Positions 1-64,000 of a stretch of DNA of 64,000 nt are shown one piece after another (the first letter of the stretch is position 1; the number at the start of each line of letters is the position of its first letter). The notes beneath the pieces were generated by a model, which was not told the origin of the DNA, made no database searches, and saw only the letters and a program-made list of their open reading frames with translations. Position numbers and translations under genes: made by a program. Source of the stretch: Raja brachyura (Eukaryota); the NCBI GenBank assembly GCA_963514005.1, contig OY740802.1:36208001-36272000 (forward strand), written 5' to 3'.

Positions 1-603
1 CATTTCACAGTTGCATGGAGCTGAATTTTCTTTATCTCATTTTTTCAGAAGCAGAGGAAAGATGTTAAAAACTATTCACGTTTGGGCACCACCTGCTGAT
101 GCAAACCAGTAACACAAGGAGCATGTCTTGCAGTGCTTTTTATAAAAATGTCTTAAATACAAAGTCAAATAAAACTGTGATATTTTGAAGTGCGAAATAA
201 AGCAGAAAGTAGGTTCAGCATCATCAGTCATCAGTTAACTCTGTCGATGACCAAGTTCCAATCAAGCAAAGGCATTGGGATCTTGTGGCATTCCCAATGA
301 TGACTGGGACAGGCATTTTGTATGTTCTGTGAAAGAATCAGGTGTGTACATGTACTCAACATAATGGCAATCATACGCACACACTGAACACAGAGTGATG
401 ATGACTAGGTCATTTTCAGGTTGACACACTAAAATGACCAAAATAGCCATTCTGCTGCCCCTGCTGGAGGGAGGGGGAGGGACTATAAAACCAGGAAGTG
501 GTGTGCCTCACTCAGTTGCTGCAAGATGGAGGAAGCCAGAGAGTCACGTCTCTCTGAGTTCTGAATAGCACTGAACACATGTCTACTCAACTGTGAGTGC
601 CCT

Positions 604-1356
604 TAATGTGGTTCTATAAATGCTTGCAAAAAGTGTCTATTGGTTCTAAAATACTTGCAAAAAGTGTCTATTCATTCTAAGATGCTTGCAAAAAGTGTCT
701 ATTGGTCCTGAAATGCTTGCAAAAAGTGTCTATTGGTTCTAAAATGTTTGCAAAAAGTGTCTATTGATTGTAAAATATTTGCAAAAAGTGTCTATTGGTT
801 CTAAAATGTTTGCAAAAAGTGTCTATTGGTTCTAAAATGCTGGCAAAAAGTGTCTATCGGTTCTAAAATGCTTGCAGAAAGTGTCTATTTCTTCTAAAAT
901 GCATGCATAAAGTGTCTCTATTGGTTCCAAAATGCATGCAAAAAGTGTCTATTTGTTCTAAAATGCTTGCAAAAAGTGTCTATTGATTCTAAATTTGTTG
1001 CAAAAAGTGTCTCTATTGGTTCTAAAATGATTGCAAAAAGTGTCTCTATTGGTTCCAAAATGGTTGTGAAAGAGTGTCTCTATTGGTTCTAAACTGCTTG
1101 CAGAAAGTGTCGCTATTGGTTCTAAAATGGTTGCAGAAGGTGTCTATTGGTTCTAAAATGCTTGCAGAAGGCGTCTATTGGTTCTAATATGCTTGCAGAA
1201 GGTGTCTCCATTGGTTCTAAAATGCTTGCAGAAAGTGTCTCTGGTGGTTCTAAAATGCTTGCAGAAAGTGTCTCTATTGGTTCTAAAATGCTTGCAAAAA
1301 GTGTCTCTATTGGTTCTAAAATGCTTGCAAAAAGTGTCTCTTTGGGTCTAAAATGC
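604..1356. repeat. Minisatellite, 30-33 bp unit (aaaaagtgtc[tc]tattggttctaaaatgcttgc), about two dozen copies
   Basis: Tandem units directly visible. They produce the repetitive pseudo-ORFs 1122..1520 and 1147..1398. Confidence 0.95.
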
Positions 1357-1448
1357 TGCCTGGCCAGAGTGACTGAGCTGCCTGGCCAGAGTGACTGAGC
1401 TGCCTGGCCAGAGTGACTGAGCTGCCTGGCCAGAGTGACTGAGCTGCC
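1355..1448. repeat. 22-bp tandem repeat (gctgcctggccagagtgactga) x4
   Basis: Four perfect copies visible. Confidence 0.95.
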
Positions 1449-2239
1449 AGCCCAAGAAACCATTTGGCCCACAATGTCCATACTAGCCCTCTGGAAACCA
1501 GTCCCTTTGACCCACAACACATACTAGCTCTCCAGAAAGCCCTACCCCCCCCCCCCCCCCCCCACCCCACTGGCCAGCAATATTGGAATTGGTGGAGAGG
1601 TGGAATATTGCATTGGGGGAACCAGCCCTCCCGTGTGAAGCTGGGACCCACTTAGTCTAGTACTATATATAAATATGATCAAGTCAAATAGGTGGAACAA
1701 AGGGGAAGATGCATAATGCAAAATATAGTTATTTACATTGTAGCACAACAGCACAACAGCTCCATAGACAAAGTCCAATGTCTGCAATGGGATAGAAGTG
1801 AATCGTACAGTTCTCCAGCTTATGAAAGGACCACAGAAGTAATAGATCTTTGTTCAGCACAAGCAGGTATTCAGGAAGAGATCTGTTGGAAGAATCTCCT
1901 GAGCTAAAGGTACATTACGAATCGGAGAATTTGAGCAGTACATACACATAAATATGTTTATTGGTTTGGGTGGATCTTGCCGCAAGAATTAAGATCTCTC
2001 AATAACATGTTTGCATTGCGATTCATTTCAGGAGGTATATTCCTGGTGCTCATGGGATGTAAACCTAAACATAAATGATACAACTTACACAGTCTTTAAT
2101 GTAGAAAATGATTTATTGTTCTTTGTATAAAACAATGATTGACACCAGAAAATGATATTAGAAAGAGAGACTAAAGTCTGAGTCAAATATGCAAATTTTA
2201 AATAGGTTCTTGAAGGAATCAGAGTGTAGAGCCTGAGCT

Positions 2240-2611
2240 TTAACGGAGGAGACATTTAGACAGGCATTTACATAGGCAAAGAATCAAAGGATGCAGTCTT
2301 GATGCAGGTAAATAGGATTACAGTAGATCGGCAAAATGGTTGGGATAGATGTGGTTGGCTGAAAGGACCATTTCTGTACAGTACAACATTCTGACTCTAT
2401 AAAACAGCAAAAGGTCTTGAATGTTACCATTAATGTTGGCTAAATCTGTAGAGCCCAATGAGATGTACTTCAGGCTGCTAAAGAAGGCAAGGGAGGAGAT
2501 TACTAACACTCTGAGAGATGCTTAAATCTTCAATGGCCACAGGTGATGGACCAGATGACTGGAGGACAGAAAATGTGGTTCTATTATTCAAGAAGAGCGG
2601 CAGGGATAAGA
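2240..2611 (+). mobile_element. Old CR1 LINE fragments (3' end plus RT-proximal piece)
   Basis: DDWRTENVVLLFKKSGRDK is the CR1 ORF2 'DWR.ANV.PLFKKG' motif; degenerate CR1 3' UTR at 2240-2400. Confidence 0.6.
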
Positions 2612-2634
2612 TGAAAAAAAAATGCAAAAAAAAT

Positions 2635-4528
2635 AATCTGAGGGATAGGACTGAGAAGACCAGACACCGGGCATTCGTGTCTGATGATACAGTGGTCTAC
2701 AAGAAGTCCAGATATGACCTTGGTAAAGCCATCAAAAAGGCCAAAAGGGAGTTCTGCTCCAAGCTGGAGGATGAGACAGATGTTCGGTAGCTGTGGCGGG
2801 GCCTGAATGCCATCACCTCCTACAAGGCAAAACCAGGAGGCAGCTCAGATGTCGGCGATACATCACTCCCTGATGAGCTCAATGCATTTTACGCACACTT
2901 TCAGAGGGAGAACACCGATGTGCCTTCCCAAGCCCCTTTTCGCTGTGATGGTATTTCAGTCTCAGTCACAGAGGCCGATGTCAGGAAATCCTTCAGAGGG
3001 GTGAACCCTCGAAAAGCGTCTGGACCTGATGGCATACCTGGTCGTGTCCTAAAAACCTGTGCGGACCAATTGGCTGGAGCTTTTACAGACATTTTCAACC
3101 TGTCACTTCTGAGGTCTGAGGTTCCCACCTGCTTCAAAATGGCATAAATAATACCGGTGCCCAAGAAGAGCAAGGTGACGTGCCTCAATGACTATCGACC
3201 AGTGGCACTAACGCCTGTGGTGATGAAGTGCTTCGAGAGGTTGATTATGGCGCAAATCAACTCCTACCTTGACAAAAACCTGGACCCACTGCAGTTCGCT
3301 TACCGCCACAACAGATCAACGGTGGGCGTGATCTCGCTGGCCCTCCACTCCGCTCTGGACCACTTGGACAACAAAAACTCACATGTCAGGCTGTTATTCA
3401 TTGACTACAGCTCAGCATTTAATACAATCATCCCTCTAAGTTGGTTACCAAACTTGCAGAACTGGGTCTCTGCGCATCCCTCTGCAATTGGATCCTCGAC
3501 TTCCTCATTCACAGACCAAAGTCTGTTCGTATTGGTAGAAATGTGTCAAACTCGATAACAATCAGCACGGGAGCATCTCAAGGCTGCGTGCTCAGCCCCG
3601 TGCTGTACTCACTCTATATTCATGACTGCGTAGCCGGTCATAGTGCGAACTCCATCATCAAGTTCGCTGACGACACCACTGTTGTGGGACGCATCATTGA
3701 TGGGGATGAGTCAGAGTATAGAAGAGATATCGAACAATTGTCCATATGGTGCCAGCACAATAACCTGGCCCTCAACATCAGCAAAACCAAGGAACTGATT
3801 GTAGACTTTGGAAGGAGTAGGATGGGGACCCACAGTCCTGTTTATATCAATGGGTCGATGGTTGAAAGGGTCAAGAGCTTCAAATTCCTGGGAATGCACA
3901 TCTGTGAAGATCTTTCCTGGTCCGAGAACACAGATGCAATTATTAAGAAAGTTTTTCAACGCCTCTACTTCCTGAGAAGATTACGGAGAGTTGGTCTGTC
4001 AAGGAGGACTCTCTCTAACTTCTACAGGTGCGCAGTAGAGAGCTTGCTGACCGGTTGCATCGTGGCTTGGTTCGGCAATTTGAATGCCCTGGAGAGGAAA
4101 AGACTACAAAAAATAGTAAACACTGCCCAGTCCATCATCGGCTCTGACCTTCCTTCCATCAAGGGGATTTATCGCAGTCGCTGCCTCAAAAAGGCTGGCA
4201 GCATCATCAAGGACCTACACCACCCTGGCCACACACTCATCTCCCTGCTACCTTCGGGTAGAAGGTACAGGAGCTTGAAGACTGCAACAACCCAGTTTAG
4301 GAATAGCTACTTCCCCACAGCCATCAGGCTATTAAACTTGGCTCGGAACTCTGAACATTAATATCCCTCCATCTGTTATTTGCACTTTATTAATTTATTA
4401 ATTCATGTGTGTATTTACGTATATAATTGTAGTCAATGCCTACTGTGCCCTGTTGTGCTATGCAAAGAAATATTTTCATTGTCCTGTCAGGGACACATGA
4501 CAATAAACTCTTTTGACTTTGACTTTGA
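2635..4528 (+). mobile_element. Rex1/Babar-type LINE, 5'-truncated, RT with frameshifts
   Basis: [57 protein letters not shown] and C-terminal LPSGRRYRS motifs. 3' end has aataaa then a (gacttt)n tail. Confidence 0.92.
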
Positions 4529-4779
4529 GATGCACTTTAATAGGTTGGGATTAAACAAAGCTATTTTACTTCGGAGTCACATGAGTGACTACGTGAAGAA
4601 GCCCCGCCTGGCGCTTGATCGGCATTACGTCGACGCTATCGGTAGGGAAAGAGCTGCAGAGCGCAGCTCCACCAGCGGTAAGGAACAGGCCCTCAAGTAA
4701 GTAAATTATTTTTACTTCCAGGGCATTTCAAACTCCGTAGGCTGGTGGGTAAAGACAAGGAGGAGTTTAAAAAATAAAA

Positions 4780-5900
4780 ATGGAGAAAGCTCCTAAAAAA
4801 TCGCGGGTAAAACGTGCGTCCCGGGGAGGAGAAGTCGGGACAGCAGATTATTGCGGAGCCGGTTGAAATACCCGTTAGTGAGCCTTTGGTTGCTCCACAA
4901 GCAGAACCAATGGAGGAAAATCCAGTGCCTAAAAAATGTAAAAGAAAATCTGAGAGGCCCGGGGTTTCTAATGAATCTGATAATGAAAGTACCCCAGATA
5001 GAAAAGCCTTATGGCTTAGAATGGATCAAATGGAAAAATGATCCAGACAAAAATCAACTAAGGGTCTAAAAAACCCAAAATATTCCCAGGCAGCCCCTGA
5101 GGGGGTTCTATATCATGAATATGGTGCCAGTTTGAATTGGGAATTTGAAACTCCAGAGCCCGGGATTGGGCTGGAGGAAGTCTCCTTTGAGCAAAGTCTC
5201 AGGAGTACCAGGGCTGCATGAGACTGATCCTGAAGGTGGTGATTTCGGTCATGAGTACCCACCACAATACAAAAATATTGCTCCAGGTGTGCCTGATGTG
5301 GCACAAAGTTTTCTATACCTGAAGGAGGCGGTGATGCCATGGAAGAAAACCTGGCGGCCAACATAATATTATTTGTTCTCTCACCAGCTTCAAGAAGCTG
5401 TTATGATTGATACAGCAGAATTATATAAAACACTTGTTAATTGTACCTCACAGAAGGTACCTATGGTAAATCCGGCTATTTGGGCGCCAATGTCATCAAT
5501 GATGCGGGTGCAGGAAATACGATTTCAAAAAGTCCTCAAACTGATTTCGGCTGGGATCACTGCTTTTGGAAGGCAAGTGGAAGATTGTGGAATGACCAAA
5601 GTACAGAAGGATATGTTGGCATTGTTCTGCAACTCAATTTTGAGATTAATTGTATGAGGAAGATTGCCATTCGGCCTATTTTACATCCAAGATTTGCAGG
5701 TTTGTGCAGATCAAGCAATCAAGCTCCTGGTTATTTGTTTGGAGAAAATCTGCTTAAATAAATAAAAGAGATTGATAAAGAGGCAAAGACTATTGGCCTC
5801 ATGAAACCCTTCGTTTTGGCCAAAGAAGGGCCGGTCAAACGAGAAGGGGATTTTGATTTCGAGCTGGAACAAGCCGAGGCAGGAGTATGGTAAGGAAGTA
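4780..5900 (+). pseudogene. DIRS gag-like ORF1 (frameshifted)
   Basis: ATG at 4780 (MEKAPKKSRVK...). Fragments include VNCTSQKVPMVNPAIW and EINCMRKIAIRPILHPRFAGLC...YLFGENL, typical of DIRS ORF1. Confidence 0.6.
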
Positions 5901-6009
5901 TTACCAACCAGCACAGCCGAATGTTCACCCATATGTTGGGAGAAGGAGACCACCACGTCCGGTTGGAGAGGTACAAAAACTTTATCCTATTACAGCAGAA
6001 TCTTTGGAT

Positions 6010-8610
6010 GAACCTCAGATTGGTGGTAGACTACAAATGTTTTATGATGAATGGGACTGTATAACATCTGACCGTGATATATTAGATACTGTCTTAGGAT
6101 CTACCATTGATTTTGTAGAAGGTTTGATCCACCAGGACAGAATAAGCCTAATCGTATTTGGTGTTTTCTGTATTTGAAAAAATTCAAATTGATGAAGAAG
6201 TTAAGAATTGGTGTAAAAAAGGAGTTATTGAGAAATCAAGTGAGGATCCACAACAATTTGTATCAAATATTTTCCCCAGACCAAAGAAAGATGGGGGTTG
6301 TAGAATCATTTTAGACCTCACATATTTTAATACATTTGTCCAGTATAAACATTTTAAAATGGATATCTTCAACACTGCAATGCAGCTGGTATCAACAGAT
6401 TGTTACATGGCTACAATAGATTTGAAGGATGCATATTATTCAGTACCAATTCATCGTCATTTTTGCAGGTATTTAAATTTAATTGGACGGGACAGCTGTG
6501 GTAATACATAGAAACATAGAAACATAGAAAATAGGTGCAGGAGTAGGCCATTCGGCCCTTCGAGCCTGCACCGCCATTCAATGTGATCATGGCTGATCAT
6601 CCAACTCAGTATCCCGTACCTGCCTTCTCTCCATACCCCCTGATCCCTTTAGCCACAAGTGCCACATCTAACGCCCTCTTAAATATAGCCAATGAACTGG
6701 CCTCAACTACCTTCTGTGGCAGAGAATTCCAGAGACTCACCACTCTCTGTGTAAAGAATGTTTTCCTCATTTCGGTCCTAAAGGAATTCCCCCTTATCCT
6801 TAGACTGTGACCCCTTGTTCTGGACTCCCCTAACATCGGGAACAATCTTCCAGCATCTAGCTTGTCCAACCCCTTAAGAATTTTGTAGGTTTCTATAAGA
6901 TCCCCCCTCAATCTTCTAAATTCCATCGAGTACAAACCGAGTCTATCCAATCTTTCCTCATATGAAAGTCCTGACATCCCAGGAATCAGTCTGGTGAATC
7001 TTCTCTGTACCCGCTCTATGGCAAGGATGTCTTTCCTCAGATTTGGAGACCAAAACTGTACGCAGTACTCCAGGTGTGGCCTCACCAAAACCCTGTACAA
7101 CTGCAGTAGAACCTCCCTGCTCCTATACTCAAATCCTTTCGCTATGAATGCTAACATACCATTTGCTTTCTTCACTGCCTGCTGCACCTGCATGCCTACT
7201 TTCAATGACTGGTGTACCATGACACCCAGGTCTCGTTGCATCTCCCCCTTACCTAATCTGCCACCATTCAGATAATAGTCTACCCTCATGTTTTTGCCAC
7301 CAAAGTGGATAACCTCACATTTATCCACATTGTACTGCATCTGCCATGCATCTGCCCATTCACTCAGCCTATCCAAATCACCCTGCAGCCTCCAAGCATC
7401 CTCCTCACACCTAACTATACCCCCCAGCTTGGTATCATCTGCAAATTTGGAGATGTTGCATTGAATTCCCTCGTCCAAATCATTAATATATATTGTAAAT
7501 AGCTGGGGTCCCAGCACTGAGCCTTGCGGCACCCCACTAGTCACTGCCTGCCATTCTGAAAAGGACCCGTTTACTCCTACCCTTTGCCTCCTGTCTGCTA
7601 GCCAGTTCTCTATCCACATCAATACTGAACCCCCAATACCGTGTGCTTTAAGCATTATTTAATTAAGCATTATTTAATGGATTAAGCTCAGCTCCCAGGT
7701 TGTTCACTAATTGTTGAAACCAGCACTTGCACTGCTAAGGGCACAAAAACACATTGTTATGGCTTATCTAGATGACATTTTAATTGTCAATGCTAATCAG
7801 GAGTCAGCTGAAAAATCAGTCTCAGTGACTACAAGCCTGTTTGAAACGCTAGGTTTCCTGATTCATCTAACAAAATCTAAGTTACAGCCATCCCAAACTA
7901 TTTGAATATTTGGGGTTTGTGATTATTTCAGTTACCATGTTAGTAACTTTACCAATAGACAAGATTGTTGACATTACAAATGTATGTCGGTGCCTTATTG
8001 ACAAACCTTATCCCTCCATCCGAGAAGTTGCTAAGGTTATTGGTAAGTTAGTAGCAGCATTCCCTGCAGTAGAATTTGGTCCACTGCATTACCAAAATCT
8101 CCAAAGAGCAAAAACACAAGCGCTTATACAGCAAGCAGGCCATTTTGATAGGCCCATGCAATTGCCAAAGGAAGCTTTATCAGAATTGCATTGGTGGATT
8201 GAGAATGTTCCACAAGCTGTTAAAAACATTTTGGTTCAACAGCCAGCAATGATTTTGCAAACTGATGCAAGTTCTCTCGGATGGAGTGCTACGGATAATG
8301 ATACCAGCTGTGGGGGCAGATGGACTGTCCAAAAGGATTTATTTCTCCAAAGATATGGTGTAAATTATTTGGAGTTACTGGGAGCATTTTATGGATTAAA
8401 AGCTTATTGTTCTACTATGAAGGATTTGCATGTCCAATACCACAGCTGTGGCATATATCAATCACATGGGTGGAGTAAGATCATTATCATGTGATCATCT
8501 GGTTAACCAGATGTGGCATTGGTGTATTGGTAAGAATATTTGGCTTTAGCTATTTATCTCCCAGGGAGAGACAATATTGTGGCAGACAAAAGATCACGAA
8601 AATTTAAAGA
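6010..8610 (+). pseudogene. DIRS reverse transcriptase + RNase H (split by CR1 insertion)
   Basis: IGGRLQMFYDEW, FPRPKKDGGCRIILDL, IDLKDAYYSVPI, NGLSSAPRLFT, MAYLDDILI, LQTDASSLGW, NYLELLG. Confidence 0.92.
6507..7652 (-). mobile_element. Young 5'-truncated CR1 LINE inserted in the DIRS RT
   Basis: Uninterrupted 349-codon RT/C-terminal frame (SGVPQGSVLGP, KFADDTKLGG, VRPHLEYCVQFWSP); (TTTCTATG)3 tail at 6507-6530. Confidence 0.96.
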
Positions 8611-8619
8611 CAGTACAGA

Positions 8620-9003
8620 ATGGATGTTAAATCCACAAATTTTCAAAAATATTGTCAGTCGGTTGGAATACCGGACATTGATCTGTTTGCATCTAGATTA
8701 AATCACCAATTGCCCAAATACGTGTCTTGGGATCACGATCCAGGGGCAGTAGCGGTGGATGCTTTCTCGCTACACTGGGGGAATACGTTCTTTTATGCCT
8801 TTCCCCCATTCTGTCTGATTGGGCAATGTCTCAAGAAAATAGCGCAAGATGCTGCCAAGGGCATTTTGGTGGGGCCAAATTGGCCTACACAGTCATGGTT
8901 CCCGTTGATGCTTAAAATGATTACTGAACCATGTATGACAATTCCCAGTTGCAACGATTTGTTGATACAACAAAATAAATTCATCCATTGCATGATCATA
9001 TGA
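8620..9003 (+). pseudogene. DIRS DNA N6-adenine methyltransferase-like domain
   Basis: PDIDLFASRLNHQLPKYVSW...DAFSLHW...YAFPPF...PNWPTQSWFP, the MT domain that follows RNase H in DIRS1-like elements. Confidence 0.85.
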
Positions 9004-9019
9004 ATTTGTTAATCTGCAG

Positions 9020-9992
9020 GTTCTGACCAGACCATTGCAAGAGCTTGGACTGTTGGATAGGACCATGGATGTTATAGCTGCAGCTTGGAGAAATAGCACT
9101 AAAAAACAATATACGTCGCATATAAAATAATGGGAAGTCTTCTGTAGACAGTCAAAGATATCTTATCATACTGCGAACATATCAAATGTATTGGAGTTCC
9201 TTGCTGTGTTGCATTTTGATGAGCACTTAAGTTATAGTGCCATTAATAAGTGCTCGTAGTGCTTTGTCGGCCTATTTAGGACAAATTTCTGATCGAGATT
9301 CAATTGGGTCTCACCCATTAATATCCCGGTTCATGAAAGGAATTTTTAATAAATTCCTCCCAAGCCCAGATATACAGAAATTTGGGATGTTACCATTGTT
9401 CCCACTTTGCTTAGGCAATGGACTCCAATTACTTCAATGTCTTTGCAAAGGTTAACATTCAAGGTTGTAATGTAATGGCATTAGTGTCAGCTCAAAGAGT
9501 ACAAACTTTGCAATTGTTACTGTTAAATTGCATGCATGTGGCTTCAGATAACATTGTGTTTTATGTTTATGATCTGATCAAACAAAGCAGACCAGGAAAA
9601 ACTGGAACCAAGGTAATGTTTAAAGAATATCCTGTCGATGAAACATTGTGTGTAGTTAAGCATTTAACTAAATATATTGAAGTAACCAAAATCTACGAGG
9701 TGCTGAGACAGCGTTACTGATAACGCCCAAAAAACCACATACAAAAGTTTCAGTTCAAACCATTTCTAGATGGTTAGAACAGGTTTTGGATTTAGCAGGA
9801 GTGGACACTGATGTGTTTAAGTCTCACTCCACTAGGGCTGCAGCTGCACCCACGGCGAAGGTACAGGACGTACCACTCGATCAAATTTTAGAGGCCTCAG
9901 GGTGGTGTAAAGAAGAAACCTTTTCAAAGTTCTACGATAAACCTGTTGTCACGGTGCCAGGATTTGGACACGCAGTGTTGGGTTCACTCTAA
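9020..9992 (+). pseudogene. DIRS tyrosine recombinase (frameshifted)
   Basis: AAWRNSTKKQY; catalytic-type residues SAQR, SHSTR, SGW, FSKFYDKP. Confidence 0.92.
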
Positions 9993-10740
9993 ATGCTTGT
10001 TTTGTTTTATATTATCGATTTATATTCTCGATTTATGTTATCACTTGATATCATTATCACTTTTGTTGTAAAAATTTTCCCCTGGGATAGAGGGGTTATT
10101 CTTAAAAATTTGTTCTTTTTATGATTAAAAGACTTATTACATAAATTGAAACAATGTTTTAAAAAATATATATATTATTTACTCACTACTGTATTGACTA
10201 AACAGAGTGTCGTATGGAATGAATCTATGACATAAACACAGAGCTTTAAAATCTTCACGTAGTCACTCACGTGACTCTGAAGTAAAATAGTAAGATTAAA
10301 TGAGAACTTACCTGTTTGAAGTTTGATCTTTATTTATGAGGAGTTACAATGAGGGATTACGTGCCCTCCGCTCCCAGCCCTCATAATATAAATGATCATC
10401 TGGTAGTTCTAGTCTATGTTGAGCCTTAATATCTTACTCCGGCTAGTGGTTCTGTGTTTTTCATGCCACTGCTTTGAAGTATGCTGATCAAGCGCCAGGC
10501 GGGGCTTCTTCACGTAATCCCTCATCGTAACTCCTCATAAAATAAAGATCAAATTTCGAACAGGTAAGTTCTCATTTAATCTTACTATTTTTTGTTAGGG
10601 TGAGATTCAGTCTGACCACTTGCATGTTTTTAAATGGTAACAAAATATATCGAAGAGGGCAATGCAGTTAATGTGGGTGACATGGACTTCATTAAGCAAA
10701 TAGGATTAGCATAGATAAGGATCATAATCATCAGAAACTA

Positions 10741-10957
10741 GACACAAAATGCCTGAGAAACTCAGCAGGGCAGGCAGCACCTCTGAAGAGAAGGAATGGG
10801 TGACATTTCTGGTCAAGTACCTTCTTCAAACAGAATAGTCACGACCCGAAACGTCACCCATTCCTTCTCTCCAGGGATGCTGCCTGTCCCACTGAGTTAC
10901 TCCAGCATTTTGTGTCTATCTTTGATTTAGACCAGCATCTGCAGTTATTTCCTATAC
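10741..10957. mobile_element. Penelope-derived foldback element with 14-bp TSD
   Basis: Inverted arms; TSD atcatcagaaacta at 10727-10740 and 10958-10971. Confidence 0.85.
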
Positions 10958-11363
10958 ATCATCAGAAACTATTTGGTCTGAAATTACCAATTTCTGTACT
11001 GTACAACTATGTAAGGAAATCCAGACCTTATGCTTGTTGGTAGAATGCATATCTCCCAAGGATGGAGCAGTGGGGTGAGGGTACTCAGAGTTCAGAGTTC
11101 AACACTAAGGTCTCAGATGCTTGAGATATAAATTAATGCCTTTCCAACTAATGATTTAATCACAAAGTTGGGCATTGTAGAATTATGGGTTGTAGACTTG
11201 GAAACAGTGCTCTATGATGATGACGGATGAAAGGGGCAGATCAACTTTAAATTAAGGCTCAAGTTTGGATCAGCTCAAAGAAGTGGATGGAAATGGGGAC
11301 TAACCAGCTGCCCATTAGACTCTGGGTGTTATAAAAACTATCAATGATCCAGAAGCCTATAAA

Positions 11364-11604
11364 TCTTTACACAGAGAGTGGTGAGTCTCTGGAATTCTCT
11401 GCCACAGAAGGTAGTTGAGGCCAGTTCATTGGCTATATTTAAGAGGGCGTTAGATGTGGCACTTGTGGCTAAAGGGATCAGGGGGTATGGAGAGAAGGCA
11501 GGTACGGGATACTGAGTTGGATGATCAGCCATGATCACATTGAATGGCGGTGCAGGCTCGAAGGGCCGAATGGCCTACTCCTGCACCTATTTTCTATGTT
11601 TCTA
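11364..11604 (+). mobile_element. CR1 3' end (young)
   Basis: Exact reverse complement of 6517-6757; TTTCTATG tail. Confidence 0.93.
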
Positions 11605-12297
11605 AATCAACTGGGCAGAAATCTGCTTTGTTTCTTGTATTAAAATAATCTTCGGAACAGCGAGCATTTGGAAGAGGAGGTTCCGATCATGAGGATAGAA
11701 TGCCAATGATTTGAAAGGCTTGATATATCCTGAGATGGGAGTCAGGGAGGTGGGGCTGTGATCAGTGACATTGCTCTTGTCTCACGCAGTCTAACCCAGC
11801 GAACATCAGAGGTTGGGGAATCAACACATGGTGAATTTATATAATCACATACAGTTAATACAATAGAAACAAATATCCGGGATTAATTTGCAAAGGATCT
11901 GGTGACAGATTTGGGATCACCAGAAACACATCCCTTCTGAAACAATTGGCCCGGTTCTACCTACACATTAGTGGGTTCCTCGCAAGGTTAGTTTCAACGG
12001 GAAATAAGTATTGGGTTTTAGTGTTCCTTCTGAGAACAACGCTCAGTGTGGCCGGCTCCCGAGAAGCATTTTGGCAAATGCGACATTGATGAAAACGATG
12101 CTCGAACAATCAGCCCTCTTAGATGGATGCAAAGGAACCCGTGGCACCATCGCGAATAGTTCCCCTTGGTCTCCTAAACAGTGTTTATCGCTCAGCGTTA
12201 GGCTTGGCCAGAAAATACTGGCATCCGTGGGTTAAATTTCAGGAGTGATGTAGAGTAATTAAACGTTCTCTTTCCACAAATGCATCCGTCACCATCG

Positions 12298-12592
12298 GTC
12301 ACATTTCGGGTCACATCACCTATTCATTCTCCCCAGAGATGTTGCCTGTCCCGCCGAGTTACTCCAGCATTTTGTGTCTATCTTTTATCGTCAGTGTTGT
12401 GCAAACCTGGTGCCACGATGATCACAACAGAACATTTCCGCAACACTGCTCCGTGGGCGATTCCGGCAAATCCCAGACAAGCTGGAAGTGGACGAGAGGA
12501 TAGAGACAAAAATGCTGGAATAACTCAGCGGGACAGGCAGCATCTCTTGAGAGAAGGAATGGGTGACGTTTCATGTGAGATCCTTCAGTCAT
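12298..12592. mobile_element. Two Penelope-derived half elements upstream of the CpG island
   Basis: gagttactccagcattttgtgtcta (about 12356-12380) and the opposite-orientation arm at 12499-12590. Confidence 0.65.
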
Positions 12593-12594
12593 CC

Positions 12595-13140
12595 GATCAC
12601 CGAGAGAGAGCGAGGGAGCGGGGCCCCGGTTCCGCCCCACGGTCCGCGCTCCGCCCTCGGCCAGCGGCCAACGCCAGCCCCCTCGGGCAGTGGGGAGGGG
12701 TGCAGACCGGCAACCCCACCCCGCTCGCCCACATCGCCGTAAAAAAGCACCGCGCCGGTCTAGCCGCGGGGGCGGCGGCCCGGAAAATAAAGTTTGTAGA
12801 AGTTTGAGAAAGTTTGTGGCGGTGGCTCCCATGATGCCGCGGTGAGTCGACACTGGCCCCGCCCGCAAGCTGCTGCACCGAGCGACCAACAGGCACGGTA
12901 AGCGCAAGCAACCCGGTCCCGGCTCACAACCCGCGCCGATCAGCCCCGGGTCAGCGGGCTGGCGGCGCCCGGAGCGAGCACCGGACTGGACTGGACTGGA
13001 CCGGGCGCTGGCGCCGCAGGGGTCCGATCCAGGGGCTCCCCGGCCCGGCTAGAGGTCAAGTCGGACACACTCCTCCCCCCCACCCCCCCCCCCCTCTGGC
13101 TTCATTACCCGTTCAAAATAAGCCCGAGTGGCACAGAGCC
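12595..13140 (+). promoter_or_regulatory. COX4I2: CpG island / COX4I2 promoter and non-coding exon 1
   Basis: Dense CpG, GC boxes, ETS-like ccggaa at about 12780. Strong donors CCGCG|GTGAGT (12841/12842) and CACG|GTAAGC (12897/12898) lie upstream of the ATG-containing exon. Confidence 0.7.
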
Positions 13141-13865
13141 AAGGACGGCAGGCGGGAATCGCATGGAGGGAACAGTGGGAGGGAGACTGGGGGTGAGCGA
13201 GAAGAGAGGAGAAAGTGGTGGCTGCAGGATATAACCGGGTTTGGAGAGAGGGGTGAACAGAGAAGATTTAATGAAGTATGAGGGAGAGCAGCTGATGTGC
13301 AGCGGGTGAGTGAGAACGGAGGAGAGGTGAGCCGGAGTACACGGGCAGGAAGGGTGTGCCACAGCGGAGACTGTGCCTTAGATCGGGCCTCTGTGGAAGA
13401 ACAGGAAGTTGCTGCACTCTTACAAGAAAGGCTCGACTCGCAGCAGTTGCCAGTACACGGCGAGTTCGCAATAGGCGGGAGCCGCCTTATCATTTGTCAC
13501 ATGGGGAATGAGAATGACTGTCTCATCATGTACCAACGTTACTTCCTCGCACGATTGTGTTGGCACAATTCAGGGCCATATGCGTTTTAACACTGGCAAC
13601 CTTTTATTTCCCGGAGTTGATATTCATGACACGTGGGGAATGGGAAGGTGATTCAGGGCGAGTTGTCAGTGACACCGAAACATGAAGGTTGGAAACACAG
13701 TGGCCAAGGCATTCCAACACATCTTTCTGCACTATATTGGTCTCTTGGCCCAGCTGGAGCTCCCTGCTCCTAAACCCAGGGCACGGGTTATGCACAGTGA
13801 CATTCAATTTTCATGAGCCATTGATAAAATGCTTGCCAGCAATTCAGATTGCTGTCTTTCCATGG

Positions 13866-13950
13866 TAGTCAAAAATGCTGGAGAAACTCAGCGGGTTGAT
13901 GCTGCCACACCCGCTGAGTTTCTCCAGCATTTTCGTCTACCTTCGATTGA
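13866..13950. mobile_element. Short Penelope-derived hairpin
   Basis: aaaatgctggagaaactcagcgggt ... acccgctgagtttctccagcatttt inverted pair. Confidence 0.75.
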
Positions 13951-14416
13951 ACAAGAAGAGACAAAGACTTAAGACTTTTGCCTTCCACCACAGTGAGGAG
14001 GTGCCTGGTGAACTCACTGTGGTGGATGTTAATTTGTGTTTATTGTGTGTTTTGTTATTTTATTAAATGTATCACTGCAAGGCAACAAAATTTTGTTCAG
14101 ACCGAAAGCTCTGAATGACAATAAAGGATACTTTACTTTCCAGCATCCACAGTTCCTTCTTAAACATGCTGTCTTTCCATAATGTGCAAGCATACTGCAT
14201 ACACAGGTGTTGAAACTCCTTTTGTCCCATGGCACAATGTGATTGAACCACATCCAGCATTCCTAAAGCAGGGAGAAAAACAAACTCCATGTTTGGAAGA
14301 TTTATCCACCCACCGTCCATGTTTAAATGTTTCCCATTGTGCCTTGCTTCCAGTAAAGCCTTGCTGTGTCCTGCTTGGAAAGGCTTTCATATGAAACACA
14401 ATGAATTGTATGTTGT

Positions 14417-14523
14417 GTAGGAAGAAACTGCAGATGCTGGTTTACACCGAAGATAGACAGCGGGCCAGCCAGCTTCTCTGGAAAGAAGGAATGAGTAATG
14501 TTTCGGGTCGAGACCCTTCAGAC
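14417..14523 (-). mobile_element. Penelope-derived insertion just upstream of COX4I2 exon 2
   Basis: ggaagaaactgcagatgctgg ... tttcgggtcgagacccttcagac; 15-bp TSD-like repeat 14402-14416 / 14524-14538 (13/15). Confidence 0.7.
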
Positions 14524-14548
14524 TGAATTATGTGTTGTTTGATTGCAG

Positions 14549-14639
14549 ATGTTACGCTTTTCTGTGTTTCGAGGGGCTAACCTCCTGAGAGCTCGAAATC
14601 TTTTATCTGCTGCCGGTGTTCGAACAGTTCATGGACATG
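14549..14639 (+). CDS. COX4I2: COX4I2 coding exon 1 (mitochondrial presequence): MLRFSVFRGANLLRARNLLSAAGVRTVHGH
   Basis: ttgcag|ATG acceptor; Arg-rich presequence with no acidic residues; phase-1 donor CATG|gtaagc; 91 nt, in frame with the next exon. Confidence 0.88.
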
Positions 14640-16604
14640 GTAAGCATCTAGCCATCTTGCATCCAAATCACCACCGATTCCCAGCCACTGCCACATGACC
14701 AGATCTGCACATAATCAATAATGTGGTCTAAGTGAAAAAATGAGATAGTGGACAGATAATGCAAAAGCCTGCACTAATGACCAAAAGCGATGAGTTCAAA
14801 TCCCCGTATTGCGAAAAGAAGAATAACGTTCAATTAATTCCATAAAAGTGAGCTCAATAATGGTGAAATTAATGGATTGTGAAACATGTTTCTGCTTCCT
14901 TTTATCTTTGAAGAAGGAAGTCAGATCTGTAAGGAATTCGAGATGTTTCACAAGAGTGAATGTTAACTTAAATAGTCTCTCAATTCATTCACTACACTCT
15001 GAATAAAATCACATGGTAAAAGTTGATGGACCCACAGGAGGTATAGCTGACCAGATGAAGTGCACATCACTAAATCTGGATGAAGATCCTCCTTTGGTCA
15101 CCAACCAGGGACTCCTGATAGGTCTTATATGAAAACTGGCTTGGACAATGTTGTGATGCAGTGCAGGATTAAATAGATGGCTGGCAACTGAATTCTGGGT
15201 TGACATGTGAAGAATATTCCACTAAAGCAATACATTGCATGTTAGGTATGGAATAAGGGACTACCGAGAAGGAGATGAGGTATGAAACAATCCCATGAGA
15301 ACACAGGGTATTACCTGAAGCAGACCCTACTGGTATAATTAACTCCTCCAAACCTTCAGATAATTTATTGACCAGAGTGACTGAACGGAAGAAGCACTGG
15401 TGCCAGAGAAGAGCAGGATGCCCCACTTACTGCAAGTGATGGCTGCTAGCCAATACCACAGTTCATGCAGTGACAATGGTTAATGAGTGCTGAATACTGT
15501 CTGGTGATCAGCTGAGAGTGTGATGGATTTGATTTTAGTCCCTTCCAATGTGTCTGATTGAAGCAGACGTATTCCAGAATATGTCTGGAATTCAAATCAT
15601 TCTACTTTTATGGTTGAGCCAGTGAGGGATGTTTCTACAGGAAAATAGGATGACATTGGTAACAGAGCGGCGGGAAAGGATATCGCGACTCAGCTACTGA
15701 AAATCTTTCAATGCTGTCTCATTCGGCCCGACTATGGGTGAACTGGGGATGGGACTGGACTTTGCTGCCTTCCCCACAGTGGGAACCATTGTGGGGGGAT
15801 GTTTTCATGTTTACTGTTAAATTTTTTGATGTTGTGTCTTATCTTTATTTGTGTGCTGCATGGCAAGTCAAATTTCACTACACCAATTGTTGTATGTGAT
15901 AATAAATGTCCTTTGGCCTTTGTTTAATATTTGAGGGCAGTTGCAGGACAGTGGGTGCAAAATAAGGCCTCAGCCTATGCTGTTCTAAGGGGAGGCATGT
16001 GAGATGTTGGAATCTGGAGCCAATAAAACAATTGCTGAAGGAACTCAGCGAGCCAAGCAGCATCTGTGAAGCAAAAGGCATAGTTGATGTTTCGGGCGTA
16101 GACCTGCATCAGGACATTGTCAAATGCCTCTTTGCTTTCATAGGTGCTACTTCACCCACTGACTTCCTCCATTATTTAATGTTATTCTAAATATTGATAC
16201 AACTCCAAAATAATTTCAGTCTACCAAAAAAATGGTGAATTTTGGACATCTGAAACTGAAAATACTGGAACTGTTCCGCAGAGAGGGAGCATCAATGACA
16301 GAGAAGCAGAGTTAATGTGTTTGGTCAATAATCTATCATCATAATATAATTATTTATTGAAAGTAATATGTCTGATCCAACAGCAACAGAGGTTTGCAGT
16401 CCATCACTGCAGGTTCCTTCTGTATTTGCTATGTATGGGGCTGTGGAGGGGAGTGTTAGCGAGACTGGTTGGAAGGAACACACAGACTGTCCACCAGAAG
16501 AGAGCGGAGGTACAGGGAATACAGGACCCACTGTAGACGGTCAGGTATAGGGTGTGACACACTGTGCACATGATTTGCTAATGGCTCTGCACACTTTTAT
16601 CCAG

Positions 16605-16769
16605 AGATCGTTAAGCAGGAGGACATGACAGTGCCGATGTACTGGGATCGGAAGGATACACCACTCCCGGATATTCCCTATTTTAAGGAGCTGAATGCCG
16701 AGCAGACTGCACTGAAAGAAAAGGAGAAGAGTTCGTGGACAAATCTGACCAACGAGGAGAAGGTCGCAT
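16605..16769 (+). CDS. COX4I2: COX4I2 coding exon 2: [55 protein letters not shown]
   Basis: ttttatccag| acceptor, |gtaaga donor, 165 nt; COX4 motifs PLPD and ALKEKEK.W..L..EEKVAL. Confidence 0.96.
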
Positions 16770-17084
16770 GTAAGAGAACCTGAGCCAGTTGGCCATTGAC
16801 ATTTCTTCACTTTGACTGGATAATGATGTTGAGTAACTGAATAGTTTGCATTACTTGAAGTCAGTGTTTAAACCAGGTGCCCCCACTGAGCTACAGTCAA
16901 CAGTCAGAAAGTAGAGACGTAATAAACTGCAGATGCTGAAATCTCGTGTAGGACACAGTGCTGGAGTAACTCAGCGAGTCAGGCAGCATCTCTGGAGGAT
17001 ATGAATAGGTGACGTTTCAGATTGTGACCCTTATTCAGACAGGTGGAAAGTAGATGGGTGACCACCATGAAGGGTAAAGGGAAT

Positions 17085-19875
17085 AGGCAGAGAGTGCAAG
17101 AATCCCCTGTGGAAAATCCCCTCTAAAACAGGTACAAGGGGAGATGACCATTCAGAGGAGAGCAGTAGCAGTCAGGTCTGAGGCACAGCATGGAAGGGAG
17201 AAGTCAGGCAGGGCTATGGTGACAGGAAACTTGATTAAAGTTTTAAACTTGATAGTTTAGGAGACAGACAATAGATCCTGTCGCTGCATGCAGATCACCG
17301 TGGTGGTGTGTTGCCTTTCTGTGTCAGGGTCCAGGATGTCTCTGAACAGCTGCGGAACATTCTCAAGGGAGGAGGGCGAGCAGCCGGAGGCCATTGTGCG
17401 CATTGGCACAAACGGCATTGGTCGGAAAAGGGATAAGATCCTGCAGAGTGAATATTGGGAGTTCGGTAAAAGGTTGAACAGCAGGGTCCTCGAGGGTAGT
17501 AATCTCCAGATTACTCCCAGTGCCAAGTACGAGTGAGGATAGGAATAGGAAGATAGGGCAGGATGATTGTGTGGCTGAGGTCTTGGTGCAAGGGGCAGAC
17601 ATTTAGATCATTGGGATCACTTCTGGTGCGGAGGTGTGGGTTGCACCCGATCTGGATGTGGAACAATATCCTGGTGGGCAGGTTTTATGGTGCTACTCGG
17701 CAGGATTTAAGTAGATTGGCAAGGGATAGGATCCAATGCAGTAGTGAGGCAGGAAATTGATACAGAAGTCAGTGGTAGCCAAGTTTAGTAGAAATGATGA
17801 TCAGGAGCACAGCAAGGGGTGAGAAAAGATGTCGGATTAAATTGCACCTCTTTCAATGCTAGGGGCCTGACAGATAAGCCAGGTGAATTCAGAGTGTAGA
17901 TGGGTACATGCGGCTGGGTCATTATAACCATTACAGAAACCTGGCTAAAGAAGGGGCAAAACTGGCAGCTGTGTACAGGTGTTATGGCGAGAAAGTTGAA
18001 GGTTAAAAAGTAAGGCGAGTTGCATTATTTAATAAGGAGGACATCACGGCAGTGGACTGAGATGACATTACTGAGGGTTCATCCACTGAGGATGTTGATG
18101 GAGCTAAGAAACAAAAAGGGGATTTTCATATTGCTGGGAGTGTACTTCAGGTCTCCAAATAGTAATCGGAAAATGGAGGACAAATATGCCAGGAGATTGC
18201 AGTCAGCTGAGTGAAGATAGTGTTGTAATTGTATGGAATTTAACTTTCCCAATATGGACTGGGAAAGCCATAGCACCGATGGCTTAGATTGTGTGGAATT
18301 TGTCAAATGGGTTCAGGAACGTTTCCTTGGGCAATCTAGAGAATGCCCTATAAGGAAGAGGGCAAAGCTTGACTTGCAGTTAGTGAACTGGGTAGGACAA
18401 GTGACTAAAGCCCCTGTCCCACTTAGGAAACCTGAACGGAAACCTCTGGAGACCGTGTGCCCCACCCAAGGTTCCCAGAGGTGTCCGGGGGTTCCGGTCA
18501 CTCTCCATGAGTCACCAGTGGTTCTGGCCAATTGCCTGGAAAGCCTCAACCGAAGCGTGAACTGCATCAACTGACCAAAGATCCTATAGGATCTTTGTTG
18601 CCGACCACACACACACACACACACACACAGCGAAGGTGGGGGCCAGGGACAGCGGAGGAGCGCTTTCTGCGTATTGAAGTGGAAAATAAGCGGCTGGCCT
18701 CTGGCCCCCACCTTCGCGCTGTGTGTGTGTGTGGTCGGCAGCAAAGATCCTTTAGGATCTTTGGTCAGTAGATGCAGCTCAGGCTTCGGTTGAGGCTTTC
18801 CAGGCAATTGGCCAGAACCTCTGGTGACTCATGGAGAACCACTGGGAACCTCACAGAAACCTTGGGTGGGGTACACGGTCTCCAGAGGTTTCCGTTCAGG
18901 ATTCCTAAGTGGGACAGAGGCTTAACACTTCAGTGGATGGACGCTTTGGGGTATCAATCAGCATAGTTCTATTACCTTTAAAATAGTTATGGATAACGAT
19001 AGGCTTGGTCCACAAGTCAAAGTTCTGAATTGGGCCAAGGCCAACTTTGGTATGAGACAGGAACATGCAAAAGTTGATAGTAGGAATTTGGAGAGTACAT
19101 TTGGAAAGTAGGATAGTGAGAGTTCACGGTATGCATGTTGCTGCTAGAGTGAAGGGCATGGCAAGTAGCATTAAGCTACTGTCGATGAAGAGAGAGATTA
19201 GGGCTCTCTGGTGAGGAAAAAGGAGGAGGCATGGGTGAGCCATAGGGAACTGGGATCCCGTGTTTCCCAGAGGAGTATAAGGAAATCAGGAGCATATTTA
19301 AGAAAGTAATCCAGACAAGGGGGGCAATGATATATCTCTGGCAAATAAGATTAAGGAAAATCCCAAGATATGTATATATATTTTTATCTGGAGAGAGAAT
19401 AGGGTCCCTCAAATACCAAAGTAGCCATCTATTTGTGGAGCTGCAGGAGATGGGCAAGGTCCTCAATTCATATTTCTCTTACTTTACTGTGAGGACTTTA
19501 CTCCTTGGAGCATAGGAGGCTGAGGAGTGATCCTCTAGAGATGCAGAGAATAATGAGAGGAATACATAAGGCAAATGCACAGAGTTTTTTCCCCCAGGGC
19601 GGGGAAGAGCTAGGTTTAGGTGAGAGGAGAAAGATGTAATAGAAACCTGAGGGTAAACGTTTTCACACAGAGGGTAGTAGATATATGGAATTAACCACTG
19701 GATTAAGTAGTTGCAGAAGTAGAATAACATTTAAAAAACATTTGCACAGGCACATGGATATGAAAGGTTTAGAGGGATATGGACCAGGCACCTTCAAATG
19801 GGAATAGGTTGGATGGGGCATCAAGGTTAGTCCGAATGAGTTGGGCTGAAAGTCCTGATTCCATGCTGTATGACT
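17085..19875 (+). mobile_element. Old internally deleted CR1 LINE (ORF1 esterase, endonuclease remnants, 3' end)
   Basis: IVRIGTNGIGRKRDKILQSEYWEFGKRL (SGNH-esterase ORF1); ILLGVYFRSPNS and FNFPNMDW (APE); degenerate CR1 3' UTR at 19600-19875. Confidence 0.85.
18409..18922. mobile_element. PIF/Harbinger-type MITE, near-perfect palindrome, inside the CR1
   Basis: TAA TSD (18406-18408, 18923-18925); TIR agcccctgtcccacttagga / tcctaagtgggacagaggct; inverted arms extend more than 200 bp. Confidence 0.9.
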
Positions 19876-20029
19876 GATATGGTCAGCCTAGTTGTGTGCC
19901 TCACTCCCAAAAAGGGAAGACAATCCATCACTTGATCCCTGCGTTATTCTGGTCACTTTGTGCAGTAGAGCAGTGTCCAACACTGCAACCTGGGGTGAAT
20001 CAAAGTTCATTTCTTGGGTACATGTTCAT

Positions 20030-20230
20030 AATGGTGGTGAATCTGTGGAATTCTCTGCCACAGAAGGTAGTTGAGGCCAGTTCATTGGCTACATTTAAGA
20101 GGGAGTTAGATGTGGCCCTTATGGCTAAAGGGATCAGGGGGTATGGAGAGAAGGCAGGTACAGGATACTGAGTTGGACGATCAGCCATGATCATATTGAA
20201 TGGCGGTGCAGGCTCGAAGGGCCGAATGGC
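20030..20230 (+). mobile_element. CR1 3' fragment
   Basis: VVNLWNSLPQKVVEASSLA...GEKAGTGY*. Confidence 0.9.
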
Positions 20231-20755
20231 AGAATTTGCAACATCCCTGGATTATTTGTTAAAGGCCCAGGAAAGCTTGGCCGGTGGAGCCAATAGTTTT
20301 AAGCTGCATTCAATAGCATATCCAACGGCAAGCTAAGCTGTTTGTAACACAGTTGTAGACACTTGTGTAATCACATGACCCATTGGGTCTGTGGGTAACA
20401 TCACTGTCATTTCTGGGGGAGGAAAAAGGTAGAAATTGTCTTGCTAAATAATGCAGATTTCTCATGAGAAGGGAAAATCCTGCTCTCACCGGGACCGCAG
20501 TAGAGAGCAGAGTCTATGGGGAATGTTGAAACTGTCCTGAACTTTCCATAATTTGAACTGAACTTTCCTGGACTTTCTATAACTTAAGACCTGCAACGGC
20601 CCCAAAAACACAATAGTTCTCTATAACTCAGAAAATGATTTTTTTTCCCTCTAAAACAATGAGAGAATTTCTGACCATTTCATTTGTTGTGGGGGATAAT
20701 TCAGGGAATGTTTTCTGTCTCCTTGTGGATTGATCCCATGTTTGCTTTAATCTAG

Positions 20756-20887
20756 TGTACCGTGTAGCCTTCCACCAGAGCTACACGGAGATGTCCAGAA
20801 AAAGCAACGAGTGGAAGACTGTGGTGGGCGGTGTGTTCATTTTCATCGGATTCACTGGCCTGATTGTGTGGTGGCAGACAGCCAATG
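20756..20887 (+). CDS. COX4I2: COX4I2 coding exon 3: LYRVAFHQSYTEMSRKSNEWKTVVGGVFIFIGFTGLIVWWQTAN (transmembrane helix)
   Basis: tttaatctag| acceptor, |gtgagc donor, 132 nt; SNEWKTVVGG and the TM segment are diagnostic of COX4. Confidence 0.97.
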
Positions 20888-22024
20888 GTGAGCCCCCTTT
20901 CTGCACTTATCCCTTTTCCATCATCACACTTTGTAAATGACATGGTGGAGAGATTATTGGAATTGAGGAACCCTTGTTACTGATTAGATCTGGCTTATTT
21001 ACTGACAGGTTCAGTCAACTACTGGGCTTTGTGCAGCACTGACTGCTGTCAACTGGGGCTTCAGAACTGGCAGTAGTTTGTGATTGAGTGGTTTTTTTTT
21101 TCCACTTTCCCTTCAGTTCATCCCAGGCTGCTGTGAGGGCCCTTCATAAATAGCAACCTCTTGACTGTAAAACTTATGTATAGGCTGCTCAAAAGAATAA
21201 GGCATTTCTTAGCTAATCTTCTCTCAATTCAAACATTTTTTTCTCAATATAATGGCACCAGCTATTGGCATTTACCAGTTTATCCTGTATCCTGCTCATA
21301 AACAGTTTATAATTTTCAGCAAAGATAGACATAATGTTGGAGTAACTCAGCAGGTCAGGCAGCATTTCTGGACAAAATGCATTGGTGACTGTTACAACTC
21401 CCGAATGCAGGTACTTCAGAGCCGCGTAACATAGTCAAAATCCAGGTTCAAGTTCAAGAAAATAGTCTTTATTTAAGTTAAGGGAAGACAAAAACCCTAA
21501 CCTGATTCAAACAACACAGTCAGGGACAAGAATAGACTAACAAACAAATATAACAGTGCTCCAGCCAGCCTCGCAAAGGGCCGTCGATCTAGAGTCTCTA
21601 ACCTGCCTAAATGGAGATAACCCCGAAACAAAATACACGAAAACCCTCAGTTCAGCCCTTATCCGTCCCAATTCAATATTAATTGACAAATATAGGTAAC
21701 AATACACAAAGTTCTATGCCATGTGGCCAGGCCTCCTGCAGCTCACACCAGCAGCCTGTTCACTAGTCAGGGTCGACGAAGAGAAAGAGAATTCTGGGAG
21801 ACTCCTGGTATTTAAGCTTCCGATGAGTCACCCGTCACCTGACGCAGTTTGGCCAATCGGGTACAGGAGCCCTTAACCCCTTGATTCCTGACTCCCAGCC
21901 ACGGGGCCTGCACTCGGGAGAGAAACAGAAAAGGAATGTACAGAGCATTCACCGGGGGGGGGGGGGGGGGGGAGAAAGCACCTAACACCCCCACCCAAAG
22001 ATACTGAATAAGCTTCGGAAGAAA

Positions 22025-22765
22025 CTATTCAGTACTAAAACACTGCTGGCTGGACAAGGCGTCAGCCAAGATATTATCCTTGCCCCTGATGTGCCTGAGC
22101 TCCAGGTTGTATTCTTGCAGCTGCCAACTCCAGCTCATTAACCGCCGGTTCTTATTCTTCATTTTCTGCAAAAAAACCAAAGGGTTATGATCCGTGAATA
22201 CGATGACAGGGACATTCGAGGAGCCCACATACACCTCGAAATGATTCAGAGACATTAACACAGCAAGGGTTTCTTTCTCAATGGTGGAGTACCACCTATG
22301 ATGGGGATTAAACTTCTTAGAGAAGTACGAAACTGGATGCCCCACCCCCTCTGAATCATCCTGTATAAGAACCCCACGATCACTAGCATCCACTGCCAGC
22401 TTAAATGGACGCTCAAAATCAGGTGCCGCAAGCATAGGTGCGCGCACCAGAAGACCTTTAGTATGATGAAAGGCTTGTTGACACTCAGCGGACCACACAA
22501 AAGCTACCTTCAGACTCAGCAAATCCGTCAAAGGAGCAGCCACTGCAGAGAAGTTTGGACAGAACCCCCTATAGTACCCAGCCATAGCCAGATACCTACG
22601 GAGTTCAGTCCTAGATGTTGGAACAGGAAATGCGACAATATGTCCCACCTTGTCCTCGAGAGCACGAACCTGACCCCGGCCCACCGTCTTACCCAGATAC
22701 GTCACCGTGGCCTGGCCAAACTCACACTTCCCCAGATTGATCATTAGGTTTGCCTCCGCTAGACG
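22025..22765 (-). pseudogene. Gypsy RT C-terminus + RNase H
   Basis: NLGKCEFGQATVTYLG, AGYYRGFCPNFS, FKLAVDASD, YSTIEKETLA, VFTDHNPL, GKDNILADALS. Confidence 0.93.
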
Positions 22766-24261
22766 ACAAAATACCCTTAACGGGAAAACACGGCCGTAAC
22801 CCAACAATTACCCGGCCTGAAACCAACTCGGACTCGAGACTCACGGTATGCAAAGGCACTACCATGTCCTCCAACCCGAATCCTACCACAGGGACACTGG
22901 ACCCAACCGATGACTCCCCAGAAAACGGCAGTACACTATCCAATATAAAGGACTGAGTAGCACCAGTATCACGCAAGATGGATACTGGAACTCTATGACC
23001 CACATCCTTTAGAGAAACAAAACCTTTTGTGATGAACACAGAATAATTCCTACACTCATCAGACGCGGGCATCCCAGGAACCACAGGTGCTTTTTGTGTA
23101 CCCACCAAAGCCACAGGCTTTGCATTTTTCTTGTGCAGGACGGGACCCGACTTTAAGATGTGCCCGCTCCCTTTACAATAGTAGCACACAGGACCTTCCT
23201 TAGTCCTGAAATCTCCGACAACCTTATCAGCTCGGACCTCCCCCTGTATCAATGTGTTGACGCTTGCAGGCATAGAAACAGCTTTGACACTGCCACCGGA
23301 TACACCACCACGATTAAACAGCCGTGCACCAAAACTATAGGCTCGCCCAACAAACTCAGTTTTATGAGTCAATACATACTCATCTGTTAACACCGCGGCC
23401 TTAGACATCTCCGTCATCTTCTGCTCATTAAGGTAAAGTAGCAACCCTCTCAGGGAGACAGTTCTTAAAGTCTTCCATAATCATCAAGACCCGCAGCAGC
23501 TCAAAATCCTTCACTCCTTGAGAAGTGCACCACCTGTCAAAAAGTGCCTCCTTCTCCCAAGCAAACTCCACATAAGTCTGACTATCAAACTTCCTAAAGC
23601 GCCGGAACTTCTGCCGGTACGCCTCTGGAACTAATTCATAAGCCCTTAATACCGTAGACTTCACACACTCATAGTCCCGACTGCTGTCAACTGATAAAGA
23701 CGAGTACACCTCCCGTGCTTTACCCACAAGGACACACTGCAATAGCAAGGCCCACATGTCCCTAGGCCACTTCAAGGACGAAGCCACCCGTTCAAACACT
23801 GCAAAATACTTGTCCACATCCTTCTCATTAAACGGGGGAACCAGGCGGATGTTCTTGCTCATATCAAACCCGTTCCCTAGAAGAAACTCGGGAGGCATTC
23901 AATTCCTTCTCCTGCAGCTCAAGGCGTTTCATTTCAAGCATGAGCTCTTTCTTAAGGCCCTCTCCTCCTTTTTCATTTCAAGCTCCTCCTTTTTCATTTC
24001 AAGCTCTAACTCCTTCAATCGAATGAGGTCCCCCATTTCCTGACCAGGCTGTGTAGAAGATAGAGGACTGTCTGCACCAGCAGGCAATACCCCACTCCTC
24101 ACCAACGCAGACCTTAACACCGACTTTATAGACTCTTTCTTCAAATGCTTATCAATAGACACCTTATAGCTCTCTGCCAGCACAAACAAATGCTCCTTCG
24201 TACATTTATCAAACAACTCCCGACTAGGAGCCTCAGTAAAGTCCTCCACTTTAAACTCCAT
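22765..24261 (-). pseudogene. Gypsy gag (SCAN-related capsid, degenerate CCHC) + aspartic protease, frameshifted
   Basis: VPPFNEKDVDKYF, LKWPRDMWALLLQ, AYELVPEAYRQKFR, CYYCKGSGHI, ILRDTGATQS. Confidence 0.9.
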
Positions 24262-26397
24262 ATCAAATGTAGGACCAAACCACCAGCCAAACCCTGGGCA
24301 CAAATGTTACCACAAACGGAAGAAAAAATAAAAACAATCCCCTCACAACACAGACTTCCTCAGTCACCAGAAGCCTACCAAAAAAACCCCCAAAACTGTC
24401 TAGGGTACTCAAAGCTTAGGACAAGCCCCCATTTTGTTACGACTCCTGAATGCAGGTACTTCAGAGCTGCGTAACATAGTCAAAAACCAGGTTCAAGTTC
24501 AAGAAAATAGTCTTTAATTTAGTTAAGGGAAGACAAAAACCCAAACCTGATTCAAACAACAGTCAGGGACAAGAATAGACTAACAAACAAATATAACAGT
24601 GCTCCAGCCAGCCTCGCAATGGACCGTCGAACTAGAGTCTATAACCTGCTTAAATGGAGATAACCCTGAAACAAAATACACAAAAACCCTCAGGTCAGCC
24701 CTTATCCGTCCCAATTCAATATTAATTGACAAATATAGGTAACAATACACAAAGTTCTATGCCATGTGGCCAGGCCTCCTGCAGCTCACACCAGCAGCCT
24801 GTTCACTAGTCAGGGTCGACGAAGAGAGAGAGAATTCTGGGAGACTCCTGGTATTTAAGCTTCCGATGAGTCACCCGTCACCTGACGCAGTTTGGCCAAT
24901 CGGGTACAGGAGCCCTTAACCCCTTGATTCCTGACTCCCAGCCACGGGGCCTGCACTCAGGAGAGAAACAGAAAAGGAATGTACAGAGCATTCACCGGGG
25001 CGGGGGAAGCGCCTAACAGTGATGTTTTGGGTCGTGACCCTTCTTCATTCTAAAGAATGGTTCTGACCTGAAACATCACCTATCCATTTTCTCTGGGGAT
25101 GTGGCTTGGTCTGACCTGAGTTACACCAGCATTCTGTGTCTATCTTTGGTATAAACCAGCACCTGCAGTTCCTTTTTACTACATTATAACTTTCAGCAGC
25201 TGGTCACTCTCAGATAAGATTGAAGGTTGTGAGTTGAAGCCCCATTTCAGCACAAAATCGGGCTGCTATCCTGCAATGTCCAAGCTGTCAGTGAATCAAG
25301 GGGGCTTCTTGGTGACTGCAAATTATTCTATGATCTTACTTGAAAACAATGTGGCAGTTTTCCCTTTCAACATCAAAAGGGATCTGATTGTTTTGTCATT
25401 GCTAATGGTGTAATCTCGATGTCTAAAAAGAGATTACATTATTGTTTCTACCGTATTACAGGAATACACTTAAATTACTTGATCGAATATAACAAAAGTT
25501 ATAGGACACAATCAAAAATTAGCAGGTTTCAAGGATTCAGATCAATGATGAACTCAGACAATATAAAATTTAAAGCACAAACATTTATTAAAGCAACAAT
25601 GAGAAGTTAGCAATAGAATGGCAATACAACTTCTCGTAAATCAACTATAAAAACACAAATAAACCACAATATAAATAGCAGCAGAAAGTGGCAAATAAAC
25701 AGCGAATCTCACACATCCTTCAGCATTTAAAGGCTGTAACTTCAAAGCTTGTTGGGAAAGCTTGTGCTGGAGAACTCTTGGGGAACCTGTGTACTCTGGC
25801 TCTACTCTGGACACTCTGCCCGAGGTGAAGAGATGCGAGCTCGTGTGTAAAAGCCTGAGCCACTACCCCCATCTAAGAACAACAGTTGACTGTTATTCGT
25901 CGCACCAGGAACTGAGCCAGTCACGGGTGTCTCCAAGAAGGTAAATGTTTATCTTTGTGGCCTCGTGATTTACTGGTTCTTCAAAGCTAGCCCAAGTATT
26001 TTCACAAACATCTAATCGTTTTTCTAAGCGAGCCTACATGCTTGACATGTGGTGCTTTTAATTTAGTTGAAAAAGTTTTATTCAATTTTAAGCTGACTCC
26101 ATTTTAGTTGATTCTGCTTAACCCTTACATTATAGGTTATGCTATAATCTCAGGGTGTCTGTAATGCAAGGGTTAAGCAGACTGTAATGCAAGGGTTAAG
26201 CGTACTATAACAAGGACTATATGTGTGCTAGTGCAAGAGGTTAATCCTTCAATGGATTGACCTTCTGAGCTAACACATATGCAGTCCTTGAGGAATCCAC
26301 CTTTGTCTCTGGGCTAATTCTCAAGTGAATCATGTCCTCTGCCAACAGTGTCAAGAACAGTAACAGTTTCCATATGGATGCAGACACAGCACATTCT

Positions 26398-26625
26398 CCC
26401 CGAGACTGCGTGAGATTCCCTTGGGTGCTCTGGTTTGTTCCTGCACCCCAAAGACATGCGGATAGGCAGGTTACTTGGCCGCACTAAATTGCCCCTAATG
26501 TGCATGTAGAATCTTTGGGAGCTAAAGGGAATGTACGAGGAATAAAATGGGATTAGTGTAAATTAATAATTTACAGCTGGCACAGACTCAGTGGACCACG
26601 GGACCTGTTTATGTGCAGTATCCTT
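26398..26625 (+). mobile_element. Headless V-SINE fragment
   Basis: Central V-domain-like gggtgctctggtttgttcctgcaccccaaagacatgcgg and CR1-like tail. Confidence 0.6.
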
Positions 26626-27701
26626 CTACTCCATTTCTTCTTAATCATGAAATAGCTAACGTTTGGAGAAAACAAAATCATTAATTTTTTTGGTCTGTGT
26701 CACAAACTACTTTTGCTTCTCCAGCAACTGTAGACCACTCCTGGTGATTGAGGCAAAACCCAGCTGCTTGGTGACATAGCATTGTTTAATTCTGAGCTGA
26801 GCTTCCAACACTATTTTCATCATGAACACTGTTTCACATAACTTCACATCACCTTCGCTCACCAAATGCACATCCTTCTAAACCCTCTCTATGCTTTTCT
26901 CACCAGACTTTGTCTTCCAATATTCTCCTGGCAGTCAACCAAAATTCCTTCCATTCTGACAAAGGTTCTTAGATCCACAACGTTAACTGTGTTTCTATCT
27001 GCAGATGCAGCTGGGCCCGCTAAGTTTCCAGCATTTTGATTTTTGCCCCTCTATTTGTTACACAGTACAGCAGTACTATGTCTCGAGACGCTCGCTGGTG
27101 ATAAAGTTATTTCTGGTTTTCTACTGACGACTATCTTTTGCAAGTGTTTCTCTCCCATGTTGTTATGGTCTTTTACCAGTCCTGCTGCCTATATTGCTCC
27201 ACCTACTGTGTCTTCATGTGTTACCATTGGCCATTTCAGTTTTGCAATAATCAGGCTGCCATTTTAACCTTGTTTGTTAACTGCTTGTAAAATTAAGAGA
27301 TAGCCGACAGAAGCAAGAGTAGTGCAGTGCATCAGGTTAACTCTGCCCAATGACAGCCCTTATTTTTGATACTTTCAAAAATATTTGTAATGAATCAGTT
27401 GGGTTTGTTCCATTATTACCCCCCATATCTGTCACATGCTCAAGGCTTACCCTATGTCTGTGCATACACCATGATTCAGGAATGTTCTAACTGCTTAGGC
27501 CATGTGCTGCTGAAGATGAGGTAGGCTATAGATGTTAACAAGCATTTATTGGTGTTCCTCCTGTATTGTTACATCCTTGTATCAGTGCCCAATGTACCAG
27601 CAGCATTGGTCATCGGCGCTGTCCACACACTGCCCTGACACACTTTTGGAAGCAGCTGAATATATATTCTTTAAATTAATTTAAAATTTTTTTTTTTTTT
27701 T

Positions 27702-28028
27702 ACGGCGGCGCAGCGGTAGAGTTGCTGCCTTACAGCGAATTCAGCGCTGGAGACGCAGGTTCGATCCCGACCACGGGTGCTGTCTGTACGGAGTTTGTAC
27801 ATTTGCCCCGTGACCTGCATGGGTTTTCTCCGAGATCTTCGGATTCCTCCCCCACTCCAAAGACGTACAGGTTTGTAGGTTAATTGGCTTGGTAAATGTA
27901 AAAATTGTCCCTAGTGGGTGTAGGATAGTGTTAATGTGCGGGAATCACTGGTCGGAGCGGACCCGGTGGGCCGAAGGGCCTGTTTCCACATTGTATGTCT
28001 AAACTAAACTAAAAGCTAAACTAAACTA
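27702..28028 (+). mobile_element. tRNA-derived V-SINE (HE1-like)
   Basis: A box ggcgcagcgg, B box ggttcgatccc, V domain, CR1-like 3' end, (ctaaa)n tail. Confidence 0.9.
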
Positions 28029-28091
28029 GAGAATCCATTAATAGACTTTTTTTTAAATCACCAAATGGTCGCTCTAATCTCACCATTTATA

Positions 28092-29062
28092 GAATGGAAT
28101 AGAATGCTATTTATTGTCATTCAAACAAGTTTGAACAAAATTGCATTTTCCACAGTTTTTGTTTTACATTGCAAAACAACCCAAGACCCACATTTAACAC
28201 AGTTTACACAAACATCCATCACAGTGAGTCTCCAACACCTCCTCACTGTGATGGAAGGCAAAGTCTTATCTCTTCCCCCTGTTCTTCACCCGTGGTCCAG
28301 CAGTCCAACTGCAGCATCGAGGTGAACTGGGGCTCCAATGTTAAAGCCCCCGGCGGACGATGGTAAGTCCTGTGGCCATTAAGCCACGCCAGGCGATGTT
28401 TGGCCCTGGCTCCGTGTCCTGTAAACCCTGCGGTTCAAGCAGTCCAACCCGCGGTCCAGCAGTCCAACTGCAGCGTCTAGGCGAACTGGGGCTCCGATGT
28501 TAGAGCCCCCGGCGGACGATGGTAAGTTCCGTGGCCGCTAACCCGCGCGGGGCGATGTTAGGCCCCGCTCCATGTCCTTAAACCCTGCGATTCCAGCGGG
28601 AGAAGTTGCCGTTGCGGGAGCTCCGAAGAGCCGTCTCCCACCAGGGACCTGGAGCTCCCGATGTTCCTGACCACCGGGCCTGCAGCCGGAGCTTCCGAAG
28701 CTCCAAAGTCGGGTCGCAGCCGAGCGCCACCACAGCTCTCCCCGCTCCAAAGACGGCCAGCTCCGCGATGTCAGGTCCGCAGGCTCCGCAACTGGAGCCC
28801 TCAGGTTGGTCCCGGTCGGAGGCTGCCGCCGTCTCCACGATGTTAGGCCCAACGACACCGGAGACCCGACAGAGAAAAAGTTGGGTCACCGTACAGCGAA
28901 GAGACTAACGGTTTCCCCCTACATCCCCCCGCCCTCCACCTCCCCCATATACACAGCTAAAAAATATAAAAAACTAAGCTCAAGACCTACATTTAACAAG
29001 ACAAAAATTTATAAAAAAGACGGACGACTGTAGACGAGCCGCTGCCGTTAGGTGCCGCCACT
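28092..29062 (-). mobile_element. GC-rich non-autonomous retroelement with LINE-like 3' tail
   Basis: Minus strand starts gtggcggcacc and ends aatgacaataaa plus a short-repeat tail; about 160-bp internal duplication; relatives at 30691, 53381, 15665 and 13962. Confidence 0.6.
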
Positions 29063-29489
29063 CCAACTCATTTAAATGAAGGTTGGCGACTCCATTCCAC
29101 TGATTGGGACCACGCTATAGATGCCGAGGCTGCTGTAAAACTAAAGGGTCACCTTCGACATGTACCTAGGCCACTCACCTCAGTGGTAAGACCAGGGTTG
29201 GAATAAGAGTTTAAAAAATATGTATATGACCTCCAATACATTTCCTACTGGTTACCATATATGGTTGCCATATGTACGGAAAACTGCCAGTAGTTGTCAA
29301 TGGGCTGTTGCCCAGACATCATCACATTCCAACCCAGTGTCCTTCATGTAATACTTGATCCGAGTTTTCAATCCCACAGAATTTGGCAATCGGACATTTT
29401 GTTGGCAATTGCCATTATTAGAACTTCACATTTACTGATGTGTACACATGCAGCCTGTGGAACAATTTGTTCATTAGTAATTTTTGGTA

Positions 29490-30110
29490 TTAGTTTATGA
29501 TTGTCATGTACATTGAAATAGAGACATTTTTTTGTATGCTATTCAGACAAATTCTAATAATGATTACAACATAGCACAGAATACTGTGTTATAGCTACAG
29601 AGAAAGCGCAGTTTTGAAAAAATGGTGCAAGGCTGCAATGAGGTAAATTGGGAGATCATCCTTACCTTATGAGAGATTATTCAATAGTCTAACAGCGAGG
29701 ACAAAGCTGTTCTTTGTTCTGGTGGTATGTCCTTTCAAGCATTTGTGCCTAATGCCCGATGGGAGATGAGGAAATGACCAGGGAGAGGATGTGCAATTAT
29801 GTTGGCTGTTTAAGGGTGTGAAGTGTAGGGGAAGGCCAATTTACGTGACAGATTGGGTTGTATCCACGACACTAGTTTCTTGTAGTCTTGGGCAGAACAG
29901 TTGTCCATACTGTGATGCGTCACAACGGGTGGCTTTCTGTGGTGCTCTTTAGAAATTGGTAAGTCATTGGGGACATGCCAAAGTTCCTTAGTCTTCTGAG
30001 GACAAGAGCATTGGTGTGCTTTCTAGGCCACAGCATCATTATGATTGGACCAGGTCAAGTTGTTGGTGATATTTACACGAAGAAACTTGAAGCTCTCAAC
30101 CATCTTCACT
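29490..30110 (-). mobile_element. Old Rex1/L2-like LINE 3' fragment
   Basis: Degenerate homology to the 3' part of the Rex1 copies in this window. Confidence 0.55.
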
Positions 30111-30690
30111 TCCAGATCCAAACACTTACTGTGTGACTGTCTAAAACCTTTCATATTGTTAACCGATTCTCAATCCTATTTTTACGAGCTTGAGGCGATG
30201 AACTGGGAATTGATAGGGCATTCACAAAGGCTAGATCTTTCTTGCCATTGTCAGTACTGGAGTTCTGATTACTCAAGGACAAGGCTATGGCATCATCACT
30301 CTCCCAGTTATATTTATTGTGTCCAGCACCATTGTGTCAAACCAAAAAAACAGCAATCACTGAAAACAGAAAGTGCTGGAGATACTTGGGTCAGGCAGAA
30401 ATTGTGGAGGGAGAATCAATTAACATTAATTAAAATCATACGTGTTAGTGACAAAATAGGTGTACTTTAAATTGTAAAAGTAGGATTTTTATTTTCTGCT
30501 CCTTGTTCATGTACTAATTTACACTTCTGGCATCTTCAAGCATCTGTTTCCTTTTCTTAGACAACACCTATCACCAGGATTATTTTGGTCTCAACCATAT
30601 CACATGTTTATTCTGCCTCTCCTGCCCTCCCTCTTTTGCAACTTCTAACAGGCATGTTTTCTCACTCTTCAAAGCTTTAAAATGTTTTTT

Positions 30691-31263
30691 ATTCAAAGGT
30701 CTTTTATTGTCACACGTACTAATTAAGGTACAGTGATATGTGAATCACCGTACAGCCATACAAAAAAAAGCACCAAGACACAACTACATAAGTCAACATA
30801 AACAGCCACCACACGGATTCCTTACTGTGATGGAAGGCAAAAACGTCCAATCTGCTTCCTCTTTATTCTCCTGTGGTCGGGGCAGTCGAAGCACCTGTGG
30901 CTTGGAGTTTCCGAAGTCGGTCTCTGACCAGAGGCCGCGAGCTCCGTGATGTTGAGTCCGCAAGCACCCACATCTGGAGATCTCCGCGATGTTAAAGTCC
31001 CGTAGGCTCCCCGTGGTAGAGCTCTCAAAAGTTTCAAGCAAAGGCTGCCAACTCCTTGATGTTAGGACACAGTGCGGACAGAGATACCATATGGATAAAG
31101 TCGCATCTCCGTCGAGCCAAGAGATTAGAAAAAGTTCCCCCCACTGACATAAAACATGCTAAAGAACGCTAAAAACATGCATTTGACACATACTATTAAA
31201 ACACAAAGAAGGAAGGGACAGACAGACTGTTGGCGAAGCAGCCATTGCTGGTGCCACCCGGTG
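30691..31263 (-). mobile_element. GC-rich non-autonomous retroelement (same group as 28092-29062)
   Basis: Shared actgtgatggaaggc motif, tgacaataaa tail and ggtggcacc 5' end. Confidence 0.55.
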
Positions 31264-31302
31264 CACTCTTGTAGCTGTTGTGGAAAATTGTCACTCTCCA
31301 CA

Positions 31303-31516
31303 TTGTGAATCTGTGGAATTCTCTGCCACAGAAGGCCGTGGAGGCCAATACACTGAATGCTTTCAAAAGAGTTAGATTTAGCTCTTAGGGCTCAGGGAAT
31401 TGAGGGATATGGGGAAAAGCACGGAACTTGGTACTGATTTTGAACGATCAGCCATGATCTTATTGAATGGCAGTGCTGGTTCGAATGGCCTAATCGTGTA
31501 CCTATTTTCTATATTT
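31303..31516 (+). mobile_element. CR1 3' fragment
   Basis: gtgaatctgtggaattctctgccacagaagg ... gatcagccatgat ... cctattttctat. Confidence 0.85.
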
Positions 31517-31944
31517 CCACAGATGCTGAAAATATTCAGAGTAGTATAGCAATGTCTAACTCTGCATACAGGGTATTAAAAGTAGTTTCCAATGTCTTTT
31601 GAGTCGGGTTTTCAGTGTCATAAGTTCAGATCTTGCAACAGTCTCCTTGTTTTCCTATTGTCCCATGGGATAATTCACAGCTGCACTTTACAACTGCTAG
31701 ACTGCTCCAATAACTACAACCAAGCAAATCTATTGAACAATACCAAAGGTGATAGAGGACATGTTTGGCTCAAACGAGTCCTAACCATCATGACAAAAGC
31801 AAAATATCGCACCAGTTGGAAATCTAAAAAAAGCAAAGCAGGAAATACTTGGCAAATAAGGCTGTATCTATTCAGATTAATCCAGTTTTCTCACCTACAG
31901 TCATTTCTTTCGCTCCTCGGCCCCATCATCATTAAAATGGGTGT

Positions 31945-32219
31945 TGGGTGGCATAGTGATAGAGTTGCTGTCTTACAGCACCAGAGACTCAGGTTCGATC
32001 TTGACTACAGGTGCTGTCTGCACAGAGTTGTAACCGCGTGAGTTTTCTCCGGGTGCTCCGGTTTTCTCCCACATTCCGAAGACGTGCAGGTTTTTAGGTT
32101 AATTGCTTCTGTAAAATTATCCCTAGTGTGTAATACGGAACTAGTGTACGGGCGATCGTTTGTCAGCGCGGACTCAGTGGGCTGAAGAGCTTGTTTTCAT
32201 GTTGTATGTCTAAACTAAA
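31945..32219 (+). mobile_element. V-SINE (HE1-like)
   Basis: B box ggttcgatc, V domain, ctaaactaaa tail. Confidence 0.85.
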
Positions 32220-32626
32220 TGTTGCTGAATTCCATCTGCTCCTCAGCTATAAATAATTTATGTTTTCTCCCCCTGCCCACCCACCCAAACCATCAGATCA
32301 TGTTACAGACAGACACTTCCATCTCCTAGCACATCAAAAGCACCTCCCTAGGCTACAGCATCCAATTCATTCTTCATTCTGCAACTCCTACCCCAGCACA
32401 CATATTAGCATGCTCCGCCATTACCATCAGACCCATAGCCGCTGCAGCCCTTTTCACAAATCTATCTTCTCTTATTTTACGTCCAAACTTTCAAAGACTC
32501 ATCTAACAGTGTTTCCTGGACCAGTAGCTCATTTTCTTCTCTCTAGTGGCTGACAGGGGTGGTATGCTGAGTAAAAGCAGTGCCATTCTTGCTCTGGCCT
32601 AATTGTGGCTTTCCTATTTTTTTCAG

Positions 32627-32763
32627 TTTATCCCTCCCAACCACACACCTTCAGTGAGGAGTGGCAACGAAAACAAATGAAAAGAATGCTGGAAATGCGC
32701 ATGAACCCTATTGAGGGAATTGCCTCCAAATGGGATTACGAGAAGAATGAGTGGAAGAAGTAA
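32627..32763 (+). CDS. COX4I2: COX4I2 last coding exon: VYPSQPHTFSEEWQRKQMKRMLEMRMNPIEGIASKWDYEKNEWKK*
   Basis: Pyrimidine tract plus ttttcag| acceptor, 137 nt to TAA; KRML.M..NPI.G.ASKWDYEKNEWKK is the COX4 C-terminus. Spliced CDS is 525 nt. Confidence 0.97.
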
Positions 32764-32917
32764 TAGTTTCAGACCGAAGCCCGAGATTCCAACAATCGCC
32801 AATGGAACTACTTTAAATGGCCTATTTTCATTTGTCTAAATGAAATGTAAAATAAGCACAAGTGCCTTCAGCTGCTTTTAATAATTAAAATGTCATTGCT
32901 GTAATAATGCAACTTGT

Positions 32918-32923
32918 AATAAA
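32918..32923 (+). terminator. COX4I2: Probable COX4I2 polyadenylation signal AATAAA
   Basis: First AATAAA after the stop codon (about 155 nt); an ATTAAA variant lies at about 32884. Confidence 0.6.
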
Positions 32924-33724
32924 GGTTGCTCTTCTTAAATTCTGTGGCACAAGCATGCTTGAGAAATATCACCAGCATAATTCACTGCATGAAAAGGGTG
33001 GAATTAAACATTCCATTAGTAAGGAAGTATCCATGAACCTGTACTTTTGTTTCCACAGACACAGGAAGGTGTGCTCTGAACAGCGACTACCGGTATACCT
33101 GTTGCTTACCCAAGCCCAAATTACGCACTGGCTGTAAATTGAACAGCATTTATAGTTATCTAAAGGAATGCTCTAACTGTACACTTACCATCAGTGTGGA
33201 GATCAAGCTTTGGATATGGCTCTGCACTAATTATGTTGCTGACCAAACACTGCTACTGCTTGCAACAAGTCCAAGCTCACCCAGGGCCAAATTTAGCCAT
33301 CAGGCAAACGAATCAGAGCAGAAGGAATACAAAATTAAACAGTAAGTTATGATCTGGAATGCATTTCCTTAAAAAGGCAGTGGCAGTAAACAGAGTTGCA
33401 AAGTTAAAAGGAATTTGTTGTAAAAGAATTGGAGAGCTACGCGGAAAGAATAAATGGACAAATTGGATGGCTATTTCAGTGCAATACAGGGCAAGTCCAA
33501 TGGCCTCAGCTGCTTTCTATGTGAAAGGACAGATTATTGATTTTGCAATTGGCTTCTGGGATAAAATGTCCATGATCTCTCCCCAGATCATTATCCATTG
33601 ACATTTGCCACATTGAAGATCCAGGTACAGCAACAGACATGTGACAGTCACAAGTTAAAATGATCTGGCAACACAATGCAGCAGGAAAAAAATAACAAAC
33701 ACACCAGAGAGCAGAATTTCACTG

Positions 33725-33751
33725 TTTAATTTAAAAACAAATTATTTTAAT
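33725..33751 (-). terminator. BCL2L1: Probable BCL2L1 polyadenylation signals (ATTAAA x2)
   Basis: tttaat at 33725-33730 and 33746-33751 on +; GT/T-rich sequence downstream on the minus strand. Confidence 0.45.
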
Positions 33752-34735
33752 TTAAATTTTAAGATATCCTGTGTAAAAGTCTCGCTCCTAATGTGGTGTA
33801 AGCAGCAAACTAACAAGGAATGATTACAATGGATAGTGACCAACTGTCACACTTTCAACCTTCACATGATCCAAAGTTTCAAAATAAATGTTGTACATTG
33901 AGGGGACCTGCACGTCACACAACTTTTCACAAATGATTATTTAACACCATCTTGGGAAAATGGCCACAATACCTTTCAAATTCCTGCTGAGAAGCAGTTG
34001 AACCTTGAAACTGCACCATGAAAGTTGACTCAAACTCTTCTACATTGTCCTTGGATCATGGTTACCCCGCAAGCCTCGAGAGCATAGTCCATTGAGACTG
34101 AATTGGTATTGACCTTGAGTGCCTGTCCCATCCCAGCCAATTAGAAAGAATATTGGATCTGTAAATAAAACGTCAAAAAGTTGCACCCTTCTCTTATGTC
34201 ATTCTGGCAGCTCCTTCTAGATGGAGTTTCTCGCTACTTCCTTTGGTTTCTAGGTTTCAGATGTCCTGGGACCGAGCAGCAGCTTTCTCCTCTGCTGCAA
34301 ATATATCTCTCCTGAATCCCAGGGGCATCGTTTTGTTCCTGTGCAGTCTCCCTCCCATTCCGCTCAGTCATATATGACAGGCACCTCGACACTGTCACGT
34401 TAGCTCCAAAACTCGGGTCATGCACCTTTGGCAATCCAGCGCAGTGTCACATTAGCTGTAGTGGCAGAGTTACTCAGTCAGATCTTAGCTTCACTCACTG
34501 TAGTTGATTTTCATGCAGATAATCTTCATTTTGTCACAGCACCAGCCCGAATGGTTCGTATTTGTAAACTGAATACACATAGACTATGCAAAATATACAA
34601 GTAGATGAGATTTGGTCCCATTATGGAATTAACTGCAATCCACTGCGGTGGCTTTCAGAGTCATGCCAGTCCAATGTGTCTTCTTATGTAGTGGTAGTTG
34701 GCCAAGGCTTGCTCCTTAGTGTAGTTTCGTAGCCG

Positions 34736-34876
34736 TTACCTTCTCCGGGCCACATACGCAGCAACGGCTAGTGTTGCACCCAAAGCCATTAATGCCACAA
34801 ACCATTTCATGGCCGTCTCCTGTAACTCACGATTACGTGCAGCAGCGTTATTCCCATATAGCACCACAAAGGCATC
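34736..34876 (-). CDS. BCL2L1: BCL2L1 (Bcl-xL) last coding exon: DAFVVLYGNNAAARNRELQETAMKWFVALMALGATLAVAAYVARRR*
   Basis: Phase-0 acceptor ttttctgtccccag|GAT; matches Bcl-xL D.FV.LYGNNAAA (end of BH2) followed by a hydrophobic tail anchor; convergent with COX4I2 as in mammals. Absent from the ORF track because it is short. Confidence 0.92.
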   Translation of the reverse strand, partial: DAFVVLYGNNAAARNRELQETAMKWFVALMALGATLAVAAYVARRR

Positions 34877-35486
34877 CTGGGGACAGAAAACACAGACGAG
34901 TTAGCTGCCAGCACGTCACTTAGTCGACAGTCCTAATATAAACACCTCCATTGGTAACCTCGCTGTTACCAAGTCCACAATCATGTCCTTGACAAAGCAA
35001 AGTCCTTTTCTAAACAACACAGGCAAGATTCCAGTTTAATATTCGCTTTGTACTACTTAGCCAGTAAGCCATACAATAATAATTTATTTTCTCTAGGTAC
35101 CTGTAGTCAGTAAGTTTGCAGTACTTGTATTTTCTTCTTTCCAAGATAAATAGTTGAATTATCCCAGTAAGCTATTCAGAAAATTAGAAGCCGACTGTGA
35201 AATGTGTGATTGGAATTAAATGTAGGTCACTGCAGAGATATTAGTTAATTGATTAGATTTCATAACCATCATGCAACTTTCATTACTGTTCTTCCGGTGC
35301 TGCCCACAAATTAATTGAATTTAGTAACACAATTTGTTATTGAGGTGGGATCTGCATTCTCAACCTCCAAATTGTTTGTCCAGTCAGAAGACAACTATGC
35401 CACTAGTTTGTCACCAGTCGATTATTAATCGCACTGGAGTGGAGAGGCACTTTAATCACGCCTCAGTAATCTATTCCAGAAGTTTA

Positions 35487-35644
35487 AGGCAGACAAAAAT
35501 GCTGGAGAAACTCAGTGGGTGAGGCAGCATCTATGGAGCGAATTAATCTATTCCTTCACTCCATAAATGCTGCCTCACCCGCTGAGTTTCTCCAGCATTT
35601 TTGTCTACCTTCGATTTTTCCAGCATCTGCAGTTCTTTCTTAAA
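35487..35644. mobile_element. Penelope-derived foldback with perfect 15-bp TSD
   Basis: TSD tattccagaagttta at 35472-35486 / 35645-35659. Confidence 0.88.
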
Positions 35645-36221
35645 TATTCCAGAAGTTTAGTGCTTTATTAAAAAAATACACATCAGGTAAAGACAGAAAC
35701 AAGATGCAAGACCCTCCAGCCAAACATGCTAAGAAGCATCACATGAAAAACGTCCTTGAGGGTGAGCACCACTGCGTCACTAATGTTTTCAAAGATAATG
35801 ATGATTTAGGGCGAGGTATGAAAGCTGAAAGGCATGTTCAGTCACACAAAGTTGAAGAGAAGCCTGACAAAAGAGTCTTATTCCAAACTAAAATGAATCG
35901 CTGCATAGAATGAGCCAACATAGAATGTCAACTTTATGCTTTAAAGTTAAATTCAAATGAACTGCAGTAAATGACCATGAGACTAGTAAATCCAGTTATG
36001 AACCAACAGTATGATGCTGCTATTAAATTGTTAAAGTTTGAGATATCGAACATTTTAGCATGACTTTACATCTGAAAGGCAAACTGATTTTTTTGTGCAT
36101 GCATTGCCCTTTAATCGACCTGCATTCTATGGTCAGAAGTCAGGATGCTTATCATCCTGTTCACGGTTATCGCTCTTTAGTTATTGAAGCAATCTCTGCC
36201 CACATGGAACAAGACTCAGTG

Positions 36222-36565
36222 GATGTAGAAAAAAGGAACTGCAGATGTTGGTTTAAACCAAAAATGGACACAAAGTTGAGGTGTAACTTAGCGAGTCAGG
36301 CAGCATATCTGGGGGAAAAGGATGTGACATTTTGGATTGTGACCATTCTTCAGACTGAAAGTAGGGGGGTTAGGGATGGGGAGGAAGGGGGGAGGGGAGG
36401 CCAGGCACCATCTTGCCAGAGGTCATTTGTGCCATCTATTGTCACCTCCAGGTCTTCAACTCTCCCTCCCCACACCCTTTCAGTCTTAAGAAGGGTCCCG
36501 ACCTGAAACATCACCCATCATTGCCCCCCCACAGTTGCTGCCGAGTTCCTCCAGCACTTTACGAC
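36222..36565. mobile_element. Penelope-derived foldback (older)
   Basis: aaggaactgcagatg ... cttcagactgaaag ... ctttcagtcttaagaagggtcccgacctgaaac. Confidence 0.7.
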
Positions 36566-36962
36566 TATCTCAAGGCAGAGAATATTCAGTTCAAGGCTGG
36601 TTAAGTAGGAAGGAACTTCTGCATCGTTGCAATAAATGGAAATCTCACCATTGCCCTCTCAGGTGCATGGCATAATCAATTCCACTAACTGATTCCCCAG
36701 GAGAATACTGAGGAAAATGAAAAACCATAATCTTAACTGGACCAGCGACTTAAATAACATGATTATAACAATGGATCAGCGACAGGGTGCTTGACTTGCC
36801 TCCTTATTTGTGCCATCTACTAAAAAAAAGGTGTGATGGCGTTCTCTTCTGCCTGGATAGTTGTTTCAACAACATCAAAGAAGCTCATCGCTTCCATACC
36901 ATGCAATCAGCTTGATTGATAACACATTAAACAGACCGAATGCCGTTTTAACAGATTGACTT

Positions 36963-38672
36963 CAAGACCAAGATTCAAGAGGGTTTATTGTCATGTGCCC
37001 CTGATAGGACAATGAAATTCTTGCTTTGCTTCAGCACAACAGAACATAGTAGGCATGACTACAGAACAGATCAGTGTCCATATACCATTATATAAATATA
37101 TACACACATGAATAAATAAACTGATAAAGTGCAAATAAACAGATAATGGGCTGTTAATGTTCAGAGTTTTGTTCGAGCCACGTCCGATGGCTGTGAGGAA
37201 GTAGCTATTCCTGAACCTGGTCGTTGCAGTCTTCAGGCTCCTGTACCTTCTACCTGAAGGTAGCGGGGAGATGAATGTGTGGCCAGGATGGTGTGGGTCC
37301 TTGATGATACTGCCAGCCTTTGAGGCAGCGACAGCGATAGATCCCCTCGATGGAAGGGAGGTCAGAGCCGATGATGGACTGGGCAATGTTTACTACTTTA
37401 TGTAGTCTTTTCCACTCCAGGGCGCTCAAGTTGCCGAACCAAGCCACGCTGCAACCGGTCAGCATGTGCTCTATTGTGCACCTGTAGAAGTTAGAGAGAG
37501 TCCTCCTTGACAAACCGACTCTCCGTAATCTTCTCAGGAAGTAGACTCGTTGATGTGCTTTCTTAATAATTGCATCAGTGTTCTCGGACCAGGAAAGATC
37601 TTCAGAGATATGCACTCCCAGAAATTTGAAGCTCTTGACCCTTTCAACCATCGACCCGTTGATATAAACGGGACTGTGGGTCCCCATCCTCCTCCTTCCA
37701 AAGTCCATAATCAGTTCCTTGGTTTTGCTGGTGTTGAGGGCCAGGTTATTGTGCTGGCACCATGTGGACAGTCACTCAATCTCTCTTCTATACTGTGACT
37801 CATCCCCATCAGTGATACGTCCCACAATAGTGGCGTCGTCAGCGAACTTGATGATGGAGTTCGCACTATGACCGGCTACGCAGTCATGAGTTTGGAGTGA
37901 GTACAACAGGGGGCTGAGCACGCAGCCTTGTGGTGCTCCCATGCTGATTGTTATCGAGGCCGACACATTTCCACCAATACGAACAGACTGGGGTCTGTGA
38001 ATGAGGAAGTCGAGGATCGATTGCAGAGGGATTTGCAGAGAACTAGATCTGCGAGTTTGGTAACCAGCTTGGAGGGGATGATTGTATTAAATGCCAAGCT
38101 GTAATCAATGAATAACAGCCTGACATATGAGTTTTTGTTGGCCAAGTGGTCCAGAACGGAGTGGAGGGACAGCGAGATCGCATCCACCGTTGATCTGTTG
38201 TGGCGGTAAGTGAACTGCAGTGGGTCCAGGTTTTTGTCGAGGTAGGAGTTGATTTGCGCCATGATCAACTTCTCAAAGCACTTCATCACCACAGACGTTA
38301 GAGCCACTGGTCAATAGTCATTGAGGCACGTCACCGTGCTCTTCTTGGGCACTGGTATAATTGATGCCCTTTTAAAGCAGGTGGGAACCTCAGACCTCAG
38401 AAGTGAGAGGTTGAAAATGTCCGTAACAAATCCGGCCAGTTGGTCCGCACAGGTCTTTAGAACACGACCGGGTATACCATCAGGTCCAGGCGCTTTTCGA
38501 GGGTTCACCCCTCTGAAGGATTTCCTGACGTCGGCCTCTGTGACTGTGACTGAAATACCATCACAGCAAATGGGGACTCGGGAAGGCGCATCAGTATTCT
38601 CCCTATCAAAGCGTGCATAAAACGCATTGAGCTCGTCAGGGAGTGATGTTTCGCGGACATTCGAGCTGCCTC
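36963..38672 (-). mobile_element. Rex1/Babar LINE, same family as 2635-4528
   Basis: Near-identical RT peptides ([32 protein letters not shown]) with frameshifts; aataaa and short-repeat tail. Confidence 0.92.
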
Positions 38673-39336
38673 GTGATTTAATCGATACACTACAATTCCA
38701 AGACATAAAATATCACTCATCAGTGACAAATTCTTTCACCGGCAGGCAGAATACCATTGGTGTACTATTCAGATTAGTATTGGTTAACTTTGTGAACATC
38801 AGAAGGATGGAAGACCATCAAAGACCGTGCCATGAATCATCCTATCTGCATGATGAATGTAACAACCTACTCAGCCTTCAACAAGGTTGCCTATGCGGGC
38901 TACGTGTACTGCTCTCCTGAGCAAGGCCAGCAGGATGATGGGAACACCTCCACCAGCCTCCATGCCAATTTATACATATCCCCATTCTTTCACTACTGCT
39001 GGAGCAAATGCTTGGAAGTTTCAAACTAACAGCACTGCGGGTGTCAAGTCAACAACCCCGTTGCAGGTTGTATTAATCAGGACAGCTCACAATCAACTCC
39101 AAGAGCAACAATATTTGTTGTACTTGGTAGTGACATCCTCTCCTGACAATAATGAAATTCTTTGCCATAATTATGCAGCTCACACTGCACTACAAACACA
39201 GGCCAAGACAGAACTACTAACGGACAAGACAGTGTTCTTTCATGTTGAGCAACATTTGGAAGAAATATCAAGGGCAGCAAGAACAAATCATCCACTTTGA
39301 ATTGGTGTCTATACTGAGCCAACCAAGGGGTAAGGA

Positions 39337-39433
39337 GTCTGAGGAAGGGTCTCGACCTGAAACGTTACCCATTCCTTCTCTCCAGGGATGCTGCCTGTCC
39401 TGCTGAGTTACTCCAACATTTTGTGTTCATCTT
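39337..39433 (+). mobile_element. Penelope-derived half element with hammerhead-like core
   Basis: ctgagga a gggtc tc gacct gaaacgtt acccattcc. Confidence 0.75.
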
Positions 39434-40015
39434 CAACCAAAAGGCAAGGCTGACAGAGACAAGATCACCTTAGATATCACCAGGTGTGTTCAGCTCCAAT
39501 TCTCCTTGTCACTTTGGCCCGAACATTGAGCAAAGAGTTCCATCCCAGACGCTAGGCAAGAGTGTCTGCCCTTGACATTGGGACAACATTTGAGGGGGCA
39601 TGGCATAACGGGGAAAACACTCATGTACTTACATCAAACTTTTCAACGTAATAATATTATGGGCGCTCGTTTGTATGTAGGGACATTCCTAATTGGCACA
39701 GCCTGTACTCATGAGTCGCTGGGAAAAAATTTGTGATATGCGAGTGTTTTGTGATGCACACATCCTCATACAGACTGTCCTGCGGAGATATATAGGCTGC
39801 CAATATTGTGTTTCAAAAATAAGGGATTGCATAGTGTGCTGTGGTTGCTGCTGATACTTATGGTGATTCAACAGGGAGTGAACTGCAGTCCAAATGTTTC
39901 ATAAAATAAGAATACAATTTCCTACAATACAATAACAAAATCTTGAAATAGTTTTCACATTCCATGATCCACCCAGTTTTGCGACACCTACTGGCAGGGC
40001 TTTACTGCTTTGACA

Positions 40016-43000
40016 GGGCACCTACGTGGGGATGCTCTTCATTGACTATAGCTCTGCCTTCAATACGGTCATCCCCACCAAGCTCACCACCAAACTCCAC
40101 CAGCTAGGCCTCAGCTCACTGATATGCGATTGGATCCTGAATTTTCTGACGGAGCGACCGCAGGCAGTGAGACTGGGGCCGCACCTGTCTTCCACTATCA
40201 CCCTGAGCACCGGCACACCACAGGGCTGTGTACTGAGCCCCATGCTCTACTCCTTCTTCACCCATGACTGTGTCTCTGCATTTGACAACAACACCATTGT
40301 CAAGTTTGCAGACAACACAACGGTGATCGGGCTGATCACCAACGGTGATGAAACAAACTATAGAGCAAAGGTGCAGAACCTGGCGGACTGGTGCTCACGG
40401 AATAACTTGTCGCTAAACACCTCCAAGACCAAGGAGCTGATTATCGACTTCAGGAGGTCACAGAATGGGGAATATGCCCCAATCTCCATCTACGGAGACA
40501 GTGTGGACAGAGTGTCCAGCTTCAAGTTTCTGGGCACTCACATCTCAGAAGACCTCACATGGTCCACCAACACCACTGCGCTGGTCAAAAAGGCACAGCA
40601 ATGACTGTTCTTCCTAAGAACATTGAAACGGACTGGTCTGCCCCAACAGCTGCTGACGACCTTCTACCGCTGCACCACAGAGAGCATACTAAAGGCCCTG
40701 TCTCACGGTGCGAGTTGACCCACGAGTGACAGACTCGTGGTTGTGTACGATATTCCAAGTTGATGTGCAAGTGTTTGTGGCGAGTTCCCACGGGTATGGT
40801 AATCTGCGATGTTCCGAGTTCGTCTCCAGAGTTACCAAGTTCCCCTCCCGTTTGCTCTTGCGTTACCAAGTTCCTCTCCCGCTCAGGGCGTGTGTTGTTG
40901 CTGCAGTCCGGGATTCGCATTTAAAGCACTCGATTATCTTCAGCAGTTCAGGCGAGGACAGGTTTGGGGGGGGGGGGGGGGGGGGAGGGATGGTGGAATT
41001 GGGAGAAGGCAAAGGCTATGGGTGGGGAGGAGTGAGAGGGAGGCTAGGAACGGCATGTGCGAAACGGGTAGTCAACCTTTAGGGTCCCGGCCCGAAACAT
41101 CCCTATACATTTTATGATTTCCCTCCAAAGATGCAGTCTCCCGTGGTTTGTTTGCACAACTCTCTCCCAACATTGGGGGGGGGGGGGGGGGGGGGGGAAA
41201 CGACAAGATAGTTTAAACGGACCTTACCCCCACTTCATGCTTCTGTTGCGCATAATTCAGCAGTAAAACCTCTCTTCTCCTTACCCAGCGACGCCCGATT
41301 CCTCGCACCCCCACAAGTTCACATCGACGAGGGAAGAATGAGCGGGGAGTCTGAAGAAGGGTCCCGACCCGAAACATCACCCATTCCTTCTCTCCAGAGG
41401 CGATGCCTGTCCCGCTGAGTTACTCCAGCATGTTTGTGTCTATCGTCGGTGTAAACCAGCATCTGCAGTTCCTTCCTACACACGGACAGTGAAGTGCCTC
41501 GGCCAAATTGCACGTGTTCTCGGTCAAACCATACACACCAATAAGTACTGGGATTGTTTTAGTTTGGGCTCAGTATGGTGTCCGTAGCCTGGGCACAGTG
41601 CCAGAAAAAATGTTGATAAATATGTGTGGAACTTTCACAAATAAGGGGCTAGATAGGTCTGGAGTGTGGTGTTAACCACGGGGCTGTGTCCTGCTGAGAT
41701 AGACACAAAATTCTGGAGTAACTCAGTGGGACAGGCAGCATCTCTGGAGAGAAGGAATGGGAGACGTTTCGGGTCGAGACCCTTCTTCACATCAGCTGAA
41801 GCAGATCTGTGTGTTCGGACTTGATGGACTAAACCACCACACCTAACCCCAAGATCAAAAAGATGTTGACATATCCACTATATATGTTATTTAATTTCTC
41901 CGTCAGAACCTGTGCGTTCAGTGGAGATTTTCTCGACGGAGGAGCGAGGATGATAATGAGAAATAAAGTGGCAGGAGAGGCTCCAAACACAAATAATTAA
42001 ATTAATCTTGTTTAAAAAGAGAATATGTCTGTTAAAAAACCCCCAGAGGAAATTAATTGCTTCTACTGAAGAGCGGAGTCATTCCATTATGAATCATTGA
42101 TTCTCAATGTATTTTTATAAATTAGATAATTTGAAATGCTGCAGTTTTGAATGGTAAAGCCGGGCTTTGGCATCATTTCTAAAATCTAGGAGATGATTTT
42201 AAGCAAATATCGGACCTATTTATTTTCTCTTTCTCGCTTTTAGGTTTTGATGTGTTTATCTTGTCACCCAAGTAAATAGATACAGGTTATAAATATTTTA
42301 AAATATTGTACAGTGGTTTAACACAATCTCTATGATTGGCATACTTTTCATTTAAAGGGCAGCCCTTTAAATGTTGAGCTCATAGATGGATACTATGCAT
42401 GATATTCATGCAATTTAATATTGGATGTAACTAGGATGTGTGGATTTTTATCCTGGAACATTAGGATTCTCTGATGTGAAAGTAGTCTGGTTTGCGTTTC
42501 TTACACTTGATCATATCCGAAACTAAAGTATAGATAGACTCAAAATGCTGGAGTAACTCGGCGGGACAGGCCGCATCTCTGGAGAGAAGGAATGGGTGGC
42601 GTTTTGGGTAAGTCTGAAGAAGGGTCTCGACTCCATTCCTTCTCTCCAGAGATGCTGCCTGGTCCGCTGAGTTACTCCAGCATTTTGTGTCTATTAAAGA
42701 GTTCCCACGGTAGACGCACGAATCACTAAACTTAACGCACGGGCCACTACGATATAACTCTGAGTTTAAATGTTTCAATTTTAAACTTGAACACGAAATT
42801 TGACTCGTGGAAAAAGTCAAACATGTTTGACTTTTTTCACGAGTTCACAAGTTTCACAGGTACCTGCCGTTAGCGCCACGAGTGGACAAGTTGATCGCGC
42901 GAGTTCCGACGTTCCCGCTACGTTGGCTGTACGTGATCACCACGAGTGAAAACTCGGGGTCACTCGTGGGCCAACTCGCACCGTGAGACAGGGGTTTTAC

Positions 43001-43505
43001 GTATGGCATCTCTGTGTGGTATCTCAGCTGCACGGAGGCAGAGAGGAGAGCTCTTCAGCACGTCGTCCACAGAGCGCAACAGATTATTGGGACACCGCTA
43101 CCAGCCTTGGAGGGCATCTACCACACACGGTGCCTCAGGAAGGCCGTCGGCATCCATAAAGACTCCTCTCACCCTTATCATGGACTGTTCGAACAACTCC
43201 CTTCTGGCAGACGTTACAAGGCCTTCTACACCCGCACCTCCAGACTCAGGAACAGCTTCATTCCCAGAGCTATAGCGGCTCTGAACAGGCCCTGCTGAGT
43301 ACCCCCCCCCCAATGGACTGTCTCCCCCGGCCTCGCACTTTAGTCCGTGTTGATTTTACTGGTCTAATGTTCGTTTTTACAAACCTTGTTCTCGGGGTAT
43401 CTAAATCTAAATTTTATTTGTCGATTAAGTTATGACATCGGATGGAAGTTGCAAACCAAATCACGTTGCACTTATGTGTAATGACAAGATATTATTATTA
43501 TTATT
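40016..43505 (+). mobile_element. Rex1/Babar LINE (second subfamily), 40016-40692 + 42997-43505, split by a Harbinger element
   Basis: [23 protein letters not shown]; frame ESIL|TYGISVWY rejoins across the insertion; LPSGRRYKA; (att)n tail. Confidence 0.9.
40693..42996. mobile_element. PIF/Harbinger-type non-autonomous element (2.3 kb) with nested Penelope foldbacks
   Basis: TIR aggccctgtctcacggtgcgagttgacccacgagtgac and inverted copy ending at 42996; TSD taa/tta; Penelope pieces at 41348-41482, 41697-41790 and 42530-42693. Confidence 0.85.
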
Positions 43506-44001
43506 GTTGACAACTGATTTAGATAGGGACAGAGCTTAGCCTGGGCACACTTGTTATCTCAATAGGAATGATTTTATTCACTGGTTTCAATAAATTCCTG
43601 ATACACGTGTCACATCATAGCCGGCCATAATTTATACCAGATGTCGACATACTTGCAGCTCACCTAAAAATCCTGGTCATAATGTCTATCTGGTACAAAT
43701 ACAGTCCTGGTGAAAAAGTTACTTTTATAACAATCAAACAGGTTCGTTTCTTAATAAACAGCCAACTCACAAACGTTTGGTAGACCAGTTCTAAACTTTA
43801 CTTATTATCGGCCGATGGAAGTGGTAGGGAGAACCCCAGTCAAGTGAGCAATACAGACACTTCGCTGTCCTCAGTCCACTTCCCTGAACAACAGAATTAC
43901 ATCGTATTATATAGTTTTTTTGTCACCTCAGCACATTCCACAAACATTAGTCATGGTCAGATGTACAGAGAAGACACAGGATCCTACAGGACGCGTCATA
44001 T

Positions 44002-44204
44002 CAAAGGCATCGGACATTTGGTACAAGATATCTTACATATCAACCATTTGTCAATACCCCTTAGTGGGATCAATCTGGCTTCCTCTCTCGTCACTTGCAC
44101 ACCTCAAAGGCATCGGACATTTGGTGCAAGGTATTTTACATATTAAAGACATCGACCATTTGTCAATACCCCTTAGTGGGATCAATCTGGGCTTCCTCTC
44201 TCAT
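44002..44204. repeat. Local tandem duplication, about 100 bp x2
   Basis: caaaggcatcggacatttggt...ccatttgtcaataccccttagtgggatcaatctgg occurs twice. Confidence 0.9.
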
Positions 44205-45093
44205 CAAATGGTAGACAAATGTTATAGTCATTCATTATCTCAATACACAGCAACCTGAGGCAAGCCTGTATTAATCTACAGGAGAAAAGCCTGATTTGAG
44301 ACTAAATGTAAGTTGTAAGTTGGCCCAGGAATCCATTGAATATTTTCTTTTATTTTCTAACATAATTCAGCATTATCACTGGTGTAATTCTGCTTAGGCC
44401 AGGATGACAACCCTACATTTGCAAGTTTGTCAGGAAAATGTTCAAAACTGTATGGATTTTGCTGGAGCCTTTGAGAGCCTGGACCATTGGCAACCTTAGG
44501 CATCGTGTATCGTCGCTTGCACAACAGTCTGCAGGAAAGTGATAGCTACATGACTGAATTGGTTAAATTTCTCAAAGTAAAAGCCTTTCCTGGGATCTTA
44601 TCTTTCAAATCAGGGTTGCCAAGTACAACTATTCCTCTTGTTATCAAGAGAGTTTCAGACATTTCCTCTGCCTCTTCAGCAAAATCAGGCACACCCCAAG
44701 CATTAAAGGAAGGGATTCCTCAGTGCATAAAAATTTCCATGTGGATTCTTTCCAATATTCCACTGCAGATTCTGTCATTAATGTATGCTTCATTTTTCCT
44801 TGCTCAACCCTCTGCAAGGTCCCACTTCCCATCTCCCCTGATATCTTACACCTCTTTACCACATTTCACTTCTAACTGTAGTGACAGCCACCTGCAAATC
44901 TACTCCAATTAACCCCACCCACATGAAATCAATCATTCTGCAAACCTTCATATTCCATCCAAACTAGCCATAAAGAATTGTACTGATTATATTTGAAATA
45001 TCTGGTATCATTCTGTATTGATTCAAACCAAAGACCTGTAAAGTGCAACATTCTGCACAGCAAAAATGCCCACCAGATTTAACAAATAATAGA

Positions 45094-45680
45094 GGTGGAA
45101 TTCTCTGCCTCAGAGGATGGTGGAGGCAGGTTCTCTGGATGCTTTCAAGAAAGCGCTATATAGGGCTCTTGAAAATAGCGGAGTCAGGGGATATGGGGAG
45201 AAGGCAGGAAAGGGGTACTGATTGGGGATGATCAGCCATGATCACACTGAATGGCAATGCTGGCTCGAAGGGCCAAATGGCCTACTCCTGTACCTATTGT
45301 CTAAGACTAGAGTTCTGGTAAATTCCACTTTTTCAAGAGTCAGGACTATTTTATTGTCATATGTCCCTAAACAGAACAATTACATTCTTACTTGTAGCAA
45401 CACGACAGATGTGTAAACATAATACACCATAAAAACACCAAAAAAGTTCAGCTTAACAAAAACAAACACTAATAATGCAAAGATAAAAACAATGCCCCCA
45501 AGTCTCTGCCGTTTGGAGCTTAGTAGGTTACAGTTTAATAGCTTAATGGTTGTTGGGAAGAAGCTGCACCTGAACCTGAATGTTAGTTCCCAGGCTCCTA
45601 TACCTTCTCCCCGATGGTAGGAGAGTAATGAGAGCATGGCCAGGGTGGTGTGGATATAGGATGATGTTGCAGCCAATGAT
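45094..45680. mobile_element. CR1 3' end (+, 45094-45302) and Rex1-like 3' end (-, 45335-45680)
   Basis: CR1 3' UTR motifs; [20 protein letters not shown] on the minus strand. Confidence 0.8.
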
Positions 45681-45815
45681 GCAAGAGAGCTTCAAACCAG
45701 TGGTGTTTATTCCAAGTTCAGAAGCCAAGAGCTCTCACTACACAATGCTTACTTCATGTACATCTATTATGTAACTTCATTCACATGATCACATCACTGC
45801 CCTATAACCACATAA

Positions 45816-46108
45816 AGGCCCTGTCCCACTTTCCCGAGTTATTCACAAACTCTGGCGAGTTTTCCCTCCGATTCGAACTCGAGTAATGTCCATAGCGAGT
45901 CCGTAGATGTTTCGTAGCAGCTCATAATGCCAGCCGTATAAACTCGGGGCATCAGGTAAGTCGGGACATTTTTTCAACATGTTGAAAAATGTCCACGAGT
46001 AAAAAAAATAGCCGCGAGTACCTACGAATGGCTATTACCGTAATTCTCCGAATTCGAATCAAAACTCGGGGGAGTTCGCAAGTAACTCGGGAAAGTGGGA
46101 CAGGGCCT
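45816..46108. mobile_element. PIF/Harbinger-type MITE
   Basis: TIR aggccctgtcccactttcccgagtta / taactcgggaaagtgggacagggcct; flanks taa/tca. Confidence 0.88.
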
Positions 46109-48332
46109 TCACTCTCATAAATAGGTACTCTGCTTTCCCTCTCTGCAGGAAATATTTAAACATGTTTCACAGTTTTACACTGCCACTACCGATTCAGTCC
46201 GTTGACTGGCTTCCTTCATTGATAGTTCCTCTTCAACCATGTTGCATTATTTGCTTCTGACATAATCATTCCGGGAACTGAGGAAGTTGGAACCTCTTGA
46301 CCTAACCCACTGCTATTCATAACTCCTCTAAGAGAGCTGACTGTATTAATGCCATGATTAGATCCATCATCCTACATAATTTTGTAGTCTCTAACTATGA
46401 TCATGAGATCCATATGAACATATTTCCAATGTGAACAAAGTATCTCATCAGACAGATCTGAATAATTTAATGAGGTTGAAGGAGAGACTCAGAAGTGTTT
46501 AATTGTCATACGTGTCGGCAATGAAACAATTAAATTATTCCTTGCTGCAGTTTTACAGACCTATTAACGCAATAACATAAACATACAATAAGTCAGTAAT
46601 ACAATAACTTAATCAGTAACACTGTGTGACCAGGCCATAATGTTGCTGAGTCTGGCTGTTTTTATTGTTCTGATGGCTCTGACATTTACAAATTGCTTTC
46701 CATTTCCCTGATACTTCATCGCTTGCTTCAACTGCTATCTCTTCCACCCACCCTTCCTCTTCTAAATTAGGTTTTTACGGGCTGTATGTAAGATGACAAA
46801 TCAACAGCAGCTCAGCTGCAGCAATACCAGTAAAAAAGTATGGAGTCATTTTATAGTTAAGCAATAGTCAACCACTAATTCATCATAAGGCTAAAGTCAT
46901 CCTGCAACACTTCCTCAGACTTTTTTTAATACACACCAGGATCTGTACAATCATACTGGAAACAGGATGATATGAAGGAATCAATAGATGTTTAATGCCA
47001 TGATGCAAGATTTTTAGAAAGAGCAGCAAGTCATTTGGTTCAAGACTGCTCTGCCCTTCAACTTACACGGTGTAAAATCTTCAAATAAAAGTGAAATGAA
47101 ATGTGATGTTGACATGTAGTTGTTTTAATCCTTTTCCTGAGAACACATGGAATGACTGCTTTCTTTCCCTCATTTAAAACACCTTTCATTGGTTGATAAT
47201 TCAGAACCTGCAATTTGCAGCATCTGCAGTTCCGTGTCTGCAATTTATAGAATAGGTACTAAGATCCACCTGGACACTTGCCCTGACTAGTCCATCGTCC
47301 TATAGCTTTCTGTAGAGCTTCCAAGTTAGTGGTATCATATACATTTCAGAACCATTCTCTTCAAGAACTACTTCTTTCCTACATTCTTTCATTGAAACTC
47401 TCAGTGCAACATCTTTCAGCTCAGGAATATTACTGGCCATTAAAAAACATTTGCATCCTCTCCATGTTGGGTATGAATGGTTGGCTTATTGTACATCTGA
47501 GCTGCCTAGGAGACCTGCTTATACAGTTTTATTTTTCCAAATGAAACATTCCTGCTGCATTTCAGCATCCTGTATGTTTGCAAGTTTACCCGCATCTAGA
47601 TTTTCAACGCGCTGTTTTCCTTGCTTCAGTTTTACTTCTAAGAATTGCTTGGTGCAGCTTTAGAAATGATACTGCTGTCAGCCTGCAAACAGTTGCCTAA
47701 AGTTCTCAGTATTTCCCTTTCATCTATCAATGTGACCCACAGAAAGTTGACATTTATTGTCAGGAGACAGAACCTCAGGGGCCTATTTCCTGCAATTATC
47801 TTTGCAAGCATGGCTTTTTCTCCCCCATAAAATTCACAAGGCAAGAATGCTGCTCTTAAATATGCAAAATTAATTTTGTTTTTACTAATTTTCAAAAACT
47901 TTTCTGACCCCTGTCACCCAATCCATCCCAAAATGGAATTTGAATACTACTAGAACTTTGCTAAGTCTTAACAGTTACAAACCTAAGGAACGTTAAATAA
48001 GTGTATTTATGCTAACTCGAATAGCAAAGAATTTACCCACACATGGTGGTAACATCAAATGTGTCACAGTAGTGACCCTGAATGTCTCCAAACTTCCAGC
48101 TAATTTTCCTCTTTTTTAAGTAATATTTCCATTGTTTCATATCCTGTATCAGGGCTCTCGCTTAACTTTTTTTCCCTGTTGCCAGCCGGGCAACCTTCAC
48201 AGCTTTTTAGGTTGCCAAATGACAGTTTAGGTGGTCATTTAAGACAGTTTGCATGACGCGTGCGATAATGTGCTTGGACGAAGTGCGCAGTTACCAGTCA
48301 GAATTATGCTCAATGAAGCATTCACATATTAT

Positions 48333-48549
48333 GTTCAAGAAGGAACTGCAGATGCTGCAAAATCGAAGGTAGACAAAAGTGCCGGAGAAACTCAGCGGGT
48401 GCAGCAGCATCTATGGAGCGAAGGAAATAGGCAAAGTTTCAGACCGAAACCCATCAGTCTGTAGAAGGGTTTCGACCCAAAACGTTGCCTATTTCCTTCG
48501 CTCCATAGATGCTGCCGCATCCGCTGAGTTTCTCCAGCACTTTTGTCTA
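48333..48549. mobile_element. Penelope-derived foldback with perfect 14-bp TSD
   Basis: TSD cattcacatattat at 48319-48332 / 48550-48563. Confidence 0.88.
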
Positions 48550-49127
48550 CATTCACATATTATTTCTGCTTCAAATAACTCACAAACTAAACATATTCAC
48601 CAAACAAGACATGATATACACCACAATGACATGCAGCAAAATTATAATACAATATCTCAACTCTTTTTACACATTGCAATTAATGCAATTTCTATTAGTT
48701 CTTTCCACTTCCAAACAAAAATGTGGTTGGATTATTCAGCAAATGATCAAGCTGTGTCAATAAATCCTGGACCATGCACACTACAAATCGATGCAAGCAT
48801 GTTTTCTGTGAAGGACCGAAAATTACCATGACATGGCCATAGCATGGGTCATTATTGCTATTGGCACAGAAACACTCTGGCTTCACACATAATTTATCCA
48901 CAACAAAATATACAGGTTGCAAGGAAATTTCTAAAGGCATTTTATGGTAATAGCTGTTAAAACCGACTACACTCATCTGACAGGTTAAACATTACACTAA
49001 CTGACAAAGATGGCCAAAGGACATAACTGCAGCAAATGTTCTATTGGTAATATGTTTAACGGTGTCAAAACAAATAATAACATTGGGAATTAAAACACAT
49101 TTGATTGCATTCCGTTATATTTTTTTT

Positions 49128-49678
49128 CAATTCAATTCAACCTTTAATTGTCATTGTGCAGTGTACAATACAGACAACAAAATGTCTGTAGGGCAAACTT
49201 ACGAATAAACAAGTAATTGCGCAGTAGTATGAGTATATACATCTATACATATACAGTGGTATCCGTGCAATTTGCTGGTGATTGGATAGTCCGGGGGGGG
49301 GGGGGGGGGGGAGACAACTACCAGCAGGCAGTCATTGAGGTGCAGCGTTGAGAAGTGTGACAGCCGCAGGGAAGAAGCTGTTCTTGAGCCTGCTGGTACG
49401 GCAGCGGAGGGACCTGTAGCGTCTCCCGGATGGGAGGAGGGTAAACAGTCTATGGTTGGGATGAGCTGTCCCTGGCAATGCTGTGCGCCCTGTGCAGGCA
49501 TCGTTTACTGTGGACAGACTCAATGGAGGGGAGTGAGGAGCCTGTGATACGTTGGGCGATCTTCACCACCCTCTGCAGAGCTTTCCGGTCGGCGAAAGAA
49601 CAGTTACCATACCATACTGTGATTCAGTTAGTAAGGATGCTCTCGATGGTGCAGCGGTAGAAGTTCACCAGTATCTGG
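49128..49678 (-). mobile_element. Rex1-like LINE 3' fragment
   Basis: [35 protein letters not shown]; (ttcaa)n tail on +. Confidence 0.85.
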
Positions 49679-49769
49679 GGGGGTTGAGATGGCATTCTGT
49701 GTGGAATGGATGGATTGAGGCAGGTAAATTAGTACGTGTTGGTTGGAGTATGTAAAATTGTGAGGGGAG

Positions 49770-50560
49770 AGCACAGGGGATGGTGTTGAATGGGGGGGGG
49801 GGGATCAGTACGGGATGGATGGGGGGGGTTTGGTACAGGATGAATGGGGGTAAGACAAAAATGCTGGAGCAATTCAGCGCGTGAGGCAGCATCAATGGAG
49901 CTAAGGAAATAGGCAACATTTCAGGTCGAGACCCTTCTTCAGACTGTTACCCCCCCTATTCTTCTTGAATGGGGAGATCAGTACAGGATGGATGGGGGGG
50001 GGAGGGGGGGGAGAATCAGTACAGGATGAATGGGGGTGGAGTGGATCAGTAGAGAATGAATGGCGGGGATCAGAACAGTGTGGATCGGAGGGTCTGTGCA
50101 GGATGAATGGGAGATCATTACAGGATGAATGAGGGTCAAGTATAGGATGAATGGGGGATCAGTACGGGATGAATGAGGGGATCAGTACAGGATGCATGAG
50201 CGGATCAGTACGGGATGAGTGGGGGATCAGTAAAAGATGAATGGGGAGATCACTACAGGATGGATGGGGGGGTTTGGTGCAGGGTAAATGGACGGTGGGT
50301 CAGTACGGGATGAATGGGAGGATCAATGCAGTATGAATGGGGGGCGAGAAGTGCAGGATGGATGGGAAGGGGGGTCAGAACAGGATGAATTGGAAGACCA
50401 GTGTAGCATGGATGGGGGGGGGGGGTGGCAGGAGAATCAATTCAAGGTGGGTAAGGTGATGAATAGATTGGGGGGGGGGGGTAGATGGGGAGGGGAGCGC
50501 AGGGGATGTCAGTGAGGACTGAATAGAGGGAATGGGGATCAGCGCAGGATGGAGAGGAGG
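49770..50560. repeat. Degenerate G-rich minisatellite, about 21-24 bp (gggggatcagtacaggatgaatg)
   Basis: Tandem degenerate units visible, interrupted by a Penelope piece at about 49850-49945. Confidence 0.85.
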
Positions 50561-52210
50561 GGTCCCAGGATAAGAAGGGGGAGGAGGAGGGGGAGGGGCA
50601 GAGGAGGTGGGGAGGAAGGAAGGTCAGCGCTCCTCGGACAACATCGCCCTACTGCCTTGGCCGTCCCTGTCCAACGCCAAAGTGCCGCCGCCAAAGGGGG
50701 AGGCGGTTGGGAACTCGTCGCCACGGTGCAGCTCAAAGATCCTAGGTGCAGCTGCTTCAGACTGCAGAAGGAGGGCTCTCTCTCTCTCTCTCCTCCTCTC
50801 CTGGCCTCGGCGTGTGAGAGGGGTTGTTTTGAAAGCGCCGTTAAGCAGCGGCCGTTATCAGGGCGATAGCAGCCGCTGCCTGCAAATCCACCAAACAACG
50901 CCCTCTCGTACGCCGAGGGAGGGAGCGGAGAGAGGGAGGAGAGAGAGCGAGAGCGAGAGCAGGGAGGGAGGTCTCCTTCAGATGGGCAGTGTGCGGGGGG
51001 AGGAGGCGGTGGAGCTGCTGTCGTGGCCGCTGCTGCCGCTGGTCGAGACCGGTCATTCGCTCCGACTCTTCGTCACCCTGCACCTGGTATCTTTGCCCCG
51101 CAATCAAAGATACTAGACTAATACAGCTCCCGCCGTCAACACAAAACGTCACGCTCCTATACTCCGGAGATGCTGCCTGACCTGCGGAGTTACTCCAGTT
51201 TTTTGTGTCTATCGGTATAAACCAGTATTTGCGTGCTAAGCCGGGCAAAATGAGTCGGCGTCTGGGTTGCCCGGCCGCACTTTGGGTGGTCGTTGGCACC
51301 CGGCCAACCACTAATTTCGAGCCCTGCTGTATTTTAAAGTATAGATCATGGTGTATAGCCAAAATAATGAGATGAAGCAAAAATAAATAAATCTGCTTTT
51401 ACAAAGAAAAATCAGATATGTCCCTTTCTTGCCTTAATTTGTGCCATTTTTCAGCAGGATTTCATCAAATCCTTAGGCTAATTGATACCAGAAAGATTAC
51501 ATTAATTTTACAATTAAATAACTGTATATAAGCCAAATTCTGATTCTGATTTTTATCATTTATCACCCGATAAGATGGTTTTCTGATGTCCCAAGTTTTT
51601 GCAGCAGAACATGAGTAGCGGTGTCTATTGTGTCACGTGTTAAATGTGTGAATTAAAAGCAGAATAACCGTTTTTATATTTATTGATTCTTTTTTCATTG
51701 TTTATATTTTGTGATTCTTTCCATTGAAATATTTAATAATGAATGGAACTTAAAATCATGAAATAAAAATCTAGTTTACTCACCTATTTTAGCGATGTTT
51801 CATTCTGTCGTCGTCGTCCCATCCCCGTTGAGTAGCATCGTAAATGCTATTTATATCACTATAACAGGGGTTTTTTTGCACGTCGCAATTAAAAAAAAAT
51901 TCAACCAATGTGATTATATTTACCTGGCGTGAACTATGGGCCTCATGGTGGGTTAGATGCCGAGATTTTGTAAGGGAGCTTTGAAATCAGTAAGTGTCCC
52001 ATATGTTTTATTTTAAAACATTTCTCTCGTTTTTTTTTCAAATTTTGAAAGTATTAAATTTTGGTCAAATCGGTCGATTTTGATCACAAATTAGCTCAAA
52101 ATGATCTTAGGCAAGGTAGGCCCATTTTTTATCCTGTGGTATTTCGTAATGATTTAATAACTTCCAAACGTTGCCATCCATTTCACAGGTTGGAACCCTT
52201 ATTTACGGAA

Positions 52211-52302
52211 ACACACACACATATATATATACCCACACACACACACATATATATATACACACATATACACACACATATATTATATATATACATATATATA
52301 TA
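52211..52302. repeat. Compound (CA)n/(TA)n microsatellite
   Basis: Directly visible. Confidence 0.95.
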
Positions 52303-53380
52303 ATATAAAATGTGCAGAAGAAGAAATCCAAGCACTCTAAAATTAGCTGCATGGAATTATAGAATGTTCTGCCGCATAACTAAACAAACACATACAACAT
52401 TCAATATGACACATATCCTATAATACTTTTGCAATCCCTCCAATCTCACACAAAACTTCATCCAGAGGTGTCGGATCAAGAATGTGTTTAAAATAGCAAC
52501 CCTGCCCCCTTTTTACACAAAATGCAGCCAAAGCTAAGACACCTACTCAAAAAGAGGCAAAACCTGAAATAACCAAGCTACAAAGAAGCATTGTGGCTGT
52601 TTCAGTTGGGATGAGTTCACCACACTATTATTATTGTTGCATAATTGCCATATGATAGCACCATCAGTGACAATTTTCTGTCAAATAGTATCCTAACTCG
52701 TGAAAAAATGTGATCCATCTTATCATCACAGGAGCACTATTAAAGCTATGAATAATGAGTCATGGTACACAGTAACTCCCCCCCACTGGCTGCCAGGTCC
52801 TTGAGGTCCTCACTTATTGTCAAGGATCAGGTCAAACTCAAGCTAATTTTCTACGTTCTAAGATCATGCCAAGCCAAGCCCATATCCAGCTGTACTATAT
52901 TGGTAGGCACAGATCTGTCATAAAATAGGTGAAAACACTAGTGGCACAGTACTAACAACCACAGTTACTTCAAAAGGTACAATGCTGATGCATACAGGTC
53001 AGCCACAACTCGGGTATACAGTTTTGCAGCGTAAATTTGAGGTGGAGTACCAAAGGTTGCACTATAAGAACTAATACATTAAATGTGACACAAAATATCA
53101 ATGAAGGATAATCAACCTGAAATATTAACTGTTTATTTCATCACTTCATCCAATAACATAAGATTAAAATAAACCATGGTTTTATCACCGGTCCCTTCAA
53201 GTGGTAAATCTGGTCCTGCCCGCAAAGAATGCGTGCATATGTCGTAATTTAAGGGGACAGGTTAACATAATCTGCATCCCAGTTTAGTGTGTGGGTTATC
53301 AATTTATATTACCCCAGATGTTGTTCCTTTGATGGTCCACCCTCAACCGAACAAGACTGAGCCCTATATATTTTTAAATA

Positions 53381-54192
53381 TACAATACAATGCGGTTTTA
53401 TTCATCACATTGCACATAAAGTGCAAGTGAAATGAATTTGCCAGCAGTGGTACAATGATAAAGAACACCCAAAACACACTAAAAAGTTAACATAAACATC
53501 CACCACAGCATTCATCACTGTGGTGGAAGGCACAGAATTTGGCCAGTCCTCCTCCATTTTCCCGTGGTTGGGACCTCAACCCTCCGCAGCCGTCGCTGCG
53601 GGCGTCCAGATGAACAGGCAGGTAAAAGTCCAGGTAAGTCCAGAATCGGCTCTTCCCCACCGGAGACCGTGGCTTCAGGAAGGTGTAGGCCGCAGGCCGG
53701 CGGTCGAAGTTTTAAAGTCCGCGCCGCAGCCAGAAGCACCGCAGACCGCAGGGCCGGCGGTCGGTTTCCTCTCAAGGGGTGATGGTAAGTCCACGCTGGG
53801 CATGCGGTAGAAGTAGACCGCGGGCCGGCAGTTGGAGCTCTTCTCCTGTGTCACCACTGTGGACGCTGCCGGGGGCCAGCGAAACGGAGCGCCCGCGTGA
53901 GGGCAGTGAGGGCTCGCCCGCTCCGCGTCGAGAGTCCGCACTGCGCCCGCCACAGAAGCCCCGGGCTCGACTCCGGGAAAGGCCGCGCCGATCCTTGCTG
54001 TCAGGCCACGGGGGAGGCGACCTGGAAAAATCGCCTCTTCGTGGAGGAGGCAACCGAAACGGTTTCCCCCTTACCCCCCCCACACAAAGAAACATTAAAA
54101 ACACATTTTCAAACACACTAAAAAAAAAATTAAAAAGTTGAAAAGACTAACACGCTGCTGACAGGGCTGCCGGCTTGCAGCGCCCCCACCGC
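53381..54192 (-). mobile_element. GC-rich non-autonomous retroelement (same group as 28092-29062)
   Basis: tcactgtggtggaaggc and gatggtaagtcc motifs, aataaa tail, ggtgggggcgctg 5' end. Confidence 0.55.
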
Positions 54193-54385
54193 CCAAATAT
54201 TACAGGAATCAAAAGATCAAACCAAATTAATATGTGGGGACTGGGTGAAAGATCAATCAGCATCTAATGGAATGGTAGATATTGGGGAGGAATGTGAACT
54301 TCACAGGAATTTGTGGATGAGGGAGCAATTTCTTTTTTTTTTAAATCTTCAGCAGTTTTAGAGCTATTGAGTCATAGAGTGATAC

Positions 54386-56400
54386 AATAGACAATAGGTG
54401 CAGTAGGGCATTCGGCCCTTCGAGCCAGCACCGCCATTCAATATGATCATCCACAATCAGTACCCCGTTCTTGCCTTCTCGCATATCCCCTGACTCCGCA
54501 ATCTTTAAGAGCTTTATCTAACTCTCTCTTGAAAGCATCCAGAGAATTGGCCTCCACTGCCTTCTGAGGCAGAGAATTCCACAGATTCACAACTCTCCGG
54601 GTGAAAAAAATGTTCCTCATCTACATTCTAAATGGCCTACCCCTAATTCTTAAATGGTGGCCCCTGGTTCTGGATTCCCTCAACATCAGGAACATGTTTC
54701 CTGCATCTGGTGTGTCCAATCCCTTATTATGTTTCAATAAGATCCCTTCTTATCCTTCTAAATTCCAGAGTATACAAGCCCAGCCGCTCCATTCTATCAA
54801 CATATGACAGTCCCGCCATCCCAGGAATTAACCGTGTGAACCTACGCTGTACTCCCTAAATGGCAAGAATGTCCTTCATCAAATTTGGAGACCAAAACTG
54901 CACACAATACTCCAGGTGTAGTCTCACTAGGGCCTGTACAATTGCAGAAGGACCTCTTTGCTCTATACTCAACTCCTCTTGTTAAGAAGGCCAACATGCC
55001 ATTAGCTTTCTTCACTGCCTGCTGTACCTACATGCTTACTTTCAGTGACTGATGAACAAGAACCCCCCCAGATCTCGTTGCACTTCCCCTTTTCCCAACT
55101 TGACACCATTCAGATAATAATCTGCCTTCCTGTTTTTGCCACCAAAGTGGATAACCTCACATTTATCCACATTAAACTGCATCTGCCATGCATCTGCCCA
55201 CTCACCCTACCTGTCCAAATCACCTGCATCCTCATAACATCCTCCTCACTGTTCACACTGCCACCCAGCTTTGTGTCATCTGCACATTTGCTAATGTTAC
55301 TTTTAATCCCTTCATCTAAATAATTAATTTATATTGTAAATAGCTGTGGTTCCAGCACCAAGCCTTGCAGTACCCCCACTAGTCACTGCGTGCTATTCTG
55401 AAAGGTGACCCGTTAATCCCTATTCTTCGTTTCCAGTCTGCCATCCAATTTTCTATCCATGTCAGTACCCTACCCCCTGTGCTCTAATTTCTCCCACTAA
55501 TCTCCCATGTGGGACTGTATGAAATGTTTTCTGTAAGTCTACATCCACTGGCTCTCCCTCATCCATTTTCCTAGTAACATCCTCAAAAAATTCCAGAAGA
55601 TTAGTGAAGCACGATTTCCCCTTTGTAAATCCATGCTGACTCAGACCGATCCTGTTACTGCTATCCAAATGTGCCGCCATTTCATCTTTTATAATTGACT
55701 CCAGCATCTTCCCTGCTACCGATGTCAGGCAAACTGGTCTATAATTCCTGTTTTCTCTCTCCCACCTTTCTTAAAAAGTGGGGTAACATTAGCTACTCTC
55801 CAATCCACAGGAACTGATCCTGAATCTATAGAACATTGGAAAATGATTACCAATGTGTCCATGATTTTTAGAGCCTCTTCTTAAGTACCCTTGGATGCAG
55901 ACCATCAGGCCCTGGGGATTTATCAACCTTCAGCCCCATCAGTCTACCCAATACCATTTCCTCCCTAGGTCCTCTGGCCACTAGTACATCTGGGAGATTG
56001 TTTGTGTCTTCTTTAGTGAAGACAGATCCAAAGTACTTGTTCAACTCGTCTACCATTTCTTTATTCCCCACAATAAATTCACCTGTTTCTGTCATCAAGG
56101 GACCCACATTTGTCTGAACTAATTTTTTCCTCTTCACATACCTAAAGAAGCTTTTACTTTCCTCCTTCATATTCTTGGCTAGCTTTACCTCATCTTTTCT
56201 CCCCGTGTTGCATTTTTAGTTATCTTCTATTGCTCTTTAAAACATAGAAACATAGAAATTAGGTGCAGGAGTAGGCCATTCGGCCCTTCGAGCCTGCACC
56301 GCCATTCAATATGATCATGGCTGATCATAAAAGTTTCCCAATCTTCTGGCTCCCGCTCATCCTTGCTATGTTATACTTCTCTTTTATTTTTACACTGCCC
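54386..56400 (-). mobile_element. Degenerate CR1 LINE (ORF2 RT), with a young CR1 3' tip at 56243-56326
   Basis: KSPGPDGLHPRVLK, SQHGFTKGKSCFTNLLEFFEDVT; CR1 3' UTR at 54386. Confidence 0.9.
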
Positions 56401-59400
56401 TGATACAGCACAGAAACAGTTCCTTCACTGATACAGCATGGAAACAGGCCCATCAGCCCAACTTGTCCACACTGGCCAAAATGTCCCAGCTACACTAGTC
56501 GCAACTGCCCGTGTTTGGACCATATCTCTCCAAGTCTGTCCTATCCATGTACCTGTCTAACTGTTTCTTAATCGTTGGTGATACTCCCTCCCTCAACTAC
56601 CTCCTCTGGCAGCTTGTTCCATACACCTACCACCCATTGTGTGTAAAAAATTACCCCTCATATTTATGTTAAAACTTTTCCCCTTCACCTTAAACCCATG
56701 CCCTCTGGTCCTCGATTCACCTATTCTGGGCGAGAGACTGTCTATCTACCCAATTTATTCCTCTCATGATTTTATACACCTATTATAAGATCACCCCCTC
56801 ATCCTCCTGCCCTCCAAGGAATAGAGTCCCAGCCTACTCAACCTCTCCATGTAGCTCAGACTCTCTAGTCCTGGCAACATCCTCATAATGTTCTATTGGA
56901 TTTCCCCAAGGCCCCATCAACTAGGTTCCCATTTTTCCAAATGGCCATTCTGGCCGTTTTTTATCTTGAACTATTGTTGACTCATCCAATGACTTCCATC
57001 ATCAAATCTCCAAGCATTCCGTATGTTTTGGTAAACCAACCCCCTGGCTCCTCCAACAGCTGGAAATCAAATTAAAAACAGAAAGTATTGTAAATTCCAA
57101 GGAAGTGAAGCAGCAATTGTGGAGGAAATACATTTCAAATGCTCTGACCAAAGGTCCACAGCTGAAAGTATTGACTGTTTCTCTCCGATTAGTTCAATCA
57201 AATCAAATTAAATACGTTTATTTGTCTTTGCACATCTACTGTACAATGAAATTTCATGTGCATCCCCTTCAATGGTAAACAATAAAAGACAGGATAAAAA
57301 GATTAAAAAGAACAAAACACAACACAAACAACCATTTACTCTCACATTTACATTTACTACAAGATCTATGCATAAAATAAGTAATAGATAATAAAAAAAT
57401 GCATATTATATTGCACATTCTAGCAGACAAATTTTTATATGCACCCCGAATTGTGTAGTGTTGCCCGTAGTGTTATCAGTTTGAGTTAAGTTCTCTAATG
57501 GCACGTGGGTAGAAACTGTTAGTTAGTCTGCAAGTGCGGGCCTTCAAAGACCCGTATCGCCTCCCAGTTCATCCAGCATTTTAAACTTTGAGCCAATTTA
57601 AGAAAGTTATCAATTGGTCTGGAATTCCCTGCTGATTGCATGGTATAAGCTTGAATATTACATGTATTTGGAGTCATACAGCGTGGAATCAGGCTCCTCG
57701 GCCCAACTTGCCCACACCTGTAAACATGTCCCATCTACACTAATACAACCTACCTGCGTTTTGTCCATATCTGTCAAAACCCATTCTATCCTTGTACCTG
57801 TCTAAATATTTCTTAAGCGTTGCGATAGCACCTGCCTCATCTACTTCCTCGGGAAACTTGTTCCATACACCCACCATCCTTTGTGTAAAAAACGTTACCC
57901 CTCAGGTTCCTATTAAATCTTTCCATCCTCACCTTAAATTTATGTCCTCTGGTTCTTGATTCCACTACTTTACCCAATCTATTCCTCTCATGATTTTGTG
58001 CGCCTCAATAAGATCACCCCTCATCCTTCTGCTCTCCAAGGAACACAGTCCTCGCCTGTACAACCTCTCCTTCTAAGTCAGGCCCTCGAATCCTGGCACA
58101 TCCTCATTAATCTTCTCTGCTCCCTTTCCAGCTTGTCGTCATCATTCCTATAATATGATGCCCAAAATTGAACACAATACTTTAAGTGTGCCCTCACCAA
58201 TGTCTGATATAACTGCAACATGACCTCCCAACCTTTGTATTCAATACTCCCTGACTACTGAAAGAGGTTTTGACTACCCTAAGTACCTGTAATGCCACAC
58301 TCAAGGAACTATGTACCTGCACTCCTAGATCCCTCTGCTCCACAACACTCCATAGAGCCCCATCATTCACTGTGTAGGTCCTGGCGATGTTAAGACTTCC
58401 CAAAATGCAACACGTCAGATTTTTTTGTATTAAATTCCATCAACCATTCCTCAGCCATCTGCTCAACTGATCAAGATCCTGCTGCAATTGATGAAAACCA
58501 CCTTCACTATCTACAATACTTTATGTCATCTACAAACTTGCTAATCATGCCATGTACGTTCTCATCCCTGATCGCTGATATAGATGACAAACAGCAATGG
58601 GCCCAGCACCAAGCCCTGAGGGACCCCACTAATCACAGGCCTCCAGTCCAAAAAGCAATCTTCCACCACCATCTGCTTTGTTCCATGAAGCCAATTTTCT
58701 ATCTATTCGGCTTTTAGAGGGGAGGTGGATAAATGTTTAATAGATCGAAGAACAGAATATGGAGAAATGGCACAAAAGACTCGAGGGCAGCATAGATTAC
58801 CCATGACCATATTAACTGGCGGGGCAGGCATGAAAGGCCTGGTGACCTACTGCTGCTTCTATTCTCTTGTGTTCATGTGATTCACTCTCCATTTCTACTC
58901 TCAGTCCACACCCTATCCAACTCATCAATTCTCCTTTACAGTGCATCTCCAGCTACAAGACACACAACAACAAACATAGTATTGCACCCATGCTGTATCA
59001 CTAATTGTGCTAGCTTCTGGGATAACATGGTACATTAGGTGGAAAACTGGCAGAGTGCAGAAACCGGAAAGTACCATTCAATCCATTGAAACTGATCTGC
59101 CATTTAATACCAAAGATGATTAAACATTACTTGAGGCTGGGGCAATACATAGAGATATTGTGATTATTACATCTGTCCAGTGCTTCTGACTGTTACAATA
59201 GATATGTTCACTGATCTGACACCATCCAGATTAATAGCACAGCATTCTGCACTTTCACATGAATTAGTGACTTCTAAAGGAACCTGGAAACATTCAGAGA
59301 TTTACTCAGATGCTGAAAGCAGCATAATAAAATGCTACAAGGAACACTATTACCCAGAACAGGGACCTACTGCACATACATTGCAGTGCAGAGAAAATGA

Positions 59401-60070
59401 AAGTAATTTATTGGATTAATCAGTGAGAGATTTCTGAACACTGTAAAAGGTGTATTGCAATCATTGACTAGTCATATTTGAAATTCCAACAGTGTTCCAC
59501 ACCCGAGGTAACAGTGGGTCTCATTGTACCCAGTATTCAATAAGAGTGCAGTTACCTGCAAGCAATATATCAGTATTGACTCTGTGGGAGTCGTAACTAC
59601 ATTTAAGCATCACCCCAGGGGATGGAATGCAAAAGGAAACCGGTCCTGTTGCAACCAAATACACTTTTGGTAAGACCACACCTGGAGTATGGCGCATCAT
59701 TTTAGGTTACTTATCCAAGAAGAGGTATAGCTGCATTGGAGATACTTCACCAAGAAACTTTGTCAAGCTGATTCCAGGGATGAAAACTTTTCAAAAATGT
59801 ATTTTGGTGTTCCCCTTGATGCAAATGTTTAATAGACCAGTAGAAGATCATCACTGGTTTAGACAGAGTAAAATAGAGGGCAGCTGATCCCGTTCTTGAG
59901 TAAAAGATGCACGAGGATGTGAGAATTTTATTTTATTTCAAAGCGTTTATGATCTGGAATTCACTGCCAGAAGGCGGCTGAAATAAAATGGATCAGTGCT
60001 TTCAAACAGGCGCTTGAGAACAAACGTGCAGGCGGATGGAAATGATGGGATTGCTCGCCAAGGATCATTG
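56400..60070. mobile_element. Cluster of old LINE fragments: CR1 (- 56400-56890, - 57670-58715, + 58715-58880, + 59440-60070) and a Rex1/L2-like 3' end (- 57195-57570)
   Basis: EQRDLGVQVHSSL and CR1 3' UTR motifs; boundaries approximate. Confidence 0.7.
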
Positions 60071-60346
60071 GAGATATAGGGGACAAAATTGGCACGGAGA
60101 TTGCCAAGCCCACCATTGTCTTACAGCCAAACACCGAGACCATTTAGAAAAGCCACACCGTCAGACCAGACCTGCTGAGAGTCCAACACTCAGAAAATCA
60201 GATCCGCACCAAGACCGCCCATCAGGTCAAGTCCACCCTGAGCTCACTTAACAGAGGTCACATCAAACCCACAGAAAGAAAGCATCAAAATTTGACTGGA
60301 GTAATATCTCCCCGAACCTTTCTGAAATTTCCAAATGGAACTTTGT

Positions 60347-60626
60347 GAGCGGCATGGTGGCGGAGCGGTAGAGTTGCTGCCTCACAGCACCAGAGTCTCA
60401 GGTTTGATCCTGACTACGGGTGCTGTCAGTGCAGAGTTTGTACAACCTCCCTGTGACCATATGGGTTTCTCCAGGTGCCCTGGTTTTCCCCCCCATTCCA
60501 AAGATGTGATTTGTAGGTCAATTGGCTTCTGTAAATTACCCTTATGAATAGGAGTGATCGTGTGTACAGGTAATCGATGACCAGCATGGACTCAATGGGC
60601 CAAAGGGCCTGTTTCCACGCTGTAGG
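60347..60626 (+). mobile_element. V-SINE (HE1-like)
   Basis: A box tggcggagcgg, B-box-like ggtttgatcc, V domain, CR1-like tail. Confidence 0.85.
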
Positions 60627-60696
60627 TCTTCCCAGGGACCTCAGTGATTGACTGTGCAAAATGCCTAAAATTTTAGACAAATATTACAGATATAGA

Positions 60697-61382
60697 GGGT
60701 AGACAAAAAACGCTGGAGAAACTCAGCGGGTGAGGCAGCGTCTATGGAGAGAAGGAATGGGCGACGTTCCGGGTCGAGACCCTTCTTCAGACTGATGTCG
60801 GGGGGGGGGGGGGGGGGCAAGGACTATCTTAAATTAGACAAGTCAATGTTCATACCACTGGGGTGTAAACTACCGAAGCAAAATATGAGGTGCCGTTCCT
60901 CCAATTTGCGTTAGGTCTCACTCTGGCAATGGGGGAGGCCCAGGTCAGAAAGGGAATGGGAGGGGGAGTTGAAGCGCTGAGCAAACAGGAAATCAGGTTG
61001 GTTAGTATGAACTCAGCGGAGGTGTTCAGCGAAGTGATCGTCGAGCCTGCGCTTGGTCTCGCCGATGTAGAGAAGTTGATACCTGGAACAGTTGATGCAG
61101 CAGATGCGATTGGAGGAGGTGCAGGTGAACCTCTACCTCACCTGGAAAGACCGATTGGCTCCTTGGATGGAGTCGAGGGGTGAGGTAAAGCGACAAGTGT
61201 AGCATTTCCTGCTGTTGCAAGGGAAAGTACCCGGGGAGGGGATAGCTTGGGTAGGAAGGGACAAATTGACCAGGGAGTTACGGAGGGAACGGTCTCTGCA
61301 GAAAGCAGAAAGGGGAGGAGATGGGAAGATGCGGCCAGTGATAGGATCCTGTTGGAGCTGGCGAAAATGTCGGAGGATTATA
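60697..61382 (-). mobile_element. Penelope-like element 3' fragment with GIY-YIG endonuclease remnant and pLTR
   Basis: GTFPCNSRKCYTC...FTCTSSNRICCINCSRYQLLYIGETKRRLDDHFAEHLR on the minus strand, followed by the same terminal sequence as the foldback elements. Confidence 0.9.
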
Positions 61383-62004
61383 TGTTGTATTATTACATCA
61401 GTCAAAGACTGTGCTTGATAATCCTAAATTACAGATACAGAGGATATTTATTCATGGAACAGTCTGATAATGTAGATTAAAATATCCCAGTTTGTCGTGG
61501 AGTACTGGAATTGGATTACAATTATATACATGTGCTGGCAATGTGCAACGAACAGCAACTCTGTAATTCAGCTGCCTCTTCCATACAAACCCATCGACAC
61601 AAGGAAAGGCTTCACTAATTACTCCTAATGTATCACTTTACATTCAGCCTTTAACATCATAATCACGTCATTGGAATATCACATCATCAGACGGAATATG
61701 CAATAAAGTATGATAATCTGTCAATTTCTATCATTCCGCTTGACTCTTCACATTCAAAACTATGTCTCAAAAATTTAACATTGTACTTTTGGGACTACTG
61801 TATTAACACTGTATTCTGTATTAACACTGTTTTCGTCACATTTTTAACTAAATGCCCTTTCTCATTTGTATCCAATTTTCAGTTTAATTTTGTCCTCACA
61901 CTGCCATTCAGATGTAAAAAGCAAATGGATGCTTGATGGCCAGTGGTTCAAAGGGCTTGTTTTCATGCTTTATCTGTCAACAACTATGAATTAATGCATA
62001 ACTT

Positions 62005-62715
62005 ACAAGAACAGAAAATGCTGCAGTAACTCAGCAAGTCAAGCAGCACCTCTGGAAAGCATGGATAGGTGATGTTTCGGGTCACTACCCTTCTTCAGCC
62101 TGATTGTGGTAAGGGTGGGGGTGGGTGGGGCAGTAAAGAAAGCTGGATTAGAGGAGAAGCGGGACAAAGCATGTCCAGTAATAGAAGAACCACTGGTGAG
62201 TGTGGTTTTGATAGGCAAATTGATGGACAAAGATAAGGAAAAAAACCCAGATATGAGCCTGAAACGATAAAGAGTTGCAAATTTTGAAGCTCAGTGACAA
62301 AAAAAAATTGCTAATGTAGGGATCTCCCAATTTCCAGCCATGTTAACTCCCCTTCCCCTACTGACGTTTCTATCCTGGGCCTCCTCCACTGCCAGAGTGA
62401 GGCCACACGCAAACCGGAGGAACAACACCTCGCATTCCAACGGCATGAATATTGAATTTTTCAATTTTAGGTAACTTCGACAAACACCCCCCTTCCCCCC
62501 AAACCCATCCCCTGAATACTGGCTGATCTAGGGCCAGTTGCTCCCATTATCCACCCTTCCACCTACATTCCTTACACCGGCTACACAATCCCCAGGCTGA
62601 AGAAGGGTCCTGACCATTAACAACTATCCATGTTTTCCAGAGATGCTGCCTGGCCCACTGAGTTACTCCAGCACTTTGTGTCTTTCTTTAATAAAACGGC
62701 ATTGGCAATTCCTTG
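62005..62715. mobile_element. Penelope inverted pLTR structure with C-terminal ORF remnant
   Basis: Inverted terminal arms; cctccactgccagagtgaggccacacgcaaaccggaggaacaacacctc (Penelope C-terminus). Confidence 0.75.
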
Positions 62716-63079
62716 TTATTATATCAGTCACAAAGACTGTACTTGATACTCCTAAATGACAGCAGCGACATCGTCTTGTCAAAGATATGATACCCTATGA
62801 GACAATATCTCTCCATTTCACATGATATCCTACCAGCAACTTTCAAAGATTGTTCTCATCACCAATTGTTCACTTCTACTGCGGGACAACCCCTGCTTCT
62901 CACCACAAACCTTCCCAGAACTTAACTTTAATCATTCCCTTCCTAGCCAATCCAACACTCACAACAGGCTCTGCAATGAATTCCCTCAGCTTGCACACGC
63001 TGCCAAATAAATCACCTTAATTCCACATTAACTTCTGTGCCGCTTTCAATTCAGATGCGGTAATGGATGGAACAGAATT

Positions 63080-63390
63080 AATAGAACATAGAACAGTACA
63101 GCACAAGTTCAGTTCATTTTATTGTCACGTGTACTGGCGTACAGTGAAAAACGTCAAAGTCTGTGCCAAACATGATAACAAGACTATCACTTAACTACCT
63201 GCACATAACCCATATCTGTACATTCCATGCAGCTCCATACCCCAACACAAAAGTCTTTTTAATGCCACTGATGTATCTGCTTCAAGCATTGCATTCCAGA
63301 CACTCACCATTCTCTGTATTAAAAAAAAAATTGCCCTGCACATCTCCTTTAAACTTTGCCCCTCTCACCTTCAGGCTATGTCCTATACCC
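63080..63390 (-). mobile_element. Old CR1 3' fragment
   Basis: catagaacagtacagcaca tail; ttgccctgcacatctcctttaaactttgcccctctcacc. Confidence 0.65.
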
Positions 63391-64000
63391 GTAGTATTTG
63401 AAATGTGGTCAAAACTAAAACTTTATATTTTGCTTGGGCTAAACCTGACTGCATTCATATTTGATGTCCCACTGAAGCTTTGTTGAATTGTGAACAGTAT
63501 CAACAATCACATTTTCTTTTTCAAAATATTGTCTCTGATGCCACACCACCTCTATGGTCAACTCAACTTTTCTCAACCATTAACCTACACTTTTGTTGGC
63601 AGAAAAGTATCAATGCATTGGGTCACAAGGTTGTGACCCTTTATGTTGAGTGCAAGATAACAATGCGATTTAACAACAGGAGCTCATAGGTCATGAATCC
63701 CGAGTTGCAAACAGGATAGCTGGAATAAGGTCACCGAGAGACGGGGGTCCGAGGTCTCCAGGGCATATTATGCGTGGAGCTGGTTCGGGAATCACGTATG
63801 CTGGGGCAGGAGTCCAAACAGGATTGTATATCCGGTTTACTGAAAAAGGAGGAAAACAAAACGAGGAAAGCGGCAATTACATACCTAGTTAGAGAAAAGA
63901 TGTGCGAGGGGTAGCATCAACATTTCAGATAATCTAGCAGAATAGGAAAGGGTCGCTAATTTTACACGGTTACAATCGGAGGCAAGGTAATTGTATTTTG

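Follow-up and report, generated by a model that had tools for sequence, protein, structure and literature searches.

Minimal type I hammerhead ribozymes of Penelope-like elements (PLEs) follow the consensus CUGANGAH-G..C-GAAAN-palindrome-NUH (Cervera & de la Pena 2014, PMC4209133). In the accessible parts of that report (all comparisons made here with cited papers refer to such parts) they occur in both pseudo-LTRs (pLTRs) of an element and are dispersed in mass as single truncated copies and inverted pairs. Helix I typically has about 3–5 bp, with 2-bp cases published for Drosophila, Culex and Oikopleura. The hammerhead of the Anolis Poseidon PLE (PAc) is located in the pLTR, upstream of two reverse transcriptase (RT) start sites to which a tail of 30–40 bp is tied. 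Its insertions come from uncut RNA, the ribozyme is protein-dependent and dispensable for insertion in vitro, no RNA-seq ends were found at the cut site, and a C3G mutation abolishes it (PMC11167929). PLEs of the Neptune and Nematis clades carry an RT, a CX2-5CxxC linker and, at the C-terminus, a GIY-YIG domain (EN+), and their copies include partial tandems and inverted 5′-truncated forms with a tail (Craig et al. 2021, PMC8557442). Animal non-LTR retrozymes also use a type I hammerhead of PLE pLTR origin, are defined by tandem repetition with two or more complete hammerheads, and are present in the one chondrichthyan sampled (bioRxiv 10.64898/2026.07.22.740005).

Here we analyse a hammerhead-like motif in a 64-kb stretch of skate DNA (the window). 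We consider it highly probable that the motif represents the core of the minimal type I hammerhead in the pLTR of a Neptune-type PLE, and that the copies in the window are truncated, mostly mutated and likely inert stubs. The ribozyme motif is of a known kind; the PLE family carrying it is new and very abundant. Our literature search found no paper on the hammerhead of this family in cartilaginous fish, although the supplements of the 2026 retrozyme preprint may hold the motif; no cartilaginous fish name was found in those supplements of PMC4209133 that can be searched.

The motif and its secondary structure

The motif is present at 39339–39366 of the forward strand as initially annotated. A 27-letter scan of the window gave 9, 13, 16 and 17 matches at up to 3, 4, 5 and 6 mismatches, respectively, and the same scan of ten shuffled sequences gave 0–1 matches each. 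An HMM built from 19 window copies found 32 matches, foldback arms being counted separately. Both searches bear out the motif at 39339 and at the other annotated sites. The annotated pairing had to be revised. A 5-bp stem II (GGGTC/GACCC) closed by a 2-nt loop (tc) is ruled out on steric grounds; since such a loop cannot form, stem II has 4 bp (GGGU/ACCC) and a tetraloop, which is CUCG, CCCG, UUCG or CACG depending on the copy. The corrected motif consists of CUGANGA, an extra A, stem II, GAAA, C-G-U and H17. All four loop II variants presumably fit the YNMG stable-tetraloop motif, and the CpG context may explain part of this fit.

Like the published minimal hammerheads, the motif combines CUGANGA, an extra nucleotide after A9, a G10.1–C11.1 pair and GAAA-C-G-U-H without loop 3 (PMC4209133). 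This match, together with the presence of the motif in both pLTRs of intact PLEs in this genome, agrees with its assignment to PLE pLTRs. The extra base between A9 and 10.1, described beforehand as a known natural variant, fits CUGANGAH of the consensus and is A in 34 of 38 descriptor matches. Folding confirmed the earlier estimate of only about 2 bp for stem I. The skate motif is at the short end of the published range in both stem I (2 bp) and stem II (4 bp). A strict descriptor accepted one copy in the window, +39339. No Rfam hammerhead covariance model was among the 15 window matches at E ≤ 5, the top ones being miRNA models on foldback hairpins.

In folding calculations, the predicted probability of stem II was at most 0.05 for +39339 as well as for a young consensus-like copy (L197). 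Stem I, in which one of the two pairs is U-G in the young subfamily, adds no predicted stability, and in a competing predicted hairpin the downstream pyrimidine tract takes the core as its partner. No longer partner for stem I was found within 250 nt upstream, where the best duplex has 4 bp (−5.8 kcal/mol). The catalytic monomer fold is therefore predicted not to be populated. Dimerization through an intermolecular ACGU helix III would gain about 3 kcal/mol, a predicted gain that is lost in +41351. Because the 2-bp stem I and the competing hairpin leave the monomer fold unpopulated, we infer that cleavage would require a dimer joined by a shared 4-bp ACGU helix III, and probably the PLE protein as well. 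When four foldbacks were folded, three gave hairpins of −118 to −150 kcal/mol and the fourth one of −52 kcal/mol; inside such long hairpins the core of a foldback would be buried. As the two arms of a foldback lie on opposite strands, a foldback provides no cis dimer.

Copies in the window

The features of the window are listed in Table 1. Among the six copies initially ranked as best, only +39339 has a complete core; lesions were found in each of the other five. Its family has a G10.1–C11.1 pair, in place of which +39339 has a G-U wobble due to CpG decay, and its predicted cut site is 39366|39367. Of the 17 scored copies, which retain the core region, 16 fail the complete core if the 15.2/16.2 palindrome is included, in line with the annotation that most copies have a core mutation. 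The scored copies beyond those named carry at least two lesions each, and one of them (−14527) has a 3-nt deletion in the core that put it out of register in scoring.

Table 1. Positions of hammerhead copies, foldbacks, PLE remnants and host exons in the window
Feature	Position	Strand	Remarks
Minimal hammerhead core	39339–39366	+	Only window copy with complete core; antisense to BCL2L1
C3–A9	39339–39345	+	Part of +39339
Extra A	39346	+	Part of +39339
Stem II	39347–39350/39355–39358	+	Part of +39339
Loop II	39351–39354	+	Part of +39339
GAAA	39359–39362	+	Part of +39339
C15.2/G16.2/U16.1	39363–39365	+	Part of +39339
U17	39366	+	Part of +39339
Retroposed PLE stub, about 98 bp	39336–39433	+	Starts at −3 relative to C3, ends near +94
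Left target-site duplication of +39339 stub	39320–39335		13/16 identical to right copy
Right target-site duplication of +39339 stub	39434–39449
Core copy	41351–41378	+	G16.2>A, palindrome lost; passenger in TIR element
Core copy	41763–41790	−	C3>G; passenger in long form of TIR element
Core copy	49915–49942	−	C11.1>U and C15.2>U
Core copy	60763–60790	−	A13>G; directly downstream of broken PLE ORF end
Broken PLE ORF C-terminus	60824–61393	−	Cx4CxxC linker, GIY-YIG; in-frame stops
Core copy	62071–62098	−	G16.2>A; inverted partner about 500 bp from +62597
Second broken PLE ORF C-terminal fragment	62366–62475	+	Upstream of +62597
Degenerate copy	62597–62624	+	GAAAC-GU lost
Head-to-head foldback	10730–10947		Both cores destroyed; predicted hairpin −118 kcal/mol
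Other foldbacks	13851–13952, 16030–16181, 25019–25172, 35480–35635, 36235–36592, 42512–42717, 48342–48558
Non-autonomous TIR element	40674–42997		About 50-bp terminal inverted repeats, TAA/TTA flanks; inserted in LINE
BCL2L1 last coding exon	34739–34876	−	Intron from 34877 past window end
COX4I2-like coding exons	16574–16780, from 20734, 32575–32760	+

Arms of tight head-to-head foldbacks make up 16 of the 32 HMM matches in the window. None of the six named copies is such an arm; some are solo stubs left by retroposition, others 3′ ends linked to an ORF or passengers carried by a DNA-transposon-like element. The proposed dispersal by Penelope foldbacks does not hold for these copies and is only part of the story.

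The TIR element, which we take to be PIF/Harbinger-like, carries five HMM matches (41081, 41347, 41791 and the foldback 42512–42717). When window positions 41340–41490 were compared with the genome, 28 of 40 scored matches were 100% identical over 151 bp, its own copy included, and 30 fetched matching loci share the element around this segment. Long and internally deleted forms exist, 41510–42454 being missing from most fetched copies. This young element has taken up PLE hammerhead stubs and multiplied them further as DNA.

Further repeats were noted in the window. A fragmented DIRS-like element on the forward strand (5857–9992; RT, RNase H, methylase-like and tyrosine-recombinase-like frames by eye) is interrupted by a CR1-like LINE at 6606–7658. 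A COX4I2 intron holds a broken Gypsy-type LTR retrotransposon (22025–24306, reverse strand; gag-, protease- and RT/RNase H-like frames by eye). A degenerate tandem repeat of about 25–30 bp lies at 49966–50464, directly upstream of the −49942 copy, and the BCL2L1 intron has two GC/CpG-rich islands to which no gene is assigned (50500–51300 and 53500–54150), each a possible internal promoter or repeat.

The source element

A protein search of the genome yielded 17,401 candidates, and many of the 150 that were scored are long open frames. Of 20 long copies fetched, three (L196, L197 and L211) are equipped with direct pLTRs, each of which contains a perfect core. The layout is pLTR-ORF-pLTR, the two cores of intact elements are about 3.97 kb apart, and the pLTR pairs of L196 and L197 are 97.5% and 99.5% alike. 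The L196 frame of 1,203 aa contains an RT, a Cx4CxxC linker and, at its C-terminus, a GIY-YIG domain; in Pfam, RVT_1 (E = 4e-4) and GIY-YIG (E = 2e-3) were both under the cut-off. The intact or near-intact young elements lie at L196:4830–9348, L197:4594–9442 and in L211, and the N-terminal part of the 1,203-codon frame is long and Pro-rich. A core was also found downstream in 24 of 30 related ORF-end loci. The family has probably been active recently.

This domain order is that of Neptune and Nematis EN+ PLEs, to whose clades the CX2-5CxxC linker has been assigned (PMC8557442). Judged from its sequence, the source appears to be a Neptune-type EN+ PLE, the choice between Neptune and Nematis resting on the linker motif. 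The copies also resemble those of Neptune and Nematis elements in their partial tandems, inverted 5′-truncated forms and tail; a sharp pile-up of 5′ ends at the front edge of the hammerhead distinguishes them from the accounts in PMC8557442. The arrangement of a pLTR hammerhead upstream of two RT start sites, the tail and the insertion of uncut RNA are shared with PAc. Unlike PAc, the skate element has the linker of another clade, and its ATG follows C3 at a distance of 163 nt; in PAc, the ORF already begins at stem II (PMC11167929).

Genome-wide abundance

Exact cores through U16.1, counted without H17, number about 80,800 in the whole genome (70,604 of the U-A stem II form and 10,189 of the U-G form), and the reversed-sequence control gave 0. 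For comparison, about 4,000 were reported for coelacanth and 9,000 for Xenopus (PMC4209133); the skate count is roughly 9–20 times these largest vertebrate counts there, obtained with different search methods. An independent sample of 600 kb (60 evenly spaced 10-kb stretches of large contigs) held 21 cores, which extrapolates to about 94,000, and 264 HMM matches. Genome-wide, HMM matches would amount to roughly 0.9–1.4 million, foldback arms counted separately. A head-to-head partner was found for 124 of the 264 matches. The mass dispersal as single truncated copies and inverted pairs is like that of the published minimal hammerheads (PMC4209133).

An independent non-autonomous ribozyme element, a retrozyme or SINE amplifying via circular RNA, might be expected from the facts that most copies are 95–130 bp without ORF (17 of 264 sampled matches are ORF-linked) and that, for 80 of the 264, another match lies on the same strand less than about 600 bp away. 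In sequence, however, the stubs hardly differ from the pLTRs of intact PLEs in their subfamily, whose two 3′ ends they share. Their 5′ ends are spread over about 10 nt, away from the cut site. No tandem array of intact cores occurs in the window, where the only close same-strand neighbours are 41081 and 41347, neither of them complete. Unlike the tandemly arrayed retrozymes (bioRxiv 10.64898/2026.07.22.740005), the window copies are solo stubs or inverted pairs, and an origin of this kind is very unlikely.

Relation to the host genes

We take the gene on the reverse strand to be BCL2L1, from the exon with the Bcl-2 domain (Pfam PF00452) 347 bases beyond the window end and from motifs and gene order; the name COX4I2-like is likewise our assumption from motifs and gene order. 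The motif was initially thought to be dispersed through both host genes, but all six named copies lie in the BCL2L1 intron and none in COX4I2. That minus-strand copies are sense in this intron was confirmed, BCL2L1 being on the reverse strand.

Ribozymes active in the host introns could in principle cut the pre-mRNA of COX4I2 or BCL2L1, for instance if they paired in trans with other copies. The exact cores of the genome are possible trans partners, and 55 of 94 young copies (described below) have an intact core pattern. Against this, the only complete core of the window is antisense to BCL2L1, and every scored sense-strand copy in the intron is lesioned in the core or at the 15.2/16.2 palindrome; one such lesion, C3G, inactivates the hammerhead of the anole PLE (PMC11167929). 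In foldbacks, the core is predicted to be drawn into other pairing. There is no strand bias (9 matches on the forward and 8 on the reverse strand of the intron), and no enrichment: the window has 32 matches in 64 kb (0.50/kb) and the background sample 264 in 600 kb (0.44/kb; SD 3.65 per 10-kb stretch). As the density is at background, neither host gene is singled out. Cleavage of host transcripts is therefore extremely unlikely, and a special relation of the copies to the host genes is not supported. The copies are probably carried along without activity, and the locus on its own is unremarkable transposon debris.

Conservation of the core

Of the 264 sampled matches, 165 span the motif and were clustered on downstream columns alone. 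The subfamily cores are identical apart from CpG decay. Non-CpG second alleles above 10% were absent from all 13 core and all 8 stem II columns; they occurred in 2 of the 4 columns of loop II and in 18 of the 60 downstream. Across subfamilies, the core is modestly more constant than the downstream flank (0/13 versus 18/60, Fisher p = 0.03). Downstream columns that are not polymorphic match the core in conservation (0.918 versus 0.925), so that core constancy is not unique. Subfamilies differ in loop II, H17, 1.1 (U-A/U-G) and 11.4 (U-A/U-G; 10,189 copies), and 15.2–16.2 is C-G in all subfamily consensuses. The stem changes seen are one-sided and keep the pair, and two-sided covariation was not found at subfamily level within this genome: two-sided stem variants are rare (A-U in 62 copies, C-G in 166), and decay by itself could account for such numbers. 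In contigs of related organisms (four runs, close and pre-selected for likeness), variants occur only at H17, at 1.1 and further downstream, with none of at least 10% from C3 to U16.1, which is weak evidence for selection on the core.

These data bear on the idea that a hammerhead-derived sequence no longer cleaves and is kept for another job, as promoter or initiator, splice acceptor, or binding site for RT or protein. Loop II varies from subfamily to subfamily, but all catalytic positions, the extra nucleotide, G10.1–C11.1 and the ACGU palindrome stay the same. The same pattern recurs in metazoan PLEs (PMC4209133), and the anole motif cleaves with protein (PMC11167929). For another job speak the monomer fold, predicted not to be populated, the anole PLE, which needs no cleavage for transposition in vitro and for which RNA-seq gave no ends at the site (PMC11167929), the Naiad PLEs, which proliferate without canonical hammerheads (PMC8557442), and the positions of the insertion ends described below. 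On balance, we consider a non-cleaving role unlikely.

Insertion ends of the stubs

In the young subfamily, 29,081 copies match C3 to +39 exactly, and 8,543 of them also keep 11 upstream bases. We mapped 94 young copies, chosen only on +28 to +62 in the first 3.9 Mb of contig C1; 23 of them are foldbacks, the arms of which are not independent. The 5′ end was at −7 to +2 of C3 in 51 copies, further upstream in 30, at +3 to +24 in 11, and near the cut site (+26 or +28) in only 2. The 3′ ends are bimodal, at about +93 and +128 from C3, in keeping with the 30–40-bp tail tied to two RT start sites in PAc (PMC11167929), and 17 of 94 copies have an exact target duplication of 9–17 bp. As 51 of 94 copies begin at the front of the core but just 2 near the cut site, RNA that has been cleaved seldom serves as template. 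In agreement with the anole data (PMC11167929), the insertions would derive from RNA that is still uncut. No paper on the truncation of stubs at the hammerhead front was found in our literature search.

According to the hammerhead reading that we prefer, reverse transcription would start at two downstream sites and copy still-uncut RNA, as in the anole PLE in vitro. The ribozyme would be selected in master elements and not in the dispersed copies, which would decay neutrally, mainly at CpG.

The front-edge pile-up fits both a transcription start and a splice acceptor. YYANWYY is the initiator consensus. Precedents for both exist in D. virilis Penelope, which has an internal Inr/DPE promoter (PMC2377424) and an intron that ends at helix I (PMC4209133). 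More tentatively, we propose that PLE RNA may begin 1–5 nt before the hammerhead, its 5′ end given by the initiator-like TCAGTC/CCAGTC or by a splice acceptor as in Drosophila Penelope, and that RT may start 95–130 nt inside, so that the uncut RNA head would yield ribozyme-complete stubs. The ribozyme would then be a protein-gated off-switch that removes the RNA 5′ end, and not a mobilisation step.

Two young copies run from −4 into the ORF start and support an RNA 5′ end there. The base before A(−3) is G in 13 of 28 cases (24% expected; p = 0.008, post hoc), which was considered as a cap-derived G; junctions at −2 are likewise G-rich, the young copies gave 5 G and 5 A, and the 2,016 genome matches were counted for G only. 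None of the 20 long copies starts at −3. Of the five that reach the 5′ region, three run past −3 and the other two begin at +81 and +130; this speaks against an mRNA start at −3 in its simple form. An intron with its end at CAG|U in front of C3 was sought in four contig runs presumed to be RNA: none of the 15 joints listed, out of 91, is of the GT..AG type, and the extra bases 5′ of the stubs differ from copy to copy. In L197, a long pyrimidine tract without AG (5270–5342) ends in CAG one base before the stem I strand; by its sequence it looks like a strong 3′ splice site, which sense insertions would make available to host genes.

If the proposed start site is true, it would have seeded some 80,000 catalytically complete cores able to pair in trans. 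With its young intact elements carrying two tandem ribozymes, this PLE family is a test case for what PLE hammerheads do. Its insertion ends argue against cleaved RNA as template, and its copy number allows a genome-wide test of whether intact sense copies are depleted from introns.
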